In this document: positions 1 to 64,000 of the stretch, piece after piece
Layout: each line of letters starts with the position of its first letter
How positions within the stretch are numbered: the stretch's first letter is position 1
From: a virus
Taxonomy: Duplodnaviria; Caudoviricetes
Length of the DNA: 64,000 bases
Reading direction: 5' to 3' (one strand)
IMG/VR virus record: IMGVR_UViG_3300035703_002708
Made by a program: the position numbers and the translations under genes
Notes under the pieces: generated by a model
Told to the model about the DNA's origin: nothing
What the model saw: the letters and a program-made list of their open reading frames with translations, nothing else
The model's database searches: none

Positions 1-228
1 TTTAATGTTGGTGCTGTTCAAGCCGTGATGGAATTTGATAACGGACACTCTATCTCCGTTGTTGGTGGTGGTCAAGGTCTATACGGTAATGGAGTGTCAA
101 CATTTGAGGCTTGGGCTTCTTGGCAAGACGATGTTCAAGGATGGTTATCTAAAGATGAGGTAACTGAACTTATGTTAGAAACTCAATCAAAACCTAAACA
201 CGTTCCTGTTATTGGATTCAATGGTTAA
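1..228 (+). CDS. Hypothetical protein, probably 5'-truncated by the window edge
   Basis: The frame is open from base 1 (FNVGAVQAVMEF...) to TAA at 228; it overlaps the next gene region as in an operon. Confidence 0.6.
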   Translation, partial: FNVGAVQAVMEFDNGHSISVVGGGQGLYGNGVSTFEAWASWQDDVQGWLSKDEVTELMLETQSKPKHVPVIGFNG

Positions 229-232
229 TATT

Positions 233-595
233 ATGAAAGTAATTATAGCAGGAAGTAGAACATTTGATGATTACCATTATCTTAGTATAATGTGTGACCG
301 TATTTTTGGAATCAAAGATGATATTGAAATTGTAAGTGGTGGTGCAAAAGGTGCCGATAGTTTGGGAGAAAGGTATGCAAGAGAACGAAACCTACCACTT
401 ACAATTTTTCCCGCTGAGTGGGATAAATACGGTAAGTCAGCGGGTTATAAAAGAAACTCACAAATGGCTGATTACTCTCATATGTTAATTGCATTTTGGG
501 ATGGAAAAAGTAAAGGGACTCAACATATGATTAACCTTGCGGAAAAAAAAGGATTGATGGTTGAAGTTTATAACCCTTTTGAAATAGATTATTAG
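233..595 (+). CDS. SLOG/YspA-like (DUF2493-type) nucleotide-binding protein
   Basis: Motifs MKVIIAGSR, IVSGGAKGAD, AEWDKYGKSAGYKRN and AFWDGKSKGT are typical of the phage SLOG family. The start was moved to the ATG at 233. Confidence 0.8.
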   Translation: MKVIIAGSRTFDDYHYLSIMCDRIFGIKDDIEIVSGGAKGADSLGERYARERNLPLTIFPAEWDKYGKSAGYKRNSQMADYSHMLIAFWDGKSKGTQHMINLAEKKGLMVEVYNPFEIDY

Positions 596-616
596 TTTTT
601 TTTTGTAAAAATTTAC

Positions 617-624
617 TATATTTG
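617..624 (+). promoter_or_regulatory. Bacteroidota-type -7 promoter element (TATATTTG), 4 nt before ATG 629
   Basis: Matches TAnnTTTG; no clear -33 TTG at 19-20 nt. Confidence 0.55.
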
Positions 625-628
625 TAGA

Positions 629-1045
629 ATGAAAACTTACTTGTTTTTGGACGATTTCAGAAATCCTATGGACTGCATAAATTATATGCGTTTGAGGGTT
701 GATGATTCAGCTATGTATAGTCGTGAAAAGTGGATTGTAGTAAGAAACTATGATGAGTTTGTGAATTACATAACAAATAACGGATTACCATATTTAATTT
801 CTTTTGACCACGACTTGGCAGATGAACATTACGACCCATCTATGTATAGTGGGAATTATGATGATGTTGCTAAAAACTTTAAAGAAAAAACAGGTATGGA
901 TTGTGCTAAATGGTTAGTTGATTATTGTTTAGATAACGAAAAACAATTACCAAAATTTGTTGTTCATTCTATGAATCCTGCGGGAACTAAAAACATCTCC
1001 TCATTATTAAATGACTTTAAAAAGTTTCAAAATTTTGAGATTTAA
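629..1045 (+). CDS. Cyclic-phosphate-processing receiver-domain protein
   Basis: LFLDDFRNP...WIVVRNYDEF...ISFDHDL...TGMDCAKWL...VHSMNPAG pattern of stand-alone phage receiver-like domains linked to RNA repair. Confidence 0.75.
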   Translation: MKTYLFLDDFRNPMDCINYMRLRVDDSAMYSREKWIVVRNYDEFVNYITNNGLPYLISFDHDLADEHYDPSMYSGNYDDVAKNFKEKTGMDCAKWLVDYCLDNEKQLPKFVVHSMNPAGTKNISSLLNDFKKFQNFEI

Positions 1046-1100
1046 TTTGTCAGAATCAGAAATGTTTGTTAATTTTGTCCAACTCTTAAAAATAAACCCT

Positions 1101-1235
1101 ATGAAAACTTTCTTTTTTAAATCAAATCCGAATGAACTTTCAACTTTGGCAATACTTATCCAGATGGGAATATTTGCAACCGTTGGGCTAGGGTCCATAA
1201 TCGCAATATTTGAGTTTATCGCACATGTTAGATAA
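1101..1235 (+). CDS. Small membrane protein
   Basis: ATG at 1101 within the listed ORF, one hydrophobic segment, and an upstream TTG(1047-1049)-N20-TAATTTTG(1070-1077) promoter-like motif. Confidence 0.45.
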   Translation: MKTFFFKSNPNELSTLAILIQMGIFATVGLGSIIAIFEFIAHVR

Positions 1236-1509
1236 AATTTTCAAATACATCTTTTTGACGGGGATTATCTTCACGTTTTTTGTAACTGCACAAACCTGTT
1301 CAAGACCGATAACTCATAATAGAACTTTATATCAAACTGATGTCGTTGTAGTTCATTTTGACTTAACAAGAGATACGGTAAGAAGAGTTGTCTTTTTTGA
1401 TTACTTACAAATTGACCATATGGATAATCTCGTCAAAAAAGATGGATTTGTTGTTGCCACCAAAGTAAAAAAATACAAATATTTAAATTCAGTAAAAAAA
1501 TCTTTATGA
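1210..1509 (+). CDS. Hypothetical protein with N-terminal hydrophobic segment
   Basis: The ORF fills the gap in the operon and overlaps the next start by 4 nt; the true start may be ATG 1225. Confidence 0.55.
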   Translation: MSLSHMLDKIFKYIFLTGIIFTFFVTAQTCSRPITHNRTLYQTDVVVVHFDLTRDTVRRVVFFDYLQIDHMDNLVKKDGFVVATKVKKYKYLNSVKKSL

Positions 1510-2168
1510 GTGTTTTGAAGCTTGATAGTTCATCCAAGATTTGGATAACATCAGACACCCATTACGGACACAAAAACATTTGTCGTGGCGTCACAGATTG
1601 GCGTCTACCTGATGGTTCTATACCCGTAGACCAAACAAGAGATTTTTTGAGTGTGGAAAAAATGAACTCGGCAATTCTTAACAACATCAATGAGGTTGTT
1701 GGTCAGGATGATATTTTGATACATCTTGGTGATTGGTCCTTTGGTGGGTTTGAGAACATTCGTAAATTTTGGGACCAAATAGTATGTAAGAACATTCATC
1801 TTGTTTTGGGCAACCACGACCACCATATTGAACGAAACAGAGATGGTTCACAGGGGTTGTTTAAAAGTGTAAGTGACTATTTGGAACTTACTGTACCTGA
1901 TGTTGCAAAATTCGTATTGATGCACTATCCACTTTCTTCTTGGAATGGTTTGAACAAAGGAGTAATCCACCTTCACGGTCACGTTCACCTACCAAATGAT
2001 AAAAAATTTGGTAAAGGTAAAAAGATGGATGTTGGTATGGATGGTTCAGAAGAATTTCGTCCTTACAACTTAATTCGTGAGATTGTTCCAATTATGAGAA
2101 AGCGTGAAGTAATGTCTGATATGGAATTTGACCACCATACAGATGAAATCAAAGGAATAGTAGGATAA
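1506..2168 (+). CDS. Calcineurin-like metallophosphoesterase
   Basis: Motifs TSDTHYGH, HLGD, LGNHD, HYP and HLHGHVH. Confidence 0.9.
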   Translation: MSVLKLDSSSKIWITSDTHYGHKNICRGVTDWRLPDGSIPVDQTRDFLSVEKMNSAILNNINEVVGQDDILIHLGDWSFGGFENIRKFWDQIVCKNIHLVLGNHDHHIERNRDGSQGLFKSVSDYLELTVPDVAKFVLMHYPLSSWNGLNKGVIHLHGHVHLPNDKKFGKGKKMDVGMDGSEEFRPYNLIREIVPIMRKREVMSDMEFDHHTDEIKGIVG

Positions 2169-2173
2169 TAATT

Positions 2174-2296
2174 ATGGGTAAAACTTATCGTAATACAAAA
2201 AACGATTCGCCAAAACAAAAAAACAAAGGGAATCAAAGTAAAAACAAATCTTCCAATAAAAAAAATAACAAAAATAAGGGATTTGATGATGAATAA
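2174..2296 (+). CDS. 40-aa Lys/Asn-rich small protein (MGKTYRNTKNDSPKQKNKGNQSKNKSSNKKNNKNKGFDDE), not in the ORF track
   Basis: Translated by hand; it exactly fills the gap between the phosphoesterase and methyltransferase genes. Confidence 0.5.
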   Translation: MGKTYRNTKNDSPKQKNKGNQSKNKSSNKKNNKNKGFDDE

Positions 2297-2309
2297 TAAA
2301 ATACAAAAA

Positions 2310-2909
2310 ATGGACAATACTTTTTTTTTAAATCAGAGTATGGTCTTCACGGAGCGCAGTCTATATTTCATTCATAATAATGAGGATAGTGTAGTAATGG
2401 ATATTTGTGAAGATTCTTTGATGAAAAGAACCGCCGAACTTTTAATAATGGAGGGTGACGATGTCTTAGAAATAGGTTTCGGTATGGGAATATTTTCTGA
2501 TTATGTACAAAGTAAAAACATCAAAACTCACGTAATTGTGGAAAGTCATCCAGAAGTTTTCGAGAAATTGGTGTCATGGTCTGAAAATAAAACAAATGTC
2601 AATCCAATTTTTGGGGATTGGATAGATGTTTTACCTGAAATATTATCTCGTCAATATGATAGTGTTTATTTTGACACACATTATGATTTCAATACAATGT
2701 TTTTTTTAAAAAAAATACAAAATAATATTAAAAAAAATGGAAGATACTCAAGGTACACTTTAGACTCAAATGACACTTCCGCATTTAGTCAAGAAACACA
2801 CGGAACAGGGTTTAAGGTTCTGTATCAAGAAGAACACCAGATAGAAGTTAACAAATGTAAAAACGATACTTCTCCATTTTCCATTCCAATATGTATACTT
2901 TCCAAGTAA
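2310..2909 (+). CDS. Class I SAM-dependent methyltransferase, GAMT/Rmt2-like
   Basis: VLEIGFGMGI motif I, HVIVESHPEV, and YDSVYFDT; likely start at ATG 2310. Confidence 0.7.
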   Translation: MDNTFFLNQSMVFTERSLYFIHNNEDSVVMDICEDSLMKRTAELLIMEGDDVLEIGFGMGIFSDYVQSKNIKTHVIVESHPEVFEKLVSWSENKTNVNPIFGDWIDVLPEILSRQYDSVYFDTHYDFNTMFFLKKIQNNIKKNGRYSRYTLDSNDTSAFSQETHGTGFKVLYQEEHQIEVNKCKNDTSPFSIPICILSK

Positions 2910-2975
2910 AATACTAATTTTTTAAAAATATTTAAATTTAATCGGTATTTCAGATAATTTTTGTATATTTGTCAA

Positions 2976-4037
2976 ATGTTAGAAACCTTAGAGAAATATC
3001 ATAATGAGGGGTTACTTTATAAACAAGTACACCCCTCTTTACCTCTAACCATATGGAACTACACTGAAAAGGTTCAATATGAAGGGTTATGGGATGATAT
3101 TACTCTAATGTCAAGAGGATTAGTGACCGACGATAAAGGAAATGTAGTTGCGAGACCATTTAAAAAATTCTTCAATTTAGAGGAATCAAAACATACTCCG
3201 ACTGAAAAGTTTGATGTATATGAAAAGATGGATGGGTCTTTGGGAATATTCTTTTATTATAATGGTGGTTGGGTAATGGCGACTAGGGGTTCATTTACTT
3301 CTGACCAAGCGGTGAAGGGTTATGAAATGATGTTTAAATATGATTTTGCATCACTACATAAGGACTACACTTATCTATTTGAAATCATATACAAAACAAA
3401 CCGAATAGTGGTTGACTATGATTTTGAAGATGTGGTTTTGTTAGGTATGATAAATACCAAGTCAGGTTATGAGGTTGATTTATATAGTGGGTCCGTGGAT
3501 GTTAGATTAAAAAATCTGATAAACAATTTAGGTTTCAAAGTCGTAAAAAAATATGATGGAATAAACGATTATAATACCTTAAAATCTATGGTGAGAGATA
3601 ACGAAGAGGGTTTTGTTGTTCGTTTTTCCAACGGAGATAAAATGAAAATCAAAGGTGAGGAATATTTGAGATTACATAAAATAATGACTCAAGTATCTAC
3701 CACTTCTATATGGGAAGTATTAAGTAACGGTGATGATATAGATGTATTGTTAAAAGATGTTCCTGATGAGTTTTATAACAAGGTAAAAACTTATGTTGGT
3801 AAATTAAAATATGCACATTATCAAATATCTGAATACTGTGGTAAGTATCACGATAGTTATAGATATGGGAAATATAATGATAAAGAGGTGGAACCAACCA
3901 AAAAGGAGTTTGCTGAGTTTGTTCAGAAAAATTTTGATAAAAAAGAACTCCACGCCGTTATGTTCGCCATGTGGGATAAAAAAGATTATTCTTCCATAAT
4001 ATGGAAATTAATAAAACCAAAATATGAAAAACTTTAG
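2976..4037 (+). CDS. T4 Rnl1-like RNA ligase
   Basis: Motif I YEKMDGSLG, RGLV...ARPFKKFFN, LFEII and EGFVVRF; ATG 2976 follows TATATTTG (2964-2971) by 4 nt. Confidence 0.85.
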   Translation: MLETLEKYHNEGLLYKQVHPSLPLTIWNYTEKVQYEGLWDDITLMSRGLVTDDKGNVVARPFKKFFNLEESKHTPTEKFDVYEKMDGSLGIFFYYNGGWVMATRGSFTSDQAVKGYEMMFKYDFASLHKDYTYLFEIIYKTNRIVVDYDFEDVVLLGMINTKSGYEVDLYSGSVDVRLKNLINNLGFKVVKKYDGINDYNTLKSMVRDNEEGFVVRFSNGDKMKIKGEEYLRLHKIMTQVSTTSIWEVLSNGDDIDVLLKDVPDEFYNKVKTYVGKLKYAHYQISEYCGKYHDSYRYGKYNDKEVEPTKKEFAEFVQKNFDKKELHAVMFAMWDKKDYSSIIWKLIKPKYEKL

Positions 4038-4350
4038 AATTTTAATTTTGGGTTTGGTTGTAAGTTTGGGTCTTTGTGTAAAAACAAAGGCTCAAACTTT
4101 TCGCTATTCAAACAAACCTAAAAACGGACCTATAATGTTGGTGGGGGGTATTACTTTAATTACCGCCTCGGTATTGGAAAATAATGCTCAAGGGGATTGG
4201 GTATATAGTTATTCACCGAAAACAAACTCATTCACTAAAGAATATGTAAGACCAAACATTTTCAAAAATACACCTGTCAATATAATTTTTGGAGTTGGTG
4301 TTACTTTAACCGCGACAGGATTAATTTCTTCGTTGATGTCAATCAAGTAA
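4024..4350 (+). CDS. Membrane/secreted hypothetical protein
   Basis: Signal-peptide-like N-terminus ending KAQ (Gln after the predicted cleavage site) and two further hydrophobic segments. Confidence 0.6.
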   Translation: MKNFRILILGLVVSLGLCVKTKAQTFRYSNKPKNGPIMLVGGITLITASVLENNAQGDWVYSYSPKTNSFTKEYVRPNIFKNTPVNIIFGVGVTLTATGLISSLMSIK

Positions 4351-5178
4351 TTTTTCGTTGATGTCGTAAAACCTACCTGTCTCAACCCACCTCAAAACTT
4401 GATAATTTGTTCCGGTCGCACTAAACCTACTCGGTTCAAAATCCTCAACTTTATTTATAAAACATTTATCCCAATTTTGTTTAGGAATTGAACTGGTTGC
4501 AATATCTTCAGAACTATATTTTCTTTCCATCGCAAATAACACAGGAAATTCCGATGTAAATTTTATGTCATCAACCTCATTCATCTGTGATAAGAATCCT
4601 TCAATAACAGATTCCAAATTTAAGTCATAAGCAATATAAGTGGTAACGAGTATTTCAGGAACCTCTTGAATATCCTCAACCTCACCATCTCCATCACATC
4701 TATGACAATTGTATTCTCCATCACCACCACAATTATCACATCCTAAATATCCCTCACCATCACAATACTCGCATTCTTCTTGTTCGGTATTTCCCTCATC
4801 ATCTTCTACATCAACTTTTCCATCACCACCACATTCATTACAACTTTCACTACCACTACCTCCACAGTAATCACAACTTTCGGTACCACCACCACCGCAA
4901 TAACCACACTCTACCATACCAGGTTCTTTACCGAAACAAATCATATCAAATGTGTAAAGGTTATTATTAATTGACCAATCAACTGTTTTTTTCTCAACAT
5001 TTCTTAACACCGCATCCAAATAAAAAGTTAATTTTATTGTTACTTCCAAAGGAAAATTTTGTGTAAATTGTTGGAAGGTTTTATTTGTTTTAATATAAAT
5101 GAAAAGTTGATTTAAATTCGTATAAGAACCCTCAGGTATCAATCTTGATAATCTTTTGGCGATGTTGTATAAATCCAT
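4339..5178 (-). CDS. Protein with DnaJ-type CxxCxGxG zinc-finger repeats and no J-domain
   Basis: Six repeats: CGYCGGGG, CDYCGGSG, CNECGGDG, CEYCDGEG, CDNCGGDG and CHRCDGDG; no HPD motif. Confidence 0.8.
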   Translation of the reverse strand: MDLYNIAKRLSRLIPEGSYTNLNQLFIYIKTNKTFQQFTQNFPLEVTIKLTFYLDAVLRNVEKKTVDWSINNNLYTFDMICFGKEPGMVECGYCGGGGTESCDYCGGSGSESCNECGGDGKVDVEDDEGNTEQEECEYCDGEGYLGCDNCGGDGEYNCHRCDGDGEVEDIQEVPEILVTTYIAYDLNLESVIEGFLSQMNEVDDIKFTSEFPVLFAMERKYSSEDIATSSIPKQNWDKCFINKVEDFEPSRFSATGTNYQVLRWVETGRFYDINEKLLD

Positions 5179-5200
5179 ATAATTTTTTCTTACATATAAG

Positions 5201-5214
5201 TATTTATATAAATA
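5201..5214. promoter_or_regulatory. Overlapping, bidirectional TATTTAT late-promoter-like motifs
   Basis: TATTTATA at 5201-5208 (+) and ATAAATA at 5208-5214 (TATTTAT on -), between the divergent starts at 5178 and 5223. Confidence 0.55.
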
Positions 5215-5222
5215 AAAAAGTT

Positions 5223-5831
5223 ATGAGCACATTTCAAAAACCATCGACAGGGAGTATTACAAAAAAAGACAACAATGTATTAGAATTTTCTAGTTTCAAG
5301 TTGGATAATATCAATTCTCCATTTGCTGGTGTTGTGACGGATGTATCACAAACAGATTGTGGAGGTAAAGTAAAGTTGAAGCATGTTTTCAATGGTAATA
5401 CTTTATATTCTAAATTCTGTAACGTCTCAACAATTTTGGTATCTAGGGGTGAAAATGTCAACGGTGGTGAAAAAATTGGAAAGTTCGGGGACAAACCTGT
5501 TGAGTATGTTTTGAGTGATGGAGGTAAAAACCTAAATCCTAAAGATTTTTTTGGTGAAGTTGAATCAAAAAAAACCGAGACTAACAAAGAAAGAACTTCT
5601 AAAAGTAGTGATTATAGAACAGAAAAGAAAAGAGGTTTGACCGTACCGCAAGAAATCGCAATAGATGCTATTAGTTTACCTTTGAAGATGGGTAAGGATT
5701 TCGCCAAGGGGTTAATCAGTAAACCGTGGCAAATGTTAAAAGATTTACCATCTAACATTTTACCAAAAAAAGAGGGGTTTGAAAGAGACCTCAACGAGGA
5801 AATAGAAAGAATAAAATCTTTATTAAAATAA
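5223..5831 (+). CDS. M23-peptidase-like protein, apparently catalytically degenerate
   Basis: SPFAGVV...GGKVKLKH...YSKFCNV...VSRGENVNGGEKIG matches the M23 fold, but the HxxxD and HxH zinc ligands are not seen; likely start at ATG 5223. Confidence 0.6.
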   Translation: MSTFQKPSTGSITKKDNNVLEFSSFKLDNINSPFAGVVTDVSQTDCGGKVKLKHVFNGNTLYSKFCNVSTILVSRGENVNGGEKIGKFGDKPVEYVLSDGGKNLNPKDFFGEVESKKTETNKERTSKSSDYRTEKKRGLTVPQEIAIDAISLPLKMGKDFAKGLISKPWQMLKDLPSNILPKKEGFERDLNEEIERIKSLLK

Positions 5832-5858
5832 AAAACCCCACCATTAAGGTAGGGTTTA
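5831..5858. terminator. Intrinsic terminator between convergent genes
   Basis: AAAAACCC-ACCATTAAGGT-AGGGTTT hairpin flanked by A/T runs. Confidence 0.5.
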
Positions 5859-5881
5859 TTAAGTAATTAATCTTCGGTAGA

Positions 5882-6052
5882 TTACTTACCCATTTTTTTA
5901 CACGAATCAACTTTACAAGAATCAACACGACAAGAATCAACTTGAGTTGAGTCAACAGCCGTAGAATCAGTTGATGGTGAAGTGGAATCAGAACCACCTG
6001 TGCAAGATGCGAGTCCAAGGACTACTACCAAAGAATAAAATAGATTTTTCAT
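5882..6052 (-). CDS. 56-aa lipoprotein (MKNLFYSLVVVLGLAS|CTGGSDSTSPSTDSTAVDSTQVDSCRVDSCKVDSCKKMGK), not in the ORF track
   Basis: Hand translation gives a lipobox LASC; it has its own TTTG-N20-TATATTTG promoter (-7 element at 6084-6091 on the minus strand). Confidence 0.75.
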   Translation of the reverse strand: MKNLFYSLVVVLGLASCTGGSDSTSPSTDSTAVDSTQVDSCRVDSCKVDSCKKMGK

Positions 6053-6190
6053 AGTTTTAATTAATTTATTAAGTTTACGATTTCAAATATAATTAACATT
6101 TTTTAAGAAGTCAAATATTATTTTTCAATTATTGATTTGGACTAAAGAAAAGTTTATAATACATTTGTAGTATACATAAAACAATAAACC

Positions 6191-6373
6191 ATGAAAAATC
6201 TAATTTTGAAGTCCGTATCAACAATTTTGTACTCGTTCTCGATTGCTCTTACTTTATTTTGTGTTTCAGGAGCAATCTGTTTCCCATCCCAACTTAATAT
6301 TACAATCGGTCTTGTTTCAATACTCACCTTTGGTTATTTTTCTTACCAATACTTTGACATACTAAAATCTTAA
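6191..6373 (+). CDS. Small two-TM membrane protein
   Basis: Two hydrophobic stretches; upstream TTTG(6136-6139)-N20-TACATTTG(6160-6167). Confidence 0.6.
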   Translation: MKNLILKSVSTILYSFSIALTLFCVSGAICFPSQLNITIGLVSILTFGYFSYQYFDILKS

Positions 6374-6392
6374 TTTTTTTTATGTTTGGGTA

Positions 6393-6422
6393 TTGACAAC
6401 TGAAAAAAAATACTTAACTTTG
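6393..6422 (+). promoter_or_regulatory. Bacteroidota sigma70-type promoter for the ncRNA/tRNA transcript
   Basis: TTG(6393-6395)-N19-TAACTTTG(6415-6422), followed by boxA-like GTTCTTTAA at 6442-6450. Confidence 0.7.
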
Positions 6423-6457
6423 TCAAACAATAATTCAGAAAGTTCTTTAAAGTATAA

Positions 6458-6572
6458 GTTACTGAAACAGTCTAGGTCCGTAGGGCTACTGTTGTATGTG
6501 AGGAAAGTGACTACGGGACTCCTTCGCATTTAAAGTGTAAGTGAAACATATTACCGCAGCGGTTATAGTAAC
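6458..6572 (+). ncRNA. Unassigned structured RNA A (multi-stem, loop-loop pseudoknot)
   Basis: Hand-paired helices 6458-63/6567-72, 6466-71/6488-93, 6494-99/6546-51, 6501-08/6518-23 and 6553-56/6560-63; loop-loop pairing TCCGTAG(6477-83)/CTACGGG(6511-17). Confidence 0.55.
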
Positions 6573-6578
6573 AAAAGT

Positions 6579-6664
6579 AATTCAGAAAAGAGGTCTAGTG
6601 TGAACCTGACTAAATAGTATGACTTCGGTCATCGTTTTTGCGAGTCTGTAGCACGTTCTGAATT
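6579..6664 (+). ncRNA. Unassigned structured RNA B / tRNA leader
   Basis: 9-bp closing stem AATTCAGAA/TTCTGAATT, inner AGGT/ACCT and GACT/AGTC stems, and an ATGAC-TTCG-GTCAT hairpin. Confidence 0.45.
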
Positions 6665-6675
6665 TTTTACGGTAT

Positions 6676-6750
6676 GGCGGGGTAGACTGGAGAAGGCACC
6701 AGCTGAGTCTCATAAGCTCAACCACGCAGGTTCGATTCCTGCTCCCGCAA
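6676..6750 (+). tRNA. tRNA with CAT anticodon (Met; initiator versus elongator/Ile2 identity unresolved), CCA not encoded
   Basis: Acceptor GGCGGGG/TCCCGCA, D-arm CTGG/CCAG, anticodon arm TGAGT-CTCATAA-GCTCA, T-arm GCAGG-TTCGATT-CCTGC; followed by CTA rather than CCA. Confidence 0.9.
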
Positions 6751-7097
6751 CTAGTGACCCGTTTACGGTGGAATCGGATGAAGCCACCTAATTTTTCGGG
6801 ATGACGAAAAAAAACAAAAAAAAGAATGTGTCCGGGGGAGTTTTGTTTAATATTTAGGCTCTTGTTATGTGTTTCACACCCCTCACCCGTGAAATCAGAA
6901 AAAAAAGACCACCTTTTATAGTGTGTGCGTAGATGTGATAACCACACCTTTCGTTTGAGGTTCATCAAAACGAATAAAAAATGGGCTTAGTCACCCATTT
7001 AACACATCCGTCGAGTGGTCGAACGATTCGAGTTAATTGCTCACTACAATTAAACTTGGGTTTATTGGAAACCTAACCACAAAACCAATAGCCAAAT

Positions 7098-7130
7098 AAG
7101 GGTTATCACTTCGGTGGTTACCCTTTTTTT
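7098..7130 (+). terminator. Intrinsic terminator of the ncRNA/tRNA transcript
   Basis: GGGTTATCAC-TTCG-GTGGTTACCC followed by a T7 run. Confidence 0.8.
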
Positions 7131-7153
7131 ATTTTATATAAATTGTAAGAAAC

Positions 7154-7186
7154 AAAAAAACCCCATTCCGAAAAGGAATGAGGTTT
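7154..7186 (-). terminator. Intrinsic terminator downstream of the tmRNA
   Basis: CCCCATTCC-GAAAA-GGAATGAGG hairpin with an A7 run on + (U-tract on -). Confidence 0.7.
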
Positions 7187-7190
7187 CAGA

Positions 7191-7561
7191 TGGTGGAGAT
7201 GCGGGGTGCTGCCCCCCGGTCTTGCTCACTTTGGTAATTAAGGACTACGTAAATAGGTCAACATTAGTTCTTAATGTTCCGAAATATTGATTTTCTTACT
7301 CAGAAAACCACAAACGAGTTTTGTTTCTTTTAGGATAGAAACCACACCCTACCAGTACTTCTGTTCCGAGGTTATATGTACGCCGACCCGAAGTAGTTTC
7401 GCCTTAGGCTACTGCTACAGTTTCAGAAGTACGAACAAGTCCTACAGCTGAAAGTTTGTTGATAACGTTTCCGTCTAATTGTTAAGTCAGTTTTACAAGG
7501 TTAACTCAGCCTCGTTACGCCCTTAATTAGCAACCGTGCCAATCGATGCTATGTCATCCCC
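7191..7561 (-). ncRNA. ssrA: tmRNA (one-piece, 371 nt), predicted tag (A)GNVINKLSAVGLVRTSETVAVA*
   Basis: 5' GGGGATG pairs with 3' CATCTCC-A-CCA including G3.U70; internal tag ORF 7472-7404 preceded by the UAGAC resume context; promoter TTG-N19-TATATTTG at 7618-7589 (-). Confidence 0.93.
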
Positions 7562-7648
7562 ATTATGTTAAAGAACTTCTTTCTTCTACAAATATACGAA
7601 CCTTTTTGGAAAAACCAAAAAGAATAAATATTTATCAATAAAAAATTT

Positions 7649-8983
7649 ATGACAAGTGAAGACCTCGATGAAGGAAGGAATGTTATTATCGAAAACGATG
7701 ATTACCTTTTCATGGAAATATTAAATGCCGAAACTGCAAGATACTATGGTAAAGATGATATTGCTTACCTTTGGGGAAGAAAATATAGAGAGGGTCATTT
7801 ATATTATTTGATTGATAAAAAATTCAGGGGAGATTCAATTTGGATTCATATTCCTCGTATGAGTTCTATAGAAATAGAAACCTTCGACGAGGAAGTTCTT
7901 ACTTTATCTGACCTATTGAGAAGACATTCATTTATTGAAAAATTCATTATGGATAAAGTCAATCCATTTGATATGAGCACTTATTATGCTTTGAAAGCGA
8001 TTGCTCAAGGGGTTCCACCTTTAAGTGATTGGTCAATGCAAAATGTTGATGACCTTATTAGTAATTTCAAATATATCAAAGGAAATCCAAGAAATTCTAT
8101 TGTAACTTTAAGATTTGATAATAATGAGGAATATTTTAGAACATTCGATGTTAGTGATGATACTGTTTGGTTTCTGAATAGAATTTTTAACTCTTATGAA
8201 GGTGGCTATGAATTTGTTGATTACTCTGACAATTATCAATGGACCGATGGTTACATTCTTACTTACAATTTGAATGACGAAAATAAAGAAAAAGTTAATG
8301 AAATATTAAAAGTATTAAAACCTGGTACCACTCTAACAGATAATGACCACGATAATGCGGAGTTAACTAAAATACTTGACAATTTCTACCCTGAAATTGG
8401 TGATGATTTAACTACTGAATATGCTCATTTAGAAAACCAAGCAAGAAACGAAAAAGCGAAGGAAGAAATAACTGATGAATTTTGTAACATATACGAAAAA
8501 TTTAATATATTCGTGAGAAGAGGTTGTTTTTGGGAATATACAACTCCTGTTTGGAATTTAGTTAGGTTATACGAATCAAAACAATTATTCAATACAGATT
8601 TATTGGGACTAATCTCTGCTATAGGTCATACATTAAGTGTGACCGATTGGTATGAATATATGTATGAAATTTATGGTGATAATTTTGATGACGAACAATT
8701 TAACAGAGAAGCCGCAAGGACCTTGGATAAAGTCATAGAAAAGTTAGAAGAACAAAATTTGGATAAAGTAAAAAAGGTTTACAATGAAATTTCCAAAAAA
8801 TTCAAGTTTGAAAGATGGTATGATTTTCCGGTTGACCCCAAGAAAAGTTTTTATATGAGAAAAATAGATTTGGAAACAGGAAAATTGGATGTTAATTTGA
8901 GAGGCGTCGGTATCAACAGTTACCGAACTTTGATGGAACTCGAGGATTTTTATAACCTGATTTATAATTATTCTTTGTTTTAA
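7649..8983 (+). CDS. Hypothetical protein (444 aa)
   Basis: Long ORF with TATTTAT motif at 7629-7635; no recognisable motif. Confidence 0.8.
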   Translation: MTSEDLDEGRNVIIENDDYLFMEILNAETARYYGKDDIAYLWGRKYREGHLYYLIDKKFRGDSIWIHIPRMSSIEIETFDEEVLTLSDLLRRHSFIEKFIMDKVNPFDMSTYYALKAIAQGVPPLSDWSMQNVDDLISNFKYIKGNPRNSIVTLRFDNNEEYFRTFDVSDDTVWFLNRIFNSYEGGYEFVDYSDNYQWTDGYILTYNLNDENKEKVNEILKVLKPGTTLTDNDHDNAELTKILDNFYPEIGDDLTTEYAHLENQARNEKAKEEITDEFCNIYEKFNIFVRRGCFWEYTTPVWNLVRLYESKQLFNTDLLGLISAIGHTLSVTDWYEYMYEIYGDNFDDEQFNREAARTLDKVIEKLEEQNLDKVKKVYNEISKKFKFERWYDFPVDPKKSFYMRKIDLETGKLDVNLRGVGINSYRTLMELEDFYNLIYNYSLF

Positions 8984-8985
8984 TT

Positions 8986-9015
8986 TTGTTTTGTTAAAAA
9001 CTTTTGATAGATTTG
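8986..9015 (+). promoter_or_regulatory. Bacteroidota-type promoter, leaderless geometry
   Basis: TTG(8986-8988)-N19-TAGATTTG(9008-9015)-N4-ATG(9020). Confidence 0.7.
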
Positions 9016-9019
9016 TCCT

Positions 9020-9853
9020 ATGGAAAGAAATTATCAATTACTGAAGGACGTTTTGTCCGTACCATCTAAAACCTACAATGAGGAACTGATGGTTGAATTC
9101 ATCTCAAATTGGCTTACCGAAAATAACATTGACCACGAAGTTGATGAATATATGAATGTATATGCCACCAAAACAACGGGTCCTGTTCCTGATAATTTTT
9201 ATTTTCCTTGTGTTGTATCTCACACTGATACTGTTCACAACATCGATACAATAAATGTGGTCGAAGAACAAAAACCGAATGCTCAAGGTGAAATCAAACT
9301 TTCCCTTAAAGCATACAACGATTTAGGTAATCCTACGGGAATTGGTGGTGATGATAAGTGTGGTATTTACGCTTGTTTAGAATTACTAAAGGAGTTGCCA
9401 TTTTTGAAAGCGGCGTTTTTCGTTTCAGAAGAAACTGGTTGTCACGGGTCTAGAAAAGCGGACAGGTCTTTTTTCTCTGATGTGGGATATGCGATTCAAT
9501 TCGATGCCCCTGAAAATTGGATGGTAACTGAAAGATGTTGGGGTACGACTTTGTTTGACCGTAGGTCTGATTTTTTCAAGCACTGTGATAATGTGTTGAC
9601 TGAATCTTTTCCTGATAAATTACAATATTTTTCACATCCATACACTGACGTTTACGCACTAAAGGAATCATTTGACTTTTCTTGTATAAACATTTCAATC
9701 GGGTATTATGATTACCACACCAAAAACGAATATGTCGTCGTAGAAGATGTTTATAACGGAATTGATGTAGGAAAGAAAATGATTGAAAAATTAGGTTATT
9801 CTAAATACAAATTCAAAACTGAAAAACCTGATAAGTTTTATTCGGTGTTTTAG
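9020..9853 (+). CDS. M20/M28-clan zinc metallopeptidase
   Basis: Motifs SHTDTV, GGDDKCG, SEETG, IQFD and YHT. Confidence 0.8.
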   Translation: MERNYQLLKDVLSVPSKTYNEELMVEFISNWLTENNIDHEVDEYMNVYATKTTGPVPDNFYFPCVVSHTDTVHNIDTINVVEEQKPNAQGEIKLSLKAYNDLGNPTGIGGDDKCGIYACLELLKELPFLKAAFFVSEETGCHGSRKADRSFFSDVGYAIQFDAPENWMVTERCWGTTLFDRRSDFFKHCDNVLTESFPDKLQYFSHPYTDVYALKESFDFSCINISIGYYDYHTKNEYVVVEDVYNGIDVGKKMIEKLGYSKYKFKTEKPDKFYSVF

Positions 9854-9897
9854 TTTTAGTTAAATAAGTTTTTTTATTAAGTTTTATATTTATCAAT

Positions 9898-10446
9898 ATG
9901 AAACTGATAAATTTACTGACTCGGATAATATCTGAGCAACCCGCTTTTCAAAAAAGACTACTTATAAAAGGTCTAGTTTTAAGTGAAATTTTCGATGGTA
10001 ATATATTCGAATTATATACAGGTCAGCATGGGGTAGACCGAGCCATAAGAGAAGAAAATACATCTGAAGTTACCAAATATGACATTATTGATAAATTTAC
10101 AAGGGCAATACCTGAATTGAATAAAAGATTTTTCGGTATGATAAGAAATGCTAAAAGTCCAATTATTGATGGTAAATATTTTTTCAGGGACTTCAAATCA
10201 GGTGGTCCGAGAGAAGAAAAATCTCCAAGGTTTGTAGTTGTAGAACAAAAAGATGATTTTTTTCAAATGGTACTTATGGTTAAGAACTACGACAAAAATA
10301 GTAATTACATATCGTTTGAGATAGTCACTATTTTGAAAAGTGGTGAACCCCTATATAATTTATATAATCCTAAACATCACGTTCTCAAGTATAATATTTT
10401 TTTAGAACATGTTGGTGTTTCAGAAATAATTCATATATTTGTGTAA
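9898..10446 (+). CDS. Hypothetical late protein
   Basis: TATTTAT at 9887-9893; N-terminus MKLINLLTRIISE. Confidence 0.7.
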   Translation: MKLINLLTRIISEQPAFQKRLLIKGLVLSEIFDGNIFELYTGQHGVDRAIREENTSEVTKYDIIDKFTRAIPELNKRFFGMIRNAKSPIIDGKYFFRDFKSGGPREEKSPRFVVVEQKDDFFQMVLMVKNYDKNSNYISFEIVTILKSGEPLYNLYNPKHHVLKYNIFLEHVGVSEIIHIFV

Positions 10447-10565
10447 GAAAATCCGAAGGTCGTTGAGGATTAAAATATAAAGCGACTGGGTGGGGAAAGT
10501 TATGTGTCAGCTTCCACCGAGTAATAACACTTCTGAACCAAACAAAATTTGGTCAGGCAGAAAGG

Positions 10566-10593
10566 AAAAGGAGGTCATTCGACCTCCTTTTTT
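10566..10593. terminator. Bidirectional intrinsic terminator overlapping the clp stop codon
   Basis: AAAAGGAGGTC-ATTC-GACCTCCTTTT perfect 11-bp stem. Confidence 0.8.
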
Positions 10594-12614
10594 GATTTAC
10601 CCTTCTTTGGTTTTTTATCTTCTGTAATTTTAACTTGTTCTTCTTCAACAGATATAGTATAGTTGTGGTCGGTGAGTAATTCACCTTTGAGGACTTCTTC
10701 TGAAATGTAATCTTCAATCTTGTCCTGAATCGCTCTTTTCAAAGGACGGGCACCATACATCTCGTCAAATCCAACTTTAGAAATCATATCAACAATTGAG
10801 TCGTCAAATTTGACGTTGTACTTAATTTTGGTCAATCTATCTGTCAACTTAATAAGTTCAATTTTAACAATTTCTTTTACGTGTTCTTCTTTCAAAGTGT
10901 TGAATACAATGATATCATCGATACGGTTCAAGAACTCAGGTGCAAAAAATTTCTGAAGTTCTTTTTTCAGAGTATCTCGTTTTTGTTCCTCAACGATATA
11001 ATCCTTTTTCTGAAAACCGATACCCGAACCAAATTCTTGGACTTTTTTAACACCAAGATTTGATGTCATAATAATCAAACAATTTTTGAAGTTAATTTTA
11101 CGACCCAAACTATCAGTTAGGTGTCCATCATCCAATACTTGAAGTAATGTTGAAAACACATCTTTATTTGCTTTTTCAATTTCGTCAAACAAAACAACTG
11201 AATATGGTTTATTTTTAACTTGTTCAGTGAGTTGTCCCCCCTCATCATAACCCACATATCCTGGAGGTGCCCCAATCAAACGAGACACGGTATGTTTTTC
11301 TTGATATTCGGACATATCAATTCTGATTAGTGAATCTTCACTACCAAAAATTTCTTTCGCCAATTGTTTTGCTAAATGTGTTTTACCAACACCTGTTGAA
11401 CCCAAGAAGATAAACGAACCAATTGGTCTATTAGGGTCTTTGATACCCAATCTATTTCTACGAATTGCTTTCGAGATTTTACTTACCGCTTCCGATTGAC
11501 CAATAACTTTTGATTCCAACATCGACTCCAAATTAATAAGAGATTTTGTGTCATCAACATTTAATTTACCAACAGGAATTTTGGTCATATTTGAAACAAC
11601 CTCATAAACAAGTTCGATTTGAACATCTTTTTTGTTGATATTCATTTCTTCTTCAAATCTTTGTTTTTCAGCATGGAGTCGGTTTAATACTTTTTTCTCC
11701 TTATCTCGTAATTCCGCCGCTTGTTCATAGTTTTGTCTTTTAACAACATCTATCTTCATTTGTTTTATATCAGAGGCCTCCTGTTTTAACTTTTCAATAG
11801 ACTCTGGCATTTTAACATCTACCTGACTTCTTGCACCTACTTCATCTATAATATCAAAAGCTTTGTCAGGAAACTCTCTATCTGTAATATATCTGTCTGC
11901 TAAATCAACACAAGTAATTAATACTTCATCCGAGAAAATTACTTTGTGATAATCCTCATATTTTGATTTGGAGTTTCTTAAAATTTGTAAAGTTTCATCT
12001 TTCGTTGCTGGGTCAACAATCACTTTTTGAAATCTGCGTTCAAGTGCTCCGTCTTTTTCAAAGTTTTTTCTATACTCATCTAATGTTGTCGCTCCAATAC
12101 ACTGAATTTCTCCTCTTGCAAGTGCGGGTTTGAATATGTTTGAAGCGTCTAAAGAACCTGAAGAATTACCAGCACCTACGATTGTATGGATTTCATCAAT
12201 AAAGACAATAATGTTTGGATGAGATTGTAATTCCTCGATTATCACTTTCATTCTTTCCTCAAACTGACCACGATATTTTGTTCCCGCAACAATCGATGTC
12301 ATATCAAGTAATACAATCCTTTTATCAACCAAATTTCTTGGACATTCACCTTGTTGGATTTTCATTGCCAATCCTTCAACAATTGCGGTTTTACCACAAC
12401 CTGGCTCACCAATAATAATTGGGTTATTTTTCTTTCTTCTTGATAGAATTTGAGCAATTCTCAATATTTCTTTATCTCTACCAATTACAGGGTCTAATTT
12501 ACCTTCTTCGGCATACTTAATCAAATCTTTTGAGAAGTTATCTAATACAGGTGTTCCTGTTTCACTTTCTATTTTCTTTTTGTGTGATGGTCCATCATCC
12601 ATTATCTCGTTCAT
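10575..12614 (-). CDS. clpC: ClpC-type AAA+ Clp protease ATPase lacking the N-terminal Clp-repeat domain
   Basis: Walker A GEPGCGKT and GSTGVGKT, Walker B IDEIH and FDEIEK, GYVGY pore loop, UVR-like middle domain (QNYEQAAELRD), and the ClpP-docking IGF loop. Confidence 0.9.
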   Translation of the reverse strand: MNEIMDDGPSHKKKIESETGTPVLDNFSKDLIKYAEEGKLDPVIGRDKEILRIAQILSRRKKNNPIIIGEPGCGKTAIVEGLAMKIQQGECPRNLVDKRIVLLDMTSIVAGTKYRGQFEERMKVIIEELQSHPNIIVFIDEIHTIVGAGNSSGSLDASNIFKPALARGEIQCIGATTLDEYRKNFEKDGALERRFQKVIVDPATKDETLQILRNSKSKYEDYHKVIFSDEVLITCVDLADRYITDREFPDKAFDIIDEVGARSQVDVKMPESIEKLKQEASDIKQMKIDVVKRQNYEQAAELRDKEKKVLNRLHAEKQRFEEEMNINKKDVQIELVYEVVSNMTKIPVGKLNVDDTKSLINLESMLESKVIGQSEAVSKISKAIRRNRLGIKDPNRPIGSFIFLGSTGVGKTHLAKQLAKEIFGSEDSLIRIDMSEYQEKHTVSRLIGAPPGYVGYDEGGQLTEQVKNKPYSVVLFDEIEKANKDVFSTLLQVLDDGHLTDSLGRKINFKNCLIIMTSNLGVKKVQEFGSGIGFQKKDYIVEEQKRDTLKKELQKFFAPEFLNRIDDIIVFNTLKEEHVKEIVKIELIKLTDRLTKIKYNVKFDDSIVDMISKVGFDEMYGARPLKRAIQDKIEDYISEEVLKGELLTDHNYTISVEEEQVKITEDKKPKKGKSKKEVE

Positions 12615-12664
12615 AGTATTTAAATTTTGTAAAAATATAGGAATTGAATTTATAAATTCAACAG

Positions 12665-12737
12665 TGTCAGTTTGTCACACATAGTATGACATTTTGTCAG
12701 TTCATGTCAGTTTTTTTGGTTTGGCACAAAGTTGGCT
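12665..12737. promoter_or_regulatory. TGTCA repeat array plus sigma54-like promoter upstream of hsp20
   Basis: TGTCAGTT at 12665, 12695 and 12705, TGTCA at 12673, inverted TGACA at 12687; TGGCACAAAGTTGGCT at 12722-12737 has GG-N10-GC spacing. Confidence 0.5.
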
Positions 12738-12774
12738 CACCAAGTAAAAAATAAACTTATAAATTATAAAAACT

Positions 12775-13155
12775 ATGTTTAACACAATTTCTTTATTCAG
12801 TCCAACATTTGATGATTTAACAAAGGACTTTTTTGAATCAACGAGGAAGAATTATTATTCGACCGATTATGAAACCCACAAAACTGAGGATGGTATGTAT
12901 TATTTATTTGATGTACCAGGTTTTAACAAATCAAATCTAAAAGTTGAGGTGGAAGGTTCGAAACTTTTGATTGATGGTAAAAGAATTTATAAAACATCAA
13001 ATGGTGAAAGAACAAAGACATTCCAAAAAACTTATGAGTTGGGAAATAAAATTGACATCTCAAAACTTGAGGCAACAATCGAGGATGGAATTTTGACAAT
13101 CTTTATTCCTACTCCAAGTGAAAAGGAAACAAAGAAAAAAATCTCTCTTCTTTAA
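12775..13155 (+). CDS. Hsp20/alpha-crystallin small heat-shock protein
   Basis: FDVPGFNKSNLKVEV...LLIDG...ATIEDGILTIFIP. Confidence 0.9.
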   Translation: MFNTISLFSPTFDDLTKDFFESTRKNYYSTDYETHKTEDGMYYLFDVPGFNKSNLKVEVEGSKLLIDGKRIYKTSNGERTKTFQKTYELGNKIDISKLEATIEDGILTIFIPTPSEKETKKKISLL

Positions 13156-13164
13156 TTTTTTCAA

Positions 13165-13195
13165 AAAAACCCCTCCCAAAAAGAGGGGTCTTTTT
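13165..13195 (+). terminator. Intrinsic terminator
   Basis: ACCCCTC-CCAAAAA-GAGGGGT followed by a T-run. Confidence 0.75.
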
Positions 13196-13230
13196 ATTTC
13201 ACGACATATTTATTTGTAAAATAAAAAATT

Positions 13231-13971
13231 ATGAAAAATTTATTCAATTCAATTTGCGATAAAGAAAGAAAGAGAATATTAGAAATGCATGAATTTGAAA
13301 AAAATAAATCCAATTTACTACTCGAGGATTTATTTTCTGGAATTATCGGCAAATTAGCCAGAAGCGCTAGAACTTTAGTCACAAAAAACGAAGATGATAT
13401 AATTAAAGCATTAAGGACGACTGAGGTTGCACTATCTAAGGATTTGGATGAAATTGTATCCGCCTCAGTAAAAAATAGAAATATGTCTAATATTGAAACT
13501 TTAGAGGCGAAGTTGATTCACATTTTTGACCCATCAGGGACTCAGACCGCAATGGCGCAAGAACAAACAAAAAAATTCTTAAATGCTTATGCGAAAAGTA
13601 AGAATAAGACAGGTTGGCGACAGATTAGAGATGAAGTTTCGGGAAATCCTCAACCCAAAATGGCACAAACTTCATCTCAGGCCGCTCGAGATATGTTCAA
13701 GGGACAAAGAATTTCTAATCGTTGGTATGGATTTACTGACCCGAATTATGCCAATGGAATAAATTGGGGAGTTATCACTAATGCAAAAAATATGGACGAT
13801 TACAACAAAGTAATTGCTAAAGCAATAAAAACAGGTGATTATTCAACAATATCGAGAGGTGGATTCGAAAAATTTGGTATACCTAATTTTAGAGAATATT
13901 TACAAAAAAATATCGCAAAAATAAATGAAGTAGACCCATCAACGGGTAGGTGGAGTGTAATTTTTAAATGA
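13231..13971 (+). CDS. Hypothetical late (putative virion-internal) protein
   Basis: TATTTAT at 13207-13213; ERKRILEMH N-terminal motif shared with ORF 34235. Confidence 0.75.
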   Translation: MKNLFNSICDKERKRILEMHEFEKNKSNLLLEDLFSGIIGKLARSARTLVTKNEDDIIKALRTTEVALSKDLDEIVSASVKNRNMSNIETLEAKLIHIFDPSGTQTAMAQEQTKKFLNAYAKSKNKTGWRQIRDEVSGNPQPKMAQTSSQAARDMFKGQRISNRWYGFTDPNYANGINWGVITNAKNMDDYNKVIAKAIKTGDYSTISRGGFEKFGIPNFREYLQKNIAKINEVDPSTGRWSVIFK

Positions 13972-13972
13972 A

Positions 13973-14740
13973 ATGACTATGTCCAAGAAAAAACATATAA
14001 ATGATTCCAACTTGTTGTTGGAAGCGAGATATCTTTTGGAGCAACCGGATTCCAAGATGCCAGGCCAAATAGAGAAATTTGGGTACAAACAAAATGATGC
14101 ATCTACTTTAGGACCTGCATTACAAAGACAAAAAGAATATTTGGAATCAATGGATACTCATACGTTACTAACGATAGGTAGCGTGGCAACCGCATTTATT
14201 CCAGTCGTCGGTCCATTAATAAGTGCGGGATTATCTCTTGCGGATGCTTCTATATATTTATCGGAAGGTGATAAAAAATCTGCAGGTTTATCTGCAATTT
14301 TTGCGGTTCTTCCTGGTTTAACGGGTGTTGTTGCTAAAATCCCTTTAATAAAAAATTTAGGTAGCAATGGTATGAAATTATTAGCCGACAAGATAATAAA
14401 AAATGGTGCCAAGGCTAAACTTACAAAACAGGAGTTGGGGGTTGTTAATAGTATTTCTCAAAATCAGAGTTTGATAACACAGGAACTTAACAATTATTCT
14501 AAAAATGTTGCATCGAAATATCTCAATAACACTAAAAACGCAAAATTGAAGTCTACTCTGTCAAGCATCGCTAAAGGTGGTTTGAAATTTAGTGGACAGG
14601 TTGCCGGTTACGGTTCTGTGGCTTATATTTACGATAAACTATATCAAGACGAACCTTCGAGTACAGATTTGGTTAAAAATTTGAGCACAGTAAAACCAAC
14701 AGCGGCTAGTTATCAGGCGGCAAAATCAATACAGTGGTAA
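13973..14740 (+). CDS. Hypothetical protein with Gly/Ala-rich amphipathic segments
   Basis: 255-aa ORF tightly coupled to its neighbours. Confidence 0.75.
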   Translation: MTMSKKKHINDSNLLLEARYLLEQPDSKMPGQIEKFGYKQNDASTLGPALQRQKEYLESMDTHTLLTIGSVATAFIPVVGPLISAGLSLADASIYLSEGDKKSAGLSAIFAVLPGLTGVVAKIPLIKNLGSNGMKLLADKIIKNGAKAKLTKQELGVVNSISQNQSLITQELNNYSKNVASKYLNNTKNAKLKSTLSSIAKGGLKFSGQVAGYGSVAYIYDKLYQDEPSSTDLVKNLSTVKPTAASYQAAKSIQW

Positions 14741-14757
14741 GTTCAAAAGTAAAAGTT

Positions 14758-15000
14758 ATGGCAATCATCAAAGAAGAAATTAAAGGGACCAAAATAATTA
14801 ACGACATTCAGTCATCAAACATCAAACACACAGAGTATGATACTGAAACAAAATCGTTAGAAGTTATTTTTAATAATGACCTGAAATACATATATGAAGG
14901 AGTCCCTCATCAGGTTTATACACAATTCAGAATGTCTGAATCTCAAGGTAAATTTTTCAGTTCAAAAATATCCAAATCATACCCTTATAAAAAAGTCTGA
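14758..15000 (+). CDS. KTSC domain protein
   Basis: SSNIKHTEYD...LEVIF...YIYEGVP..VY.......S.GKFF...I...YPY; start moved to ATG 14758. Confidence 0.85.
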   Translation: MAIIKEEIKGTKIINDIQSSNIKHTEYDTETKSLEVIFNNDLKYIYEGVPHQVYTQFRMSESQGKFFSSKISKSYPYKKV

Positions 15001-15018
15001 TTAACGGATATTTATAAT

Positions 15019-17019
15019 GTGATGGAAAACAATGGTATTTTAAAAAGTTTTGATTTACAGGATGATTTGAATCCAAAAATTTGGAAAAAAAACTCAAAAG
15101 GGTCCTATACATTATCACCAGAAGTTAGAGAAAAACTTTTGGAAATTGCATACGAATTTATTGAATCATTAAAAGTAGATGTAATAGTATCAGATGTTCA
15201 TCTTACTGGTTCACTCGTCAACTTTAATTGGTCTCAGTATTCGGATTTTGATTTACATATCATAGCTGATTTTAATCAGTTTCCAAAAAAAAGTTTACCT
15301 CTTTACGAAGAGTTATTTAAACTTAAAAAAACCATATTTAATTCTGAACAGAATATTAAAATATACGGATACGATGTCGAGGTCTTTGTTCAGGATGAAA
15401 ATGAAAAAGGTCATTCTGCAGGTATCTTTTCTTTAATTTCGAATGATTGGTTAGAAAAACCAAAAAAAGAAAAATTTGAGGTAAATAAAACGATTCTTAA
15501 AAAGAAAATAGACCAATGGACTGAAAAAATAGATAAGGTCCTTGAGTCGGCACAAGAGGAGAAAGATTTAGAAAAATCTAAAAAATTAGTTAGTAACCTT
15601 AAAGAAAAACTCAAGGATTATAGAAAAATTGGACTAGAAAAAGGAGGAGAGATGTCTTACGAAAACCTTGTATTCAAATACTTGAGAAGAAGTGGACATA
15701 TAGAAAAATTGTTCGACTTCAAAAAAGACAGATTGAATAAGGAACTTTCATTGAATGAGGTTACTACAACTATTGGTGGTACTTTTAAGACTGACCTTGA
15801 GAATGGTCCTAAAAATCATGGAGCAAGAGCGTTCGGTAATTGGCAATCTGATAATGCTTGGGATATTTTTTCACCTCCTGGTACTAATGTAAATTCTTAC
15901 ACTAATGGAACTGTTTCAAGAGTTTACGATACTGGTAAAAATTCAGGAAAGGTTTATGGTACTCAAGTAACAGTATCAGGTGAAAAGGGTTTTCCTGATA
16001 TTTTTTACACTCATTTAAAAAATGTCAATTTGAAAAAAGGAGACAAAGTCAAAGTTGGTGATTATATTGGTCAAATTTCTGAATGGATTGGACATAAAGG
16101 AATGGAACATGTTCATATTGGTCTACCTCGAGGTAACCATTTAAGAAGTTTATTAGTTAACACTGAGAAAATTTTTTCAGGAAAAGGACCTATAAATCAA
16201 CCAGGTTCTAATACAGAAACTGATAGTGGTTATATTGGTTCCTTATTGACACAAGCAGATAAGTCCAAGTTTCTAAAAGATTTTATGGAGTTGGCGAAAA
16301 ATGATGTCAATTACAAATATGACTTAAGTAATAAAGGAAGGATACAATATCAACCAGAAGTTGAGAAAATTCAGGTTGCGCTGAAGTTTTTAGGATATGA
16401 CTTACCAAAGTGGGGTATCGATGGGAAGTTCGGACCCGAAACTGAATCCGCGGTAAAAGAATTACAAAAAAAATATAATTTGGGTGAAACAGGTGTAGTT
16501 ACTAAAATAGTTTTACAATATCTTTTCGTTCTTATAATCCAAAATGGATTTGAGCAAGCCGACCTAAGTAAAATACTGTCCCTAAAAGACGAAGGTTTTA
16601 CTAGTCCAAGCGTGTCTAACGATAAAGAATTTTACGAACAAATTTTGAAAGGTATCAATGCACCAATTACGGACGGTAATCTTAAGTTCCTTTATGCATG
16701 GAGACAAGCAGAAGGTGGTAAGGCAACTAACAATCCTTTTAACACCACTTTAAATTTAAAAAAAGACAATCTAAAGTCTAACTATAACAGTGTTGGTGTA
16801 AAAAACTTTTCAAACTCATCGTATGGTGTTGAAGCAACAGTAAAAACATTATTGAATGGGTATTATGATTGTATTGTTGATGGTTTGCGAAACGATATAG
16901 GTGCGGAAAGAATTAGTAAAATGTGTATGAGTCAATTGGAAAAGTGGGGTACTGGAGGATTAGTTTATAAAGTATTACAAGGTGGGACTATAAAACCACC
17001 CCCTATTTATGAAGCATAA
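15019..17019 (+). CDS. Fusion: Pol-beta-type nucleotidyltransferase + M23 peptidase + peptidoglycan-binding domain + lysozyme-like domain
   Basis: LTGSL...SDFDLH...DVEV (NTase); AWDIF...YTHL...HVH (M23); IQVAL..LGY...GIDGKFGPET..AVKELQ (PG-binding); AWRQAEGG..TNNPFNTT (lysozyme-like). Confidence 0.75.
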   Translation: MMENNGILKSFDLQDDLNPKIWKKNSKGSYTLSPEVREKLLEIAYEFIESLKVDVIVSDVHLTGSLVNFNWSQYSDFDLHIIADFNQFPKKSLPLYEELFKLKKTIFNSEQNIKIYGYDVEVFVQDENEKGHSAGIFSLISNDWLEKPKKEKFEVNKTILKKKIDQWTEKIDKVLESAQEEKDLEKSKKLVSNLKEKLKDYRKIGLEKGGEMSYENLVFKYLRRSGHIEKLFDFKKDRLNKELSLNEVTTTIGGTFKTDLENGPKNHGARAFGNWQSDNAWDIFSPPGTNVNSYTNGTVSRVYDTGKNSGKVYGTQVTVSGEKGFPDIFYTHLKNVNLKKGDKVKVGDYIGQISEWIGHKGMEHVHIGLPRGNHLRSLLVNTEKIFSGKGPINQPGSNTETDSGYIGSLLTQADKSKFLKDFMELAKNDVNYKYDLSNKGRIQYQPEVEKIQVALKFLGYDLPKWGIDGKFGPETESAVKELQKKYNLGETGVVTKIVLQYLFVLIIQNGFEQADLSKILSLKDEGFTSPSVSNDKEFYEQILKGINAPITDGNLKFLYAWRQAEGGKATNNPFNTTLNLKKDNLKSNYNSVGVKNFSNSSYGVEATVKTLLNGYYDCIVDGLRNDIGAERISKMCMSQLEKWGTGGLVYKVLQGGTIKPPPIYEA

Positions 17020-18436
17020 TATTATGAAATCAGATTTATTAATTTTAAAAGAGGTAAAATTAAATTCTCCTTTAGATGGGGAATTGAACGTTACTAGCCC
17101 ATTCGGAAAATGGAGAGGTACTTATCAGCATCATGGTGTCGATATAGGAACACCATCCGGTAGTCAACTAAAAAGTCCTGCTGATGGTATTATAACGGTC
17201 GCTCACACTAAACAAAATGCTTGTGGGGGTACAATTACTATTGACCACAAAAATGGATTCAAAAGTCGTTTTTGTCATTTGAAAAGGATTGATGTTACTG
17301 TTGGTGACAAAGTTACCGCAGGACAGACAATTGCATTAACAGGTGGTGGTGCAAATGACCCAGGAAAAGGAAGGTCAACAGGTCCGCATTTACATTTCGA
17401 ATTCTATGAAAATGGGAGATTGGTAGACCCTATGAATTTTATTGATAAAGTAATATCACCTGGCGATTTCAAAGATTCCGAAAAACAAAGTGATATTTCT
17501 AATGAATTAATAACTAAAGCACAAAAATCTGATTTTTTAAAGAAGTTAAAAGATTTGGCCGAAAAGAATATCACATTTAAAAATTTAAAAAGTGAGGGTT
17601 CCAAAATACCATATAGAAAGGAGGTAGAAAATATTCAAATTGCACTACAATTTTTGAAACATTCTTTACCTGTATGGGGTGTTGATGGTTTATTTGGTCC
17701 TGAAACTGCAAACGCTGTTAAAGGATTTCAAAAAAAAATGAACCTTAAAGACACAGGTGAGGTTGACTCTGAAACTATGAAATATTTATACGCCTCTTTG
17801 GTTAAAAATAATTTTGAGGATTCTGATTTGAGTAAAATTAATTTTACAGGAGGATATAATTCGAACTTGTTGGATGTATCACCAAATTCGGTTTCATCTG
17901 ATTTTGAAACTATGACTAAAATAATAATAGATAATTTTGAGGGTGGTTATTATAATCCTGCATGGCATTATAAACCCGCAATGGGTCGTTCTGGTGAAAC
18001 AATGTTTGGAATGGATAGAGTGCACGGTGCAGGGTTGTTTAAATCGGGACCAGGTAAAATGTTTTGGGAAATTATTGATAAGAACAAATCAAAAGAAGTT
18101 TGGAAACATTATTATACGGGTGGACCAATAAAAGATGATTTGATTAAGTTAGTCGCAATGATTATGGAGGAGGCTTATAATGTAAATTCTAACACGTATT
18201 TATCACCTACTGCTCGTAAAATAGTAAACTCAAATAATGGTTTGATGTTTCATTTTTTATACGCATGTTGGAACGGTCCAGGTTTTTTCAAAAGATTTGC
18301 TAACATAATAAATAAGGCGGTTGAGGACGGTATCGAATCTCCACAAAAACTTCTGAGTATTGCAATAAATTCAAGATTGGATGGAGGAGTAACAAGAAAA
18401 AGCGGAGAAAAAATGTTGAAAATATTCAAAGCATAA
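17009..18436 (+). CDS. M23 peptidase + peptidoglycan-binding domain + GH108-like muramidase
   Basis: HHGVD, FCHL and TGPHLHFE (M23); GVDGLFGPET (PG-binding); FEGGYYNP...GETMFG (GH108-like). Confidence 0.8.
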   Translation: MKHNIMKSDLLILKEVKLNSPLDGELNVTSPFGKWRGTYQHHGVDIGTPSGSQLKSPADGIITVAHTKQNACGGTITIDHKNGFKSRFCHLKRIDVTVGDKVTAGQTIALTGGGANDPGKGRSTGPHLHFEFYENGRLVDPMNFIDKVISPGDFKDSEKQSDISNELITKAQKSDFLKKLKDLAEKNITFKNLKSEGSKIPYRKEVENIQIALQFLKHSLPVWGVDGLFGPETANAVKGFQKKMNLKDTGEVDSETMKYLYASLVKNNFEDSDLSKINFTGGYNSNLLDVSPNSVSSDFETMTKIIIDNFEGGYYNPAWHYKPAMGRSGETMFGMDRVHGAGLFKSGPGKMFWEIIDKNKSKEVWKHYYTGGPIKDDLIKLVAMIMEEAYNVNSNTYLSPTARKIVNSNNGLMFHFLYACWNGPGFFKRFANIINKAVEDGIESPQKLLSIAINSRLDGGVTRKSGEKMLKIFKA

Positions 18437-18520
18437 AATAAAAAAATAATATTCTTGTAAATTGATATATTTATAAAGAAAAATCTAAAAGATTATTAAC
18501 TTTTTTCAAAAAAAAACAAA

Positions 18521-19918
18521 ATGGGAAAACTTAAGCCTATAGGAAGTGAAAAATTGCAGGGTATGGAAAAAATACAACGTATCTTAGAAATTGCTAAATA
18601 CAAAGAATCACCATCATCGAATGTCAATGAAAATACTTCTGACAATTATAATATTGTTCTATCAGACGGTAATACTTACCATATAAATAAAGAAAAAAAT
18701 GGTTACGTAATAACACGTACATTGTCTGAGGGTACAACAGATTACATAGAACCTATGAAAAATAGGAGATATTATTCTTCATATTCACAGGCCTTCAAAA
18801 GATTGAATTTGATTGCTAAGGAGATAAATGTTATGACAGGTAATGAAGGTGGAATTTCTTTGTTTTCAGAACAGAAAAAATTTGTACTGAAAACTCCAAA
18901 TACTCCAGAGCCGGCGGCGGAACCGGTGGCACCTGCTCCTGCTCCTGCACCATCACCTGAACCAACAGGTGTAGAACCAAGTTTGGATGCCCCTGATATG
19001 GAAGAACCAAGTATGGATGCTCCTGATATGGAAGAACCAAATATGGATGCCCCTGATATGGAAGAACCAAGTATGGATGCTCCTGATATGGATTCATCAG
19101 ATGATGAAGATATGGTTTCGTTTAAAACTATTCAGAAACTAACTGGTAAATTAGGTCAAAAACTAAGAAAACTTAATCAAAGTGAAGAACCAATATCTGC
19201 TGATGATACGAAATATGTTATTAATTCAATACTTTCGGCTTTAGATTTATCTGTTTTGTCAGATGAGGACATGGAGGAAATAATCGGTAGATTAGAAGAT
19301 TCTGAATTCGAATCAGATGAAGAACCTGAAATGGAAGAACCTACTGATGAAATGGAACCTGAAATGGAAGAACCTACTGATGAAATGGAACCTGAAATAC
19401 CTGAAGGTGAGATGTTTGAATCTGAAAATGAAGAACAATGGGAGGGAACAATGGCAGGTGAATATGATTTAGGTTTCAGTGATAAACCCAAAAAATCAGA
19501 ACCCAAAGAGATGAATTTTAACAACTATGTAAAAAATAGATTTTCATCTGCAATTAATGATAAAATGGGTGAAATGACCGAGGATGAAAAAGTAGGGTTA
19601 GATAGTATTCTTGGTTCGGTATTTTCGGAATCTAAGGTAGATGATATTATAAAATCATACTTCGTAGAAACAGAATCTGAGAAAAAATTTATTTCAGAGC
19701 AAAAACAAAAAAGATTTTTGAATGAAAAGGTTAAAAAAATGAAAATAATGAAAGAAGTAAAAAACTTGTCAGAATCATTCGTACAAGAATCAACTTCATC
19801 AAAGTTTTTAGACAGATTTAAAAGAGCAAAATTCATCGGGAAAACTAATAAACATAATTTAGTTTTCGAGGTGGATGGTAAACAGTATAAAATTACCCCA
19901 CACGGAGCAATTCTATGA
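18521..19918 (+). CDS. Acidic repeat-containing late protein (head core/scaffold-like)
   Basis: TATTTATA at 18468; Glu/Asp/Met/Pro-rich central repeats. Confidence 0.7.
   Translation: MGKLKPIGSEKLQGMEKIQRILEIAKYKESPSSNVNENTSDNYNIVLSDGNTYHINKEKNGYVITRTLSEGTTDYIEPMKNRRYYSSYSQAFKRLNLIAKEINVMTGNEGGISLFSEQKKFVLKTPNTPEPAAEPVAPAPAPAPSPEPTGVEPSLDAPDMEEPSMDAPDMEEPNMDAPDMEEPSMDAPDMDSSDDEDMVSFKTIQKLTGKLGQKLRKLNQSEEPISADDTKYVINSILSALDLSVLSDEDMEEIIGRLEDSEFESDEEPEMEEPTDEMEPEMEEPTDEMEPEIPEGEMFESENEEQWEGTMAGEYDLGFSDKPKKSEPKEMNFNNYVKNRFSSAINDKMGEMTEDEKVGLDSILGSVFSESKVDDIIKSYFVETESEKKFISEQKQKRFLNEKVKKMKIMKEVKNLSESFVQESTSSKFLDRFKRAKFIGKTNKHNLVFEVDGKQYKITPHGAIL
18971..19090 (+). repeat. Four tandem 30-nt coding repeats ((V/E)EP(S/N)(L/M)DAPDM)
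   Basis: Units start at 18971, 19001, 19031 and 19061, with no spacers. Confidence 0.95.
19322..19398 (+). repeat. 33-nt coding tandem repeat (EPEMEEPTDEM) x2 plus partial
   Basis: GAACCTGAAATGGAAGAACCTACTGATGAAATG at 19322 and 19355. Confidence 0.9.
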
Positions 19919-20328
19919 GTTATCTAATTTATGTTAATGGACTCGGACCAAACTATAAAGGTGATAACATTTATGAATTTATCTTTTCAGATGTTAAAGA
20001 AGAAGTTTGGGGTGAAAGCTGGGAATCGAAACCATCAAATGGAAATCCTCTACCCCCCAATATAGAGTTTATACGAAAAGTCGGGGTCTTGAAAAATGCG
20101 GAGATAAAACTCTCATTAATTCAAGATTCCGATTTTTTCTCTATGATTGACGCCTTAGATGATGTAATAGCATTAGCTTGGGAAAGTGACGATTCTGATA
20201 TAAATTTTGACATAGAAAAAAGATTAGTTTTCAGATACGGTGAAGACGAAAAGAAAATAAAAGATAAACTATATGAAAGAGATATAGTATTAGAATTTGA
20301 TAAACAAGTTGTTTATGAAAAAGAATAA
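19915..20328 (+). CDS. Hypothetical protein
   Basis: 137-aa ORF with a 4-nt overlap with the upstream stop. Confidence 0.8.
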   Translation: MSYLIYVNGLGPNYKGDNIYEFIFSDVKEEVWGESWESKPSNGNPLPPNIEFIRKVGVLKNAEIKLSLIQDSDFFSMIDALDDVIALAWESDDSDINFDIEKRLVFRYGEDEKKIKDKLYERDIVLEFDKQVVYEKE

Positions 20329-21058
20329 ACTGGCATTTAAATTAATTGACATGGGACTCAAAGCAGAAACATTAGCCAACTTAACTGAATCTCAATTAAG
20401 ATTATTATATAATAAACTAAACGAGGGTAAAAAAGAAACTAAGGAGGCAACAACTACTTACAAACCTGATGAAAAAATACCGGCGGACAAAGTTGACCCA
20501 AAAAACGTTACAAAAAACTCTGACGGTTCGGTTTCTGTAGAAGAAACTAATGAGGCAAAGAAAAAAGGTGGTAAAAAGAAATATAACCCTTGGGCTATTT
20601 GTACATCATCTGTTGGCCGTAAGGATAAGAAAAAATATGAAAGATGTGTGATGGATGTTAAAAAATCTATCAAAGAAGGAAAAGACCCTGTGAATTTGTT
20701 TTTGGAAGAAAAGATTGTATCTTTGCTAGAGAAGCACGTACAACCAAAAATTTCTAAAAAAGATTTTCTACAAATGATTTCGGAAACTGAAACCGCACCT
20801 GCGAAACCAAAGGTACCTGTGGTTGAGCCAGGGAAAAAACCAAAAACTCCGTTTAGTCCAAAACCTGGCGTTAAGACGGCACCCAAGGCCGAAACCAAAG
20901 AACAGGACACGGCAGAACCAATTGTAAAACCTAAAACACCAAAAACAAAACCTAAAACACCATTTAGTCCAAAACCAGGTGTTAAACCGGCACCTAAAGC
21001 TGGAAAAAAATCAGTACCTACTTGGTTAAAGTGGGATAATCTCGGTCTTAATTTTTAA
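20315..21058 (+). CDS. Lys/Pro-rich hypothetical protein
   Basis: Duplicated PKTPFSPKPGVKxAPKA; likely start at ATG 20315. Confidence 0.75.
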   Translation: MKKNKLAFKLIDMGLKAETLANLTESQLRLLYNKLNEGKKETKEATTTYKPDEKIPADKVDPKNVTKNSDGSVSVEETNEAKKKGGKKKYNPWAICTSSVGRKDKKKYERCVMDVKKSIKEGKDPVNLFLEEKIVSLLEKHVQPKISKKDFLQMISETETAPAKPKVPVVEPGKKPKTPFSPKPGVKTAPKAETKEQDTAEPIVKPKTPKTKPKTPFSPKPGVKPAPKAGKKSVPTWLKWDNLGLNF

Positions 21059-21067
21059 TACGAAGTC

Positions 21068-22300
21068 ATGGCAAAATATAAAAGAATTAATGAAGCACCA
21101 ATTGATTATGAAGGTCCTGAAAGAATGGACCCAAGTATCGAAAGAAAAATTACAACTAAAACTACACCATACGCCGAACATCCAGGATTACCAAAGTTAG
21201 ATAGAGATGTTGTTGAGATTATTTCTTCCCAAAGATTCAAACAATCTGTAGAAAATGTGAGAAGATTTATGGGTGATACATCATCCATTCAAGGACCACC
21301 TCAACAAGTTCTGATGAAATTGATGCAATCCGCTATGAGATTATTTCCTAAAATTGCAAGTATCGAACAAAATCACAAAGAATTTTTAGAGAAACTGGCA
21401 GTTGATTTGGTTGTGAAAGAAATGGCAATTCCCGAAGGAGCACTTCAGTTTGATGCTGAATTAGTATCAGGTATGATGGGTTCTGCGGAAGGAATGAGAG
21501 GACAATCTGAAGAACCTTCACCCGAAGAAGTTAAAGATGCTTTTGGAAGTGCTAATGAAAATGCAGACGAACTTGAGGCTTTTATGGATGCGATGGAAAA
21601 ATTCGACCAACAAAAAGCAAAAAGAAGATTTATCAACGCACTTATTGGTGGAGCGTCAAAAAAGGGACACTATATGTATCAACTTGTTGGTGAGGAACTA
21701 AATAGATTACATCCCGAACTTGTTCGTTTATATGGTATGTCTCAATCTATCTTGGACCACTTATATTGGATTTATCCTGAAGATATGTCATCCGCTATGG
21801 CGGCTGCAGGTTCAGGTCAAGCAGGTCAATCAGAAATTGATACAGAAACTGACCCCCCTACAGTAAAGGCCCGTGGTGTTACTTTCCCTATTTTATTACA
21901 CGAATTAGTTAAAGGTGTTTTTGAAGTATTAGGAACTCACGGATTACCTGATGACCCTCGTCAAGCAGAAATGGTAATTGCGTCTCAAGATACACTTCCA
22001 GCAGAAATTTGGGATTTAAGATTAGGTCCTATTTTTTGGGAGAAATTTACGGCAGCATATCCCGACGAACTATTCGAAGAGGATAAAAAATACATCCAAC
22101 ATTACTTATTTCAAAGATTTTCGGCACTTGACCCAAAGAAATTTTTCAAACTAACTAAATTTATTTTGTCAGGTGACCCCAAAGGTAATCAAGTTCTTCA
22201 AATTATGGTTGATGAAATCGTAGAAGAACTAAAACAACAAGATAGAGAATCTATGTTTGGAAGTAATGATGACGACGAGGATGATGAACCTATGGTTTAA
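21068..22300 (+). CDS. Hypothetical protein directly upstream of terminase
   Basis: 410-aa ORF with no recognisable motif. Confidence 0.8.
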   Translation: MAKYKRINEAPIDYEGPERMDPSIERKITTKTTPYAEHPGLPKLDRDVVEIISSQRFKQSVENVRRFMGDTSSIQGPPQQVLMKLMQSAMRLFPKIASIEQNHKEFLEKLAVDLVVKEMAIPEGALQFDAELVSGMMGSAEGMRGQSEEPSPEEVKDAFGSANENADELEAFMDAMEKFDQQKAKRRFINALIGGASKKGHYMYQLVGEELNRLHPELVRLYGMSQSILDHLYWIYPEDMSSAMAAAGSGQAGQSEIDTETDPPTVKARGVTFPILLHELVKGVFEVLGTHGLPDDPRQAEMVIASQDTLPAEIWDLRLGPIFWEKFTAAYPDELFEEDKKYIQHYLFQRFSALDPKKFFKLTKFILSGDPKGNQVLQIMVDEIVEELKQQDRESMFGSNDDDEDDEPMV

Positions 22301-22303
22301 TCT

Positions 22304-24079
22304 ATGGCTTATACTAAAGAACAAGTATTAATAGAATATGTGAAGTGCGTAAAGGATACCCCTTACGCACTTCGCACATATTTACAGACCTATGATAATA
22401 CTGTGTCAAAATATGTTCCTTTAGAATTATTTCCTGACCAAGTTTCTTTGTTAGACGATTACGAAAACTATAACGAAAATATTGCATTAAAATATCGTCA
22501 GGCAGGAGTTTCTACCGTAACCGCTGCTTGGGCATCCAAAAGATTAGTATTTGCTAAAAAAACAAAACCAGAAAAAATTCTGATTATTGCCAACAAACTT
22601 GACACCGCTCAAGAAATGGCAAACAAAGTTCGTGGATTTGTAGAACAATGGCCTTCTTGGGTTGATGTTGGATTTACGAAAGAAAAAAATTCACAAAGAC
22701 ATTATAAATTAACAAATGGTTGTGAGGTAAAAGCGGTTGCAACATCAAAGGATGCTTTACGTGGTTATACACCGACTATATTGATATTCGATGAGGCGGC
22801 ATATATCGAAGCCGATGCAGACTTTTGGTCCGCATGTATGGCGTCCCTATCTACGGGTGGTAAAGTAATTGTGATTTCAACACCAAACGGTCACGACCCA
22901 ATTTATTATGAGATTTATGACCAAGCCGACAGAGGTATGAATGATTTCAAGGTCTCTGAAATGTATTGGTATAAAGACCCAAGATATACAAAGGATTTAT
23001 ATTTAGTTCAAACCGAAGATATAATCGATTATTTTTTAAATAAAGAAAATTACAAATCAGACCAAATAATTCATATGGAGGATTACAATGTTAATAATCC
23101 TGAACAATATGAAAAACTGAAACATTATATGTCAACAGGATACAAACCTAGTTCTTCTTGGTTTGAGTCTATGGTAAAAAAACTAAAGTATGACAAACGA
23201 AAAGTTTCTCAGGAATTGGAATGTAACTTCTTGGGTTCGGGTGATAACGTATTTGACTCAAAAATATTACAAAAAATAAGGGAAAATTTCATAAAGGACC
23301 CTGCAAACAGAATGATATCAAATTCATTATGGATTTGGAAAGAACCTGTTATGGGACATAAATACGTAATGGGTGTCGATGTATCAAGAGGAGATTCAGA
23401 GGATTACTCCACATTTCAGATAATTGATTTTGATACAAGAGAACAAGTCGCTGAATTTGTGGGTAAACTACCACCTGACACAATGGCAGAAATTTGTTTT
23501 AAGTGGGCTAATATGTATTCAGCATTCGTTGTAATTGATATCACCGGTGGTATGGGTGTGTCTACATCAAGAAAAATGCAAGAATTGGGATATAAGAACC
23601 TGTATGTTGATGGTGTAGATTACCAAAACAAATGGAAATACGACCCAAAACAAGCAGAAAAAATTCCTGGTATAAACTTCAACTCAAAAAGGGTTCAGAT
23701 AATAGCGTCTTTCGAAGAAGCTATTAGACACGATTTTGACATTAAAAGTTCAAGATTGTTAAACGAAATGAATAGTTTTGTTTATATAAACGGAAGACCT
23801 GACCATCAAAAAGGTGGACACGATGACTTAATTATGTCGATTGCAATGGCAATATATGTCGCGGAAGCCTCCTTTAGTCAACTCACCAAAGTTACAGAAC
23901 AAACAAAAGCAATGATAAATTCTTGGACCATACAAGAAGATGATACACCATCAAAATCAATCGCGTTTAACCCACAAATACCAAACTTTTCATCAAGATA
24001 TCAAGACCCCAATTTAAATTCAGGACCATCAAGGGAGGACTATATGAAATATAATTGGTTATTTGGGGGAATGAGATAA
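22304..24079 (+). CDS. terL: Terminase large subunit (T4 gp17-like)
   Basis: Walker A-like LKYRQAGVST, Walker B IFDEAAY, ISTPNG, nuclease MGVDVSRG and HDDLIM. Confidence 0.93.
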   Translation: MAYTKEQVLIEYVKCVKDTPYALRTYLQTYDNTVSKYVPLELFPDQVSLLDDYENYNENIALKYRQAGVSTVTAAWASKRLVFAKKTKPEKILIIANKLDTAQEMANKVRGFVEQWPSWVDVGFTKEKNSQRHYKLTNGCEVKAVATSKDALRGYTPTILIFDEAAYIEADADFWSACMASLSTGGKVIVISTPNGHDPIYYEIYDQADRGMNDFKVSEMYWYKDPRYTKDLYLVQTEDIIDYFLNKENYKSDQIIHMEDYNVNNPEQYEKLKHYMSTGYKPSSSWFESMVKKLKYDKRKVSQELECNFLGSGDNVFDSKILQKIRENFIKDPANRMISNSLWIWKEPVMGHKYVMGVDVSRGDSEDYSTFQIIDFDTREQVAEFVGKLPPDTMAEICFKWANMYSAFVVIDITGGMGVSTSRKMQELGYKNLYVDGVDYQNKWKYDPKQAEKIPGINFNSKRVQIIASFEEAIRHDFDIKSSRLLNEMNSFVYINGRPDHQKGGHDDLIMSIAMAIYVAEASFSQLTKVTEQTKAMINSWTIQEDDTPSKSIAFNPQIPNFSSRYQDPNLNSGPSREDYMKYNWLFGGMR

Positions 24080-24140
24080 TATTTATTTAGAACTACAAAA
24101 CTATTGTTTATCTATTTATAGTTGTAGTTAATTTTATTCT

Positions 24141-25958
24141 ATGGAAAATAATCAAAATCTTACAGTTTGGCAAAGGCTGACCAAAACATTTGGACCCTAT
24201 TCATTGTTAGGTCAGGACTACCCAACTTATCAATATGACAAAACGGAGTTGTTGAAAACGACCTCCAAACAACAATACGAAAAAGAAAAATTACAGGCTC
24301 AACAAACTTATTATTTAGCCAATCAGTGGACCAAAATTGAGAATAATTTATACACTCAAGCCACTTATTACGAACCAACAAGGTTAGCCTCGTTTTACGA
24401 CTTTGAATCGATGGAATATACTCCTGAGATTTCGGCGGCACTTGACATCTATGGTGAGGAATCAACAACAGTAAACCAAGATGGTCAAATGGTTCAAATT
24501 TATTCTGATTCACAAAGAATAAAATCTATTTTGACTGATTTATTTAATAACTCACTTGATATCAATACAAATCTACCGATGTGGACAAGAAATACTTGTA
24601 AATACGGTGATAATTTTGTGTATTTGAAATTGGACCCTGAAAAGGGTGTTGTTGGTTGTATGCAATTACCAAACATCGAAATTGAGAGATTGGAGATGGG
24701 TATGGCGTCCAAAACATATAATACTGAAGCCGACCCAAGAAATACTGGTTTGAGATTCAAGTGGAAAGCTCGTGATATGGAGTTTAACTCTTGGGAGATT
24801 GCTCATTTCAGATTATTGGGTGACGACAGAAAACTTCCATACGGAACATCGATGTTGGAAAAGGCAAGACGTATTTGGAAACAATTAATTTTGGCGGAAG
24901 ATGCGATGTTAATTTATCGTACATCAAGAGCCCCTGAAAGAAGGATTTTCAAAGTGTTTGTCGGTAATATGGATGACCAAGATGTGGAGGCATATGTAAA
25001 TCGTGTGGCAAACAAGTTTAAACGTCAACAGGTAGTAGACCATAAAACAGGAAATGTTGATATGAGATTTAATCAAATGGCGGTAGACCAAGATTATTTT
25101 GTACCTGTTCGTGACCCAGCACAGGCAAGTCCTATTGATACCTTACCTGGCGCTCAAAACCTAGCAGAAATTGCTGATATTGAGTATATCCAAAAGAAAT
25201 TATTGACTGCACTTCGTGTTCCAAAAGCATTTTTAGGTTTTGAGGAGCCTGTGGGTGATGGAAAAAATTTATCACTAATGGATATTCGTTTTGCGAGAAC
25301 AATCAATAGAATACAAAAAAGTATGTTGGCAGAAATGAATAAAATTGCCATCATACATTTGTTCTTATTGGGTTTCGAAGATGAATTAAGTAATTTTACA
25401 TTAGGATTGAATAACCCATCTCGTCAAGCAGACCTTTTGGCGGTTGACGTATGGAAAGAAAAGATATTACTTTATAAGGATGCTGTTACCGCAATTGAGG
25501 GAATCGCACCTGTATCAGTTTCTTGGGCTAAGAAACACGTACTTGGATTCTCTGATGAAGAAATCAAACTTGACTTACAACAACAAAGAATTGAGAAGGC
25601 GGTTGGTGCAGAATTAACAAATACTGCGACGATTATTGTTCATACAGGTATATTTGATAATGTCGATAAATTGTATGGTTCACAAACTGGAACTACCGCC
25701 GCAGCAGGTGCCACGCCCCCACCCCCTCCTGAAGGTGGAATGGAGGAAATGGGAGGAGGAGCACCTCCACCACCACCGCCAGGTCCTGAACCAGGTGGAG
25801 AAGCGGGAGTAACACCAGAGTCAAAAAAAAGAGATAATATGAATATATTACTCGAAAGTAATGATTTGATAAATGAAGATGACTTTATAGATTTATCTAA
25901 AGTTAGAAATTCTTTGGGTGATATTGGAAACGAACTTGATAGAATATTAAATGACTAA
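24141..25958 (+). CDS. Portal protein (T4 gp20-like)
   Basis: PEISAALDIY, CKYGDNF, EDAMLIYRTSRAPERRIF, DYFVP, IDTLPGAQNL and ALRVPKAFL. Confidence 0.93.
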   Translation: MENNQNLTVWQRLTKTFGPYSLLGQDYPTYQYDKTELLKTTSKQQYEKEKLQAQQTYYLANQWTKIENNLYTQATYYEPTRLASFYDFESMEYTPEISAALDIYGEESTTVNQDGQMVQIYSDSQRIKSILTDLFNNSLDINTNLPMWTRNTCKYGDNFVYLKLDPEKGVVGCMQLPNIEIERLEMGMASKTYNTEADPRNTGLRFKWKARDMEFNSWEIAHFRLLGDDRKLPYGTSMLEKARRIWKQLILAEDAMLIYRTSRAPERRIFKVFVGNMDDQDVEAYVNRVANKFKRQQVVDHKTGNVDMRFNQMAVDQDYFVPVRDPAQASPIDTLPGAQNLAEIADIEYIQKKLLTALRVPKAFLGFEEPVGDGKNLSLMDIRFARTINRIQKSMLAEMNKIAIIHLFLLGFEDELSNFTLGLNNPSRQADLLAVDVWKEKILLYKDAVTAIEGIAPVSVSWAKKHVLGFSDEEIKLDLQQQRIEKAVGAELTNTATIIVHTGIFDNVDKLYGSQTGTTAAAGATPPPPPEGGMEEMGGGAPPPPPPGPEPGGEAGVTPESKKRDNMNILLESNDLINEDDFIDLSKVRNSLGDIGNELDRILND

Positions 25959-25982
25959 TATTTATTATAAAATATTTGCAAA

Positions 25983-26708
25983 ATGAAAATAGGTGTATTA
26001 AAATCAAGAGTCGAGAAATTACTTTCTGAATCATATGGAAAAGGAACTTTCAAAGAAGAAATTAAAAACTTCAATAGAAATGTTTTATCTAATAAAAACA
26101 TATCTAAATTATTTTTTCTTTATGATGAGTTATCAACAAATAAAGGTTATGACCAAAAATTGGCTGAAGATTTTGTTTTTGAATCAATCACTATGTTCGA
26201 AAACATTATAAATAAGACAGACAAAAGAGATTTGGAAAAACTTAAAAAGTGGGTTATTAGTGTTAATTCACATAACCAATACACCGACATAGATAACTTG
26301 TTTTACAACTCTGGTGATGTTCTACATTTAGAAAACAAAGTTAGAAGTAAGAAGATAATCGTTGAGGGTTTGAAAAAAACTCAAATTAACGAGAACAAAG
26401 AAACTATTCTTTTACCTTTGAGTTCTATGGTCAAGGTTGCAAATAAAACTATAGAAGAATTTATATCTAATCTAAACGAGTCAGAAAAGAAAGAACTTAA
26501 TTTATTACTAAAAGAGGATGAGTCAGTTTTAGTTGAGCAATTCCAAAATCTAAAAGACGAGGCGGTAGTTAAGTTAGTTGTTGTATTAGAAGGTGAACCT
26601 ACTGAATCGGTCAGAAATACAATTAATGAGACTATAGATAATATCAAATCCAAGAAATTTGACAGATTAGAGTATTTCAAGTTAAAGAATTTGGTCGATA
26701 ACTTATAA
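25983..26708 (+). CDS. Hypothetical head-module protein
   Basis: 241-aa ORF between portal and protease; TATTTAT at 25959. Confidence 0.8.
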   Translation: MKIGVLKSRVEKLLSESYGKGTFKEEIKNFNRNVLSNKNISKLFFLYDELSTNKGYDQKLAEDFVFESITMFENIINKTDKRDLEKLKKWVISVNSHNQYTDIDNLFYNSGDVLHLENKVRSKKIIVEGLKKTQINENKETILLPLSSMVKVANKTIEEFISNLNESEKKELNLLLKEDESVLVEQFQNLKDEAVVKLVVVLEGEPTESVRNTINETIDNIKSKKFDRLEYFKLKNLVDNL

Positions 26709-26777
26709 TTTTTTGACATTATGACAATCTTTATCTAACTTTTTTTCAGAAAAATAAACTCTGAAAAAAGTGAGAGA

Positions 26778-27230
26778 ATGAAGAAAGGGAAAACCGCTAA
26801 ATTAAGCGGGTTCAAATCGTCAAAAATTAGTTATGGAACAGTAGATTCAAAAAACTTAAAATCAATTTACATTAACATTCAAACTTGGGTTCAACCAAAA
26901 GACGATTATGACAATTGGACAAGAATAGTCCTAAACATGTCAAGAGCAATCAAACATGTTGTATTTAATTGTATCGATAACGAAATGTTTGACGAAAAAT
27001 TTATAGTCGACTTGGATTTAAGAACAAGTGGAATTCAATATAAAAAAAGGTCTTTTATGAATTTAGAAATCAATCTTTATTTATTAGAAGAAATGGATTT
27101 TAAATCCACAAAGTTAAAAAAATCAATAAAATCTATTGTAAGTTGTATACATTCTGACATATTCAGGGGTAACGAATATTTTGATTTTCATTTAAGTAAA
27201 AAGGACAAAACTGAACTTGTTGAGGTATAA
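26778..27230 (+). CDS. Hypothetical protein
   Basis: 150-aa ORF in the head module. Confidence 0.75.
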   Translation: MKKGKTAKLSGFKSSKISYGTVDSKNLKSIYINIQTWVQPKDDYDNWTRIVLNMSRAIKHVVFNCIDNEMFDEKFIVDLDLRTSGIQYKKRSFMNLEINLYLLEEMDFKSTKLKKSIKSIVSCIHSDIFRGNEYFDFHLSKKDKTELVEV

Positions 27231-27266
27231 ATATAAAGTTCAAAGTATTTATATAAAAATATCGAT

Positions 27267-27995
27267 ATGAACGAACTTAAAATATTGAAACCCTATGAAT
27301 CAGGGAAAGGAATTCTTATTGAGTATGATGCGGGATATGTGTCACCAAAAGAGTTCGGAAATCAAAATATTTTGATGGAATCCAAAAGTTTTATGGACCA
27401 CAGTAAACCTTTTGAGTTTTATGCGGTTCTACAAAAATATAACACACCAAATCGTAATGGTAGGATTTACCCTGAGAAAATATTAAAAAGAGAAGCAGAA
27501 AATTATAAGAAAATGATTAATAAGGGTGTTTCACTTTCTGAGTTGAACCACCCTGAATCATCTCTCATAGATTTAGATAGAGTTTCTCACATAATAACAG
27601 ATATATGGTGGGATGGAATAATACTAATGGGTAAATTAAGATTATTAACTTCGCCAGGTTTTCACGAAAGAGGTATTTGCTCAACAAAAGGAGATTTAGC
27701 AGCAAATTATTTAAGACAAGGAGTAACTTTAGGTATCTCTTCAAGGGGTGTTGGTTCATTAAAGAAAATAGGTGAACAAAATGAAGTTCAGGATGATTTT
27801 GAATTAATTTGTTTTGACTTGGTATCTTCACCCTCTACTCCTGGTGCGTACCTATTTTCTAACCCTGAGGATAGAGGTAATTTTGAGGAGAATTTGGAAG
27901 AAGAAAAACAAACTCAGAGAGAACGTCACGTAGGACCTGAAGCGAATAATTCTTTAGACCTAATGAAAAGATTAAACACTTATCTCAATAAGTAA
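27267..27995 (+). CDS. Prohead core protease (T4 gp21-like)
   Basis: NRNGRIYP, SELNHPES, GISSRGVGSL and FDLVSSPSTPGAY. Confidence 0.92.
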   Translation: MNELKILKPYESGKGILIEYDAGYVSPKEFGNQNILMESKSFMDHSKPFEFYAVLQKYNTPNRNGRIYPEKILKREAENYKKMINKGVSLSELNHPESSLIDLDRVSHIITDIWWDGIILMGKLRLLTSPGFHERGICSTKGDLAANYLRQGVTLGISSRGVGSLKKIGEQNEVQDDFELICFDLVSSPSTPGAYLFSNPEDRGNFEENLEEEKQTQRERHVGPEANNSLDLMKRLNTYLNK

Positions 27996-28044
27996 TTCTT
28001 GATTTTATAAAATGTTTTAATGATATTTTATAAAAAATAAAATT

Positions 28045-28260
28045 ATGGACGAAAAATATTTCATCGCAAAACTTTACTATGAATTTCCTGATGAAGAAAC
28101 TGGTAAAGTAAAAAAAGTTAAAGAAGAAAAACTTGTAAAAGGTTATAGTCCCACAGATGTTGAGGCTAAGATTACAAAAAGGTATAGTGAATTGACTTGG
28201 GATTGGAGAATAACATCTATCGCTGAAAGCAAAATTGACGAGGTAATCGAAGTATTATAA
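28045..28260 (+). CDS. Small protein resembling the Bacteroidota DUF4494 family
   Basis: F.AK..YE...E.GK.KKV.E..LV...S.T.VEA.I pattern recalled for that family; not verified by search. Confidence 0.5.
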   Translation: MDEKYFIAKLYYEFPDEETGKVKKVKEEKLVKGYSPTDVEAKITKRYSELTWDWRITSIAESKIDEVIEVL

Positions 28261-28284
28261 ATTTTTTTCTTAAAAGACTTAATG

Positions 28285-28316
28285 AAAAAGGGGACTCGAT
28301 AGGGTTCCCTTTTTTT
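28285..28316 (+). terminator. Intrinsic terminator
   Basis: AAAAGGGGACTC-GATA-GGGTTCCCTTTT hairpin with a T-run. Confidence 0.7.
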
Positions 28317-28407
28317 ATTTATTTTATTTTTTTTAAATGAAAATTTGAGAAAATGTATTTTTTTACGTATGTGACAATATTTATATGAAAAAATATACAT
28401 TTATAAA

Positions 28408-29952
28408 ATGGCAAAAGAAAAAAATTTGGTTGAGGACGCTCTTATTCAAATGAAGAATTTGGAAGAAGCGGTAGCCGAGAATGCAAAAGGAATACTTGCA
28501 TCTACAATGAAGCAAGAAATCAAAGAATTAGTAAAAGAATCTATCGTGTCAGAACAAGGTGATGATGACGAGGAGATTGGAACAGATGATGAAATGGATG
28601 TGGACATGGATTCAGATGAAATGGATATTGATATGGACTCTGATGAGGAGGATATGGATATAGACATGGATTCAGATGAGATGGAAATGGATATGGATTC
28701 TGATATGAGTGACACCGAAATGTCTGATGATGATGATGTAATTGATTTATCAGGTACTGATATTTCCGATGAAGACCTTCTTAAGGTTTTCTTGGCTATG
28801 GACGATGAGGACGGTATCACAGTAAAAAAAGACAACAATATGATTAATCTAAAAGATGACAACACAGATAAAGAGTACATGATTCAAACTGAATCTGAGG
28901 AATTTGGTTCTGACTTCGATAGTTTTATTGAGGAAGATGAGGAATTCGCTATGGAGGGAGATGAATACATGGAAGAAATGGATTCAGAAACTGATGGTGG
29001 ATTTGCACCTCATGGCGACATGATGGAAGATGAATATTTCATGGAAGAAGATGACGAAACTAATTCTGAAGATATTTCTATTGAAGATATTGTTAGTCAG
29101 GTTTTCGGAGAAGATTCTTCAGAAGAAACAGATGAAGTAGTATACGAAATCGAAATGGATGAAGAAATGGACGAAGAGTTAGATGAAGAAATGGACGAGG
29201 AGTTAGATGAAGAAATGGACGAAGAAGGTTATCAAATGGAGTCAACTAAACCAAAAATTGGTAAAGGTGCTAAAATTGGTAAACCTAAATTCTCATATAA
29301 AAAATCTTCAGGTGGCTTTAAAGAGGACATGAAAAAAGGTACAAGAGGTGTCGGTATGGGCAAAGGACCTAAATTTGAATTCAAAGAGGGTAAAAAAGAT
29401 ATTTCCGATGCAGTAAAAAAAGAAATGACACCTTTCGAAAAGAAAGAAACCAAAGAAGCGGCTCGTACGTTAAGTAACGGAAAACACTTTAGAAGAGGTG
29501 GTTTATCAAAACCAAGAGCTCATTCTAAATTTAACGTAAGTATTGATGAACAAAAAAATTTGGAGCAAATTCAAATTTTGAGAGAGAAAAATGAAGAATA
29601 TCGTAAGGCTCTTAATGTGTTCAGAGATAAACTTAATGAAGTTGCGGTTTTTAATTCGAATTTGGCATATGCAACAAGATTGTTCACTGAACATTCAACA
29701 TCTAAACAAGAAAAAATTAACATCTTACGAAGATTTGATGGTGTAGAATCTCTAAAAGAATCAAAAAATCTTTATCGCACAATCAAAAGTGAATTAACAT
29801 CAACAAACAAAACGTCGATTACTGAATCGATTGGAGAAAAAATTGAAAGAACTCCATCTTCAGGTTCAGCATCGACATTAATCGAATCTAAAACTTATGA
29901 GAATCCTCAATTCTTAAGAATGAAAGATATCATGAGTAAGATTATAAAATAA
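28408..29952 (+). CDS. Prohead core scaffold protein (gp22-like position)
   Basis: Highly acidic with DEMD/DEEL repeats and a coiled-coil C-terminus (LNEVAVFNSNLAYATRLF); lies immediately upstream of the MCP. Confidence 0.75.
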   Translation: MAKEKNLVEDALIQMKNLEEAVAENAKGILASTMKQEIKELVKESIVSEQGDDDEEIGTDDEMDVDMDSDEMDIDMDSDEEDMDIDMDSDEMEMDMDSDMSDTEMSDDDDVIDLSGTDISDEDLLKVFLAMDDEDGITVKKDNNMINLKDDNTDKEYMIQTESEEFGSDFDSFIEEDEEFAMEGDEYMEEMDSETDGGFAPHGDMMEDEYFMEEDDETNSEDISIEDIVSQVFGEDSSEETDEVVYEIEMDEEMDEELDEEMDEELDEEMDEEGYQMESTKPKIGKGAKIGKPKFSYKKSSGGFKEDMKKGTRGVGMGKGPKFEFKEGKKDISDAVKKEMTPFEKKETKEAARTLSNGKHFRRGGLSKPRAHSKFNVSIDEQKNLEQIQILREKNEEYRKALNVFRDKLNEVAVFNSNLAYATRLFTEHSTSKQEKINILRRFDGVESLKESKNLYRTIKSELTSTNKTSITESIGEKIERTPSSGSASTLIESKTYENPQFLRMKDIMSKIIK

Positions 29953-29980
29953 AAAATAAACTTAAAAAAATATTTCCAAA

Positions 29981-31849
29981 ATGGGAGCATTATTAGAATC
30001 AGGTCTTGTTGGTAACATCGGTCTTAAGCACCTTAAAGTTATCAAAGAAGATACAATTAACAAATGGGACAAATTAGGGTTCCTAGAAGGTCTTAAAGGC
30101 CACCTAAAAGAAAACGTTGCACAACTTTATGAAAACCAAGCATCGTTCTTAATTAACGAAGCAACATCTGACTCATCTTCAGGTTCATTCGAAACTGTTG
30201 TATTTCCAATCGTTAGACGTGTGTTTTCTAAATTGTTGGCGAACGAAATCGTATCAGTACAAGCAATGAACTTACCAATCGGTAAATTGTTCTACTTCGT
30301 ACCTAAAATCCAAGGATACTCAGGGGCAACTGCAGATGCAACAATCCCTGGAGGATATTCAGATTCAGGTGACCACTACGCACCTGTAGGTTCACCGGGT
30401 AATTATCCAGGAAACACCGCAGCTGGATATTCTACTGGTACACCTTATACTAAAAACCTTTATGATTTGTTCTACGAAGGTACTGAACCAGGTTTGAATC
30501 CTGCCGGTCTATTCGATTACTCTAAAGGTAGATTTACAGTTGTTACTGCAGATACTCAAACAGTTGTTTGGTCAAACGGTGCCTTAACACCTCAAGCATA
30601 CACTGCAGGAGAATATAGAAAAATTTTAGTACAACTTTCAGGATTTTCTACTGCAGGTGTTGGTAAACTAATCGGACCTGACGGTCAAGAAGTGGATAGT
30701 GAAACTTTTCTATCTAATTTGATTCTTTATACGGCAAATTCAACTGTGGCCGATGAACTCACTGACAGTACTGCAAATGTTTATACTCCACTATTATTCC
30801 GTGTTGTTACACAAAAATATGGTCAAGGTATCGTAGGACCAACTTATACATCAACTCAAGCACCTTTCAATAGAACTACAACTGGCGGTAATGGTGGTTA
30901 CTATGATAACATCTGTAACCAAGCAGGTATCATCTATTTGGAAATCGATGCACAGGTTCCTGTTTGTGTTTCATGTGGTCAATCAACACCTGATGGTTAT
31001 TCAGGAGCGACAATTACAACTGCAGCATGGTCTGGTACAGGTGCAAACGCACCAATCAGAGCGGCTTGGAGACGTTACGAAGAACTAGAATTCGAAGATA
31101 AAATTGGTGAGGTTTCTTTCGACCTTCAGTCTGTGACTGTATCGGTAACTGAAAGAAAACTAAGAGCACAATGGTCTCCTGAACTTGCTCAAGACGTTGC
31201 AGCGTTCCATAACATCGATGCTGAGGCTGAATTGACAGCGTTGTTGTCAGAACAAGTCGCGGCTGAAATTGACCGTGAAATTTTACGTGACTTACGTAAA
31301 GGGGCGGCTTGGAACCTACGTTGGGATTACAACGGATGGAAGCGTCTGTCTTCATCAGGAACTACTCCGTACACTCAAAAAGATTGGAATCAAACTTTGA
31401 TTACAGCAATTAACCAAATTTCTGCACAAATCCACAAGTCAACTCTTCGCGGTGGTGCTAACTGGATTGTTGTATCATCTGAGGTTTCGGCAATTTTTGA
31501 TGATTTGGAATATTTCCACGTATCAAATGCTTCACCTGAGCAAGACCAATACAATATGGGTATTGAAAGAGTGGGTACATTAGCTGGTCGTTACCAAGTA
31601 TATCGTGACCCATACTTCCCTGCGAACCAAGTATTGATTGGCCACAAAGGTACTTCGTTACTTGATACAGGTTACATTTACGCTCCTTACGTACCTCTAC
31701 AGTTGACTCCAACTATGTACAATCCATTCAACTTTACACCTATCAAAGGTATCATGACACGTTACGCTAAGAAAATGGTTAACAACCGTTTCTACGGACG
31801 TATCACAGTTGACGGTGTACGTACCTTCGATTTGAATGAATTGAGATAA
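29981..31849 (+). CDS. Major capsid protein (T4 gp23-like)
   Basis: PIVRRVF, VSVQAMNLPIG, RKLRAQWSPELAQD..A.HNIDAEAEL, EIDREI, YIYAPYVPL and IMTRY. Confidence 0.95.
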   Translation: MGALLESGLVGNIGLKHLKVIKEDTINKWDKLGFLEGLKGHLKENVAQLYENQASFLINEATSDSSSGSFETVVFPIVRRVFSKLLANEIVSVQAMNLPIGKLFYFVPKIQGYSGATADATIPGGYSDSGDHYAPVGSPGNYPGNTAAGYSTGTPYTKNLYDLFYEGTEPGLNPAGLFDYSKGRFTVVTADTQTVVWSNGALTPQAYTAGEYRKILVQLSGFSTAGVGKLIGPDGQEVDSETFLSNLILYTANSTVADELTDSTANVYTPLLFRVVTQKYGQGIVGPTYTSTQAPFNRTTTGGNGGYYDNICNQAGIIYLEIDAQVPVCVSCGQSTPDGYSGATITTAAWSGTGANAPIRAAWRRYEELEFEDKIGEVSFDLQSVTVSVTERKLRAQWSPELAQDVAAFHNIDAEAELTALLSEQVAAEIDREILRDLRKGAAWNLRWDYNGWKRLSSSGTTPYTQKDWNQTLITAINQISAQIHKSTLRGGANWIVVSSEVSAIFDDLEYFHVSNASPEQDQYNMGIERVGTLAGRYQVYRDPYFPANQVLIGHKGTSLLDTGYIYAPYVPLQLTPTMYNPFNFTPIKGIMTRYAKKMVNNRFYGRITVDGVRTFDLNELR

Positions 31850-31867
31850 TCAGTTTATAATTACTTA

Positions 31868-31899
31868 TGAAAAAGGGACAAGAAATTGTCCCTTTTTTT
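31868..31899 (+). terminator. Intrinsic terminator after the MCP gene
   Basis: AAAAGGGACAA-GAAA-TTGTCCCTTTT. Confidence 0.85.
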
Positions 31900-31942
31900 A
31901 TTTTTTTTAGTTGTTAGGATATTTATTATAAAAGTAAACATT

Positions 31943-32326
31943 ATGGCTAATAGATTAATGACAGGAACTACTTGTGGGAACAGCTCAGTTCTCACATTCA
32001 TTGCGGATGACTTAGTAGTTACCGCCAACCCGCTGAATAGGATTTATCAATTAGAATCTGGGTTATGTATTACTTTGACTGCTACGGGAGCAACTACGTC
32101 AAATAATCCAACAAATGTAATTGTTTATGGACCGTATACTTCATGTACTCAATGTATAACACCTTTGAATTCAGGTGGTGTTGTATCAACTAATTGTAAG
32201 GATTGTGGTACAGGTACTTTCACCTCTACAACTTTCAATCAGGCAATCTATACAAATGGACAAAATAGAGCAATTAAACAAAATAATTCTGTTGCTTTAG
32301 GCGGGTTTAACGGTCTAAATAATTAA
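31943..32326 (+). CDS. Thr/Gly/Cys-rich late protein (possible capsid accessory)
   Basis: ATG 31943 after TATTTAT at 31920; CTQC and CKDC motifs. Confidence 0.65.
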   Translation: MANRLMTGTTCGNSSVLTFIADDLVVTANPLNRIYQLESGLCITLTATGATTSNNPTNVIVYGPYTSCTQCITPLNSGGVVSTNCKDCGTGTFTSTTFNQAIYTNGQNRAIKQNNSVALGGFNGLNN

Positions 32327-32327
32327 A

Positions 32328-32534
32328 TCACTTAGAAAGTATCCTAATACATTTGGATATTACTTCTGTTTCACCAATATTATAAACACCTCTTTCATAC
32401 GCGTGCTTAACTGCATGTATTAAAAATACTGTTGCAACCTCAGCACTCATAGTTTGTAGAATAGTTTCTAATTGCTCCTCAGTTGAGATTTCCAATCTCC
32501 CAAATAACACCGCTAACGGTTCTTTTTCTTCCAT
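32328..32534 (-). CDS. Hypothetical protein
   Basis: 68-aa ORF filling the intergenic space. Confidence 0.55.
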   Translation of the reverse strand: MEEKEPLAVLFGRLEISTEEQLETILQTMSAEVATVFLIHAVKHAYERGVYNIGETEVISKCIRILSK

Positions 32535-32720
32535 TATCTGTCAAGGTTTTTTCCCTGATAAAGTTTATAGTTGCCTGCTCAATATTTTCTATACAATGAT
32601 TATTATCTAAAACAACTTTAGAGAATTCTTTTCTCAATTCAGGTGTCCAAACAAAATTTTCGTAAATCATATAAAACTTAATTAAAAAGATATTTATAAT
32701 AATAAAGAAAAAAATCCTTT

Positions 32721-33443
32721 ATGACAAATAAAGATAAAAAAATAAATGAGGCCACCATTTCATCGGCATCAGGTAAATACTCTAACGTACCATTAGTACC
32801 AGGAGAAAGATTGTTTAATAAACAACAAATGCAACCATTCCACATACCCACCTCAAAATATGATAGTGCGGAATTAGCATACGACAGTTATGATGGTAAA
32901 ATGAGTACACCAAAAAAAGATATACAAAAAAAAGAAAAGATGGCAAGGAAAGTATCAAAATATATTAAAAATCATCCTATACAAAGTGATGATGATGGAA
33001 ATGTTTTAACAGGTCCATTAACCGTAAATGAAGGGTGGGTAGAAATAACACAAAATACTGATGTTGATTTATTAACCGAAGATTTAGCTGTTTGGTTTGG
33101 TACCAAAAAGAAACCTAAAGGTTCTAAACAACCAAAAGGACCTTGGGTTAATATATGTCGTAAAAAGGAGGGTGGTGGTCATCCCCCATGTGGTAGACCT
33201 GAGGCATCATCAAAAGGATATCCTAAATGTCGTGCCGCAGGTGTTGCCTCCAAAATGACCGATGCTCAAAAAAGGTCGGCGTGTCAACAAAAAAGAAGAG
33301 CAGAAAAAACAAAACCGAAAACAGGTACTGGTAACAAACCAACTATGGTGTCTTACAAACCAAAAAAGAAAAAGACCAATGAAAATATCAGAAATATCAT
33401 CAGAGGTCTTTTGATTGAGGAATTTAAAAAGCGTAAACCTTAG
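32721..33443 (+). CDS. Hypothetical late protein with a basic Cys-containing C-terminal module
   Basis: TATTTATA at 32691; WVNIC...PCGR...YPKC...C motif. Confidence 0.75.
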   Translation: MTNKDKKINEATISSASGKYSNVPLVPGERLFNKQQMQPFHIPTSKYDSAELAYDSYDGKMSTPKKDIQKKEKMARKVSKYIKNHPIQSDDDGNVLTGPLTVNEGWVEITQNTDVDLLTEDLAVWFGTKKKPKGSKQPKGPWVNICRKKEGGGHPPCGRPEASSKGYPKCRAAGVASKMTDAQKRSACQQKRRAEKTKPKTGTGNKPTMVSYKPKKKKTNENIRNIIRGLLIEEFKKRKP

Positions 33444-34157
33444 TTATTTGAAGTTACCTACAATATAGATAGGTGGTTCAGGTGTTCCGATTAAAGATTT
33501 TGCAAACGAAGGTACCGATTTGAATTTATAACTAGTGTCGGAGGACTCCAATTTAATGTCAACAGAGCTCCCACCATCAAAAAGTAAACCTGTTTTAATA
33601 CCTAAAGTAATACCAAACTCTGAAATTGTTCTCATAGATACTAAAGATAGATTATCAGAGTGTATAATTAATAAATCTCCATCTTGATTTTTACCAATTA
33701 AAGTTCTACAAGCTTCACCCTTATTGATTTTAGTGTCCGTAATATTAGCATTTACCTCACCATTTCTAATACCTACGTACTTTGTTTGACAAACAAATTT
33801 GGCGTTAGAGGGCCTCTTCAAACTAATTTTTGGTTCTCCACCGTCAGAATAGAAATAACCACCATATTTTATTTTTTGGTTAACTTTTTTGCCATCGATA
33901 GTTACCTCACCGATTTCATCACCTTTTGGTGTAAAAAAGTTGGCGTTCATAAAAAAATCATTATTTACATCACCTCTTTTTTTTACAGAAAAATCCATAG
34001 AATTTTTTCTGATTTTGATAACAACAAAACGTTTACCCCCAAAACTTTGGGATACCAGGTCAACCTTTTCGCTTTCCGTATCTATGAGTAGATTCGGGAA
34101 TGCGAATTTATAAACCAAACCGAAGATGAGTACGAGTACTATTAATATCTTTTTCAT
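33444..34157 (-). CDS. Phosphodiester-glycosidase (NAGPA-like) family protein with an N-terminal membrane anchor
   Basis: MNANFF, RTLIG and LFDGGSS; promoter TTG-N19-TACCTTTG-N4-ATG (34162-34191, minus strand). Confidence 0.7.
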   Translation of the reverse strand: MKKILIVLVLIFGLVYKFAFPNLLIDTESEKVDLVSQSFGGKRFVVIKIRKNSMDFSVKKRGDVNNDFFMNANFFTPKGDEIGEVTIDGKKVNQKIKYGGYFYSDGGEPKISLKRPSNAKFVCQTKYVGIRNGEVNANITDTKINKGEACRTLIGKNQDGDLLIIHSDNLSLVSMRTISEFGITLGIKTGLLFDGGSSVDIKLESSDTSYKFKSVPSFAKSLIGTPEPPIYIVGNFK

Positions 34158-34234
34158 ATGTCAAAGGTACAAAAAGAAAATTGGTAACCAAATTTTTTTT
34201 CAGATAAAGTATATTTATATGTATATAATTTTTT

Positions 34235-35401
34235 ATGAAAAATCAAATTACAGACACTGAGAGAAATACAATTTTAGAAATGCACATATCCAAAGGTTAT
34301 AAAACTTTAAATGTGGATGAAATTGTTAAGACATCTTTAATGGAACAATATACAGAATCTAATATAACCGCAGTACAGAATGCTCTGATAAAGGCCGGTG
34401 AAAATGTCGGACCTACAGGTGCTGACGGTGATTATGGTACAAATACAAAAAACGCAGTTAAAAGTTTCCAAAGAAAAAACGGATTAGAGGATGATGGCGT
34501 CGTAGGTCCCTGTACTGCTAAAGCATTAGGGGTAAAATCCTTACAAGGTGGTAATGTTTGCACCGATAGTAGTGTTAAACAAAAAGTTGTACCTGACTCT
34601 AGTAAAAATAAAACCAAAATAACACCTGATTCTTCTAAGTTGAAAACTGGTCAGGGTTTGACTGATAGAAAAAAATATGATTGTATTGCGATAACCAAAG
34701 ACCAATGTAGTAGTTTGACAAAACGAGGTGGAAATATTGGAACAGGAGGTAAAGACGAGGGTTGTGCTAAATATATGAGAGTTTGTTTACAACAATTGGA
34801 CGGTAAACTTGTTGGTGGTGATGCATGGAAGCTACTTCCAATACTTAAAGGACAGGGAGGAACAGAACTTTATAATATGTTCACTCAAGATATAGATTTT
34901 AATAAATTATCCAATCAATTTAAAGGTAAAAACGTAACAAACCTTTGTGCTATACATACAAAGGGTGGTGAAGGTCATGACAAAGAGGATTCTACATTTA
35001 AAACAATTGTTAAAAACAATTATCCGAATAAAACAAACATGTCAATAAGTAATTTGAAGTTGGGTGATATTGTAGGTTTATATTGGAGGGACTCAGGTAA
35101 CTTTGGAAAGGCTTTTTGTTCAAGAGGATTGAAAGATGGTAAGATAAAAAATGAACCATTTTCATTTAACACACACGTAGGTTTCGTAGGAGCGATAAAG
35201 GACGGAATGCCGCTTATTTTCCACAGTGTTCACTCGAAAAGATTAGCAACACCTGCAAGTGATTTGATGAATAAAAATCAACAGGGTATGATAACTTGGG
35301 TTGTTAGAGACCCTGAGATATATGCATCGGCTAATAGTAGTAAAAATAAACCTGAGGAAGAAAATTCTTGGTGGTCAGACCTTTTCAACAAACAAATTTA
35401 A
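34235..35401 (+). CDS. Peptidoglycan-binding domain + putative papain-like (CHAP/NlpC-type) amidase
   Basis: VQNAL..AG...GADGDYG..T..AVKSFQ...L..DGVVG; GCAKY...GDAW...LGDIVGL...THVGFV (Cys/His). Confidence 0.7.
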   Translation: MKNQITDTERNTILEMHISKGYKTLNVDEIVKTSLMEQYTESNITAVQNALIKAGENVGPTGADGDYGTNTKNAVKSFQRKNGLEDDGVVGPCTAKALGVKSLQGGNVCTDSSVKQKVVPDSSKNKTKITPDSSKLKTGQGLTDRKKYDCIAITKDQCSSLTKRGGNIGTGGKDEGCAKYMRVCLQQLDGKLVGGDAWKLLPILKGQGGTELYNMFTQDIDFNKLSNQFKGKNVTNLCAIHTKGGEGHDKEDSTFKTIVKNNYPNKTNMSISNLKLGDIVGLYWRDSGNFGKAFCSRGLKDGKIKNEPFSFNTHVGFVGAIKDGMPLIFHSVHSKRLATPASDLMNKNQQGMITWVVRDPEIYASANSSKNKPEEENSWWSDLFNKQI

Positions 35402-35817
35402 ATTTTCTTAAGTATATCAGTTAAAGAACAATTGATTTGTGAGTGGATTACAGTTTCGTAAGATTTCCTGCGCTTCTCAATCTCATTATTAAATAGATAA
35501 TTAACTCTTTCCCAAGTCCTTGGTTCCATCAAAATAGAATAATGGTATACGTGATTTGTCACGAATGCTTGTTGATGTTGTAATGTCAAAACAATACCCA
35601 ATCTATCGTTTATAATAATTTTCTTTTCTGATACGGGGGCATATATCAATTCCGTATCACTTTGCTTTAAAAGTTTTCTTGCGATATGAAAGCAGGTTTG
35701 TTGATACCTACTCATTGCCGCATCAATTTTCTCGTCAAGGGGTCTCCTGTGTATCCAAAGGTAATATTTAAGAAATACTCGTTTGATTTTTCTTTTAACA
35801 AATTGATAGAGTGTCAT
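35398..35817 (-). CDS. Hypothetical protein
   Basis: 139-aa ORF with an upstream TATATTTG motif on the minus strand. Confidence 0.7.
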   Translation of the reverse strand: MTLYQFVKRKIKRVFLKYYLWIHRRPLDEKIDAAMSRYQQTCFHIARKLLKQSDTELIYAPVSEKKIIINDRLGIVLTLQHQQAFVTNHVYHYSILMEPRTWERVNYLFNNEIEKRRKSYETVIHSQINCSLTDILKKI

Positions 35818-35859
35818 ACTGAAGTTTTGTGGTTACAAATATATAAAACTTTTGCGACA

Positions 35860-36348
35860 TTAACAGTACGGGGGTGAACATTTTTTCTTACCGCTAGCAT
35901 CCGGCATTTTACCTTTACAAACTTGTACTCCGTAACCGTTCGAATAAGCAGAGGGGTAAACCTTAAATTTTGCCTTAGCCGCTGCCTTACCCCTTGCACA
36001 CAATTTAGTACCTGTTTTTTTTCTACCTTCTTCCATCATACCTGTAAACGACGCATCTTCTATATCTTGCCTACCATCACCTTTAATATGATTCATCATA
36101 AAATCGAACACTTGGTCCATGTTGTTTTTGGCTTCTGCGATATGGTCTTGAGCCCAATCGTGACCATCATCTAATATTTGAGTTACCATATCTTGGTCTA
36201 ACTCTAATAACATATCACATTGTCTTCTCATTTGTTCTAAATTTGAAAAGAACATATATCTATCTGAATAATCTTCGTGTGATTCTTCTAATACTCTTTT
36301 TACTAATTTTGTAATATCTGATTCTGATAATCTAATAACTTTTTTCAT
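35860..36348 (-). CDS. Hypothetical late protein
   Basis: MKKVIRLSESDITKLVKRVLEE leader, basic Cys-rich C-terminus, and TATTTAT at 36364-36370 (-). Confidence 0.75.
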   Translation of the reverse strand: MKKVIRLSESDITKLVKRVLEESHEDYSDRYMFFSNLEQMRRQCDMLLELDQDMVTQILDDGHDWAQDHIAEAKNNMDQVFDFMMNHIKGDGRQDIEDASFTGMMEEGRKKTGTKLCARGKAAAKAKFKVYPSAYSNGYGVQVCKGKMPDASGKKKCSPPYC

Positions 36349-36382
36349 AAAATATTTTTCTAAATAAATACTTTATAAAATA

Positions 36383-36414
36383 AAAAACCCCTCTTTTGGA
36401 GGGGTTCTTTTTAA
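36383..36414. terminator. Intrinsic terminator
   Basis: AAAAAACCCCTC-TTTT-GGAGGGGTT hairpin. Confidence 0.7.
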
Positions 36415-36420
36415 GTTTTT

Positions 36421-37698
36421 TTAGTTCTTGAATAACTTGTGAGTTGTTTTACTTTGATTACTTAAAACCTCTACATAATAAACACCTTTAGGTAATTCAG
36501 AAACGTCTATTTGGTTTGTAACACCATTATATTGTTTGACTAACATACCTACGTAATTATAGATGATAACATCTTTAATTTCGTTGTTATTGATGATTAT
36601 TTTATCGTCAAATGGGTTTGGTGATAATGTGACATCACTTTCTTCATTCATCGTCACTATGTCGTCGAAATCAACTCTTTGTTGAGGTCCACAGTTTTGA
36701 AATGAGAATACTCCATCAACATCATATCCATCTGCGGTTGGACCAAATGCCGAACTACGAGACCTATCAGTAATTCTGATGTATTGGAAACAATTGACAT
36801 CACCTAATTCAATCATCGCATCCAAACAATAAACACCCAAAGTTGTCCACATAAAACCATCCATAGAAACTTCTATAAGTGCTTGTTCAGGATATTGAGG
36901 ACACTGCGGATTACCATAAGTCGTTTCAGTGATTTTAAAATCGAAACCATCGATATTAAATACTGTGTAATCAAATTTCAGAGTGATTTGACCTCCGAAT
37001 CCTAATGAAACGAAATTAACATTTTCTGTTCCTTGTGGTAAACCAAGAGCGTTTGATGGATTACTTCTTGATGAAATAACAGGAGTTCCATTTTTTCTGA
37101 GCCCTTGTGTGAAGTTTATTACGTGTTGTGCAGAACCTACACCTAATGTTGATGGAGACATTTCAGTTTCCAAAACATAACCCTCAATACCATCAACATC
37201 GTATCCGTCACATACACCAAATGGGTCAAAATTACCATAAGGGGAAACATCAACTAATTTGAAATACTGAGCCCAATTTAATTCACCTAAATCAAACTCT
37301 GAATCTTGACATCCAGTACCACAAAAATACCAATTACAGTTATCCTGTGATGCAAATAACATAATTCTTTCAGGATACCTTCTACAAGGCGGTGTTCCAA
37401 ATGTTGTTTCGTGAACTTTCAAATCCATTCCCTCAACATTTTTAACTGCAGATTCCATCATCACAACCATTTCACCTTTGAAGCCTAACGACACGTAATT
37501 AGCATTAGTGTCAGGAGTGAATAAATCTGATGATTGCGCCATTCCAATACAATTAGAACTATTGGAGCGTAATGGACTAACACTTTCTCCGTTGTTGTTT
37601 AGTCCTTGGTCAAATGACAATACCTGTCCCACCCATATCGACTGAGACAAAGATACCTGGCATAGCAATGCCATGATTAAAGTTAGTAGTGTTTTCAT
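36421..37698 (-). CDS. Secreted protein with two tandem repeat domains and a T9SS (Por) C-terminal sorting domain
   Basis: Sec signal MKTLLTLIMALLCQVSLS|Q; two ~150-aa repeats (VSLGFxG...ETTxG...YPE...DGYDVDG); C-terminus LSPNPFDD...IYNYVG.LV...IDVSELPKGVYYVEV......HKLFKN. Confidence 0.85.
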   Translation of the reverse strand: MKTLLTLIMALLCQVSLSQSIWVGQVLSFDQGLNNNGESVSPLRSNSSNCIGMAQSSDLFTPDTNANYVSLGFKGEMVVMMESAVKNVEGMDLKVHETTFGTPPCRRYPERIMLFASQDNCNWYFCGTGCQDSEFDLGELNWAQYFKLVDVSPYGNFDPFGVCDGYDVDGIEGYVLETEMSPSTLGVGSAQHVINFTQGLRKNGTPVISSRSNPSNALGLPQGTENVNFVSLGFGGQITLKFDYTVFNIDGFDFKITETTYGNPQCPQYPEQALIEVSMDGFMWTTLGVYCLDAMIELGDVNCFQYIRITDRSRSSAFGPTADGYDVDGVFSFQNCGPQQRVDFDDIVTMNEESDVTLSPNPFDDKIIINNNEIKDVIIYNYVGMLVKQYNGVTNQIDVSELPKGVYYVEVLSNQSKTTHKLFKN

Positions 37699-37762
37699 AA
37701 GTATTATTTTACTAATAAATATTAGAAAAACAACTCCTAAATATCAAATGTAAGATATTATA

Positions 37763-39256
37763 TTATTTTTTATCAACTATTTGAAACTTGATTTGTCTCT
37801 TGTAAGTACTCATCTCGCCGTTGATAATTAGTCTTAAATCTACAAAATATTCGTTAGGTATTTTATCCCTTGTATCAAATATAAAATAGTATTCATTTGG
37901 TGTTTTGTTGACTTGAGTCCAGTCTTGAACTTGTACTTCTGTTTGACCCTCCTTAACATAAACCCTATAGTACGCTTTGATTTTATTAAGAGGTTGATTA
38001 GATGTATATTCTTTTTTGATGATAACACCAACTTTTCTGACATCGGTATTCAATATCTTTTCATCCTGTCTGATACCATAATAATCAAATCCATAAACTG
38101 AAGGTTCACTTGATAACGTACCAATAGAAAGTGCGGATGAATAAGGTCGTACTATCAACTCATTTTCTACATCAGGTAATTCAACACCGTTTAAAGATAT
38201 ATTACTCCACACATCAGTAAATGTACAAGGTGTTTTATAACCTAAAAGTGCTGGTATTGTAACTTCATAAACTCCTTGAGTTTTTCTACATGTAGTAAGT
38301 GCGGTCAAACCTTCTATGGGTTCACCCGTACTATCATATATTGATACTGTTGGATTGGAGTCTAAATTTATTGGACTTCCATCTTCATACAAATACAAAT
38401 ATAACTTATTTGCTCTTCCCAACGAAAATAAATCTCTGTCATCTTGAATTAGGTCGTCATAATTTGTTTGTAAATATGGTTCGTAAAAAGTTTGTGTATG
38501 ACGAGTGAAAAATCCTACAGAATAATAAGATGTTAATCCAGTTAATAATTCTATACTTGGTTTGAACGCTATACCCCAACCAGTAACTCCTGTTATTGTA
38601 CCATTTAATATTCCATTTATTTCATTTGTCATATCAAATGAAATGTTTTCATTACCGAATTCAAAATGTTGTTCTGCAATAATTGTAAGAGCCGAGTAAT
38701 TTAAACCTGTAATTCCTGTCAAAGAATTTTCATTATTATATATACCAGGCGTAGTCCAATCTTCAGTTATCATTCTTTTGAACCAATTTGACGGTTCAGT
38801 AGAATAATTTTCTCTGCCGAATATTGATTCGGTATCATTTATCTGAATACCCAAATCATAGACAGATGCTAACCCCTCATCCCATGTTTGTGAGGTTCCT
38901 GTATCTCCCGATGTCAAAGGTATTCTAAATAAAATCAAATCAAAACCACTACCTCTTGTTATGTCACCACCAAATCTCGTCGACTTCAACAAATCAGGAG
39001 ATGAAAAAACAGTATTTGTCATTATAAGAGTGTGAGTCATAGAAGATGTACATCCCGTTTGAATTATTCCATTAGAAATCTTCTGTTGTAATAATGATAA
39101 ATCAATATCGAATATGAAACGTGAATATACAGGTGTTGGATTTTCAGGATTGATGTTACCAAAATATAATTGTGTCACAGGAGCCTTTCCCGTATTTGTA
39201 TAGACATTAGATAATATCGTATTATTTCTACTGAAATATGAATTATTTATAGACAT
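37763..39256 (-). CDS. Putative virion structural protein (497 aa)
   Basis: Late motif TATTTATA at 39270-39277 (-); Thr/Gly-rich, beta-strand-like composition. Confidence 0.65.
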   Translation of the reverse strand: MSINNSYFSRNNTILSNVYTNTGKAPVTQLYFGNINPENPTPVYSRFIFDIDLSLLQQKISNGIIQTGCTSSMTHTLIMTNTVFSSPDLLKSTRFGGDITRGSGFDLILFRIPLTSGDTGTSQTWDEGLASVYDLGIQINDTESIFGRENYSTEPSNWFKRMITEDWTTPGIYNNENSLTGITGLNYSALTIIAEQHFEFGNENISFDMTNEINGILNGTITGVTGWGIAFKPSIELLTGLTSYYSVGFFTRHTQTFYEPYLQTNYDDLIQDDRDLFSLGRANKLYLYLYEDGSPINLDSNPTVSIYDSTGEPIEGLTALTTCRKTQGVYEVTIPALLGYKTPCTFTDVWSNISLNGVELPDVENELIVRPYSSALSIGTLSSEPSVYGFDYYGIRQDEKILNTDVRKVGVIIKKEYTSNQPLNKIKAYYRVYVKEGQTEVQVQDWTQVNKTPNEYYFIFDTRDKIPNEYFVDLRLIINGEMSTYKRQIKFQIVDKK

Positions 39257-39291
39257 TTTAAGGTTTTTCTATAAATATCAATAAACTTAAA

Positions 39292-40860
39292 TTAGTTTAT
39301 TCTAATCTTGGTATTCAATATTGTATTTGGAGCGTCTGCCATCTTTTGTAGAATTTGTGCTGAAGTTGTTCCATCGACAGCGACAGGTATTGCAGGAATA
39401 CCACTATCATGACAATGTGAAGTTAAAAACCTAACAATCAAACTTAATAAATCCATGAGTTTTTCACCCCTTACCATAGAATCTGTTGACGAATCTAACT
39501 CTAAAAATTTATTTTGGTCTAAACCATAAATCGTATTTTGTAGTGATGGTTTTTTTACACCGATTTGGGAATCATGGGAAAACAAGTATATTTTTTGAGC
39601 ACCGACAATACCGTATGAAATACCTTGTTGACCTGATGTTTTGGTATCGTATGTTTGTGATTTTACAATCAATGGTGTGTCAGTTGACCCTTTTGAAGTT
39701 ACGATACCAAATCCTTTTTTTGGACTACCTTTAGATAAACCAATATTAAGGTAAAATTTAGTAAGATTGTTTGTCTCTATTGGATTTTGGTTTGACACCA
39801 TCCTCTTATAGGTTGGTGGGGATGGTCTAAAAGCGAACGGAAATTGTTTTCCACGTTCAGGGACGAAAGGGACTTGAGTGTACCCCTCCACAAAAATTTC
39901 ACCGTTGTTAAGGCCATCAATAAACGAATTAAAAATATTTAGAACCTCTTCATATGACTTACCAAAAAAATTAATACTAATTGGTAATTGGGAACCTTTT
40001 AAATTTTCAACATCTGTGTCTACCTTAAAGTTTTTTGTGTTTAATTTTTCGTCCTTTTTTGTTTGTACATTATACAAATTTATGTATCCTGAAAATATAT
40101 CAACTTCATTTTCTGGGTTAGATATGTGCCATTCTATTAATAATATTAATTGTTTGAATTCGGTGTCGATAACGGTAGTTGTCTTTTGTGGTCCTTTTTC
40201 TTGATTTGTTGTAAAATCGGTCAATTGTAAAAAAGCTCTCTTTTCGTTTTCAGTAGGTAAACTATTAGTGGGACCAACTAAATTTTTAGATTTTCCTGCT
40301 CTTATTAGAGCTGTGTCATTTTTCAAAATAATGTCCGCGGACCCCCTACCTAACATAGCATTGTCTTCTGGTTCGGGGAAAATACCGTATGATTTGGATT
40401 GAATTCTACCTCCAACCTCTTTTAAATTTTTTGCCTGTTTTATATTGTCACCAAATGGTAAATGTACTTTTGATGCTGTATTATCTTCATATGCAAAGGC
40501 TAATGGTGTAGATGGAATTGCCGGTATATAGAAACGGTTTCTATCACTGTATTTTCTTGACTGAGATTTGGCGTTCTGAACAACAGGATAGATTATATGT
40601 ACCAATTCGTTTTCTTTTGGAGTTATATTTAAAGAGTAGGGTAGTAAAGGGATAATTGTAAAAGGGTCATCTTTGGTCCATTTACATTTTCTTTTAACTC
40701 CTGTAACTACATCGGTCTCATCTTTACAAGCTTGTGTTACTGTTGATTTGATATCCTCAACATTTTCAGAATCAGGTATGACTCGTAATCTACCGAGTCT
40801 TAATGGGTCATCAGAATCGACTACATACCCTTGGTATAAAATTTTATTAATTTCCTCCAT
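39292..40860 (-). CDS. Baseplate hub/spike protein (gp5/VgrG-like N-terminal OB fold)
   Basis: GYVVDSDDPLRLGRLRV N-terminus, MLGRGSADIIL, and a C-terminal VRGEKL...H.H motif. Confidence 0.6.
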   Translation of the reverse strand: MEEINKILYQGYVVDSDDPLRLGRLRVIPDSENVEDIKSTVTQACKDETDVVTGVKRKCKWTKDDPFTIIPLLPYSLNITPKENELVHIIYPVVQNAKSQSRKYSDRNRFYIPAIPSTPLAFAYEDNTASKVHLPFGDNIKQAKNLKEVGGRIQSKSYGIFPEPEDNAMLGRGSADIILKNDTALIRAGKSKNLVGPTNSLPTENEKRAFLQLTDFTTNQEKGPQKTTTVIDTEFKQLILLIEWHISNPENEVDIFSGYINLYNVQTKKDEKLNTKNFKVDTDVENLKGSQLPISINFFGKSYEEVLNIFNSFIDGLNNGEIFVEGYTQVPFVPERGKQFPFAFRPSPPTYKRMVSNQNPIETNNLTKFYLNIGLSKGSPKKGFGIVTSKGSTDTPLIVKSQTYDTKTSGQQGISYGIVGAQKIYLFSHDSQIGVKKPSLQNTIYGLDQNKFLELDSSTDSMVRGEKLMDLLSLIVRFLTSHCHDSGIPAIPVAVDGTTSAQILQKMADAPNTILNTKIRIN

Positions 40861-41053
40861 TTTGTCTCCTCTGATATTCTTTCAAAATTTTATTATAAGT
40901 TGTTTCTAAATTATCTAAATAATATGTGAGAGATATCAAATTTCGTTTTGTTTTTTCAAATTCTTCATTTATATGGTCCATAACTTTTATCAAATCTTTA
41001 TTAGGTCTAGACTCATATTCATCAATAATTTTTTTTAAAATATCTGTATCCAT
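40847..41053 (-). CDS. Small coiled-coil hypothetical protein
   Basis: 68-aa ORF coupled to its neighbours. Confidence 0.65.
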   Translation of the reverse strand: MDTDILKKIIDEYESRPNKDLIKVMDHINEEFEKTKRNLISLTYYLDNLETTYNKILKEYQRRQNGGN

Positions 41054-41055
41054 TT

Positions 41056-42960
41056 TTAAATAAATTTACCTGACCAAGAAATTGGTGATGTTGGGCCAAA
41101 TGGGTGAGCTAATGGAGGAATTACGAGTTCGGTTTTAGCATTTTCCCATAACTCCTTACCCTGACCTTTCATCAAACAATAATCCTTTATTAAACTTATA
41201 TTAGTTCTACCATCAGGTAAAGGACCTGTAGGGTAACCAATTGCCTGTAGTTCGTTTATGTAATTAATATAACCCCTCTCAACTGAATACCCATCTAAAG
41301 TTGGTGCAAGAAACAATAATGGAATAGGTACCTTTTGATTTGACAATCCTAAACTAGGAATTTTCAACAAAGACAGAAGTTGGTCTAATACCGATTTACA
41401 TTGCCTCCAATCTCTTACTAATTGTACAATTTTTATCAAAGAACCAACTAAGGTCAAAATCGCTGTGTATTTTTTTAAAATATCTTCTTTAACTAAATCT
41501 TTAGCAATACTCTTGAGAAGTTGTATTATTTCTTGCTTTAGCAATCTGAAAAGTTCTCTTACGAAGAGAGCACCAATTCTCGAAGCCAATCCAATAAAAA
41601 ACCTTCTGTATTTTTGAGTGAATTCCATCATAGAATTTACTTCCAAATTAGGGGTAAATTTCCCCATGGCTTTAAACATTATCAATATACCTAAAAAGAT
41701 TTTAGGAGAAATAATTGAGCTTATGAAGGATTGCGGGAAATTTGCAATAACAGAAAAATCAAAATTTAATGAGAAGTTCATACCAACCTGTAACCCCAAA
41801 CCATTTGGATTGGACAGAAAAGTATCCCTTGCTTTGTCTAAGGCGTTTCTGATTGCCTCATCGTCCTCTTCATCTATAAAATTCAATTCGTCTAGTGAAT
41901 CTACAATTTCAAATGAATTAACGGGAAATTTTATATTATCACAACCCTCTAATTCTACGGCACTACTTTGTATGTTAGCAATTTCTTGATAGATTTTCAT
42001 CAAATCTAAATCTGTAAATTCAAAAAAATCATCGTCTAAATTGTCTAGTTCTCCAATTTTTGAAGAACCGCTAACATCTATCTCCCCTTTATTGTCGAAA
42101 CACAAACCTAAAATTCTTGCCAAAATTCTTGAGAATTTAGAATTATCCTCTTTTTGATTTATACCAACATTAGATTGTAGACTTATTGCACCTGTAAGTG
42201 AGTTTATGATTTCTCCAATTACTTTTTTGAGTTCGACAATTGCCATTCTTTTGTAGTAATCTCTTATAAAATCAGCAACCTTATTTGGTGTTCCTATTCT
42301 GTCTTTTACTCTTACTTTAAAGAAGTTTCCAGGTGCTCCGTTTCCGTCTTGTTGCACAAAACTGATATCAAAAAGTTCTCTCCCTGATGCTCCTTTGAAT
42401 GTATATTCGACCCCTTCATTTTGTATCCTTTCGTAAAGTTGTCTGTTCATAGGATATTTTAACCCCGCATAATCTAAATCTTTGTTTTTTTCATACGAAA
42501 TTTTACCGACATTAGATTGGGGGTCGATTAATAATTGACCTCTGAAATCGGTAGTTGCAACTCTTATGTAAATCACTTGGTCACCTTCATAGGTCTGTTG
42601 TTGAGAACACCCCAAAAGTTTGATTATTTCTTCCTCAACAATTTGCTCAACCTCAGGTCTAAACTTTTTTATTATTTTAATCATGTAGTTTTTGAGGTTC
42701 TCGGCAGTATTAGGACCGTTTCCTTTGTTTGCTTTGATTAAATCTATAATTTGATTAAGTTGACTTTGTATTTCTTTTTGAGCTCTATTTTTTTGTTCTT
42801 CTAATTTGTTGAGAGGATTTGCGATTGCAAAATTGGCGGGGGAATCAGAATCACCGTTTTTTTCGGTTATATCACTGATACCGGTTTTTATGTCTTTGAA
42901 GGTTTTAAAACCTTTGATTTTACTTTTGGCACTTTTATAGCCTTCGTTCAAATCCGCCAT
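41056..42960 (-). CDS. Hypothetical protein (634 aa)
   Basis: Long ORF in the baseplate-associated operon. Confidence 0.8.
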   Translation of the reverse strand: MADLNEGYKSAKSKIKGFKTFKDIKTGISDITEKNGDSDSPANFAIANPLNKLEEQKNRAQKEIQSQLNQIIDLIKANKGNGPNTAENLKNYMIKIIKKFRPEVEQIVEEEIIKLLGCSQQQTYEGDQVIYIRVATTDFRGQLLIDPQSNVGKISYEKNKDLDYAGLKYPMNRQLYERIQNEGVEYTFKGASGRELFDISFVQQDGNGAPGNFFKVRVKDRIGTPNKVADFIRDYYKRMAIVELKKVIGEIINSLTGAISLQSNVGINQKEDNSKFSRILARILGLCFDNKGEIDVSGSSKIGELDNLDDDFFEFTDLDLMKIYQEIANIQSSAVELEGCDNIKFPVNSFEIVDSLDELNFIDEEDDEAIRNALDKARDTFLSNPNGLGLQVGMNFSLNFDFSVIANFPQSFISSIISPKIFLGILIMFKAMGKFTPNLEVNSMMEFTQKYRRFFIGLASRIGALFVRELFRLLKQEIIQLLKSIAKDLVKEDILKKYTAILTLVGSLIKIVQLVRDWRQCKSVLDQLLSLLKIPSLGLSNQKVPIPLLFLAPTLDGYSVERGYINYINELQAIGYPTGPLPDGRTNISLIKDYCLMKGQGKELWENAKTELVIPPLAHPFGPTSPISWSGKFI

Positions 42961-43322
42961 TATTTCAATTTAAAGGTTTTATTACTTTCTACGTCTTTTT
43001 TAATCAAATCGTCAATCAAATCATCATCCATGTCCGAGATAGAAAAACTTTCTTCGTTATTTTTACTTTTTTCCCAAATTGATGATTGTAGTTTAGAAAG
43101 TTGTAATTTTTTCTCGACACAATCATTGATGATTTTTTGTTGTTTTTCAATTACTGGTCCAATCAAAGTCATATCCTCCGGGTCCTTCATCATTGACAAC
43201 ATTTTATTTTGGATTCGTATTGCGGTACTTCTTTGTTCTACAAGTTCATTATAGATTTCTTGCATTAGAGATAACATCGATTCCTTAGTTAACTCTATTT
43301 TCTTTTTTTGTGGTCTAGACAT
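42960..43322 (-). CDS. Coiled-coil hypothetical protein
   Basis: 120-aa ORF; TATTTATA at 43326-43333 (-). Confidence 0.75.
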   Translation of the reverse strand: MSRPQKKKIELTKESMLSLMQEIYNELVEQRSTAIRIQNKMLSMMKDPEDMTLIGPVIEKQQKIINDCVEKKLQLSKLQSSIWEKSKNNEESFSISDMDDDLIDDLIKKDVESNKTFKLK

Positions 43323-43334
43323 ATTTATAAATAT

Positions 43335-44081
43335 TTACCGAACCATATTTTGAATCAGTTCGAAATATACCTTTTTGAACTTTTTCATACTAGCCCTTAT
43401 CTCTTTTGTTGACAAGTTGGTCATATCTCGTAAGGATAGTAATATAATATTTTTATTAAATTTGTTATTATCGGTACTTATGAAGATAGTATCATAGTTT
43501 ATAAAAACTTCATAAAGAGATTCTCCCAATTTCCTTTCGTTTTCAGATAAATCGTTGTCTTGTAGTATTTCTACTAAGTTTTCTAAAAATTTATCTATTA
43601 TTTGTTCACTAGATAAAGAGTCATCTTCCATATAGTAAATCAAATCTTCTCTGTCCGTATTTTCTAAATCGCTAGAAATATCTTCGTACGATATTTTCCT
43701 ATTCATGTCTTTTTGGTCTTTTATAATTTGACCCATTAAATAGTTTTTACATATGGTACCGAAATATGAATAAGCCTTCTTTTCTTTAGAAGGCTTAAAC
43801 TTTTCTATCTTAGTCATCAGAAATGAATGGGTATCAGCATGAATCTCCTCGAAATCCATGTCCTTTCTGTACAACTTATATCGTCTTATAATAGACGATA
43901 TCATTTTATCCAGCGGTTTTCTAAGATTTTGATTGTAGATTTTGTTTCTTTCCTCAAATGTGTTTGCGGATAAAAATAATCTTACAGCAAATTCTTCTTT
44001 TTCGTCGAAATAGTTGTCGGATTTTGGTTTTCTACCTTTCTTTTTTGAATCATCAATGGTTTGTCCACTTAATGTCATCAA
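43335..44081 (-). CDS. Sigma-factor-like protein (T4 gp55-type late sigma candidate)
   Basis: Region-2-like KFKPSKEKKAYSYFGTICKNYL resembles gp55/sigma70 FDPxK..(A/F)SYF..I..N; C-terminal helix-turn-helix-like segment. Confidence 0.55.
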   Translation of the reverse strand: MMTLSGQTIDDSKKKGRKPKSDNYFDEKEEFAVRLFLSANTFEERNKIYNQNLRKPLDKMISSIIRRYKLYRKDMDFEEIHADTHSFLMTKIEKFKPSKEKKAYSYFGTICKNYLMGQIIKDQKDMNRKISYEDISSDLENTDREDLIYYMEDDSLSSEQIIDKFLENLVEILQDNDLSENERKLGESLYEVFINYDTIFISTDNNKFNKNIILLSLRDMTNLSTKEIRASMKKFKKVYFELIQNMVR

Positions 44082-44893
44082 ACGGTTTGCGGTTCATATT
44101 TTATCTGTCTGTCAATACTGAAAAAATATTCTTTTTTTGCAGACTCAATCCAAAATTTGATTTCATCAGGAACCATAACATCTGAACCATTTTTGTAATT
44201 CCAAAAAATTGAACCTTCTCGTAGATTTACGTGCTTGTATCCAATTTTAGGAATCGTCATAATTTTGACTGAATTATGTGTCATTCTTAACATAAATTCA
44301 TAGACAAATGTCAATTTTATTGATGGTTTAAATTTACCGTATTGTTCAAATACTGATTTTTTTATCACCATACCAGACGACTGGAAGTTTTGGTAATTTT
44401 GCAAAGTTTCATTAGTTAGAATACCCATATCAGGTGAGAAGTTTGCGGCAAATGTTGCTTCATTAGTAAATCCCGCAAACACACCTTTATCGTCAATATC
44501 TACAACAATTGGTAGAAATGCTTCAACATCTTTATATGATTTAACATATAGGTTTACATTTTTAAACCAAATTGACGAGTATTCATCATCGAATTCAAAA
44601 AATGAAACCCATTCTGAAGTTGAGTTATCAACACCATAATTAATTTGTGAACAAAAATTAGGCTCGTCCTTCCAAACTAATTTTTTAACCGTAAGGTCAC
44701 CAAAGTCATATGAGTCAAGAGCACTTGTAAGTGTATCTTCATCAGTATGTACAATGATTAGTTCGTTAAATGGAATTTTTTGAGTTTTCAGAGACGTAAT
44801 TGCCTTATCAAAAAGTTCATCAAAGTCTTTAACCTTAGCAGACTTTATAGGTAATATTACAGATAAATTAAGTTTTTCGCTCATATTATTCAA
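44078..44893 (-). CDS. GT2-family glycosyltransferase
   Basis: LSVILPI, QINYGV and VSFFEFDDEY (GT-A DxD-like). Confidence 0.75.
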   Translation of the reverse strand: MNNMSEKLNLSVILPIKSAKVKDFDELFDKAITSLKTQKIPFNELIIVHTDEDTLTSALDSYDFGDLTVKKLVWKDEPNFCSQINYGVDNSTSEWVSFFEFDDEYSSIWFKNVNLYVKSYKDVEAFLPIVVDIDDKGVFAGFTNEATFAANFSPDMGILTNETLQNYQNFQSSGMVIKKSVFEQYGKFKPSIKLTFVYEFMLRMTHNSVKIMTIPKIGYKHVNLREGSIFWNYKNGSDVMVPDEIKFWIESAKKEYFFSIDRQIKYEPQTV

Positions 44894-45947
44894 TAGTTTG
44901 TAATTTGTTTAGTTGTTCTTGGAATGGTTCCAATCTTGTTTCGATGTATCTTGTAAATAAATCAATTACCTTGGATTCGAACTCATCGACTTTTGTATAT
45001 TTTTCAGCGGTTTTCTCGATGTTTTCATAAAGAGACTCATTGATATTATCTTCTAACCAATTGTGTAAGAAGTCAGATACGAAATCAACAATTTGGTTTT
45101 GTTCTCTAATCCAAACACCATTTTCTTCATTCATCCATTCAGGAAACAAATTTGGTATTTTACCAATGACTGGTACACCAACTTTCATAGATTCTAATGG
45201 GAATGTCCCAAATCCACTTGTTGAGTCAATCCAAACCGATAAAAAACAATCTTTAAGTGCGTTTGCAAATTCTTTTTGTGATAGTCCTCTCATATCTCTA
45301 AAAGTAACCCAACGATACTGAGGGTATTTTAAATAGAAAGTTTTAATCAGGGTCATTGTGTCTCTTTGGTCTCTTGTATGAATCGCAATAATTGGTTTTG
45401 GGGGTAATTCCTGTTTTTGGAAAACATTAGAAATCACAGGTGTTAAAATATCAAAAGAAGTACCTTTCATTACTGAACTTACGTATTGTTTTTGTTCCTC
45501 AGATGTGGTAATACATTTTGTAAACCCATATTGCGCCCATGTTTGACCAGGCTGTAGTGTTTCAACTATGTGGTCGTAAGCTTGACATAATACAATTTTA
45601 GCACAAGGAAGGTTTGTTAATTGCGGCATCACAAATCCATAAAGTTCTGGCACGATGATAAAATCTTCAGGGGATACCTCCAAATTCTGACCTTCAATCG
45701 CTCTATGAGGTAGTTCATCCATGTATTCTTGACCTAACCAATTCGCTACTCCTGTATAATCAGGTTTTTCATGTAGAATAATCGAATTAAATCCTGCTCG
45801 CTTCAGTGTCATGGCCATTTGGTAGGTATGTGCAATACCTGCCTTAGCATTACCTTTGGTGTCTTGTACCATAAAATAAATCCTTACAGATTTGTTTTTA
45901 AGGTTCTCTACTGATTTCTCTAAATTTTTAATTTGTTCGGGTGTCAT
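44886..45947 (-). CDS. GT-B (GT4-like) glycosyltransferase
   Basis: GFGTFPLESMKVGVPVIG donor-binding motif. Confidence 0.7.
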   Translation of the reverse strand: MTPEQIKNLEKSVENLKNKSVRIYFMVQDTKGNAKAGIAHTYQMAMTLKRAGFNSIILHEKPDYTGVANWLGQEYMDELPHRAIEGQNLEVSPEDFIIVPELYGFVMPQLTNLPCAKIVLCQAYDHIVETLQPGQTWAQYGFTKCITTSEEQKQYVSSVMKGTSFDILTPVISNVFQKQELPPKPIIAIHTRDQRDTMTLIKTFYLKYPQYRWVTFRDMRGLSQKEFANALKDCFLSVWIDSTSGFGTFPLESMKVGVPVIGKIPNLFPEWMNEENGVWIREQNQIVDFVSDFLHNWLEDNINESLYENIEKTAEKYTKVDEFESKVIDLFTRYIETRLEPFQEQLNKLQTIE

Positions 45948-45948
45948 A

Positions 45949-46212
45949 TTAATATTTGTTGATTAATTTTTTATTCAATAGTGAGTTAAAAGCAATTTTG
46001 AATGGAATGGTCAATCCTCCGCCACTCTTTAATCCTAATGTTTCGTCTATTTCTTCATCTTCAGTCATAATAACTTCCATCATCATTTTTACAACTTCGT
46101 ATTTTACAACATTAATGTGCATTTCACTACCACCACTTGCCGAAGGGATATTTATATATTTTTCAATTTCGTCGATATCAACGTAATAAGTGTCATTAAA
46201 GATTTTGAACAT
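45949..46212 (-). CDS. Hypothetical protein
   Basis: 87-aa ORF coupled to its neighbours. Confidence 0.7.
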   Translation of the reverse strand: MFKIFNDTYYVDIDEIEKYINIPSASGGSEMHINVVKYEVVKMMMEVIMTEDEEIDETLGLKSGGGLTIPFKIAFNSLLNKKLINKY

Positions 46213-46877
46213 TATGCGTATTGTTTTATAATGTTTTCCAACATAGTTTCAAATTCCTTTATTGAAGAAATTGTGTATGGTGAAGAAACGTGTTTATTGT
46301 ATTTTGTTTCGTATTTAACCACGATTTTGTTCTGTGGATGATTTAATAATAAGTCAGGATTTGCCGTAAGTAAAACATCTACTTCATCCCACATAGATTT
46401 AATTGTTTGGTTAGAATAAAATTTTACCTTTTCTAATAAACAACCAAATTTCGATATGAAAAAAAGTGATGCGGGTTTTGACTTTCCAATCTCATCTGAC
46501 ACAATCAACAAATCATGTTCATCTCTTAATTTTATATATAAATCATTAAGGTCATTAAATGATGTCATTTCGGCTGATGGGGCGTGACCAAAAATTTGCA
46601 TCGGAAATTCTTGGTACATAAAATTATAAAGTTCATCGTTGTTTGGAAATGCAAAATGTTTTGACAAGTCTATTGAATCGACTTCGGACAAGACCTCGTA
46701 TTTAAATGGAGTTTCTACTTTAGATAAAATCTCTTTATATTCCTCGTTATTATCAATCGCTTCGTAGGTCTTGAGTTTTTCGTCGTATTCCTCGTCGATT
46801 AGATATCTCTCGTAAGTTTGTTTAAACTTCTCGATGGTGTCTCTTAAAACACCATTTAATTCAATACCGATTTTCAT
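46212..46877 (-). CDS. 5'(3')-deoxyribonucleotidase-like HAD-fold protein with a non-canonical motif I
   Basis: MKIGIELNGVLRD in place of IxxDxDGVL. Confidence 0.55.
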   Translation of the reverse strand: MKIGIELNGVLRDTIEKFKQTYERYLIDEEYDEKLKTYEAIDNNEEYKEILSKVETPFKYEVLSEVDSIDLSKHFAFPNNDELYNFMYQEFPMQIFGHAPSAEMTSFNDLNDLYIKLRDEHDLLIVSDEIGKSKPASLFFISKFGCLLEKVKFYSNQTIKSMWDEVDVLLTANPDLLLNHPQNKIVVKYETKYNKHVSSPYTISSIKEFETMLENIIKQYA

Positions 46878-47602
46878 TCTTCGTATCTTTTTAGTAATTT
46901 ACTAATTAATGGATTTCTCACAACATCTTTGTCTGAAAATTCGAATACTCCGACATCGTCAATACTTTTGAATCGTTGAAGTGCGTCCCACAATCCTGAT
47001 TGACGTTTATCTTTGTATCTGTCAGTTTGTTCCAAATCCCCTGATATAAAAAATTTAGAGTTATAACCAATCCTTGTCAATAATAATTTCATTTGATTTG
47101 GTGTTGCGTTTTGTGCCTCCTCAAAAATCAAAATGGTGTTATCGATATTCATACCTCTCATATACGCTAAAGCGAATACTTCGATGATTTCCGCTTCTTT
47201 GAGTTTTTCTCTTGCCTCTTTACCAACAATTTTATTTAGTAGGTAATAAGAAGGGAAAATATAAGGGTCTAATTTTTCCTCTACGTTTCCTGGTAATGAA
47301 CCTAATTTTTCTTCAGCCTCAACTGCAGGACGAACAATTACTAACTTTTCGTATGAATTGGTGGGGTCCAAAAGTAAATCAACCGCTGCCTTCATCGAAA
47401 TATAACTTTTACCGACACCAGCAGGACCTGAACACAATACTATTTGATTATTAGTTAATAATTCATAGTAAGTCTTTTGACTTTCGGTAAGAAATTTATT
47501 TCTGATTTTTTTTGTCACTAAAGAATTGATATAATCTTTTTTTGACATTTTTCTTTCGACAGGTTCAGCTTTCGGAGTATTCTGTTTTTTTCTTTGCGTC
47601 AT
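46874..47602 (-). CDS. phoH: PhoH-family ATPase
   Basis: GPAGVGKS, RPAVEA, LGSLPG, LAYMRG, EEAQN, GDLEQTD and VVRNPL. Confidence 0.92.
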   Translation of the reverse strand: MTQRKKQNTPKAEPVERKMSKKDYINSLVTKKIRNKFLTESQKTYYELLTNNQIVLCSGPAGVGKSYISMKAAVDLLLDPTNSYEKLVIVRPAVEAEEKLGSLPGNVEEKLDPYIFPSYYLLNKIVGKEAREKLKEAEIIEVFALAYMRGMNIDNTILIFEEAQNATPNQMKLLLTRIGYNSKFFISGDLEQTDRYKDKRQSGLWDALQRFKSIDDVGVFEFSDKDVVRNPLISKLLKRYEE

Positions 47603-48632
47603 TTTTATTTACATTATTGTTAATCCATTGATAAGTTTTTTCTAATCCATAAATCAATGGTTGTGAGACCGACCAACCTATTTTTTCTTTATAAAGTTTG
47701 TTATCAGAATTTCTACCTTTAACACCAACAGGGCATTTAAATCCATATTTTTGTTTGAAGTCTTCACCTGATATATTATATATTTTAATGTTTTTTCTTG
47801 AAATATCAATGGCCATTTGAGCCAGTTGGTTTATAGTAACCATTTCCTCAGAACCGATATTTACAGGTCCTTTGAAATCACTATCCATTAATCTTAATAC
47901 CGCCTCAACACACTCGTCGATGTATAAAAATGACCTAGTTTGTTGACCATCTCCCCAAACTTCAATCTCACTACCTTCAGGTGTTTCAGAAACTTTTCTA
48001 CACATAGCAGCGGGAGCTTTTTCCTTACCTCCATTCCAAGTACCGTAAGGTCCAAAAATGTTATGGAATCTTGCGACTCTAACATCTAAACCATAGTTTC
48101 TATTAAAAGCAAAATACAATCTTTCACTGAAAAGTTTTTCCCAACCATACTCTGAATCGGGATTTGCCGGGTAAGCGGACGATTCTTCACAATTTGGGTT
48201 ATTAGGGTCTAGTTGATTATGTTCGGGATACATACAAGCCGAAGATGAGTAAAATATTTTTTTAACATTCATCATCGTTGCGTAGTACGAAACATTCAAA
48301 TTAATTAATGCCGAATTGTGCATTACATCGGCATCATTTTCTCCTGTGAAAATATATCCCGCACCTCCCATATCGGCAGCCAATTGATAGACCTCGTCAA
48401 AACTATTTTCTTTATCGTCTAACGACTTTTGATTCGGACCGAACATTATTTTACTTACAAGTTGTGCGTCTCTCAAATCTCCTTGTATAAATTCAGTACA
48501 AAATTCGTGTTGGTCGAAATATTCATGTTGTTTTATGTCTACAACTCTTACGAAATTACCTTCAGTAAATAATCTTTTCGCGAGATGACCACCTATGAAT
48601 CCGCCACCTCCTAATATTAATATATTTTTCAT
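47565..48632 (-). CDS. NAD-dependent epimerase, GDP-mannose 3,5-epimerase-like
   Basis: GGGGFIGGHL, QLAADMGGAGYI, YSSSACMYP, YGWEK and GREK-like GKEKAPAAMCRK. Confidence 0.8.
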   Translation of the reverse strand: MKNILILGGGGFIGGHLAKRLFTEGNFVRVVDIKQHEYFDQHEFCTEFIQGDLRDAQLVSKIMFGPNQKSLDDKENSFDEVYQLAADMGGAGYIFTGENDADVMHNSALINLNVSYYATMMNVKKIFYSSSACMYPEHNQLDPNNPNCEESSAYPANPDSEYGWEKLFSERLYFAFNRNYGLDVRVARFHNIFGPYGTWNGGKEKAPAAMCRKVSETPEGSEIEVWGDGQQTRSFLYIDECVEAVLRLMDSDFKGPVNIGSEEMVTINQLAQMAIDISRKNIKIYNISGEDFKQKYGFKCPVGVKGRNSDNKLYKEKIGWSVSQPLIYGLEKTYQWINNNVNKNDAKKKTEYSES

Positions 48633-49516
48633 TTTTTAAAAAAGTTTTTTATAAATTTTTCTAAATCTCCTGTTGGTCTCCAATTAGACATGGATTTTAA
48701 CTTTTCAGAATTGGATAAAGTTTTTTTAGGCTCTACGACACTTCCTATATATTCAACTTCAGAATCAATTAAATTGCATATCTCATTTATTTTGTAATCG
48801 TTACCGTTACCGACGTTGAATATTTCGAAATCAGATTCCAATGACAAACATTCAACATTTGCGTTTACTACATCATCTACGTGTGTAAAATCTCGAGATT
48901 GTTCGCCATCATTTGTTATTGGTATTGGATTTCCTATCAAGAAATTTTTTTTAAAAATAGACAGTGCTGTAATATATTGACCATTCAGAGGCATACTATC
49001 ACCATAGACGTTAAAATACCTAAGACAAAAAGTTTTAATGTTATATAAATCCGAATAAATTTTACAATATTGTTCACCAATAAGTTTTTGTAACCCGTAT
49101 GGTGATTTGGGATTTAAATTTTTTGAAGTCTCGACAAAAGGTAGTTCGTCATCACCGTAAACAGATGAAGACGAGCTAAAAATAAACCTTTCAACACCAT
49201 ATTTTCTACACATATCGAGTAGATTAACAGTACCTGTTACATTCACTTCGTTGAATTTTACAGGGTCTTTAATTGATGGTTGTACTCTAGCTAAAGCCGC
49301 TAAGTGAAATACACAATCAACTTTGCCAATCTGTTCAAAAATTTTTGTCAATTCATCATAATTAACGATATCTGTTTCGAACAAAACATCGCCAAAATTA
49401 GGTTGTGAACTATTTGATAGATTATCTATCACATAAACAAAATGACCTAATGATTTTAATTTTTTTACTAAATTGTGACCAATAAATCCACATCCACCTG
49501 TTACTAATATCTTCAT
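48629..49516 (-). CDS. NAD-dependent nucleotide-sugar epimerase/dehydratase (UDP-hexose 4-epimerase-like)
   Basis: TGGCGFIG, HLAA, SSSSVYG, YGLQK and RYFNVYG. Confidence 0.85.
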   Translation of the reverse strand: MKILVTGGCGFIGHNLVKKLKSLGHFVYVIDNLSNSSQPNFGDVLFETDIVNYDELTKIFEQIGKVDCVFHLAALARVQPSIKDPVKFNEVNVTGTVNLLDMCRKYGVERFIFSSSSSVYGDDELPFVETSKNLNPKSPYGLQKLIGEQYCKIYSDLYNIKTFCLRYFNVYGDSMPLNGQYITALSIFKKNFLIGNPIPITNDGEQSRDFTHVDDVVNANVECLSLESDFEIFNVGNGNDYKINEICNLIDSEVEYIGSVVEPKKTLSNSEKLKSMSNWRPTGDLEKFIKNFFKK

Positions 49517-49520
49517 ATTT

Positions 49521-50213
49521 TTAATTATAAATCATTTTTTGTAAAATTCCGCAGTTGTATTCGATTAAGTCATTAGACGAATCAACTTTTTTAAGATTGT
49601 ATTTTATGGCAATATTTGTTAATATACTTTGGTCGTGTCTATGTTCTATAAAATTTTTATGATTTGGGTGACCACAAATGTTCGGGAGGTCTGTGACTAT
49701 GTTTTCATTTCTACAATAATCCAACCATTCCTCAATTAACTTTAGATTTGATACCGTTTTCCTAAATCCTAAAACCCCCGCTTCTAATTGTACCTGATTA
49801 TGGAAATTTTCAGAGTCGCAATTCATTAAAACGAAACAATCTTTTTTTGTCCAAACATCGTGTGATTCATGTCTCAAATTATTGAATAATAAATAATCGT
49901 TGTTTTCGAAGTGATTCTCAATGAATGAGAAAAATCTATCTTTTGGTAGGTCAGTAGAATCCAAATAAATAACTATATCGTTTTCATTTGACTCTAACAA
50001 TGATTTTAAAATTAAATAAGGTTTCCATAACCAATAACCATATCCTCTTCCATATTTGAATATTTTATGGTTTTCAGTTAAGAACTCATTTGATATGTCT
50101 TCCTTATTATAGATTTCGATATTTTTTATGCCTGAGTTACTTAAGATTTCGACCAAATGTGTTCTTGGTTTAACATAATTGTCTGTGGCAAAAGTTATAA
50201 ATTTAAAATTCAT
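49521..50213 (-). CDS. Putative glycosyltransferase-like protein
   Basis: GYWLWKPYLI, VIYLDS and HRHDQSIL pattern in glycan-cluster context. Confidence 0.5.
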   Translation of the reverse strand: MNFKFITFATDNYVKPRTHLVEILSNSGIKNIEIYNKEDISNEFLTENHKIFKYGRGYGYWLWKPYLILKSLLESNENDIVIYLDSTDLPKDRFFSFIENHFENNDYLLFNNLRHESHDVWTKKDCFVLMNCDSENFHNQVQLEAGVLGFRKTVSNLKLIEEWLDYCRNENIVTDLPNICGHPNHKNFIEHRHDQSILTNIAIKYNLKKVDSSNDLIEYNCGILQKMIYN

Positions 50214-50220
50214 AGTTTCA

Positions 50221-50931
50221 TTAACTTCTTAAGAAATTTATTCCACCGTGTTCTGTTTTCCCCAACTGAAATATTTTTTTTTGGTATGGTAGGTCGAATG
50301 ATGGGGGGTAAACATATCCAGAATCTAATTTTTTCGGTGGATTTTTTATAAAATATTTGTTCATGTGGGATTCATCATGCCATATCGCAATAATGTTGTT
50401 GTCTAAATCTTTTTGTATTTCATTCTGTAGAGTCTCCGTCATTTCTAAAAAACTTTCGTTTTTCCCTCCAAAAAAGCATCCTTGGAAATAGTTTTCTCCT
50501 TCTTCTCCATACCCTACGTATGCTGTCGAATCTGGTCTTCTTTCGAGAGGAAATGCCTGACTTTTTATTATGTTATGAAATCCAGGATGAATCGCTCCAA
50601 CTAATCCTGATTTTTCATCAAATGGAAGTATTTCTTTTCCAATATTTTCTAAAAAAAACATATTTACATTACTGAAAAAAATAAAATCATGGTCAAGTTT
50701 ATCTTTAATCGAGTTTATTAAATGAAATCTCATTAAAGTATCAAATGGCCACCCCATTTTTTTCTGATATATTACGTTCACGTTTTTTCTTGGTCTCAAA
50801 TTGTTCGAATCAGTGAAAATAAAAAATTCCAATTGTTCATCACAAAAAAAATGTTTGATACAACTGGATATTAGTCCATCCACAAATAATTCGTATTTAC
50901 CAGTGGCAATAAAAATATAACAAATTTTCAT
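50221..50931 (-). CDS. GT6-family (ABO-like alpha-1,3-Gal/GalNAc) glycosyltransferase
   Basis: IATGKY, YFQGCFFGG and IWHDESHMNKYF; NxN (SNVN) instead of DxD, as in bacterial GT6. Confidence 0.85.
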   Translation of the reverse strand: MKICYIFIATGKYELFVDGLISSCIKHFFCDEQLEFFIFTDSNNLRPRKNVNVIYQKKMGWPFDTLMRFHLINSIKDKLDHDFIFFSNVNMFFLENIGKEILPFDEKSGLVGAIHPGFHNIIKSQAFPLERRPDSTAYVGYGEEGENYFQGCFFGGKNESFLEMTETLQNEIQKDLDNNIIAIWHDESHMNKYFIKNPPKKLDSGYVYPPSFDLPYQKKIFQLGKTEHGGINFLRS

Positions 50932-50934
50932 ATA

Positions 50935-51531
50935 TTAATTTCTATAAAAAACAACATCATAATTCTCGAAAGAGTGTAAATTTTTTGAGGTACATTCGAA
51001 TCCTAATTTTTTCATCCTTTCTTTAATCAAATTGGTTTCTCTTTTCAATGATGAATCTAAAAATTCATGAAACTCGACGGTAATTTGCCCAATTTTATCA
51101 AAAACAAAATCTGGTGTGTTACTTAACAAATCATATTCTGCCCCTTCAATATCTATTTTGATTATATCCACAAAATCCAAATTATTTTCATAAAAAATTT
51201 CCTCTAATGTTATTGACTTGATTACGTGAGTCACATGTGTGAATTTATTAAACATCACAGAACCATTGTATGGTGAATTGGGGTCTTCATAGAAGTTATA
51301 ATCCATATTTGGTTTACTGGATATTACTCTGTTATAGATTTTGAGTTTGTCTGAATGGGGTAAAGATTTGAAATTTTCGGGACCGGCTTCAACCATAATA
51401 ATTTTATCCACATTATACATTTCATTTAAGTTTAACGAAAACTCACCTTTACAAGCTCCTAAATCAATAATATTTATTTTTTTTCTGAATAAATCATCAA
51501 AAAAAGTGTGTTCCATTATTCTTCTTTCCAT
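50935..51531 (-). CDS. FkbM-family methyltransferase
   Basis: IIDLGACKG, IIKIDIEGAEY and QITVEFH. Confidence 0.85.
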   Translation of the reverse strand: MERRIMEHTFFDDLFRKKINIIDLGACKGEFSLNLNEMYNVDKIIMVEAGPENFKSLPHSDKLKIYNRVISSKPNMDYNFYEDPNSPYNGSVMFNKFTHVTHVIKSITLEEIFYENNLDFVDIIKIDIEGAEYDLLSNTPDFVFDKIGQITVEFHEFLDSSLKRETNLIKERMKKLGFECTSKNLHSFENYDVVFYRN

Positions 51532-52151
51532 CAGTATAAATTTTTTGGATTATTTGTTTTATGAATATCACTCATTTGTGTACTGAAATCAGTTTTCATA
51601 AATTGATAAAATTCTTCATATGTCATAAATTCTTTATCCTCAGTTTTTTTAAGGACACACCAATTTAAGTTACCGTTACTATCAACGTGTTGGTCAAATT
51701 CCAAAATTTGATATCCATAATCCTCCATTTTTTTAAAAAAATCATAATCAGTATAATACCTACAATGATTCTTCCAACTTCCGTACTCAGGTATTTCATG
51801 AATCATAATACCATCCACCATTAACCAGTTGTGTATGTTATTCCAACAATTGTACTGCCCTTCTTCATACTCTACATGTTCTGAAGTTCCGAAATTAGTT
51901 ATGATATCCGCATAGAATTTTTTCGGTTGATAGATTGATAAATCACATAATGTGACCTCTGGATGATTGTGTAAGTCGATACTTAAATATTGTTTGAATC
52001 TATTTTTAAAGAAATTTCTTACGAGTTGTTGGTTATATTCCCCGCCAGAAAAGTTTTGTATCCCTAATTCGAGCAGTGTTTTATTATTTAAATTTTCTAA
52101 TCCTGAAAAAATTTTGTTCAATGAATCTAGTGCTATCGTTGTTACTCCCAT
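51531..52151 (-). CDS. Class I SAM methyltransferase-like protein
   Basis: LLELG, TNFGTSEHV and DGIMIHEIP. Confidence 0.6.
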   Translation of the reverse strand: MGVTTIALDSLNKIFSGLENLNNKTLLELGIQNFSGGEYNQQLVRNFFKNRFKQYLSIDLHNHPEVTLCDLSIYQPKKFYADIITNFGTSEHVEYEEGQYNCWNNIHNWLMVDGIMIHEIPEYGSWKNHCRYYTDYDFFKKMEDYGYQILEFDQHVDSNGNLNWCVLKKTEDKEFMTYEEFYQFMKTDFSTQMSDIHKTNNPKNLY

Positions 52152-52161
52152 TTTTAAAATT

Positions 52162-52938
52162 TTAAATTAACCACCCACCAATTGATTTAAGTGAGTTTAT
52201 TTTAGTTTCTTTTCCCACCATATAATTTGCGTGAACCACCATTTTGTTTTCTTTTAGATTCCACCCGGCAAAAAAAGTATCGTATCCATTTTGGAATTCT
52301 TCAGGGTCATAAACCTCTAAATTAGCGTGAGGGTATTCTTTTATGTTATTACAAACAGAGTTAAGATAATGAAAAAGTACCTCTTGGTCGTTTTGTCGGT
52401 CATTAAGTCTGCTTTTAACTTCATTCAATAAGTAAAAAGACTTATCGTTCTTTTTAACCGAAAAATTACCAGCACATACGTAATTACTGTGTATTGGAAA
52501 GTCCCAACCATTGTTTCTTCTTGTTCTCGGTGAGTCTTGTTGAAAGACAAAATCAAAGTCTTTTAATTTTTCTTTCATAATTGTGCTTGGGTCTTTAAAG
52601 AAAAAAACATCTCCGTCAAAGTAATGCACAATATCATACACCTCTAGATTTTTAATAATTACTTCTATTTTTTTATTCATTATTTTTATAAAACCTGGAG
52701 TGTTAAACGTCTCATAATTAGATACGTCAATATAATCTCTGTATAAAAAAACCCTCTCAACGTTAAAGTTATTTTTGTTCTCCAATAAAAAAGTTTCAAG
52801 ATTGGAAAATGCTTGGCTGTCAAGAGCGGTAACTCTTAAAATATTATTACCGTCATCCAAAACTTTTAAGAAGTTGATAATATTATTTTTAGTTAAATCT
52901 GTGTACCCATTATTACATATTGTTAAATAACAAATCAT
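52162..52938 (-). CDS. Nucleotide-diphospho-sugar transferase (GT77-like)
   Basis: YFDGDVFFFKDP, CAG, NDQ and HANY...K. Confidence 0.7.
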   Translation of the reverse strand: MICYLTICNNGYTDLTKNNIINFLKVLDDGNNILRVTALDSQAFSNLETFLLENKNNFNVERVFLYRDYIDVSNYETFNTPGFIKIMNKKIEVIIKNLEVYDIVHYFDGDVFFFKDPSTIMKEKLKDFDFVFQQDSPRTRRNNGWDFPIHSNYVCAGNFSVKKNDKSFYLLNEVKSRLNDRQNDQEVLFHYLNSVCNNIKEYPHANLEVYDPEEFQNGYDTFFAGWNLKENKMVVHANYMVGKETKINSLKSIGGWLI

Positions 52939-52942
52939 TTTT

Positions 52943-53716
52943 TTAATTTAAGTTTCTATTTTCGTTTATTATTGTTCCGTTTAAAATGTGACCCCACCTT
53001 TCTGCGATTATTTTTTCATTTTTTTTGTCCGCTTCTCTTATTAAGTTGTAACTTTTAGTTCTGGTGGTTCCCCATTCTGGTTTAGAATACCAATCTATCC
53101 AATATAACCCACTTACTTTACCAAGTTTTTCCCATGCTCTAAATGAAATATCATGGTCGTCATATGTTTGAGGTGAAAATATTTCATCATAAAAATCTAA
53201 TTTGACAACATCAGAGTAATTATACATAAGTGGTCCTCGATTAGCTATTTCTCTAACACCAAATTTATCTCTAGGGTAACCTAATTTGCCATCTATAATA
53301 TCGACATGGTCTATTTTGTTTTGGGAATAAACCCTATCATTATGTGCCCTAAAAGATGTTACCGCAAATACATCATCAAAAGTTATAAAAGGCTTCAACA
53401 TCCTCTTATCAAAATCAATTTCATTAATTATCATGTCGTCTTGAATTATTATTACATAATCCGATTCGACATGTTTAAGTCCAAAATTATTGGCTTTTGT
53501 TTCAAATACATCGTCAGTATATAGGTATGTTAGTTTTTTTTGAAATTTTTTCAAAATGTTTTGTGAGATATTTTCACTGTTGTCGGTGCATCCATCATAA
53601 ACAACAATTATTTCTTCTACATTGTTAGAAATGTTTTTCACAATAGATTCACAAACTCGTTCAATTAAGAACTCTTTGTTGTGAATAGTCAACAATATTG
53701 AAACATTTTTTTTCAT
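52943..53716 (-). CDS. GT2-family glycosyltransferase
   Basis: SILLTIHN, IIVVYDGCTD, NNFGL, IIQDD and DDHD. Confidence 0.8.
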   Translation of the reverse strand: MKKNVSILLTIHNKEFLIERVCESIVKNISNNVEEIIVVYDGCTDNSENISQNILKKFQKKLTYLYTDDVFETKANNFGLKHVESDYVIIIQDDMIINEIDFDKRMLKPFITFDDVFAVTSFRAHNDRVYSQNKIDHVDIIDGKLGYPRDKFGVREIANRGPLMYNYSDVVKLDFYDEIFSPQTYDDHDISFRAWEKLGKVSGLYWIDWYSKPEWGTTRTKSYNLIREADKKNEKIIAERWGHILNGTIINENRNLN

Positions 53717-54546
53717 ATGTTGATATTAGAAAATTTATTTGCAAAAAATAAAAAGGAACTTTTAGAGTTTTGTAATATGTTTGTTTTAGAAAGAATCAAC
53801 ATATCTTCGAAGGCTTCTATTACTGATTGTTTTGACCTTTTCACGTTAAAGTTGAATACTCTACCTTCATTGTCCATAGTTAAATCATTCCACCCACCGT
53901 CTTTGAATTTCTCAACGTAGGATGTTTTATCATTAACTATGGTATTTGGAAGAATTTTGAACAGACTTTCAGTTTGTTGGTCGTCGGAACACACGAAATA
54001 TTTTTGTTGTAAATTATTTTTTACATAATTAATGACAGAATTATCATCTATTCTATACATAGAATCAGTTTTTCTAAGGTGAATTCCGATGGTACTTTTA
54101 TTTATTTCATTTTTTAATACGAATGAATTTACTTTATTAATGATTGACTTTTTTATTTTTAAAAAAGAAAGTTTGGACATTGACTCACTCTCAGAGAAGA
54201 CCTCTGAAATTTTATTATGATAATAAACAATAGTTTTTCCGAATGATGCTGCCTCAGTGTAGGTTTCAGACGAATGTTTGAGTTTGATTTTTGGATTAAA
54301 ATTAGTCTGATTTTCGTGAATCAAAAAAACATCATCGATGTGTTTACTGAAAATTTCGTTTATGTTGTTCCTTATGACTGGTAAATTTACCTCAAATAAA
54401 TCATCAAAACTACAACCACACCAAGAGTTCTCCGGCCAACATACAATTGGTGAATAATTTATTAAGTCCGAAACAAGCAAACCACCGATTAATGTCCCTA
54501 AACGATTACCCAACCCCCCATCACAAAAAATTATAATATTATTCAT
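53713..54546 (-). CDS. Fucosyltransferase-like (GT11/GT23-type fold) protein
   Basis: GGLGNRL, IGIHLRKTD, FVCSDD and SSF motifs. Confidence 0.65.
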   Translation of the reverse strand: MNNIIIFCDGGLGNRLGTLIGGLLVSDLINYSPIVCWPENSWCGCSFDDLFEVNLPVIRNNINEIFSKHIDDVFLIHENQTNFNPKIKLKHSSETYTEAASFGKTIVYYHNKISEVFSESESMSKLSFLKIKKSIINKVNSFVLKNEINKSTIGIHLRKTDSMYRIDDNSVINYVKNNLQQKYFVCSDDQQTESLFKILPNTIVNDKTSYVEKFKDGGWNDLTMDNEGRVFNFNVKRSKQSVIEAFEDMLILSKTNILQNSKSSFLFFANKFSNINI

Positions 54547-54547
54547 T

Positions 54548-55120
54548 TTAGTACCAAAGTTCGTAACTAATTTTATTTTTTTCTAAATAATTTAGGATAT
54601 TTTGTTTTCTAAAATTTAGATTATGTTTTTCTATCATTGAATCAGAAATATACTGATTGTGAAATTCCACAAAGATTTTTGTAAATCTTGTCAGGATATT
54701 TTTTTCGATAAGTTTTTCAAGAATTTCGTACTCAGAACCCTCAATATCCATTTTTAAGAAAACTTCATCATTTTCACTGAACGAATTAATTAAGTCAATT
54801 AAGTCAGTCGATGTAACATTTATAAAGTTGTCCCATACCTGATTATACTTGGAGTTATGAAATTCATTATAAATCGTCGAACTAACCGAGAACTCGTCGT
54901 TTTTAGGTATGAACAGTTTTACTTCCTCATTCGAAGCGTGGACTGCTTTATTCTGAATTGTTACGTTAGTATTTAAATTGTATTTTTCAACTAGGTGATT
55001 ATAACAATTTGGGTTTGGCTCAAACATAAAAATTCTCCAAGTATCATCTATATTCAATATACTCTTCAGATGTTCGAATCCTTGTCCTAAGTTCGAACCA
55101 CAATCTATTAAATTTTTCAT
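54548..55120 (-). CDS. FkbM-family methyltransferase
   Basis: IDCGSNLG, FEPNP, LKMDIEGSEY and VEFH. Confidence 0.85.
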   Translation of the reverse strand: MKNLIDCGSNLGQGFEHLKSILNIDDTWRIFMFEPNPNCYNHLVEKYNLNTNVTIQNKAVHASNEEVKLFIPKNDEFSVSSTIYNEFHNSKYNQVWDNFINVTSTDLIDLINSFSENDEVFLKMDIEGSEYEILEKLIEKNILTRFTKIFVEFHNQYISDSMIEKHNLNFRKQNILNYLEKNKISYELWY

Positions 55121-55124
55121 AATT

Positions 55125-56459
55125 TTAGAAACCCAACTTTTGTCCTTTTGAGTAAGGAAATTTATTGGTTGAAAGATAATAATCCAATGGTGACTTGTAA
55201 ATACGATTTTTTAGAGTAACGTCTAACCAAAGGAATTCCTGAACGACTTGTTTATCCAAAAAAGGGTATCTTACTTCGATTCCATAAGACCCACCAACAT
55301 ACTCTTCTTTCGCAATGTACGATTCCATACTACTTCCAAAAAAACTATTCCAAGGAAATATTTTAGATAAGTCATCAGGGAACAAACCTCCGAAATTTGA
55401 ATGATTATAATATTTCACTCCATTGAACCCGTAATCTGAAAATACTTCGTCCGGTCCACAACCACTTATTAATATTTTATAACCTTCATTACTAGCGGTG
55501 TCACAAATATAACTGAGATGTCTTGAACCACCGTCATCAGTTAAGGATAAATGAAACTCATTATAGTTAGATGATGATGATGATATTGTATATTTAAATT
55601 CTTCAGTGTTTTTTTTAATGTATTGAATCGTTTCACTAAGTTTGGAATCGGTTTTGTCGAGAATCTTATATTTTTTGTCTAAAGATTTCAAAATCGATAT
55701 TCTTTCGGTTAGAATTTCTTCATTTTCTGTACCTCTCAAAATATAACTTTTGAAATCAACATTTTGTTTAATCATCTCGTTACAAATCGCTCCTGAGTCA
55801 TAACCTGAAGAAAGACCAATAAAAACTTTTTCTCTCAAACCCTTAGTCCTTTTTTCAATTGATTTTTCGAAAGATTTTACGAAATCATCAAAATTTTTTT
55901 TGTTTTGATTTTCAATGTCAAAATCGAACACGGTAAATTCATCTAGTATCGAATTTGATTCTAAATCGATAATTAATGTTTTATTTGCACTTATTTTTTT
56001 TATCTCATTAAAACCTATTTTCCTCAATGGGTCAGAATATGTTGAGACACCTAAATGACCATTTTCCATTGAGAAAAATATTGGTTTAGTTTTGAAAACA
56101 TCGGATGAAATAATGCATTTATTTTTGTTGTAATCTATGAGAACGATTGCAAATTCACCGTCTAAAGTTTTAGGAAAGTGGTAATCATGTTTTAAATAAC
56201 TTTCTATAATACACTCACCATCACTTTTGAAATCCCCAAAATCATTAGAGTTATATATTTCACCATTATAGATGGATAATATACCTTCTTTTTCGAAAGG
56301 TTGTGGTCTGAACTCTCCAGTTATAGATAATAGATTATGAACAAACGTGTGTCCATTTATTATTTTGACCGAAGTAAAATCAGGACCCCTGAATTTATTA
56401 AAGTGATTGACGTAATCTATGTTGTCAATTGTTTTAGTTGAAAAAATGAAGCTACACAT
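55125..56459 (-). CDS. Asparagine-synthetase-like glutamine amidotransferase
   Basis: N-terminal MC (Ntn Cys), RGPD, YNGEIYN, LSSGYDS, SGCGPDE and RYPFLD. Confidence 0.85.
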   Translation of the reverse strand: MCSFIFSTKTIDNIDYVNHFNKFRGPDFTSVKIINGHTFVHNLLSITGEFRPQPFEKEGILSIYNGEIYNSNDFGDFKSDGECIIESYLKHDYHFPKTLDGEFAIVLIDYNKNKCIISSDVFKTKPIFFSMENGHLGVSTYSDPLRKIGFNEIKKISANKTLIIDLESNSILDEFTVFDFDIENQNKKNFDDFVKSFEKSIEKRTKGLREKVFIGLSSGYDSGAICNEMIKQNVDFKSYILRGTENEEILTERISILKSLDKKYKILDKTDSKLSETIQYIKKNTEEFKYTISSSSSNYNEFHLSLTDDGGSRHLSYICDTASNEGYKILISGCGPDEVFSDYGFNGVKYYNHSNFGGLFPDDLSKIFPWNSFFGSSMESYIAKEEYVGGSYGIEVRYPFLDKQVVQEFLWLDVTLKNRIYKSPLDYYLSTNKFPYSKGQKLGF

Positions 56460-56462
56460 ATC

Positions 56463-57140
56463 TTAAACTCTAGTACTTAAACTTGTTGGTAATGTTTTTT
56501 GAAAAAAATCGTTTTTAGCTTGCGCAATTCCTGGTAAAATTTGTGGTTCATATTTTTTTAACCATAAAACATAAGGGAAACTCAATTGGTCTCTTGAGGT
56601 GTATTTACATATATGTTCCCACCAACATAACATAATTTCTCTAACCTTTTCAGTATTTTTTACAACAAATGTTGGTAATTCAAATAAACCATTGTTCTCT
56701 GGAAAACCATTCATCGAGTAATCAAACATTTGTTTATCCACCAATTCTTGATAATCATACCTGAGGTATTTTATTGCTTGGGCTTCTTGGTAAATACAGT
56801 TTCTCTCCCCATGTTTGAATACCATAATATCTTTATTCATTTTGTTTACTATTTCATGTGGGTCCATCAGAATATCGTGAGTTGAATCAATCCATATATA
56901 GTAGTCGTAGTTTGGTAAAAATAAAAACGGAAGGACTTTATATATTTTAGCATTACGCCTATCCTGAAACACAGAATCTGATGAAAAATTTAATGGTCTA
57001 TGTATCTGCCATGTATTTGATGAAATATTAGTGTCTACAAATGCATGATAATCTACATTATCATATTTGTTGATTTGTTCTTTTAAAGGACTAGACTCTC
57101 TCTTTCCTATTTTTGATGTAACTATCGCAATTTTATTCAT
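56463..57140 (-). CDS. DUF616-type putative glycosyltransferase
   Basis: YYIWIDS, FKHGERNCIYQEA and SRDQLSFPYVLW. Confidence 0.7.
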   Translation of the reverse strand: MNKIAIVTSKIGKRESSPLKEQINKYDNVDYHAFVDTNISSNTWQIHRPLNFSSDSVFQDRRNAKIYKVLPFLFLPNYDYYIWIDSTHDILMDPHEIVNKMNKDIMVFKHGERNCIYQEAQAIKYLRYDYQELVDKQMFDYSMNGFPENNGLFELPTFVVKNTEKVREIMLCWWEHICKYTSRDQLSFPYVLWLKKYEPQILPGIAQAKNDFFQKTLPTSLSTRV

Positions 57141-58629
57141 ATAAGATATCTTTTTTCAATTTATCTATGTTGTCTCTAACGAAATCTTGTATTTTAGAAT
57201 AATCGAAATGCATCTTCAAATTCTTTGTTTCGTCTTCATTTCTGGTCATACTTTCCAAATGATAAGATACAAGGGACCCATCGTAATAGTTTTTTAAACC
57301 CTTCAATAACATTCTGAGATTGAGTTCTACGTCTTCAAAACATGATTCATACTCCTCATTGAACATACCGCAGTCTATGAATCTTTTTTTATAGACCATC
57401 ATTAATGCGGCTGTAGAACCAACTATTTCTTTTCTAGTGGTATTATAATTGAAATAGCTTTTGAAATTATTGTGTGTCAGTAATAAATTTTTGGTTTTGT
57501 TTAGACCAACGAATATACCATCATGTTGTACTGTATTGTCTCCAAAATGTAATCTAGCACCGACAGTTCCGACCTTTGCATTATCTTTGAATATTTTCAA
57601 CATACCATAAATTACATTGTTCATTATTTTGATATCGTTGTTACTGAACAATAAAAATTCATATGAGTCATCAATGTGGTTTTTAACGACATCATTGTTA
57701 ATTTTGGCAAAATTATAATAATCGTATTCTATCAGATTGATATCACCCAAAGGTAGTATTTTTTTTCGAATCAAATCTTTCTCTTCTTCAGTAGAACCTG
57801 TGTCGGCAATAAAAATTGAAAATAAATTTTCATTACAGTGGTCAAAGAAAGATTTTACACATTCATACAACATGTTGATTTTACCCTTGGTAGGAATTAT
57901 AACAGCAACCTTTCCGACATTTTTGATTGGTTTTTCGATTATTTCCGGTACAAAAATATCTTTTGGTTTTAAATCTAAAGGTAACTTGCTACCCCACTTT
58001 TGTAAAAACTGATTTTTACTAACCCAAAATTCTTCGTTTGGTTTACCAACAGATTTATGTGTTATTTCGAAAGAGGATGTTACACCAATTTTGACTCCGT
58101 CCAAATAATTTGGTACGCAAAAACCGTGGTCATAAAAATGAAATTTACCTATAGTTTCATCAAACTTATGTTTGATTTTAGTTTTATCAAAACTTAAAAA
58201 TAAACCATCTAAAGTTACAACAGGAACTAAAAATGGTAATTTTGGAGAATACTTACTTAACCATTTTTTTTGACCGTCAGGGTGGTGGTAAACCTGACCT
58301 ACCATAGTTTGTTGCATTTTCTCCCAATACACACCAGACTCAGGGAAATAACAAGAACCTGCTTTTCCTATTATTGAGAAATCATGATTATTTTCAAAGT
58401 CTTGCATTAGTTTCTTAGCCCATCCTGTCTCTAATTTTATATCATCATGACATAAAACTAAAATATTGTTTGATGACTCACCAATTATTTCATTATAAAC
58501 CTGAGCCAATGATTTTTCACCATTATTAATTTTTTCAATTATCTCAATATTTTTTAAACCTGATGACTTCTTGAAATATTCTTGTAGAGAAGGATTTGAA
58601 ACCCTTGTACTATACCCTATTGTTATCAT
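57133..58629 (-). CDS. Two-domain GT2-like glycosyltransferase
   Basis: N-terminal LCHDD...FHFYD domain; C-terminal VIIPTK, FSNND, QHDG, TAALMM and FEDVELNL. Confidence 0.8.
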   Translation of the reverse strand: MITIGYSTRVSNPSLQEYFKKSSGLKNIEIIEKINNGEKSLAQVYNEIIGESSNNILVLCHDDIKLETGWAKKLMQDFENNHDFSIIGKAGSCYFPESGVYWEKMQQTMVGQVYHHPDGQKKWLSKYSPKLPFLVPVVTLDGLFLSFDKTKIKHKFDETIGKFHFYDHGFCVPNYLDGVKIGVTSSFEITHKSVGKPNEEFWVSKNQFLQKWGSKLPLDLKPKDIFVPEIIEKPIKNVGKVAVIIPTKGKINMLYECVKSFFDHCNENLFSIFIADTGSTEEEKDLIRKKILPLGDINLIEYDYYNFAKINNDVVKNHIDDSYEFLLFSNNDIKIMNNVIYGMLKIFKDNAKVGTVGARLHFGDNTVQHDGIFVGLNKTKNLLLTHNNFKSYFNYNTTRKEIVGSTAALMMVYKKRFIDCGMFNEEYESCFEDVELNLRMLLKGLKNYYDGSLVSYHLESMTRNEDETKNLKMHFDYSKIQDFVRDNIDKLKKDILYE

Positions 58630-59069
58630 TCTTCAAATACTTCTATGTTGTGTGTTTTATTAACCAACTTTGACCATTTTCCGTTATATCTTGTTGCTCT
58701 TACAATATGGTTATCAATCCAGTGGTAGTTTCCACCTCTTGGTTTGTTAAAAATGATACTGTGATATTTGAATCCCCATTTTTCTAACCATTGTTTTGTC
58801 ACCAATTCGTGTTCATCGGTTCTTGATGTAAAAAATGTTATAACGTGACCTTCTTCATACCAAGAATTAATCATATCTACTGAACCTTCAAAAGGTTCAA
58901 CTACCGACATTCGTTCAGGTTGTTCGTTTGGTACATCATCAGTAATTGTTCCATCGATGTCAATCAAATAATTTTTTAACCCGAAGGCTAACTCAGGACT
59001 TACGTTAGCGTCCAGTTGAACCAAAACCGTTTGCATTTCTATCTTTGTCTTTAATTTTATTTGTCTCAA
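58626..59069 (-). CDS. Small HAD-superfamily phosphatase
   Basis: YLIDIDGT, FFTSR and KPRGGNYHWIDN; the start is uncertain and overlaps the end of dut. Confidence 0.75.
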   Translation of the reverse strand: MRQIKLKTKIEMQTVLVQLDANVSPELAFGLKNYLIDIDGTITDDVPNEQPERMSVVEPFEGSVDMINSWYEEGHVITFFTSRTDEHELVTKQWLEKWGFKYHSIIFNKPRGGNYHWIDNHIVRATRYNGKWSKLVNKTHNIEVFEE

Positions 59070-59631
59070 ATAATTCTACGACACCACCATTTAATACGTG
59101 AGTCAAAACACCTTGGGCGATTTTCATACCCTTTTTGATGATATATTCTTCTTGGTTTGTGTTGAAGATTATCACTTGGACTTCACCAGTGTAACCATTG
59201 TCGACAGTGCCTGGAGAGTTCAAAACCATCAAACCATCTTTGATTGCCAATCCACTTTTACTTCTTACCTGTAATTCAACATTGGGAGGTAAATCAAACT
59301 TTAATCCTGTTGGAACTAATGCTCTACCTAAAGGACCAATTGTTATCTCCTCGACCGAGTAAAAATCAAAACCAGAATCGGTGGTGTAGTTGTACGAGGG
59401 TAGAACCGCATCTTCATGTATTTTCTGAACATATACCTCTAACGATGCTTTAGGAGTTGCCATAAGATTGTTTTCTAATTCAGTCATATCTAAACCGTAT
59501 TGTTTTTCTAAATATGAAAAATCGAAGTCATCTTCGTTATTTGAATCATCGATTTCATCGATTCCTAAGTTTTTCTGAAGTTGTTCTAACAAATCTTGTA
59601 TTTTTTTTATGTCTTCAGGGTTTGTTATCAT
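59005..59631 (-). CDS. dut: Trimeric dUTPase with an acidic N-terminal extension
   Basis: SGFDF, VPTG, RSKSGLA, GTVDNGYTGE, IAQ and RNANGFGSTG. Confidence 0.92.
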   Translation of the reverse strand: MITNPEDIKKIQDLLEQLQKNLGIDEIDDSNNEDDFDFSYLEKQYGLDMTELENNLMATPKASLEVYVQKIHEDAVLPSYNYTTDSGFDFYSVEEITIGPLGRALVPTGLKFDLPPNVELQVRSKSGLAIKDGLMVLNSPGTVDNGYTGEVQVIIFNTNQEEYIIKKGMKIAQGVLTHVLNGGVVELFETNKIKDKDRNANGFGSTGR

Positions 59632-60329
59632 TTTAGTTCTTTAAATTTTTTTATTACGTCAATTAGTACTTTAACATCTTTTTCACAGTATTCTGCAATT
59701 TGTTTCAATTTACCTTCTTCCCAGTATGCGTTGTGAACTTTTTCACCTGTAATTTCTCCGTCTTTAGAAGTTGGTACATTCATAGACACACACATCAAAT
59801 CAAGTGAACCTATCGATGTATATGAACCAAATTGCCATAGTTCTTTTGTGTCAATCGCTTTAATTTCCCAAGGCTTGGTATCATAACTCGGTAAAATAGA
59901 TGGGGGTAAGATTCCATTAATTACCATTCGTTTTGACAACATAGGAATATCAAAGTTTTTTAGATTGTGTCCACATAGGTAGAATCCTAATTTACCACAT
60001 CTATCAAGTAACTTTTGAGTTTCTTTCAAAACATCATGTTCTTTTTCTGAAGAAAATGTTTGTGCTTTAATTTCTCCTTTGTCAGTAACAAATGAAACAC
60101 TTACACAAACAACTTTTGCAAACTCAGGAACAAGTGCTGTTCTTTTTTGAAAAACATAATCAAAGGACTTTCCATCATCTTCAGGAAACCTTTTTTGGAA
60201 CCAATCAAAGTAGTTAGAAAACTGTTCAGCCAATAAAGGGTAGTTTTCCTTACAACTTTGGTAGTCTTTTGATACTCCTACTGTTTCAATATCAAGAAAC
60301 AAAATTTTCGTTAAGGGTATGTTGAGCAT
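59628..60329 (-). CDS. Stand-alone DnaQ/PolB-like 3'-5' exonuclease
   Basis: FLDIET, GHNLKNFDIP and YCEKDV. Confidence 0.85.
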   Translation of the reverse strand: MLNIPLTKILFLDIETVGVSKDYQSCKENYPLLAEQFSNYFDWFQKRFPEDDGKSFDYVFQKRTALVPEFAKVVCVSVSFVTDKGEIKAQTFSSEKEHDVLKETQKLLDRCGKLGFYLCGHNLKNFDIPMLSKRMVINGILPPSILPSYDTKPWEIKAIDTKELWQFGSYTSIGSLDLMCVSMNVPTSKDGEITGEKVHNAYWEEGKLKQIAEYCEKDVKVLIDVIKKFKELK

Positions 60330-61554
60330 TATTTTTTTTATCTACAATTAATTTGTACCACTCGGCTCTCGCCTTTGTAACATTTCTCAAGTCGTATGTA
60401 TCTTTTACTGTTTCATACAAACGTTCGCCCAAATCTACAATCATATTTGTATTATCAATCAATTTTTTAATGTTTTTTGCCCAATCACTATGATTTCTTG
60501 ATTCAGGAACTAATAGTGCGTTTCCATCTGTGAATTGACCGTTCTTAAGTGCATGTTTCAAATCTATAGTGTAAGGACCAACTTCTGATGCAATTAACGC
60601 CTTTTTATAGAATCCCGCTTCAATAACTTTTAGTTGAGATTTGACTATATTAAACATATGACTCTTAATCGGAGCAATTGAGATGTCAAATTTAGAATAA
60701 TTTCTTGCATATTGTGTGATATGTTTTGTCCAAACCCTTCTATAATTTTCATTTTTCTCATTTTCAAACGGTTCTTCCACGAATTTATCCAAAAACAATT
60801 TATATTCAGGAGTGATGATTTGGTACTTGTTTGTAAAAATTTCTTCGTACTTAGCCCACACAGTTTCATGTGGTTGGATTGGACGTTGTTTTTGTTCACC
60901 TGTTTGTTTGTTAATTTCAGTGATGGTTCCCCTTGTGTCAAATCCACAAACAACATATTGAATTTTGTCTTGTATTGGTGATAATTTAGAGACCATACCC
61001 TCTAACAACATCAAGTCATGTAAGTGCGAAGAACCTCCTAACCAACCAATTCTTATTTTGTCAGACTTTTCTGTTGGTTCATTAAACTGTGGTTCAGATG
61101 GGTCAATTGCATTTGGGAAAATCTCGACATTTTTGTTAATTTTCTTTAATTCATTTGCGAAAATAGTTGTAGTGGTAGTTACGTAATCGGGATGTTTTAA
61201 GTTTTCTACGATTTTTTCGTTAATCTTATTTTGACGAATAATATCGTGAATAGGGTGTTCTTTACCTGGCATCCAATAATCGTCGATATCAATGACTGTA
61301 ACTATACCTAACGACTTTAACATCCTAACAATATTAGGTGTGTGTTCATAAACATTTCCGATATTACGGTGGATGTGAACAATCTGATATTGTTTCCAAT
61401 AATTTATATCATTAATTCGTGGTTCATAGTCAATATCTACATGAAAATCATCAGGATACATATTTTGTAACATTACGTGGGGGTCAACAGACCTGAATTT
61501 ACCTACCCCCGTTTTGTCCGACGGTAGAACTAACACTTTAATTTTTTCGCTCAT
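60292..61554 (-). CDS. Glycosyltransferase (GT-B-like)
   Basis: IDIDDYW, IGWLGGSSH, DISIAPI, KSQLKVIEAG and ALIASEVGPY; start taken as MSEK at 61554. Confidence 0.75.
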   Translation of the reverse strand: MSEKIKVLVLPSDKTGVGKFRSVDPHVMLQNMYPDDFHVDIDYEPRINDINYWKQYQIVHIHRNIGNVYEHTPNIVRMLKSLGIVTVIDIDDYWMPGKEHPIHDIIRQNKINEKIVENLKHPDYVTTTTTIFANELKKINKNVEIFPNAIDPSEPQFNEPTEKSDKIRIGWLGGSSHLHDLMLLEGMVSKLSPIQDKIQYVVCGFDTRGTITEINKQTGEQKQRPIQPHETVWAKYEEIFTNKYQIITPEYKLFLDKFVEEPFENEKNENYRRVWTKHITQYARNYSKFDISIAPIKSHMFNIVKSQLKVIEAGFYKKALIASEVGPYTIDLKHALKNGQFTDGNALLVPESRNHSDWAKNIKKLIDNTNMIVDLGERLYETVKDTYDLRNVTKARAEWYKLIVDKKNNAQHTLNENFVS

Positions 61555-61666
61555 ATAAAATAGATTTGTCAAAAATATAGAGATGTTATATTAGAATATC
61601 AACATACCTAAAACAAAAAACCCCAACTAATGTGTCGGGGTTTCTTCCTAAAAATAATACTAAAAC

Positions 61667-62269
61667 TTAACTAACCTTTTTTATCTTAGTTAACTTCCCT
61701 TCAAAAATATGATTACCTACTTTGAAAGTAAAGTTATCTTTGGTTCGTTGAGTTGATTCTATTAATAATCCGTTTTCTCTGAGAACTTCCTCCACAGTTT
61801 CTCTTACTATCGACGCGATTTCATTTTTATCAATTGATGGAGTCTCGATGTGTTTTGGAAGTGGTCCTGTCGTTTTTTTACCTTCAGTAACTTTTTGTTT
61901 TTCAGTACCCATTAATCTTGATGCCTTTGCAACTAAATCATCTGACAAAGTAGGTCCTGTTTGTTGTGGTTGATTAATTGGATGTTCCATCATTAATCTT
62001 TTTATTTCGTCAGGTAACTTTGAATTTTTTATTTTTTCTTCAGTAATAGGTCCTGGGTTTGTATTTACAGGTCTACTTACTTGTTGCTCACTAAGAAATT
62101 CAGATGGTATATTGTAAGATGCCGCTGGAGTGTCAAAACTTTGTAATTCAGGTGCCGACAAAGTCGAGATATCACTTTCACTTACATTACCTCTAGGCAT
62201 TTCTTTGTGTTTATCCATGATTTTTTTTGAAATCATCAACTTTTGTATCAAATCGTTTTCTGTTCTCAT
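61667..62269 (-). CDS. Hypothetical protein
   Basis: 200-aa ORF followed by a hairpin near 61615-61645. Confidence 0.75.
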   Translation of the reverse strand: MRTENDLIQKLMISKKIMDKHKEMPRGNVSESDISTLSAPELQSFDTPAASYNIPSEFLSEQQVSRPVNTNPGPITEEKIKNSKLPDEIKRLMMEHPINQPQQTGPTLSDDLVAKASRLMGTEKQKVTEGKKTTGPLPKHIETPSIDKNEIASIVRETVEEVLRENGLLIESTQRTKDNFTFKVGNHIFEGKLTKIKKVS

Positions 62270-62658
62270 GCTTGTTGGTCAAATTGTGCATTTATTAAAA
62301 CTTTGGTCATACTTCTATCACCATTAAAATTATAGTTAGGTCTTGGTTCCTCAAAATTTTCTTCGGTTGGTCTGAACATAGTAATTTTATCTAATCTAAA
62401 AAGACGCCATCCAGGAAGTGGTTGTTTTCCTTTAAAGGCCGTATGCGACGCCCCTTCAAAATCCCAAGCCCTTAAAACCAAGTTACCCGCCTTACTATAC
62501 CCTAAACAAACAGGTTCAATCTCTCTTAATCCTTTTCCTCCTGGTTCATCTCCGATATAATAAATTATACATTTATTTTTTTTGGAAATAGCATCCCTAA
62601 CGGCACCCAAAGATGCCACTTCTAAAATAAGGTTTTTAAGGGAGTTGTAAAGTTTCAT
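62266..62658 (-). CDS. Stand-alone WYL-like domain protein
   Basis: IYY...G.REIEPVCLG......LRAW.......WRLFRLDKI. Confidence 0.7.
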   Translation of the reverse strand: MKLYNSLKNLILEVASLGAVRDAISKKNKCIIYYIGDEPGGKGLREIEPVCLGYSKAGNLVLRAWDFEGASHTAFKGKQPLPGWRLFRLDKITMFRPTEENFEEPRPNYNFNGDRSMTKVLINAQFDQQA

Positions 62659-62948
62659 TAAACACTTGGAGTTGTGTATGGTTTGTTTGATTGATAAAAA
62701 TTAATCTTGATTTGGTCTTTTCTTGCTGTTTTGTCTTCTGATGAACCACCATTTAAAATGTCCAAGAAAATACCAGTACCTTTACCAAACAAGTCACCAT
62801 CCGAAATCGCATCTTTATTTACAGATGAATATTCGTTTGCCGATTGTTTGTAGTCGTTAATTTTTATACCATTTGTTCTTTCTGTTTGACCGATTTGACC
62901 CAACGTGTTTAGAGGTTGAGAGAAATCAATTGGAAAATAAGCTGCCAT
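62658..62948 (-). CDS. Hypothetical protein
   Basis: 96-aa ORF coupled to its neighbours. Confidence 0.7.
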   Translation of the reverse strand: MAAYFPIDFSQPLNTLGQIGQTERTNGIKINDYKQSANEYSSVNKDAISDGDLFGKGTGIFLDILNGGSSEDKTARKDQIKINFYQSNKPYTTPSV

Positions 62949-62949
62949 G

Positions 62950-63408
62950 TTAAATTATTTTTTTCATTAAGTAGTTTATCCTTTTCAGGTCTTCTTTTAA
63001 TTCGTTATTTATTTTGTTATGAGATTTACTAGGTCTGTTCATAGAACTCATATCGTCTTTTTGATGTGTTTTATTAAACTGATTTGGTAAACCCGCTTCT
63101 TGTTTATTCTTCTTTACATTATAAATATCATCTCGGAGAAATCTTAGAGTTTCGTTAACCCAATTTTTCATATAATCTCCACCATTTAATATGTAAGTCT
63201 TTTCTTGAACATCTCCTTTGAAGTTATCAAAGTAGTTTTTAATTCTTTTCAATTGTTGGTATGAAATTTCATCAGAGTCTTGTAGTTCTTTGTTTCTTTT
63301 GTGTCCTTCATCGTTTGATTCCGAACTCACAGAGTTGAACGAATTACGCATGTGTTCGCGTATTTCATCAGGAACTTTTACCTTTTTATCGTATAAATCC
63401 TTATTCAC
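62950..63408 (-). CDS. Hypothetical protein
   Basis: 152-aa ORF coupled to its neighbours. Confidence 0.7.
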   Translation of the reverse strand: MNKDLYDKKVKVPDEIREHMRNSFNSVSSESNDEGHKRNKELQDSDEISYQQLKRIKNYFDNFKGDVQEKTYILNGGDYMKNWVNETLRFLRDDIYNVKKNKQEAGLPNQFNKTHQKDDMSSMNRPSKSHNKINNELKEDLKRINYLMKKII

Positions 63409-64000
63409 TTTTTAACATCTTAACAAGTTGATTAATAGATATACCTTCTTTTTCTGCCATTTTTTTAATCGATTCCAAATTCTTTTTTAGAATTTTTGAT
63501 GACGGATGTTCTTTTTTAACAACATCAGCATCGTCAGAATTTCTTTTTGATAAAATGTCTTCCAACATTTTTTTCATCTCGAGTTTTTCCATTTCAGATA
63601 AAGTAAGTTTTCCAACAAATCCTTTTTTGTTTTTAAATTTTGATTTACTATCTCTTTTACCTGTAGGGTCTTTACCGAATTGTTTTGTTCTGTCTTTTGC
63701 CTCTTCGGGTTCCATACCCATTTTTTTAACCAAAGTTTTGTAAGTTTTTTTTCCATCCAAATCTTTCGTTTCCTCATAACCAAAAGCGTCAGAATAATCT
63801 ACTTCATTAACGACAGGTTCCTCTTCTTTTGATTCACCATAATAAACACGGTAACCTCTTGTAACAGGGTTGTTTGTTTGTCTTGTTGCAGGAACCGTTT
63901 GGTCCATAGTTCTACGAGGATGCATAGATAAATCTAATATTGGTGTGGATGATGTAGACATCGTTCCATCAGGGTCTATTAATTCATCCAATTCTTTTTC
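63401..64000 (-). CDS. Hypothetical protein, 5' part probably beyond the window
   Basis: The frame stays open to base 64000. Confidence 0.7.
   Translation of the reverse strand, partial: EKELDELIDPDGTMSTSSTPILDLSMHPRRTMDQTVPATRQTNNPVTRGYRVYYGESKEEEPVVNEVDYSDAFGYEETKDLDGKKTYKTLVKKMGMEPEEAKDRTKQFGKDPTGKRDSKSKFKNKKGFVGKLTLSEMEKLEMKKMLEDILSKRNSDDADVVKKEHPSSKILKKNLESIKKMAEKEGISINQLVKMLKSE

Follow-up and report, generated by a model that had tools for sequence, protein, structure and literature searches.

The locus examined here raises a simple question: does a short stretch of phage DNA with no protein to encode specify a structured RNA, and if so, what could that RNA do? The stretch covers positions 6458 to 6572 of a window of 64,000 nt, by which we mean the whole DNA that was analyzed. 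It lies directly ahead of a tRNA-Met gene, with a convergent tmRNA gene beyond. With a GC content of about 0.32, the phage DNA of the window is rich in AT. An earlier note on the sequence had taken it to come from a phage, and this is borne out by genes for the terminase large subunit, the portal and the major head protein; a T4 Rnl1-type RNA ligase, a calcineurin-like phosphoesterase and a ClpB-like ATPase are also encoded. As the note had stated, no open reading frame covers the element on the + strand, and the element is richer in GC than its flanks (0.42 vs about 0.32–0.35). The note described an RNA with nested helices and a loop–loop pseudoknot, and proposed it as a candidate for a new class of phage noncoding RNA.

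This is almost certainly a real new family of structured RNAs. Rfam 15 (4227 models), searched both with gathering cut-offs and with permissive filters at E ≤ 10, gives no family for 6458–6572; the only overlap is Atu_C9, with 11.6 bits and an E of 1.4, which ends at 6492. The corresponding elements of related phages likewise have no match in Rfam. No description of this RNA is found in the literature on GOLLD, ROOL and the RNAs of tRNA islands, and its core sequence words are found in none of the papers searched. An automated catalogue contains 8,495 unnamed candidate RNAs from IMG/VR (PMC10690425), and this RNA may already be listed there.

A 19-mer of the element is present in 25 IMG/VR contigs, and further loci were added from viral, metagenome and genome collections by means of patterns which free different parts of the element. 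The family is found as one copy per locus in about 105 viral or metagenomic loci, which represent some 70 distinct sequences, since the IMG/VR and JGI loci are partly duplicates. Strong conservation and covariation over these loci, together with the absence of an Rfam match, uphold the new class. A covariance model of the whole RNA (R1) has exactly one match in each of 95 loci, with 57–178 bits, and 11 further matches beyond them. The element in the window scores 135 bits (E 1.6e-37, the E-values of these models being rough), and the 735-kb uncultured phage record LR756501.1 scores 87.8 bits. A single copy is found in all five whole viral records, including a 100%-complete genome of 140 kb and a 95%-complete genome of 188 kb. 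A search of 185,579 species genomes yields the core pattern once, in a MAG contig of 16.5 kb. The form found in the window has no blastn match in 50,697 GenBank phage records; the 735-kb uncultured record is the only one matched, and solely by a divergent query. The length of the RNA ranges from 115 to 186 nt, and the window carries the minimal form of 115 nt.

As shown by the comparison of relatives, the predicted fold consists of two three-way junctions stacked on each other, one of P1, P1a and P2 and the other of P2, P3 and P4, which are linked by a 7-bp kiss of the P1a loop with the P3 loop. P1 is formed by 6458–6464 and 6566–6572 (+ strand), with seven base pairs, one of them G-U, and all nine of its model pairs have compensatory changes. 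This helix is the closing stem GUUACU(G)/(U)AGUAAC of the earlier note, which had also predicted the 7-bp pairing of two loops, UCCGUAG (6477–6483) with CUACGGG (6511–6517). The note was right about both, because the comparative fold retains them with strong covariation. Five of the seven pairs in the kiss have compensatory changes. When the kissing strands are taken at fixed offsets, without use of the alignment, at least ten distinct strand pairs are found, and every one is complementary. Examples are UCCGUAG/CUACGGG, UCUGUAG/CUACAGA, UCCAAUC/GGUUGG, UCUAGUC/GGCUAG, UGCCAUC/GGUGGC and UGCAGUC/GGCUGCG.

The inner helices are not those first proposed. P1a is a hairpin at 6469–6487 (+ strand), in which AGUC (6469–6472) pairs with GGCU (6484–6487) around an 11-nt loop, UAGGUCCGUAG (6473–6483). 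It is paired in 99.2% of cells, two of its four pairs have compensatory changes, and pairing is kept in the variants GGGU/GCCC, UGUU/GACA, GGUU/GGCC and CAUU/GGUG. P2 is a long-range helix between ACUGUUG (6488–6494) and CAGCGGU (6557–6563), both on the + strand, and six of its seven pairs have compensatory changes, in the MAFFT alignment and in the model alignment alike. The note had instead drawn a hairpin at 6466–6493 with the stem AACAGU/ACUGUU, which is paired in 80% of cells and gone in distant relatives. The conserved stem there is AGUC/GGCU, and ACUGUUG belongs to P2: in distant relatives it pairs close to the 3' end and not with the 5' flank. Another of the hairpins then proposed, CCGCAGCGG (CCG/CGG), is paired in 64% of cells, and its sequence is the 3' strand of P2.

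The clade of the window has a peculiarity in this region. Its AACAGU (6466–6471) is complementary to the 5' strand of P2, and RNAfold prefers the resulting hairpin. This alternative hairpin (6465–6494 in the window) covaries within the clade, where AAUAGU is found with ACUAUU, and is absent from distant clades; it may represent either an intermediate of folding or a switch.

P3 is a hairpin of eight base pairs at 6496–6529 (+ strand), formed by AUGUGAGG (6496–6503) and CUUCGCAU (6522–6529), with an 18-nt loop (6504–6521). It is paired in 100% of cells; four kinds of change are found, all of them one-sided, and pairing is kept. The loop contains the 3' strand of the kiss and an insertion site after 6519. 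In the earlier drawing this hairpin had an AGGA/UCCU stem nested inside a GTATGT/ACATAT helix. The first is replaced by the 8-bp helix, of the UAUGUGAGG type, while the second has zero compensatory changes and clashes with P2, P3 and P4. Relatives may carry one of three optional insertion types, of 31–70 nt, at this single site in the P3 loop; none is present in the window. The minimal form is also found in independent lineages (L112, L115, L119 and L120, with 119–121 nt). The commonest insertion, found in L004, L018, L057 and others and lacking in the window, contains a nearly invariant ACUGUAUGAAAYAWAGCAG, a core that looks like a kink-turn or a loop E.

P3 and P4 are separated by the nearly invariant junction UUAAA (6530–6534, + strand). 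P4 (6535–6555, + strand) starts with the pair G6535–C6555, followed by the bulged U6536, a helix of GUAA (6537–6540) with UUAC (6551–6554) and the loop GUGAAACAUA (6541–6550). All five pairs have compensatory changes and 100% of cells are paired. The first pair is G-C in 46 sequences and U-A in 10, and is unpaired in none. Several parts of this region are invariant or nearly so across clades: U-AUGUGAGG-AAAGUGA, CUUCGCAU, UUAAA, the bulged U and the UG..A of the P4 loop. P1, P1a, P2, P4 and the kiss, unlike this core, drift freely. Because the invariant helix and junction sit among freely covarying helices, the core looks like a specific binding or active site, as far as can be judged from sequence comparison.

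The structural model has 40 pairs. Over 60 distinct sequences, pairing holds in 96.4% of 2,263 cells, and compensatory changes are seen at 27 of the 40 pairs, most pair counts being taken from the model-fitted alignment, which favours the structure. P2 and P4 covary equally in the MAFFT alignment, which is not fitted to the model. None of 500 shuffles matches the real alignment on any measure, and pairing falls to 36–48% in controls where the partners are slid. The folding energy is uninformative as evidence, because that of the 115-nt element is not above chance (z = −0.21). The covariation fold has −14.6 kcal/mol, with about −8.7 extra for the kiss, vs −26.6 for the competing fold of minimum free energy (RNAfold). 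It is the comparative data that make the decisive case for the predicted structure.

The surroundings of the element in the window show how it may be expressed. A promoter-like site lies at 6393–6422 (+ strand), with TTGACA (6393–6398), a 16-nt spacer and TAACTTTG (6415–6422). The last word fits the Bacteroidota-type −7 word TAnnTTTG, a promoter type that the sigma-70 promoter scan does not cover. We infer a promoter function from these words; most relatives have an identical TTG...TAnnTTTG cassette ahead of the RNA. Judging by the promoter words alone, the host may belong to the Bacteroidota. The leader (6432–6452, + strand) follows, with AAUUCAGAA (6432–6440), which is complementary to 6656–6664, and then the boxA-like AGUUCUUUAAAG (6441–6452). 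Nearly all relatives with their own promoter have a short hairpin at this place and then a GUUCUUUGA/AA word, which is boxA-like by its sequence. Promoter (TTGACA/TAnnTTTG), boxA-like word and tRNA-Met are thus found in the order that had been claimed.

The tRNA-Met gene (CAU anticodon; 6676–6751, + strand) is detected by ARAGORN and by the Rfam tRNA model, and apparently shares a transcription unit with the 115-nt RNA. Its Rfam score is low, 32.7 bits, and in the Rfam alignment it has a G1/A72 mismatch atop the acceptor stem. Between both genes lies a conserved ORF-free stretch of ~85 nt (6579–6664, + strand), closed by AAUUCAGAA/UUCUGAAUU, which we call domain 2 and which is outside the 115-nt RNA family. 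It is found in 15 window-like loci. It has its own promoter in L012, L016, L057, L065 and L086, where another structured RNA and then GOLLD follow. Its inner hairpin covaries between clades (AUGAC/GUCAU, GUGAG/CUCAC and GUGAU/AUCAC), and it has no match in Rfam.

On the 3' side of tRNA-Met, ~380 nt (6752–7133) are ORF-free and rich in hairpins, and are kept in window-like loci. A terminator-like hairpin with a T-run (7100–7130) closes this stretch, which may contain further small RNAs. The tmRNA gene is on the − strand (7191–7561, from ARAGORN and Rfam scans of the window); its leader has TATATTTG (7596–7589) and the boxA-like AAGTTCTTTAACA (7578–7566), and follows the same logic as that of the + strand unit. 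Neither GOLLD nor ROOL is detected by the Rfam scan of the 64-kb window. Upstream of the RNA, the phosphoesterase (1506–2168) and the Rnl1-type ligase (2961–4037) suggest an RNA-repair module, and in 26 related loci the ligase gene is syntenic, ~2.6 kb ahead of the RNA. The window phage is probably a jumbo phage, since the nearest relative contig is rated only 14% complete at 40.8 kb.

In the family as a whole, the gene is placed among the stable-RNA genes of phages, in "RNA islands" with tRNA, tmRNA and GOLLD genes on the same strand. Most loci have the order promoter, short hairpin, GUUCUUUGA/AA word, RNA, A-rich spacer, second promoter with the same leader, GOLLD and tRNA-Met; GOLLD (>300 bits) is 0.5–0.9 kb downstream of the RNA, and a convergent tmRNA is found past tRNA-Met. 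The window-type loci (about 15) have the RNA, domain 2 and tRNA-Met, and lack GOLLD. Other copies are found in tRNA arrays: in L098, L099, L036, L102 and L070 the flanking tRNAs are 2–7 nt off the ends of P1, and in L098, L093 and L100 the RNA is in the middle of the array, with tRNAs on both sides. The arrays of L071 and L100 contain suppressor-type tRNAs with CUA and UUA anticodons (ARAGORN), which hints at stop-codon recoding in these phages.

ROOL adjoins the RNA, within about 0.8 kb, in L100 (5569–6169) and L108 (8371–9064). These loci belong to two divergent lineages of huge phages; other lineages pair the RNA with GOLLD. A permuted (two-piece) tmRNA, RF04321, is found directly downstream of the RNA in L037 (3389–3697, 58.6 bits) and also in L038, L048 and L074. 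In a 229-kb phage contig (L116), a small SRP (4.5S) RNA, RF00169 (5261–5348, − strand; 47.2 bits, above cut-off), begins 3 nt downstream of the RNA, with GOLLD next. An SRP RNA carried by a phage is unusual. Finally, the RNA is alone among protein genes in L063, L104, L094, L061, L030 and LR756501.1.

These arrangements bear on the way in which the RNA could act. There is no constant neighbouring protein family across loci, where synteny is found only at the level of lineages, and no terminator or expression platform was found behind the RNA; both facts argue against a cis regulator. An action in trans is plausible from the layout of the loci: the gene stands between tRNAs, ahead of GOLLD or of tmRNA, or by itself, and no one gene always follows it. 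An orphan aptamer which senses a small molecule or an ion without a classical expression platform is thus hardly to be expected. Its junction, its loop–loop kiss and its invariant unpaired nucleotides do recall aptamers of the purine and lysine type, but it has no constant gene downstream, no terminator and no stem which sequesters a ribosome-binding site, and is found between tRNAs.

Cis action could also take another form, that of a co-transcriptional element which modifies the polymerase, or which guides the processing or folding of the RNAs downstream. HK022 put and EAR, which are processive antiterminators, are the model for such an element. In the window and in most relatives, the RNA is the first element after the promoter, right behind the boxA-like leader, and same-strand genes are always downstream. 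A role of this kind on the downstream RNA is possible because, in loci with their own promoter, no terminator precedes the next unit, and a conserved target on the polymerase would account for the invariant core. However, the copies in the middle of arrays have tRNAs on either side, in most loci a separate promoter and boxA leader serve the downstream unit, and the layout of a tRNA slot bounded by P1 resembles that of an excised product. We regard the co-transcriptional element as distinctly unlikely.

The neighbours of the RNA are themselves RNAs whose ends need processing, which brings up a new ribozyme that would cleave itself or act on the precursors of neighbouring stable RNAs. The compact pseudoknotted fold, with an invariant core of helix, junction and loop and a periphery which tolerates insertions, would suit a ribozyme. 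On the other hand, no known ribozyme family is matched, a conserved candidate cleavage site cannot be named, and processing sites are already provided by the tRNAs on its flanks, so that we find a catalytic role very improbable.

We tentatively favour, at close to an even chance, a trans-acting particle which binds a conserved macromolecular partner. The RNA would be made by the host polymerase, in some loci (the window among them) from a strong promoter of the host type with an rRNA-style boxA leader, and in others within the precursor of a tRNA array. Transcription would reach a high level, and the untranslated unit would be antiterminated. Enzymes which trim tRNAs would then release the RNA at the ends of P1, and it would act in trans as a compact particle. 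Its invariant P2/P3/P4 junction would dock a conserved partner in the translation or RNA-processing machinery of the host, and the particle might serve as a decoy, a sponge or a cofactor.

The covarying kiss allows a different reading, in which the 7-bp loop–loop pairing is intermolecular and the RNA self-assembles into dimers, rings or a small cage, a miniature counterpart of GOLLD and ROOL. In these two RNAs, kisses found by covariation and regarded as tertiary, bridge B4 of ROOL and bridge B7 of GOLLD, proved to be intermolecular by cryo-EM (bioRxiv 10.1101/2024.12.08.627333), and so serve as bridges between subunits. The pseudoknotted phage RNA manA, of less than 200 nt, is reported to form a 60-mer cage (bioRxiv 10.64898/2026.07.01.735769), as do other RNAs below this length. 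GOLLD or ROOL adjoins the family in many loci, and covariation of the kiss fits pairing in cis or in trans equally. Against assembly, the linkers of 4 and 7 nt in the loops permit an intramolecular kiss, and the kissing strands are not self-complementary palindromes. By analogy with the large RNAs self-assembly may be proposed, but it seems unlikely.

In addition, an obligate partnership with GOLLD or ROOL is ruled out by the 95%-complete genome of 188 kb (G002), where the RNA is present and both others are absent. Any assembly must therefore stand alone. A broader conjecture also appears improbable to us: either the kiss bridges molecules, the RNA being a ring or cage subunit and the smallest of the GOLLD/ROOL kind, or the rRNA-like junction discussed below captures a ribosomal protein or an assembly factor during infection.

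To our knowledge, GOLLD and ROOL, the RNAs with spectacular structures found in phage tRNA islands, have no known function. The RNA described here is a third island RNA beside them, far smaller and, with a minimal form of 115 nt, easier for experiment. Its secondary structure is supported by covariation, and the invariant core marks its business end. The family ranges from 40-kb contigs to a 735-kb phage. Because some carriers have GOLLD beside it, some ROOL and some neither of them, the family gives a handle on the role of the islands beyond tRNA supply, and its size suits direct tests of structure, binding and assembly.

Comparison with known RNAs excludes a number of identities. ARAGORN and Rfam recognize the adjacent tRNAs but never the element, which is therefore no tRNA or tRNA-like gene. 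The element has no Rfam match to 5S rRNA, SRP RNA or 6S RNA, the SRP RNA of L116 being a separate neighbour. GAGGAAAGU, followed by the pseudoknot strand, presumably resembles RNase P RNA. Nevertheless, no RNase P family is matched at E ≤ 10, the partner of the pseudoknot strand is 5' of it and not near the 3' end, and the stretch which looks like CR-V is variable, being the covarying 3' strand of P2. A look-alike of the cobalamin box, suggested by a short word, has no model support. As for a mimic of the sarcin–ricin loop, the word in question (GUAUGUGAGGAAAG) is base-paired, as the 5' strand of P3. A double T-loop docking on the tRNA elbow (UUAAA and UGAAA) may also be discarded, as a 5-bp helix lies between the pentads and the distance is too great. 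No model of the HDV-like, twister, pistol, hatchet or hammerhead ribozymes is matched; the order of strands is a-b-c-a'-c'-b' here vs a-b-c-c'-a'-b' in HDV.

The P2/P3/P4 junction shows a resemblance to 23S rRNA, at E. coli 1056–1088, which we take to be the GTPase-associated centre (H42/H43/H44). Both have an 8-bp hairpin which opens with A-U, U-A and G-C, then a wobble, followed by the 5 nt UUAAA and by a helix with a G-C first pair and a 1-nt bulge. The two also agree in helix lengths, in 13 nucleotides and in a hairpin closed by AUG/CAU. H92 with 2562–2572 repeats this module within 23S rRNA. When a sub-model of the junction (R2) is run on E. coli rrnH, the H92 region ranks first, weakly (12.5 bits, E about 0.06), and the GTPase centre ninth (5.2 bits, E about 5.5). 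The whole model R1 finds only trivial hairpins in rrnH. Unlike the GTPase centre, the RNA has a U as bulge and not A1088, and the A1067 and A1095 loops are absent. Furthermore, its P3 loop kisses P1a, whereas in the 23S module the hairpin loop packs on a second hairpin. A mimic of the 23S centre is thus not supported by model significance, as the similarity of R2 to the centre is weak and the bulge and loops are unrelated. The rRNA-like junction may be a weak lead to a partner, for example uL11 or the H92 helicase, as a resemblance and not as membership.

In purine and lysine riboswitches, the helices of a junction are held parallel by loop–loop pairing. The RNA shares with them helices which radiate from a junction, a loop–loop kiss and invariant junction nucleotides, but its kiss consists of seven Watson–Crick or wobble pairs and links the loops of two junctions, and it has no expression platform or regulated gene. 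It is closer in kind to manA, likewise a small pseudoknotted phage RNA which is often near tRNAs, and by analogy a role in assembly is possible; however, the Rfam manA model does not match and the layout of helices is different.

The comparison with GOLLD (RF02032) and ROOL (RF03087) shows both sides most clearly. There is no similarity of sequence or model, and R1 never matches inside either of them. The RNA is not the variable 5' region of GOLLD, since a promoter and a boxA leader intervene between both and GOLLD is absent from the window, from window-like loci and from G002. GOLLD and ROOL have 600–800 nt, while the new RNA has 115–186 nt and its own promoter. On the other hand, all three are found in large phages, beside tRNAs and tmRNA and on a shared strand, with a promoter and a boxA-type leader in common, and all three have covarying kissing pairs.

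Follow-up and report, generated by a model that had tools for sequence, protein, structure and literature searches.

A phage locus with a tmRNA, an N-domain-less ClpC and an exopeptidase-like protein: a possible module for ribosome rescue and protein breakdown

Bacterial trans-translation (tmRNA-SmpB, with ClpXP/ClpAP and SspB) has several features in common with the phage locus reported here. As in that system, the phage tmRNA is a one-piece molecule with a G3:U70 alanine-accepting stem and an internal tag reading frame closed by a stop codon, the tag ends in hydrophobic residues and alanine, and an accompanying gene encodes a Clp unfoldase that carries a ClpP-docking loop. However, the phage system is virus-encoded, with SmpB and ClpP mostly not encoded; its tag has 21-22 amino acids and a V-x-(V/A)-A end, whereas the tags of candidate hosts have 9 and end in A-(L/M)-A-A; and the unfoldase linked to the tmRNA is of the ClpC type, not ClpX or ClpA.

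The ClpC proteins of Firmicutes and actinobacteria (S. aureus and B. subtilis ClpC, M. tuberculosis ClpC1) resemble the phage protein in D1, in the short UVR-type M-domain and in a D2 with the ClpP loop, but the phage M-domain has Tyr instead of Phe at its tip, and the nearest cellular ClpC, from Bacteroidota, is only 56-58% identical. The N-domain of cellular ClpC holds the enzyme at rest and binds adaptors and phospho-arginine. S. aureus ClpC engineered to lack this domain (ΔN-ClpC) needs no MecA to form hexamers or to bind ClpP, and ΔN-ClpC-F436A degrades GFP-SsrA without an adaptor, equalling the MecA-activated wild type; it is the ClpC pore, not the NTD, that reads the SsrA degron, and F436 in ΔN-ClpC drives the formation of head-to-head ring dimers in which proteolysis is blocked (PMC12583610). 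The phage ClpC likewise starts in the NTD-D1 linker, but its truncation is natural and evolutionarily fixed.

Genomes of more than 200 kb, tmRNAs and, sometimes, SmpB are shared with the huge phages of Al-Shayeb et al. (2020), whose tmRNAs were detected with ARAGORN and in whose description Clp genes are unmentioned (0 occurrences of 'Clp'; PMC7162821). Two megaphages, LR756508 and LR756504, were found here to have ClpC relatives as well as tmRNAs. In contrast to the published description (PMC7162821), the tmRNA here is fixed near the genes for an exopeptidase and an N-domain-less ClpC and has a tag that appears to be under selection at the peptide level. The PepT tripeptidase and the TET (M42) aminopeptidases, which act downstream of ATP-dependent proteases, share with the phage peptidase the MH-clan fold and conserved His/Asp/Glu-Glu/Asp/His candidate metal ligands, but the phage protein is a catalytic domain only (277 aa), without lid, dimerisation or PDZ-like domain, and falls under the Pfam family cut-offs.

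The phage tmRNA and its tag

The window, the whole 64 kb stretch of DNA analysed, encodes a T4-type TerL, portal and gp23 and is therefore of phage origin, belonging to a T4-like jumbo phage whose host is probably a member of the Bacteroidota. Relatives came from two IMG/VR samples of 80 related contigs each, picked on different genes (the peptidase and ClpC); by peptidase matches the family has at least 545 viral contigs, and its complete genomes are about 290-321 kb. The tmRNA, peptidase, ClpC and Hsp20 that an earlier, sequence-only reading had placed in this region were all present (Table 1). Two more ORFs, of 444 and 182 aa, lie within 7191-13155 and had been absent from that reading.

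Table 1. Features of the tmRNA-ClpC region, in window coordinates
Feature	Position	Strand	Basis or remark
Intrinsic-terminator-like hairpin, 13-bp stem and T-run	7157..7187	-	directly 3' of tmRNA
tmRNA, one-piece	7191..7561	-	Rfam RF00023 and sequence reading
Tag reading frame GNVINKLSAVGLVRTSETVAVA and TAA	7404..7472	-	inside tmRNA
Promoter-like site TATATTTG, match to Bacteroidota-type -7 element	7589..7596	-	sequence reading
Orphan 444-aa protein	7649..8983	+	position conserved
MH-clan dizinc exopeptidase-like protein, 277 aa, catalytic domain only	9020..9853	+	phrog_4191, fold
182-aa ORF	9898..10446	+	no family (Pfam, NCBIfam, PHROG)
N-domain-less ClpC: linker, D1, short M-domain, D2 with GIGF loop	10575..12614	-	Pfam and alignment
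Hsp20/alpha-crystallin small heat-shock protein	12775..13155	+	PF00011, phrog_432

The tmRNA gene is complete, matching RF00023 over the full model (1-374) at 77 bits (gathering score, 47). Its 7-bp acceptor stem, GGGGAUG/CAUCUCC, contains G3:U70, CCA is encoded in the gene, and the T-loop, GGCAGCA, is atypical. G3:U70 is kept in the tmRNAs of 61/62 relatives, whose acceptor stems include at least 10 different sequences that pair fully. The promoter-like site precedes the tmRNA 5' end by 27 nt, and TAnnTTTG, a type of motif that we take to be the Bacteroidota sigma-A -7 box, occurs no more than 60 nt upstream in 50 of 63 relatives. Together with the Rfam score and the terminator-like hairpin, the retention of G3:U70 through compensatory stem changes and the promoter argue that the tmRNA is intact. 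ARAGORN did not detect the window tmRNA and recovered 12 of roughly 64 in the family; surveys based on this program thus undercount such tmRNAs several-fold, whatever their relation to ClpC.

We read a tag of 22 aa between the resume codon GGA (7472) and TAA (7404), in agreement with the earlier report of a non-standard tag, and ARAGORN gave the same frame in relatives. The frame is kept in 59/64 relatives, with a length of 21-22 aa. The window tag ends in T-V-A-V-A (family consensus V-x-(V/A)-A), ruling it out as a canonical ssrA degron, in which ClpX or ClpA reads a C-terminal A-L/M-A-A. Among relatives, the genes use several synonymous codons for the invariant residues Gly, Leu, Arg and Ala (for example, CTT/TTA/TTG/CTA for L12 and CGT/CGC/AGA for R14), suggesting that selection acts at the peptide level and that the frame is really decoded. 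Tags in Bacteroidota genomes, such as GENNFALAA, GDNNFALAA and GNTQYAMAA (9 aa in candidate hosts), are about half as long and dissimilar in sequence. This constancy, length and unlikeness to the host tags imply a sequence-specific reader other than the host reader of ALAA and, even if the tag has no link to ClpC, indicate that a phage tmRNA can encode a long tag whose peptide sequence is held constant.

Conservation is strongest in an internal part of the tag, K-[LM]-x-x-Φ-G-L-Φ-R, which from its sequence resembles an adaptor-binding site more than a pore degron; at the penultimate position V, A, G, T, I, K or E occurs. The tag might not be a degron at all but mark or sequester truncated products, competitively inhibit a host protease or signal the translational state, ClpC being unrelated to it. 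That the internal motif is better conserved than the extreme C-terminus would suit such a role, as would the long but unrelated tags of megaphage tmRNAs (25 and about 37 aa), which suggest that length itself may be the selected trait in phage tmRNAs. We consider this improbable, since the tag closes, as known ssrA degrons do, with a small hydrophobic stretch and a final Ala (47/48 distinct sequences), and there is no positive sign of an alternative reader. The neighbouring 444-aa orphan offers no lead from fold or family: it is found in 71/81 loci and evolves fast (24-54% identity), has no match in Pfam, NCBIfam or PHROG, and gave a confident model (pLDDT 89.8) yet no fold match.

The ClpC-type unfoldase and its partners

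For the phage ClpC (679 aa), the alignment with residues 155-802 of S. aureus ClpC was continuous, M-domain included, but that with ClpB fell into two pieces, the phage M-domain being short (half-length). The protein contained the Pfam domains AAA, AAA_lid_9, AAA_2 and ClpB_D2-small. Its start falls in the NTD-D1 linker, about 20 residues ahead of the D1 motif TPVLD. The N-terminal double Clp_N repeat domain is not present in the window protein, whose ORF cannot be extended upstream, and none of 84 phage homologues has an upstream open frame longer than 74 aa. The protein is therefore ClpC-derived, not a canonical ClpC, and the sequence-only description of a ClpC beginning at D1 with a UVR-like M-domain and an IGF loop is borne out, the loop here being GIGF. 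The N-domain is absent from 85/85 phage ClpCs and present in 80/80 of the nearest cellular homologues, so its loss is phage-specific; a quick tree placed at least two such losses. Repeated, phage-specific loss of the ClpC N-domain would hold whether or not the protein is coupled to the tag.

Walker A/B, the pore loops, sensor-2 and FGxG[VI]GF are invariant in 81/81 family ClpCs. GIGF occupies residues 531-534, opposite S. aureus AGF, with G533 and F534 100% conserved, and the tripeptide [VI]GF, set in a loop that otherwise varies, is also kept in four megaphage ClpCs. The UVR-type M-domain motif Q-x-Y-E-x-A-A-x-L-R-D is invariant or nearly so in the family, and the tip retains an aromatic residue, Y296, equivalent to F436; phage ClpC may therefore need an activator.

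With phage ClpP and SmpB queries, tblastn found no relative of either protein in the 64 kb window, confirming the reported absence of clpP and smpB. Among four complete relatives (290-321 kb), clpP is missing in three and smpB is present in one; smpB adjoins the tmRNA in five relatives. The phage tmRNA presumably uses host SmpB. The invariant docking loop and the lack of clpP in 3/4 complete relatives imply that host ClpP is used, and the borrowing proposed earlier thus appears sound on sequence grounds.

ClpC might instead act mainly as a ClpP-independent unfoldase or disaggregase that works with Hsp20 to keep abundant virion proteins soluble, or might poison or re-programme host ClpC through mixed hexamers. 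The candidate host genomes encode a full-length ClpC at 56-58% identity to the phage protein, making mixed hexamers conceivable, and the phage protein has kept an M-domain with an aromatic tip. In addition, Hsp20 (PF00011, 55.9 bits against a gathering score of 20.8), with a terminator nearby at 13169-13189, lies next to ClpC in divergent orientation in the window, as it does in 20 relatives. However, [VI]GF is invariant in 81/81 family ClpCs and in the four megaphages despite an otherwise variable loop and would not persist without ClpP docking, all four megaphages pair their N-domain-less ClpC with a ClpP gene of their own, and about three quarters of relatives have no Hsp20, making such roles quite unlikely. 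With Hsp20 in only 21/81 loci, the gene reported earlier is present, but it is optional and not a core member of the system.

Conservation of the locus and its possible function

The peptidase ORF matched phrog_4191 ('peptidase', 3e-34). Its Pfam scores stayed under the cut-offs (M42, 19.4 bits; M20, 20.0 bits), and M28 was not among its Pfam matches. The structural model (pLDDT 89.6) had as top Foldseek matches the catalytic domains of PepT, TET and DapE (probability 1.0; TM by query 0.6-0.73). Residues H68, D70, D111, E137, E138, D162 and H233 are invariant and are candidate metal ligands or catalytic residues, their individual ligand roles being inferred. On its predicted fold, the protein is a clan MH exopeptidase type nearer to M20/M42 than to M28; of the earlier "M28-clan peptidase", the MH-clan fold stands and the specific M28 label is doubtful.

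The peptidase is present in 79/81 loci (47-85% identity), and it and ClpC are convergent neighbours in the same proportion. In loci picked on the peptidase, counting contigs that reach far enough, ClpC was found in 75/75, the tmRNA in 61/61 and both in 56/56; in loci picked on ClpC, all non-truncated ones have the tmRNA. The predicted co-occurrence of tmRNA and N-domain-less ClpC is thus seen in both samples, within one phage family, where it may stem from shared descent. Flanking genes turn over while ClpC, peptidase and tmRNA stay together. The 182-aa ORF is present in 2/81 loci; it is not conserved and is therefore probably outside the module.

The explanation that we tentatively put first is that the locus is a conserved module with which the phage rescues ribosomes and breaks down protein. 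It starts from what is observed: intact genes that are strictly co-inherited, and peptide-level selection on the tag. In such a module, the tmRNA would be transcribed from a host-type promoter, be charged with alanine and, with host SmpB, release ribosomes that have stalled on mRNAs that are broken or lack a stop codon, while adding the phage-specific 21-22-aa tag. Having lost the N-domain, ClpC would assemble on host ClpP via the invariant [VI]GF loop, without host adaptors; substrates would enter its pore, phage-tagged proteins being the likeliest private class. The neighbouring exopeptidase would then trim the released peptides to amino acids, and Hsp20, where encoded, would hold misfolded protein. 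Besides host ClpP use, we infer the role of the peptidase and the routing of the tag to ClpC, the latter plausible by analogy because ΔN-ClpC-F436A degrades GFP-SsrA without an adaptor (PMC12583610). The sequence-only proposal of a private tag-and-destroy circuit is therefore supported in part: phage origin, co-occurrence, the N-domain-less ClpC and reliance on host ClpP are retained, Hsp20 as a core part is not, and the M28 label is doubtful.

More specifically, and with somewhat greater reserve, the locus may form an orthogonal degradation channel consisting of a private 21-22-aa degron, an adaptor-free N-deleted ClpC, host ClpP and a peptide-recycling exopeptidase, in which recurrent N-domain loss would turn a regulated unfoldase into a constitutive, degron-driven one. 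If this coupling is true, the locus would be the first viral tag-and-destroy circuit and the natural counterpart of the adaptor-bypassing engineered ΔN-ClpC, a viral deregulation of a protease that is toxic when uncontrolled. Its tag and ClpC are candidate parts for an orthogonal degron system in Bacteroidota. Even without coupling, tmRNA, N-domain-less ClpC and exopeptidase constitute a fixed block in the family of at least 545 contigs.

A reading that deserves serious if guarded consideration is that the modules work independently and are simply inherited together. The tmRNA would top up rescue, for example against mRNA- or tRNA-cutting host nucleases, its tagged products being cleared by host proteases or another reader, and ClpC, host ClpP and the exopeptidase would degrade something else, for example particular host factors, or host proteins whose amino acids are then recycled. 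The tmRNAs of huge phages are already viewed as general translation aids (PMC7162821). The tmRNA lies beyond the fast-evolving orphan gene, apart from the convergent ClpC/peptidase pair, and in the four megaphages with N-domain-less ClpC and their own ClpP it is absent (two) or more than 200 kb from ClpC (the other two), suggesting that ClpC has a tmRNA-independent role. However, rescue capacity alone leaves a long, host-unlike tag of constant amino acid sequence unexplained, and the three genes are never separated though their neighbours turn over. Pure translation maintenance would also fit the surroundings of the tmRNA, with a tRNA-Met gene adjoining it at 6676 and an RNA healing-and-sealing operon (YspA/SLOG, cREC, Metallophos, methyltransferase and Rnl1) nearby at 212-4037; homologues of Rnl1 or cREC lie beyond the tmRNA in some relatives.

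Conservation of the block and identity of the phage

More than 599 IMG/VR contigs encode relatives of the window's ClpC, the best 80 of which show 71-93% identity and lie on contigs of up to 321 kb. The order of the locus was fixed, running M23 peptidase, Hsp20 where present, ClpC (+), peptidase (-), an orphan ORF (-) and tmRNA (+). Among 81 loci, the peptidase was present in 79, the orphan ORF in 71, and tmRNA in 63 by nhmmer and in one more (L063) by ARAGORN, the loci without a tmRNA call being mostly on contigs that end before its position; Hsp20 was found in only 21, and the window's 182-aa, 246-aa, 255-aa and DnaJ-like neighbours in 1 to 4. A second IMG/VR scan, made with a peptidase profile and aimed at more distant phages, gave the same family and serves as an independently chosen sample of 80 loci; among those with enough flank, 75 of 75 had ClpC, 61 of 61 had tmRNA and 56 of 56 had both. 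Since ClpC, peptidase and tmRNA co-occur in both samples while their neighbours vary, this trio is, as judged from gene content, a strict core within a variable region. The sequence-only reading had claimed a phage-private tag-and-destroy system and had proposed co-occurrence of tmRNA and N-domain-less ClpC across related phages as its check; the two indeed occur together in all 56 loci, but these belong to one phage family, and shared descent may be the cause.

The T4-type genes, the G+C content of about 32%, the type IX secretion sorting domain and the TAnnTTTG boxes described below point to a T4-like jumbo phage with a Bacteroidota host. A bacterial-chromosome origin was ruled out by the T4-type terminase, portal and gp23 and the S77 prohead protease. 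A 20 kb Logan contig carries the same stretch as the window; no near-identical match to the 6.2 kb block region was found by megablast among 50,697 phage records. The RNA-repair operon, tRNA-Met and tmRNA together form a translation-maintenance neighbourhood. Elsewhere in the window, two of the three M23 peptidase genes encode peptidoglycan-binding domains, the N-terminal region of a 666-aa M23 protein matches phrog_36119, and an M23 gene upstream of ClpC is kept in 76 of the 81 loci. The 279-aa protein gave a weak, sub-cut-off match to a DnaJ-type CXXCXGXG zinc finger, and its gene was found in 4 of 81 loci, the window's own contig included. The run of about 25 co-directional genes, which includes a two-domain glycosyltransferase, is possibly a glycan or modification cluster.

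Features of the window, with tmRNA-related matches in other phages
Feature	Position	Strand	Remarks
RNA healing-and-sealing operon	212-4037		YspA/SLOG, cREC (cyclic-phosphate receiver), calcineurin-like phosphoesterase, methyltransferase, T4 Rnl1-type ligase
279-aa protein	4339-5178	-	
M23 peptidase genes (three)	5145-5831 and 15019-18436		
tRNA-Met(CAU)	6676-6751		After the RNA-repair operon
tmRNA	7191-7561	-	
Orphan 444-aa protein	7649-8983		Positionally conserved; 24-54% identity among relatives
Peptidase	9020-9853		
ClpC	10575-12614	-	
Sigma-54-like element	12660-12736		
Hsp20	12775-13155		
T4-type large terminase, gp20 portal, gp23 major capsid protein	ORFs within 22304-31849		Homology matches
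S77 prohead protease	27267-27995		Homology match
Type IX secretion sorting domain ORF	36421-37698	-	
Co-directional gene run	44000-64000	-	
Two-domain glycosyltransferase	57133-58629		In the gene run
Intron-split tmRNA, relative L065	15071-15298		
Intron-split tmRNA, relative L040	around 10647-10885		
Second tmRNA-model match, megaphage LR756508	414804-414915		

The tmRNA and its tag peptide

A complete tmRNA in the window scored 77 bits with Rfam (gathering score 47). ARAGORN made no tmRNA call in the window; given the Rfam score and the recovery of 12 tmRNAs by ARAGORN in 82 sequences scanned, this miss reflects low sensitivity and not absence of the gene, and phage tmRNA surveys built on ARAGORN will undercount. 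In the window tmRNA, the acceptor stem is 7 bp long and contains G3:U70, the CCA is encoded, and the T-loop is unusual (GGCAGCA, versus TTCGAnT in most relatives); a TATATTTG box precedes the gene by 27 nt, and a terminator hairpin of 13 bp follows it immediately. G3:U70 is kept in 61 of the 62 relatives whose acceptor stem could be scored, at least 10 distinct acceptor-stem sequences occur, each fully paired, and the 3' CCA is unencoded in about half of the relatives' tmRNAs. TAnnTTTG lies within 60 nt upstream of tmRNA in 50/63 relatives, where its density in the window would predict about 6%; across the whole window, 129 sites versus 101 expected is too little enrichment to be meaningful, and we count only the fixed position upstream of tmRNA as carrying weight. 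The T-loop is interrupted in two relatives by a group I intron (98.3 bits to Rfam RF00028 in L065), and the rest of the T-arm, together with the acceptor strand, continues about 240 nt downstream.

The tag frame opens with resume codon GGA at 7472, closes with TAA at 7404 and reads GNVINKLSAVGLVRTSETVAVA. The same pattern, G-N-[VT]-[ILF]-[NASD]-K-[LM]-x-x-Φ-G-L-Φ-[RK]-x-[ES]-E ... V-x-[VA]-A, was found in 59 of the family's 64 tmRNAs, with a length of 21-22 aa. Its 48 distinct nucleotide versions encode invariant residues by several synonymous codons (Leu12 by CTT, TTA, TTG and CTA; Arg14 by CGT, CGC and AGA; Gly11 and the final Ala by three each), a pattern indicating selection on the peptide and not on the RNA. 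By these comparisons, the tmRNA is judged functional and its tag important as a peptide. A mere attP-type fragment was ruled out by the full length, promoter, terminator and selected tag. The tag is non-standard, as had been claimed: five Bacteroidota genomes gave the 9-aa tags GENNFALAA, GDNNFALAA and GNTQYAMAA (another ARAGORN call seems doubtful), with which the phage tag has only the G-N/E start in common, being twice as long and ending differently. That it is not a degron at all seems improbable to us.

The truncated ClpC and the other genes of the block

The window's ClpC aligns in one piece to Staphylococcus aureus ClpC residues 155-802 (E 1e-217), a match that covers the short M-domain and places GIGF opposite the AGF ClpP loop of S. 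aureus, which bears out the description of a ClpC that starts at the D1 region and keeps its M-domain and IGF loop. No upstream extension of the ORF is possible. The N-domain is missing in all 80 relatives (the best 80 of more than 599) and in four megaphage homologues (LR745206, LR756502, LR756508 and LR756504; 44-59% identity), the upstream open frame being at most 74 aa in each. In contrast, all of the 80 closest cellular homologues have an N-terminal extension; in 79 of them it spans at least 130 aa, and in the remaining one, truncated by the end of its contig, 90 aa. Each of the Bacteroidota genomes encodes, besides ClpB, a full-length ClpC of 841-869 aa that shares 56-58% identity with the phage protein. 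In a quick maximum-likelihood tree, the phage family formed a long-stemmed clade without firm placement relative to Bacteroidota and other cellular ClpCs, whereas the LR745206 and LR756502 proteins fell inside Bacteroidota ClpC beside an N-domain-bearing Muribaculaceae protein, suggesting that the N-domain was probably lost at least twice; this is provisional, the tree being quick and its branches long. Family members show no variation in either Walker A/B pair, either pore loop, the arginine-finger region or sensor-2, and their ClpP loop always has F-G-x-G-[VI]-G-F, although its flanking residues vary; we think it unlikely that this ClpC acts independently of ClpP.

For the peptidase, Pfam gave sub-cut-off scores for M20 and M42, and the phage 'peptidase' PHROG matched at 3e-34. 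A confident structural model (pLDDT 89.6, alignment of 29 relatives) matched PepT tripeptidases, TET/M42 aminopeptidases and the catalytic domain of DapE, and H68/D70, D111, E137-E138, D162 and H233 are invariant. By this model, the product is a clan-MH exopeptidase-like protein consisting of the catalytic domain only; the earlier observation of the block is thus confirmed, with its M28-clan label made more precise. The orphan protein also gave a confident, multi-domain model (pLDDT 89.8); no sequence family was found for it, and fold searches (PDB Foldseek, AFDB clusters, VIA-wide, and ESM Atlas by features) gave nothing convincing, the best VIA-wide Z being 5.0. Complex prediction of ClpC(1-350) with the orphan scored 0.00, which speaks neither for nor against binding.

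Hsp20 is present, as had been reported. Upstream of hsp20, at a distance of about 40 nt, there is a sigma-54-like element, TGGCAC-N5-TTGGC, with several TGTCAG/TGACA repeats before it. Sites of the type yGGCAy-N5-TTGa occur at a similar distance in most hsp20-bearing relatives, and number two in the 64 kb window versus 0.06 expected.

Coupled or separate functions of ClpC and tmRNA

In S. aureus, removal of the NTD from ClpC destabilises the resting state, giving hexamers that bind ClpP without MecA. With its M-domain tips (F436) intact, ΔN-ClpC then forms rods of rings joined head-to-head, and these block proteolysis. It is the pore, not the NTD, that reads the SsrA degron, so ΔN-ClpC-F436A matches MecA-activated wild type in degrading GFP-SsrA (PMC12583610). 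The phage ClpC likewise starts in the NTD-D1 linker and, on this precedent, could plausibly be an adaptor-free, pore-driven, degron-reading unfoldase. It may also need an activator, since the position equivalent to F436 retains Tyr (77/81) or Phe (4/81).

The absence of clpP and smpB from the window, already noted from the sequence, was confirmed by tblastn with phage ClpP and SmpB queries, and the region beyond it was judged from complete genomes of relatives. ClpP was absent from three of four (290-321 kb); on the simplest view, host ClpP would be what the family's ClpC docks on. One of the four carries smpB, and five relatives (L030, L032, L035, L064 and L077) have it directly beside tmRNA, about 0.2-1.5 kb beyond. 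L210 and L219 also carry smpB beside tmRNA, unlike the window and most relatives.

That the phage ClpC reads the phage tag is a tentative proposal, to which we give somewhat less than an even chance. The main rival, that two modules are co-inherited but functionally separate, we hold to be a serious possibility, roughly one chance in three. It is favoured by four megaphages of 0.48-0.64 Mb (LR745206.1, LR756502.1, LR756508.1 and LR756504.1; loci L164-L183), which carry N-less ClpC with one to three ClpP genes each and in which N-less ClpC occurs without tmRNA or with an unlinked one; two of them have tags, read by hand off the Rfam alignment, that are likewise long, at 25 and about 37 aa, but unrelated in sequence. 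In addition, the internal motif of the family's tag is more conserved than its penultimate residue, and the tmRNA neighbours a tRNA and the RNA-repair operon.

Huge phages have been reported to carry tmRNA, detected with ARAGORN, and SmpB, with Clp unmentioned (PMC7162821). Literature searches found no paper on phage-encoded tmRNA and, for tmRNA with jumbo phage and Clp, nothing describing this block. The parts are of known kinds; the novelty lies in their constant grouping, a long tag under selection and the probably repeated loss of the N-domain. In megaphage LR756508, a second match to the tmRNA model spans 112 nt and scores 58 bits.

Follow-up and report, generated by a model that had tools for sequence, protein, structure and literature searches.

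Polyvalent proteins of phages and conjugative elements are proposed to be packaged with the DNA and to enter along with it at invasion (Iyer, Burroughs, Anand, de Souza and Aravind 2017, PMC5512222). They occur in phages with portal and terminase genes and place unrelated domains, a modifying enzyme and a peptidoglycan-attacking domain, in one chain. The Pol-beta nucleotidyltransferases (NTases) in that work come from Firmicute conjugative elements; they are of the minimal type and are fused to ArdC-N, and M23 has 0 occurrences there (PMC5512222). Phi29 gp13, a tail protein, has a lysozyme-fold domain and an M23 (LytM) domain in one chain (PDB 3csq/3csr). In T4, Alt and the internal proteins are packaged in the head, processed by gp21 and injected. 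Alt is an ADP-ribosyltransferase without a wall hydrolase, and T4 head cargo has a short N-terminal leader that is cut at L/I-x-E.

The gene described here lies in a 64,000-nt stretch of virus record IMGVR_UViG_3300035703_002708, referred to as the window. The source virus is a large T4-like aquatic phage that encodes TerL plus T4-like portal and capsid genes. The gene product resembles the polyvalent proteins in combining at least two disparate activities in one chain (NTase, peptidase, glycosidase and a binding domain). It differs from the NTases of the polyvalent work in that its NTase belongs to an apparently phage-specific family of ~245 aa with a helical domain of its own. The fusion showed no processing peptidase domain of the zincin-like type. 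The pairing of a lysozyme fold with M23 is common to phi29 gp13, but the domain order is opposite, and PG_binding_1 and the N-terminal NTase are present only in the fusion. The likeness to T4 Alt consists of an enzyme that may enter with the DNA, a gp21-type S77 protease, and the T4-like portal and capsid genes. A literature search on NTase-wall hydrolase fusions found nothing specific, and megablast of the fusion region against cultured phages gave zero matches.

The fusion gene and its relatives

The gene is an uninterrupted plus-strand ORF at positions 15019–17019, 666 aa when counted from GTG. Close homologues have the N-terminus MENNGILKSF, which makes the ATG at 15022 the most likely true start and gives 665 aa; residues are numbered from this ATG. 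Features are listed in Table 1. Neither a signal peptide nor a transmembrane segment was found in the protein. The first-pass annotation had described a single ORF that joins a Pol-beta NTase to wall modules, and this description is upheld: the ORF is intact, has four parts and shows the same architecture in hundreds of homologues.

Table 1. Features of the fusion gene and its immediate surroundings (positions in the window)
Feature	Position	Strand	Basis
KTSC-domain gene, conserved upstream neighbour	14758–15000	+	Pfam PF13619 E 3e-16; KTSC-then-NTase in loci L005–L010
ATATTTAT motif, candidate late promoter element	15008–15015	+	common to head-module genes
Whole gene, NTase::M23-like::PG_binding_1::GH73-like	15022–17019	+	ORF, homologue starts, full-length homologues
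Pol-beta-superfamily NTase domain (phrog_36119 family)	15022–15750	+	phrog_36119 E 8e-43, family alignment, AF2 model, fold matches
Junction LSLNE (aa 242–246), NTase C-terminal tail, putative protease site	15745–15759	+	alignments, site counts
Divergent M23 peptidase domain	15769–16176	+	Pfam PF01551 E 2e-10, alignment to paralogue, motif positions
PG_binding_1 domain	16351–16518	+	Pfam PF01471 E 1e-13, 51.6 bits vs 23
Lysozyme-superfamily (GH73-like) domain	16615–17016	+	alignment, AF2 model, fold matches
Paralogous lysin without NTase: canonical M23 + PG_binding_1 + further C-terminal domain	17009–18436	+	Pfam M23 E 4e-25, PG_binding_1 E 3.5e-13

Full-length homologues number in the hundreds (55–58% identity, 99% coverage). 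Homologues were compared for fused versus split forms, and the fusion is conserved in many independent assemblies. A C-terminal cargo is present in 35 of the 36 nearest representative clusters at 50% identity, and 27 of 28 representatives with wall cargo fall in a single clade (SH-aLRT 99). The NTase is the constant part of these proteins and the wall-degrading cargo is the variable part. The cargo is swapped among relatives between M23/PG_binding_1/GH73-like, GH19, Phage_lysozyme2 and M15-like modules, and one relative has a 95%-identical NTase that carries VanY and a beta-lactamase-like domain. Relatives carry up to four wall-active domains within ~1,100 aa. Several lytic domains stacked together are typical of virion-associated lysins.

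The wider phrog_36119 family comprises 3,860 clusters at 50% identity, mostly within multidomain proteins. The NTase is fused in 124 of 144 representatives, with the partner on either side, and partner domains include GNAT, ParB_N, Acb1, 2H, RNase_T, Ank and lysozyme. Stand-alone proteins are found in S-CREM2 (ORF156), S-CRM01 (g125), Cr30, Maribacter phages Molly and Colly, and Lak megaphages. They are ~240 aa in length, 32–40% identical to the present domain over ~240 aa, and end at the LSL tail with no wall cargo and no KTSC neighbour. In S-CRM01, Cr30 and Molly they are located among replication, early or accessory genes and not among structural genes; in Cr30 the gene overlaps an annotated 'lytic enzyme' gene. 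S-CREM2 ORF156, which is 34% identical over 238 aa and has its C-terminus at ...LSL, was detected by 6 unique peptides in CsCl-purified virions (PMC10665884). The authors of that study caution that abundant non-structural proteins, two endolysins included, may co-purify with virions (PMC10665884). A search for a second virion proteome with an NTase homologue found none.

The nucleotidyltransferase domain

The N-terminal domain adopts an NTase fold, and its active site is both intact and invariant. An alpha/beta core (about aa 13–146) is followed by a helical bundle (aa 151–243), and both are present in the AlphaFold2 model (pLDDT 92.9). The GS, DxD and third acidic residue that had been noted at first pass correspond to TGS (62–64), DFD (75–77) and E120 in VEVF, and all are invariant in a 56-sequence family alignment. 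Invariant residues are G63, S64, N67, S74, D75, D77, H79, E120, W143, P147, R201, G209, N215, K219 and R222. This family-wide invariance of catalytic and helical-domain residues argues that the domain is probably a working enzyme.

The core superimposes on minimal NTases 2rff (Z 7.0, rmsd 3.8, 102 aligned) and 1ylq (Z 6.9) and on FAM46C (Z 6.8), and Foldseek matches of the model include CdnE, ANT(9), ANT(6) and MNT. A wide fold search of the N-domain is swamped by generic helical bundles at residues 151–249, and only the core matches are informative. Of 68 relatives, 35 hit Pfam PF01909 (best E 1e-9), while the query alone scores below the cut-off (E 0.0057). Subfamily scores are weak, with E 0.017 for ANT_9 and E 9.5e-4, TM 0.22 for CdnE by Foldseek; DrrA is matched weakly at E 5e-4 (single sequence) or 0.0095 (profile). 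The NTase core and the GS/DxD/E signature are common to the characterised enzymes ANT(9)/AadA, CdnE, MNT and DrrA, and ANT(9) is similar in size and in its core-plus-helical-domain layout. However, matches to these enzymes are weak (E ~1e-3, TM 0.2–0.27 over full length, Z ~7 for the core alone), and thus no subfamily, and hence no substrate, is assignable.

The domain is followed by LSLNE, which by alignment is its conserved natural C-terminal tail. L-N-E occupies residues 244–246, immediately past the last helix, and mean pLDDT drops to 69 and then 60 in the last two ten-residue blocks (aa 241–259). Of 30 stand-alone or C-terminal copies, 20 stop 0–2 residues past the hydrophobic position of the LS[LI]xE tail, and all copies that extend beyond it also carry the Glu of the tail. 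In fused relatives, [LIVMF]-x-E is present at the junction position in 64 of 101 non-redundant sequences; in one (P0006) the motif is doubled in tandem, LSLKE-KLSINE. A fused subclade has LS[ILV]E[QRN] at the junction, which misfits L/I-x-E. The whole fusion protein has seven L/I-x-E sites, compared with 7.8 expected from composition. L-N-E at the junction had been read as pointing to cleavage. That argument is weak, as the motif is domain-intrinsic, is missing in the subclade, occurs at chance frequency and does not discriminate between fused and terminal family members; L-x-E was rejected as evidence of cleavage.

The wall-active modules

The M23 domain passes the PF01551 threshold (41.1 bits vs a cut-off of 28.7), but the canonical zinc-ligand set of HxxxD, HxH and catalytic His is incomplete. 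An alignment with the paralogue places DNAWD (DxxxD) opposite HHGVD (HxxxD), so that the first zinc ligand is Asp. FYTHL still has its catalytic His, the HVH motif is retained, and the SDNAWD variant is kept in the M23 domains of homologues. The non-canonical first metal ligand, as read from the alignment, may impair the wall activity of this domain. The PG_binding_1 domain shows 46% identity to the linker and PG_binding_1 domain of the paralogue.

The C-terminal domain had no Pfam match at E<=10, no NCBIfam match at E<=0.1 and no PDB sequence match. The AF2 model (pLDDT 86.8) indicates a lysozyme fold resembling GH73 enzymes. It matches GH73 glucosaminidases at Z 7.0–7.1 over 102–115 residues, including AtlA 7qfu (Z 7.1, rmsd 3.2, 113 aligned) and 4qdn and 5dn5 (Z 7.0). 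The 79 chains at Z>=2 are peptidoglycan glycosidases nearly throughout, and phi29 gp13 is among the fold matches (Z 4.4–4.7); Foldseek matches are Auto and FlgJ. An invariant Glu564 (AWRQAEGG) ends a helix (33–46 of the model), and NPFNTT and WGTG motifs are also present. The three wall parts of the first-pass annotation (M23, PG-binding and lysozyme-like) are thus retained, with the qualification that the M23 part has Asp as its first zinc ligand. The GH73-like domain of the fusion would be undescribed so far, and the M23 domain is a variant in which Asp stands in as a metal ligand.

Genomic neighbourhood

The fusion gene heads the late head-gene block, and an S77 (gp21-type) prohead protease gene is located ~10 kb downstream, at 27267–27995. 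Relatives keep the gene order ClpB (minus strand), Hsp20, KTSC, NTase::cargo, acidic protein, three unnamed genes, TerL, portal and S77 protease. No KTSC gene was found beside the stand-alone homologues of Molly, S-CRM01 and Cr30, and the KTSC-NTase pairing is therefore clade-specific. A predicted complex of the NTase domain with KTSC scored 0.01 and gives no verdict.

The portal, protease, scaffold-like and other head-module genes also have the ATATTTAT motif, placed 21–30 nt upstream. Upstream of the fusion gene it ends 6 nt before the ATG, and for this reason it represents a shared motif and not a demonstrated promoter. Of the late-type promoter that had been proposed, the sharing of the motif with head-module genes stands, and as a promoter element the motif is a candidate. 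Two ORFs upstream of the fusion, at 13973–14740, is a gene for a 255-aa protein with two hydrophobic segments, possibly holin-like. The two-hydrophobic-segment protein is missing in two relatives that keep the fusion (L007 and L009). PHROGs comparison revealed no tail or baseplate genes among the large minus-strand ORFs of the window; sugar-modifying genes are present instead.

Proposed function and alternative explanations

Our tentative preference, held at somewhat short of an even chance, is that the fusion represents a polyvalent protein, made late and carried in the virion, whose wall modules make the breach through which the NTase is delivered. What is said here of virion location, delivery, cleavage and substrate is what we infer. 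The protein would be built into the virion. At infection the wall modules would bind murein and open it locally, and the NTase part would be delivered into the cell, where it would transfer NMP to a host or phage macromolecule, perhaps a protein or an RNA 3' end. This reading is suggested because the fusion is conserved and its gene position fixed while the cargo is shuffled, because S-CREM2 ORF156 is found in virions, because the chain has no export or membrane segment and its catalytic residues are invariant, and because the partner domains of the family overlap the polyvalent-protein repertoire. The ATATTTAT motif in common with the portal, protease and scaffold-like genes, the stacking of lytic domains and the fold match to phi29 gp13 are counted in its favour too. 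Several points count against it: the S-CREM2 co-purification caution, the location of stand-alone homologues outside structural genes, the lack of a T4-type leader, the non-diagnostic L-x-E and the non-canonical M23 ligand. Endolysins of large phages are also known to be built as modular lysins with PG_binding_1, and this too is counted against virion carriage.

An unlikely but credible alternative is an endolysin with a passenger enzyme. The chain would be cytoplasmic and late, its NTase would act on, e.g., RNA or a host protein, and it would reach murein after holin action and never be in the virion. Until the holin acts, canonical endolysins build up in folded form in the cytoplasm, so an NTase-endolysin chain requires no special explanation; the earlier statement that cytoplasmic and periplasmic activities in one chain are hard to explain otherwise was too strong. 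The candidate late motif and the absent signal peptide fit a canonical endolysin, shuffling of catalytic domains around PG_binding_1 is typical of endolysins too, and the possible holin-like protein and the Cr30 overlap with a 'lytic enzyme' gene point the same way. However, the two-hydrophobic-segment protein is not kept with the fusion, an NTase homologue is detected in virions, and a protein with up to four wall-active domains is unusual as an endolysin for Gram-negative hosts. Other PG_binding_1 proteins could also be the endolysin, i.e., the product of ORF 34235–35401 in the window and a GDSL-PG_binding_1-SLT protein in L009. An assembly, frameshift or stop-codon artefact that joined two genes has practically no probability: nothing was found in its favour, and assemblies from JGI, ENA, NCBI and Logan yield the same fusion in hundreds of proteins, with contigs as long as 298 kb.

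A head polyprotein is quite unlikely. In this case the prohead would take up the chain, and a cut by the S77 protease after LSLNE would free an NTase effector from a three-part lysin, in the manner of Alt. The protease gene is in the same late block, L-N-E is in a lower-confidence linker, and both the junction count among fused relatives and the tandem motif of P0006 are consistent with cleavage. A cut at the junction would recreate the stand-alone form, and by alignment the freed NTase would be, almost to the residue, what other phages encode as a stand-alone protein. Against this, stand-alone copies carry the motif or end inside it, a fused subclade departs from it and L/I-x-E sites are at chance frequency. 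A T4-type N-terminal capsid-targeting leader is absent; no L/I-x-E comes before residue 39, which already belongs to the folded domain. Contractile-tailed phages also normally breach the wall by tail-tip enzymes and not by head contents. It is improbable that the NTase-like domain serves mainly as a structural dock or adaptor, holding varied cargo on a virion component, with catalysis irrelevant. Its constancy in front of many unrelated cargos, and its fusion on either side in most representatives, would suit such a role, but the catalytic residues and R201, N215, K219 and R222 are invariant in 56 diverse sequences and stand-alone forms are common.

If the virion-carried reading is correct and the NTase enters the cell along with the genome, this enzyme would join a short list of enzymes injected by tailed phages (the ADP-ribosyltransferase Alt, N4 RNA polymerase, kinases), and a very large phage-specific family without a present function would gain one. 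A bolder and speculative extension, which we regard as doubtful, is that the phrog_36119 NTases are an unrecognised major class of virion-delivered NMP-transferases. Here the enzyme would be coupled to a wall-breaching lysin, enter with the genome and, ahead of phage gene expression, nucleotidylate an RNA end or a host component of defence or translation, with KTSC as a conserved partner. With their constant enzyme and swappable wall cargo, these proteins offer a natural experiment in how modular lysins are put together for Gram-negative (Bacteroidota) hosts. Even if the protein is an ordinary endolysin, the family-wide fusion behaviour of the NTase merits biochemical attention.

Other PG_binding_1 proteins

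In ORF 34235–35401, PG_binding_1 is the sole recognisable domain. The paralogous lysin gene shares its first 11 nt with the end of the fusion gene, and in a relative of 950 aa (P0001) the fusion and the paralogous lysin are merged in one ORF.

Domain structure of the fusion protein

The open reading frame at positions 15019–17019 (+ strand), annotated at first pass as one gene joining a Pol-beta-type nucleotidyltransferase (NTase) to a cell-wall hydrolase, is uninterrupted. Close homologues begin with the sequence MENNGILKSF, which makes the ATG at 15022 the almost certain start. The protein has no signal peptide or membrane segment.

The NTase domain matches phrog_36119 (function unknown, 247 positions) with an E value of 8e-43, and its match to PF01909 is sub-threshold only. 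Among 68 diverse relatives of the domain, PF01909 is matched by 35, the MTPAP palm by 11 and Polbeta by 9. An alignment of 56 sequences shows that G63, S64, N67, S74, D75, D77, H79 and E120 are invariant, as are W143, P147, R201, G209, N215, K219 and R222. The AlphaFold2 model (pLDDT 92.9) displays an alpha/beta core and a helical bundle to residue 242, followed by a linker of lower confidence. The core aligns structurally with the minimal NTases 2rff and 1ylq and with FAM46C (Z 6.8–7.0). Foldseek matches to CdnE, ANT(9), ANT(6), MNT, CCA-adding enzymes and the CyaA N-domain are all weak, and phmmer finds the DrrA AMPylation domain (E = 5e-4). An NTase fold with an intact active site, as originally proposed, is established; subfamily and substrate are not assignable from the weak matches.

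The three wall-active domains of the first-pass annotation are all recognised, by Pfam or by fold, except that the M23 domain is divergent. It is above the Pfam threshold, and alignment to a canonical paralogue shows Asp as the first metal ligand (DNAWD in place of HHGVD); the His of FYTHL and the HVH motif are retained. The lysozyme-fold domain has no family at the sequence level in Pfam, NCBIfam and PDB sequence searches. Its model (pLDDT 86.8) matches the GH73 proteins AtlA (7qfu, Z 7.1), TM0633 (4qdn, Z 7.0) and FlgJ (5dn5, Z 7.0), and the 79 chains at Z ≥ 2 are almost all peptidoglycan glycosidases, phi29 gp13 among them. Alignment and model place an invariant Glu (AWRQAEGG) at a helix end, which is likewise the position of the catalytic Glu in the lysozyme superfamily.

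Occurrence of fused and stand-alone forms

The fusion is not an assembly error. In a length-restricted search, assemblies from JGI, ENA, NCBI and Logan, with contigs as long as 298 kb, supply hundreds of full-length homologues (about 646 aa, 55–58% identity, 99% coverage). When the NTase domain alone is the query, exhaustive searching yields 3,860 representative clusters with E values of 0.001 or below, of which 1,290 are at ≤ 1e-30; the ESM Atlas clusters of this domain are 99–100% viral. Only 20 of 144 representatives are stand-alone, the others having cargo C-terminal, N-terminal or on both sides.

Wall-active cargo (M23, PG_binding_1 or GH73-like) is concentrated in one clade (27 of 28 representatives, SH-aLRT 99), within which the cargo has been shuffled (see Table). 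The commonest cargo element is PG_binding_1, present in 24 representatives, nearly all inside this 33-member clade. Elsewhere the NTase partners include GNAT, cytidylyltransferase-like (in 2 of 68 relatives), CCA-adding head, RNase T, 2H, Acb1, ParB_N, ankyrin and other domains, most without assignment. The beta-lactamase-like domain of one relative, P0110, is of the class-A type (PF13354); this fold is unusual in a phage lysin-type protein.

The junction motif

T4 gp21-type proteases cut after L/I-x-E, and the L-N-E of the junction LSLNE (aa 242–246) had been taken as a sign of cleavage. The fusion protein has 7 L/I-x-E sites where 7.8 are expected, so their occurrence is uninformative. The motif is indeed at the junction, and 64 of 101 non-redundant fused relatives have [LIVMF]-x-E there (Glu background 8%). 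However, 20 of 30 stand-alone or C-terminal NTase copies end 0–2 residues past the hydrophobic position (e.g., ...LSLK), S-CREM2 ORF156 ends in ...LSL, and the copies that run further all have Glu at +1 or +2. Judged from these comparisons, the motif represents the natural C-terminal end of the NTase domain. One subclade of fused relatives has LS[ILV]E[QRN], which is off the consensus, and the fusion protein has no T4-like N-terminal targeting leader. In P0006, an 864-aa relative, the motif is present twice in tandem between NTase and M23 (LSLKE-KLSINE). Cleavage at LSLNE is possible, with no support from sequence over the null; a cut there would regenerate the stand-alone NTase form.

Genomic neighbourhood

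The window covers part of the genome of a large, AT-rich and distantly T4-like myovirus. Against cultured phages and the listed records of uncultured ones, its capsid protein reaches at most about 36–47% identity, megablast of the fusion region gives no match, and no tail genes were found in the window. Relatives with 57–95% NTase identity have a fixed gene order: ClpB-like (minus strand), Hsp20 or a small ORF, KTSC, NTase::cargo, an acidic protein of 450–540 aa, three unnamed genes, TerL, portal, two small genes and the S77 protease. The window phage differs in having two extra non-conserved ORFs before KTSC, one of which (255 aa) has two hydrophobic segments, and a second lysin gene. The latter combines a canonical M23 and PG_binding_1 with another C-terminal domain (190 aa, EGGYYNP motif), for which Pfam and PDB sequence searches gave no match. 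In relative P0001 both lysin genes are joined as one 950-aa ORF.

KTSC is described as DNA-binding by the Aravind group (PMC9503650). The acidic protein of the window matches no family; a role as scaffold or internal head protein is possible. The 255-aa ORF may encode a holin-like protein or some other membrane protein.

Features of the fusion protein, the window and related loci
Feature	Position	Remarks
NTase domain	aa 1–243
M23 domain	aa about 250–385
PG_binding_1	aa 444–499	Pfam
Lysozyme-fold domain	aa about 532–665	fold match of model
255-aa ORF	13973–14740 (+)	hydrophobic segments at about aa 64–90 and 103–127; missing from relatives L007, L009
KTSC gene	14758–15000 (+)	80 aa; always directly upstream of NTase gene in this clade (window, L005–L010); identity 68–100%, above NTase (57–95%)
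Second lysin	17009–18436 (+)	PG_binding_1 46% identical to that of fusion; start overlaps fusion stop by 11 nt
Acidic protein	18521–19918 (+)	465 aa, highly acidic; PAPAPAP and DAPDMEEP(S/N)M tandem repeats; conserved place between lysin gene(s) and terminase
TerL	22304–24079
T4-type portal	24141–25958
S77 prohead protease	27267–27995
gp23-type capsid protein	29981–31849
Third PG_binding_1 protein	34235–35401 (+)	domain N-terminal, then 280 aa without family; layout similar to phiKZ gp144-type endolysins; ATATTTAT at -23
Ribosomal protein S21 gene (PF01165)	L007 20952–21143 (-)	inside head-gene block, between protease gene and the 238-aa gene that follows portal
NTase-PG_binding_1-GH73-like		wall-cargo form without M23
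NTase-M23-PG_binding_1-GH19		wall-cargo form
NTase-M15-like-PG_binding_1-lysozyme2		wall-cargo form
P0110	L009 10001–13426; L010 621–4046	1,141 aa, NTase 95% identical; cargo PG_binding_1-M23-Phage_lysozyme2-VanY-beta-lactamase-like
Cytidylyltransferase gp154, S-CREM2	L004 1067–1927	a few genes from stand-alone NTase
Ser/Thr kinase g130, S-CRM01	L002 414–2879	a few genes from stand-alone NTase; reportedly virion-associated

The element ATATTTAT is located at 15008–15015, ahead of the fusion gene. Among + strand genes from 13231 to 34235 it is 21–30 nt upstream of the portal, 241-aa, protease, 514-aa, 240-aa and 388-aa genes, and it is also at -13 (NTase gene), -24 (246-aa gene) and -53 (acidic protein gene). 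The late-type promoter noted earlier corresponds to an element shared with head-block genes, a scaffold-like gene among them. This is consistent with late co-expression, and ATATTTAT can be regarded as a candidate late promoter in this group of phages. Ahead of the fusion gene, however, only 6 nt separate its end from the ATG, and if it acts as a promoter there the transcript would be almost leaderless.

Possible virion association and possible roles

In S-CREM2, a tblastn match (126042–126719) falls in gp156 (126012–126725). Pairwise alignment shows 34% identity over 238 aa to the fusion NTase, with the catalytic motifs conserved. Among the proteins of CsCl-purified virions, ORF156 is listed on the basis of 6 unique peptides (15.2% coverage), and the adjacent ORF155 and ORF154, the latter a cytidylyltransferase, are listed as well (Table 3, PMC10665884). 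These findings bear on the favoured but tentative reading, somewhat short of an even chance, that the fusion is a virion-carried protein combining lysin and NTase. The authors of the proteome caution that abundant proteins without a structural role may be purified along with the virions, and they detected two endolysins as well (PMC10665884). In Molly, S-CRM01 and Cr30 the stand-alone genes are among accessory or replication genes and have no KTSC neighbour; the Cr30 gene overlaps an annotated lytic enzyme gene.

Release of an NTase-endolysin chain at lysis is rather improbable by comparison. The earlier argument that such a combination is hard to explain otherwise is incorrect, because an endolysin normally stays in the cytoplasm until the holin acts. 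A head polyprotein with cleavage, as originally proposed, overlaps the virion-carried reading and is slightly more doubtful again. A purely structural role of the NTase is unlikely in that the active site is invariant. Conceptually, this fusion comes closest to the polyvalent proteins described by Iyer et al. 2017, although the NTase family and cargo described there differ from the NTase family and M23 found here.

Follow-up and report, generated by a model that had tools for sequence, protein, structure and literature searches.

A phage gene kept or lost among close relatives encodes a protein built like type-A cargo of the type IX secretion system

We report that a gene in the window, meaning the whole 64,000-nucleotide stretch of phage DNA analysed here, encodes a protein (P0001) built like type-A cargo of a type IX secretion system (T9SS). 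This reading is supported by HMM scores, by matches of the C-terminal domain (CTD) in sequence and fold, by a modelled complex with PorV and by the linkage of the gene to the phage. It is likely, in our judgement, that a large freshwater phage of Bacteroidota carries the gene as an accessory 'moron', and that the gene product is exported via the host T9SS and alters the cell surface. A first-pass annotation, made from the DNA letters alone, had also read P0001 as T9SS cargo and had placed its gene among virion genes. The type-A build of the cargo holds, on the strength of HMMs, CTD fold, PorV model and phage linkage; the gene itself is an optional moron and not a fixed member of the virion module. 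The open reading frame first proposed is retained, with its 425 residues, Sec-type N-terminus, two repeats and CTD. All features of the locus lie on the minus strand:

37715..37721 (-): promoter-like TATTTAT, a putative promoter 23 nt upstream of the start codon; sequence context CTAATATTTATTAG
36421..37698 (-): coding sequence of P0001, 425 aa, stop codon included
37645..37698 (-): Sec-type signal peptide, aa 1-18; candidate cleavage after S18 or after S20
37174..37638 (-): repeat 1, discoidin/CBM32-like beta-sandwich, about aa 21-175, from self-alignment and AF2 model; DGYDVDG end at aa 164-170
36694..37146 (-): repeat 2, discoidin/CBM32-like beta-sandwich, about aa 185-335, from self-alignment and VIA-align; DGYDVDG end at aa 323-329
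36625..36693 (-): acidic linker, low confidence, aa 336-358; contains invariant Cys336; pLDDT <50 at aa 338-343
36424..36624 (-): T9SS type-A sorting domain, aa 359-425; PF18962, TIGR04183, seven predicted strands
36382..36410 (-): intrinsic terminator-like hairpin, 12-bp stem with 5 G-C pairs, then a T run; starts 11 nt past the stop codon

From its N-terminus, P0001 thus consists of a Sec-type signal, two tandem repeats and a type-A T9SS CTD. The AlphaFold2 model of the protein has a pLDDT of 82, and the linker ahead of the CTD is the least conserved part. The CTD reaches the last residue and is predicted to form a seven-stranded Ig-like beta-sandwich. Both HMMs that had been suggested as a check score above their curated cut-offs: PF18962 matches aa 360-422 with 44.4 bits (cut-off 27) and TIGR04183 matches aa 359-425 with 38.3 bits (cut-off 23). 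The hallmark motifs picked out earlier are likewise all there (SPNP, IYNYVGMLV, IDVSELPKGVYYV and a terminal KLFKN). VIA-align superimposes the CTD on 8glk_D, the NucA CTD in the translocon, with Z 9.1, an rmsd of 2.0 A and 28% identity, and further on 9x1i_B (Z 9.5) and 8gl8_D (Z 8.5). At the level of sequence, phmmer against the PDB retrieves 7pzj_A (1.7e-4), 8qb1_A (2.3e-4) and 8glk_D (5e-4). The phage CTD is shorter than the CTDs of the aligned cellular homologues. A type-B CTD (PF13585 CHU_C / TIGR04131) was considered and rejected, PF13585 scoring 13.3 bits against a cut-off of 27. No second CTD was detected within the window by an HMM made from P0001-family CTDs, which is a narrow model. 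We conclude that the T9SS tag on P0001 looks real.

Does this CTD resemble one that a T9SS shuttle would accept? Modelled in complex with a Bacteroidia PorV, it scored 0.85, compared to 0.00 for the best control, a value that speaks for likeness and not for binding. Runs agree in at least 82% of contacts, and partner pLDDT is at least 76. In calibration, the mark used for such complex models let through 51 of 78 solved complexes and 2 of 108 mismatched pairs. The model may owe this score to PorV-CTD complexes, already solved, that it has memorised. As modelled, the P0001 CTD resembles a PorV-binding CTD. All 266 cellular loci are found in Bacteroidota, and genomes with members of the P0001 family encode SprA (3 of 3) and PorV (2 of 2). 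Judged by MCP, the closest isolated phage is Flavobacterium phage immuto (36%). That the actual host of the phage has a T9SS is presumed.

The N-terminus of P0001 starts with a basic residue (K2), followed by about 11 hydrophobic residues and then by small residues (SLS-QS). The first-pass annotation had noted a Sec signal cleaving before Gln (Q19); the n-, h- and c-region layout of this putative signal is conserved in all 40 aligned homologues despite sequence drift. A hydrophobic N-terminus is present in 106 of 116 family proteins. We rejected a lipoprotein, because a lipobox needs a small residue at -1 of its Cys, whereas across the phage clade Cys13 comes after L, M, I or F, which makes it part of the hydrophobic core and no SPase II site. 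Six cysteines are invariant in the family alignment (C105, C121, C130, C266, C291 and C336), and these fit an oxidising compartment. The Bacteroidota O-glycosylation motif D[ST][AILVMT] does not occur in P0001.

The tandem repeats had been recognised earlier, as Cys-bearing units each ending in DGYDVDG, and self-alignment agrees: aa 25-171 align with aa 192-330 at 40% identity (E 5e-38), both DGYDVDG ends are found, and C105/C130 of repeat 1 align with C266/C291 of repeat 2. The Asp residues of DGYDVDG, which may be Ca2+ ligands, are invariant among aligned homologues. Structure prediction, also proposed earlier, yields discoidin/CBM32-like beta-sandwiches in the AF2 model, and both repeats have the galactose-binding-domain-like fold. 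By VIA-align, repeat 1 resembles 4pqq_A, the muskelin discoidin domain (Z 10.6), and 5xnr_A, AlyQ with CBM32 and lyase (Z 9.5), while repeat 2 resembles 7biz_B (Z 12.5), 2jd9_A (Z 11.4) and the CBM32 7d2a_A (Z 10.9). Foldseek adds factor VIII C domains, neuropilin b1b2 and CBM32. No Pfam family, PF00754 included, matched aa 1-358 at E up to 0.1, so that it is the fold from which ligand binding is read. An atlas feature search with repeat 1 returned unnamed clusters only, the nearest of which have no Pfam family. A true PF00754 domain occurs as an extra module in some longer members of the P0001 family. The two beta-sandwiches, as modelled, most likely serve to bind a glycan or some other ligand at the surface. 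The repeat represents a family of discoidin-like domains that lacks annotation and has undergone strong expansion, as tandem arrays, in freshwater Bacteroidota.

Is the gene truly part of a phage genome? Four IMG/VR contigs, each the product of an independent assembly (L008-L011), have it in the same slot, with a divergence that matches its neighbours; near-identical contigs from other runs and studies bridge both junctions, and G+C content shows no break. The gene is phage-linked, which answers a concern raised in the first-pass annotation. Phylogeny against host homologues, another check put forward there, places the phage copies in one clade with SH-aLRT 100, apart from 54 copies in Bacteroidota genomes. 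This phage-only clade is deep, comprises two subgroups and is found in unrelated phage backbones. One group B context, L002, is 'phage-like' only, having no PHROG hits and no other gene in common with the window. The cellular homologues are 37-49% identical and belong to ordinary T9SS cargo arrays. Across phage orthologues of 60-97% identity every region is under purifying selection, with a dN/dS of 0.066 against L008, of 0.11-0.24 against more distant phage orthologues and of 0.12-0.30 within the CTD. The block shows mosaic 95-97% identity with L008, suggesting recent exchange. Searches of 50,697 GenBank phage records by megablast (12 kb) and tblastn (P0001) gave no match, and PHROGs gave nothing for P0001 or its four upstream neighbours.

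The slot that holds the gene is bounded by a phage-specific gene of 497 aa and by one of 162 aa. It had been described as lying among virion genes, which fits loosely at best. The neighbours are phage-specific, head genes are about 5 kb off, and the baseplate-hub-like signal of g39292 is a lead only. The TATTTAT motif, originally termed late-type, shows no enrichment across the window as a whole (44 found, 38.6 expected); it is strongly enriched by position and orientation, occurring in 15 of 63 upstream 40-nt windows as compared to 3 of 63 for its reverse complement. Oriented copies are located at -20 to -30 before the portal gene, a PG-binding (endolysin-like) gene, g35860 and g37763, the last two being the neighbours of the target gene. 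Late expression from TATTTAT is plausible. Late expression, if it applies, would leave little time until lysis, a point that counts against our preferred reading. No RNA data set carrying the gene was found; two runs labelled RNA-Seq are probably DNA and were used as contigs. Downstream, the terminator hairpin folds as RNA with -19.7 kcal/mol (z -3.4). We took the definition of a phage moron from 'The moron comes of age' (PMC3594210). Of the independent transcription unit that it describes, the terminator is clear and the promoter side consists of a positionally enriched motif only.

Of 80 relatives fetched via the flanking gene, 2 have the gene and 78 do not. In 17 loci the flanking genes abut (gap 0-24 bp); the slot is mostly occupied by a variable family without signal peptide that is possibly fibre-like. 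The sister phage L107 differs from L106 by a 1,249-bp deletion, which leaves the 5' leader, the last codons and the terminator; the upstream motif in L107 is altered to TACTTAT. This deletion is evident from IMG/VR contigs, and short-flank 'joints' that skip the gene were not used as stand-alone evidence. As is typical of a moron, the gene is present or absent at the same site among close relatives. Moron status, with a promoter-like motif and a terminator of the gene's own, is the new element of the present analysis. A hypervariable slot, 78 of 80 relatives without the gene and the deletion in L107 cannot be reconciled with a fixed virion-module gene. In three large relatives (261, 195 and 194 kb) from this lineage PF18962 was not found, which indicates that T9SS cargo is no lineage-wide trait. 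That the gene can be dispensed with speaks against an essential function, for instance in lysis, and loss in L107 together with absence from most relatives implies that any benefit is conditional.

How might such a protein act? The T9SS builds the Bacteroidota cell surface, including adhesins, gliding machinery and polymer-degrading enzymes. P0001 would be made in the infected cell, probably alongside structural and lysis genes with the same upstream motif. Sec would carry it over the inner membrane, and it would fold in the periplasm. The type-A CTD would then pass it to the host PorV shuttle and the SprA translocon, and after CTD removal it would be released or attached at the cell surface. 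There, the repeats could bind a glycan or surface ligand, such that the phage alters what the infected cell displays or sheds. We infer T9SS export, late timing, glycan binding and a biological role for P0001 from the features described above. As to that role, we tentatively rank masking of receptors or debris (superinfection exclusion) first, and adhesion or aggregation second. Two studies (10.1101/2020.10.02.323337; PMC9804748) reportedly map phage resistance in Flavobacterium to gliding and T9SS genes, suggesting that T9SS-delivered surface components matter in phage adsorption.

Could P0001 be a component of the virion, namely a discoidin-like receptor-binding or decoration module whose C-terminal beta-sandwich is a structural Ig-like domain and not a secretion signal? 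Its gene lies between baseplate-like and head modules, a tail-fibre gene is 5 kb away in the 318-kb phage L001, BFVD contains discoidin-like domains in phage virion and tail proteins, and the variable family usually found in the slot, itself without signal peptide, could be fibre-like. However, the conserved Sec-type signal would take P0001 out of the cytoplasm, where tailed virions assemble, and the invariant cysteines are in keeping with a place in the periplasm or outside the cell. The CTD, moreover, scores above the cut-offs of HMMs specific to the T9SS and is similar to CTDs bound to PorV, its cellular counterparts form ordinary arrays of T9SS cargo, and L107 dispenses with the gene. We regard a virion component as quite improbable. 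Improbable, too, is a passenger gene without benefit to the phage, derived from a host, hitch-hiking in a recombination hot spot and being lost: its presence in only 2 of 80 relatives, the scar in the sister phage and the mosaic identity with L008 would suit this idea, but all regions are under purifying selection, the clade of phage copies is deep, well supported and split into two subgroups, with unrelated phage backbones among its carriers, and the promoter-like motif and terminator have been kept.

A CTD that stalls in SprA/PorV, and so blocks secretion and gliding or leaves the translocon pore open late as an aid to outer-membrane lysis, is highly improbable. The domain has its full seven strands and normal CTD motifs with no sign of stalling, and a gene that is dispensable and rare in the lineage is a poor fit to a core lysis step, even though the CTD is shorter than in aligned cellular homologues, is confidently modelled on PorV and follows an upstream motif common to structural and lysis genes. 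The existence of cellular homologues at 37-49% identity might suggest host DNA misjoined to phage DNA. This explanation, to which we assign practically no weight, is refuted by the slot shared among four contigs, by junctions bridged in other studies, by G+C content without a break, by a phage clade apart from all genome copies and by the leader, last codons and terminator retained in L107.

We return to P0001 as an optional cargo exported via the host T9SS. A bolder version of this reading, which we think unlikely as a whole, holds that the phage-only clade is a surface-remodelling effector: a late, T9SS-delivered lectin that would bind a host glycan or T9SS-delivered receptor, block adsorption of progeny or competitor phages to infected cells and debris, and pass as a cassette between large phages of Bacteroidota that are unrelated. 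If true, the P0001 clade would be the first T9SS-using phage effector with a defined function. T9SS-tagged phage genes suggest that phages may reprogram the cell surface from inside the cell. P0001 offers a practical entry point, being a compact cargo of 425 aa that should be easy to express, with a clear sequence and fold signature of the tag, a phage-specific clade that can be compared with host paralogues, and natural sister phages (L106/L107 types) that differ by a clean deletion.

A T9SS-tagged phage gene is not a new idea. Bellas et al. 2020 (Nat Commun, PMC7468147) described 'Cryophage' genes with a T9SS type-A CTD, de Jonge et al. 2019 (PMC6949934) described T9SS sorting-domain proteins in crAss-like 'cluster 2' gut phages, and UniProt/BFVD lists 'uncultured Caudovirales phage' proteins annotated with a T9SS sorting domain. 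The first-pass annotation had known of no characterised phage T9SS substrate; these earlier reports are bioinformatic. Like P0001, the Cryophage type-A sorting domains belong to flexible, variable genes of a Bacteroidota phage, and bioinformatics is the basis in both cases. The Cryophage cargo consists of an endoglucanase, a GH39 and a PA14-domain protein, whereas P0001 carries two copies of an unannotated discoidin/CBM32-like domain, and for its gene we document a clade of phage copies alone, the signals of a moron and the scar of a deletion. In the crAss-like phages, as here, sorting-domain ORFs adjoin the head/structural module of Bacteroidota phages, and some of the sorting domains are joined to carbohydrate-binding-type (BACON) repeats. 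They represent another phage group, from gut and not freshwater, with other passenger domains and no homology outside the CTD.

Among cellular proteins, P0001 shares its CTD fold with NucA and RemZ of F. johnsoniae in the SprA-PorV translocon (8glk, 8gl8), with Z 9.1 and 8.5 at an rmsd of about 2 A and 23-28% identity; NucA matches at the sequence level too (E 5e-4). For NucA and RemZ, which are cellular proteins, secretion has been demonstrated, whereas export of P0001 is a prediction, and the phage CTD is among the shorter ones. Both repeats share their fold with CBM32/F5-F8 type C (discoidin) modules (Z 10-12.5); the PF00754 sequence match of these modules is missing, and a DGYDVDG strand and Cys pattern specific to the P0001 family are found instead. 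Similar to phage morons (PMC3594210), the P0001 gene is inserted between conserved genes and horizontally spread, and it may form a transcription unit of its own. Classic morons reside in prophages and are expressed from the lysogen, unlike the P0001 gene, which belongs to a large, probably lytic phage and has a motif in common with structural genes. Llp of phage T5 is a receptor-masking protein. An envelope-targeted P0001 could likewise alter the cell surface, with masking as the analogy.

The open reading frame at 36421-37698, which the first-pass annotation had read as cargo for the host type IX secretion system (T9SS), is present in the sequence. Its layout and nearby signals are as follows.

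36421-37698, minus strand: target coding sequence, 425 aa, in four parts (signal, two repeats, linker, C-terminal sorting domain, CTD)
23 nt upstream of the target start, minus strand: TATTTAT motif, enriched by position
starting 11 nt after the target stop codon, minus strand: strong intrinsic terminator, 12-bp stem, -19.7 kcal/mol, z -3.4

The layout of a Sec-type signal and the two tandem repeats proposed in that annotation were both recovered. The N-terminus is of Sec type, with Lys2, a hydrophobic stretch of ~11 residues and SLS-QS. The repeats (aa 25-171 and aa 192-330) are 40% identical in self-alignment (E 5e-38), and each is closed by DGYDVDG. Across 40 aligned homologues the signal-peptide layout is retained despite sequence drift, and no variation is seen at six cysteines (C105, C121, C130, C266, C291 and C336) or at the Asp positions of either DGYDVDG motif. 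The acidic linker preceding the CTD is poorly conserved. A lipoprotein reading was rejected for want of a valid lipobox.

What do these parts resemble? The annotation had called for structure prediction of the repeats and for CTD profile searches. In an AlphaFold2 model built on the 40-homologue alignment (mean pLDDT 82), both repeats are galactose-binding-domain-like (discoidin/CBM32) beta-sandwiches, and Foldseek concurs. Fold matches are 7biz_B (Z 12.5), 2jd9_A (Z 11.4) and the CBM32 7d2a_A (Z 10.9), and for repeat 1 the muskelin discoidin domain (4pqq_A, Z 10.6). A Pfam search of the repeats returned no family matches; the modeled likeness is one of fold, not of PF00754 membership.

The CTD passes both T9SS type-A models, PF18962 (44.4 bits, cut-off 27) and TIGR04183 (38.3 bits, cut-off 23); the type-B model gave no match (13.3 bits, cut-off 27). 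The last 70 residues are modeled as seven strands, which superimpose on the CTDs of NucA (8glk_D, Z 9.1, rmsd 2.0 Å, 28% identity) and RemZ (8gl8_D, Z 8.5) from the F. johnsoniae translocon. By sequence, the CTD matches the solved CTDs 7pzj_A (1.7e-4), mirolase 8qb1_A (2.3e-4) and 8glk_D (5e-4). The CTD region was also modeled with the mature shuttle protein PorV, taken from a Bacteroidia genome (4.4 Mb) in which cellular family members occur. The complex gave 0.85 in 3/3 runs, against 0.00 for the best of three controls, with between-run contact agreement of at least 82% and partner pLDDT never below 76. Of the calibration pairs, 51/78 solved complexes attained the pass mark, as did 2/108 mismatched ones. 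Because PorV-CTD complexes are already solved, this pass may reflect the model's memory. The modeling thus establishes a resemblance between the phage CTD and CTDs that bind PorV, not binding itself.

Is the gene phage-linked, a point that the annotation had wanted checked? Among the window's gene products are a large terminase, a portal, a T4-like major head protein (MCP; nearest isolate Flavobacterium phage immuto, 36%) and a peptidoglycan (PG)-binding, endolysin-like protein. In four IMG/VR contigs that were assembled independently, the target lies in one and the same slot, between g37763 (497 aa) and g35860 (162 aa); baseplate-side genes are found to one side of it, MCP and portal to the opposite side. 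Near-identical contigs of other freshwater studies bridge both junctions, and the stretch occurs in runs of 13 studies (lakes, reservoirs and similar waters). Since the slot is shared by four contigs, the junctions are bridged and G+C content does not break, an assembly chimera is excluded; the gene is genuinely phage.

The flanking gene g37763 is represented in IMG/VR by at least 548 relatives, of which the best 80 loci were fetched and examined. Only 2/80 contain the target, both also retrieved by the target itself. The flanking genes abut (gap 0-24 bp) in 17 of these 80, including the closest relatives among them (g37763 89-93% identical), and elsewhere a different variable family fills the slot with 0.2-5.4 kb (79-979 aa, no signal peptide, common C-terminal motif '...LGGxNGLN'). 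Two collinear phages, L106 and L107 (~90-92% identical), are set apart by a 1,249-bp deletion, which takes out the coding sequence almost exactly; the scar keeps the leader (its motif mutated to TACTTAT), the last ~7 codons and the terminator. From the 2/80 presence, the abutting flanks and this deletion it follows that the target is dispensable; phages acquire it, swap it and lose it. With a terminator and a putative promoter of its own, the gene is an optional moron.

The hypervariable slot (window 36349-37762; loci L093-L172, after the g37763 homologue) measures anywhere between 0 and 5.4 kb, and its usual occupants conserve the C-terminal motif '...TDGYGTPVTQLNxxTLGGPNGLN'. The window's own '...GGxNGLN' member (31886-32326, plus strand, 146 aa) sits immediately downstream of the MCP gene. 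A PF18962 search of three large relatives of the lineage gave no match whatever. An unrelated 465-kb phage contig, G007 (IMGVR_UViG_3300023174_000033), has four matches, two above cut-off (frames of 1688 and 549 aa), all within 45 kb (397792-442545), and additionally holds a distant target homologue (31-35%).

The metagenome protein set contains 684 target homologues. In GTDB genomes, 266 loci at 37-49% identity all lie in Bacteroidota MAGs (Flavobacteriales, Bacteroidia, Chitinophagaceae, Cytophagaceae), in ordinary chromosomal contexts, e.g. beside gyrB, and often in tandem arrays of up to 5 paralogues with variable domain number; four such MAG loci (L026, L033, L037, L051) show arrays of 4-5 paralogues of ~430 to ~1900 aa. 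Genomes with family members encode SprA (3/3) and PorV (2/2). Freshwater Bacteroidota have greatly expanded this T9SS cargo family, which is unannotated.

In the phylogeny against host homologues that the annotation had proposed, a maximum-likelihood tree, 19 copies (viral or phage-like contigs and 424-429-aa metagenome clusters) form one clade (SH-aLRT 100), separate from 54/54 genome copies. This clade spans unrelated backbones sharing with the window no gene except the target, among them a contig of 318 kb on which a tail-fibre gene lies 5 kb from the homologue. The pattern is consistent with a single ancient capture from a Bacteroidota host and later exchange between phages. For the target, dN/dS is 0.066 against the same-slot contig L008, 0.11-0.24 when the orthologues compared are more distant, and 0.12-0.30 for the CTD alone; every region is under purifying selection. 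Identity between the window and L008 is mosaic, at 95-97% for the target, g35860 and g35398, 77% for MCP, 69% for g37763 and 39% for g39292. This points to a recombination block, at window 35398-37698 (L008 3807-6478), that was exchanged recently.

TATTTAT is not enriched across the whole window. It occurs in sense orientation in 15/63 upstream windows, versus 3/63 for its reverse complement. At positions -20 to -30 it precedes the genes for the portal and the PG-binding protein and both target neighbours. Upstream of 629, 9020, 34157(-) and 35817(-) there is instead TAnnTTTG, which we take to be a Bacteroidota host-type -7 element. We suggest that the window has two promoter classes, perhaps early and late.

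Other window features are these.

6676-6751, plus strand: phage-encoded tRNA-Met (CAU)
10575-12614, minus strand: FtsH-like ATP-dependent protease, 679 aa (phrog_4871, E 1e-242)
15019-18436, plus strand: two adjacent large proteins with metallo-endopeptidase (M23-like) and peptidoglycan-binding regions
33444-34157, minus strand: NAGPA-like phosphodiester glycosidase with N-terminal hydrophobic anchor
34235-35401, plus strand: PG_binding_1 protein, 388 aa
47565-49516, minus strand: sugar-nucleotide epimerases/dehydratases
52162-52938 and 57133-58629 (weaker matches 44886-45947 and 60292-61572), minus strand: glycosyltransferases
55125-56459, minus strand: asparagine-synthase-like amidotransferase

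The long minus-strand run at 44886-61572 is a phage-borne glycan-building cluster. The proteins at 15019-18436 may be virion-associated lysins. The genes in 33444-35401 are absent from the syntenic contigs L008-L011, where g35398 abuts g32721; they may mark a further insertion, one with a possible link to lysis.

How might the target act? It would be transcribed, probably alongside the structural and lysis genes having the same motif, and its product exported via Sec, with disulfides forming in the periplasm. PorV and the translocon protein SprA would then capture the CTD, whose removal would leave both lectin-like domains released or surface-attached. We consider genuine T9SS export probable. 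A virion component is unlikely, since signal peptide and cysteines are conserved, and the dispensability of the gene argues against a core lysis or jamming factor. Flavobacterium phage resistance maps to gliding and T9SS genes, according to two reports (10.1101/2020.10.02.323337; PMC9804748), and the slot is a variable-gene hot spot; for these reasons we favour an altered infected-cell surface, which might mask a receptor on cells or debris, or exclude other phages. Adhesion or aggregation would rank second.

The observation is confirmed and its interpretation partly supported, and the target's value is chiefly that of a tractable test case. The annotation knew of no characterised phage T9SS substrate; an experimentally characterised one was not found in the literature searched, but the idea itself is published. 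Bellas et al. 2020 (PMC7468147) described 'Cryophage', whose flexible genes include three for T9SS type-A cargo, and suggested that the phage hijacks the host system, and de Jonge et al. 2019 (PMC6949934) reported T9SS sorting-domain proteins in crAss-like phages. BFVD/UniProt likewise lists 'uncultured Caudovirales phage' proteins annotated with a T9SS sorting domain. The present analysis adds the passenger (a family with two discoidin-like domains and no annotation), the phage-only clade, the anatomy of the moron and the scar left by the deletion.
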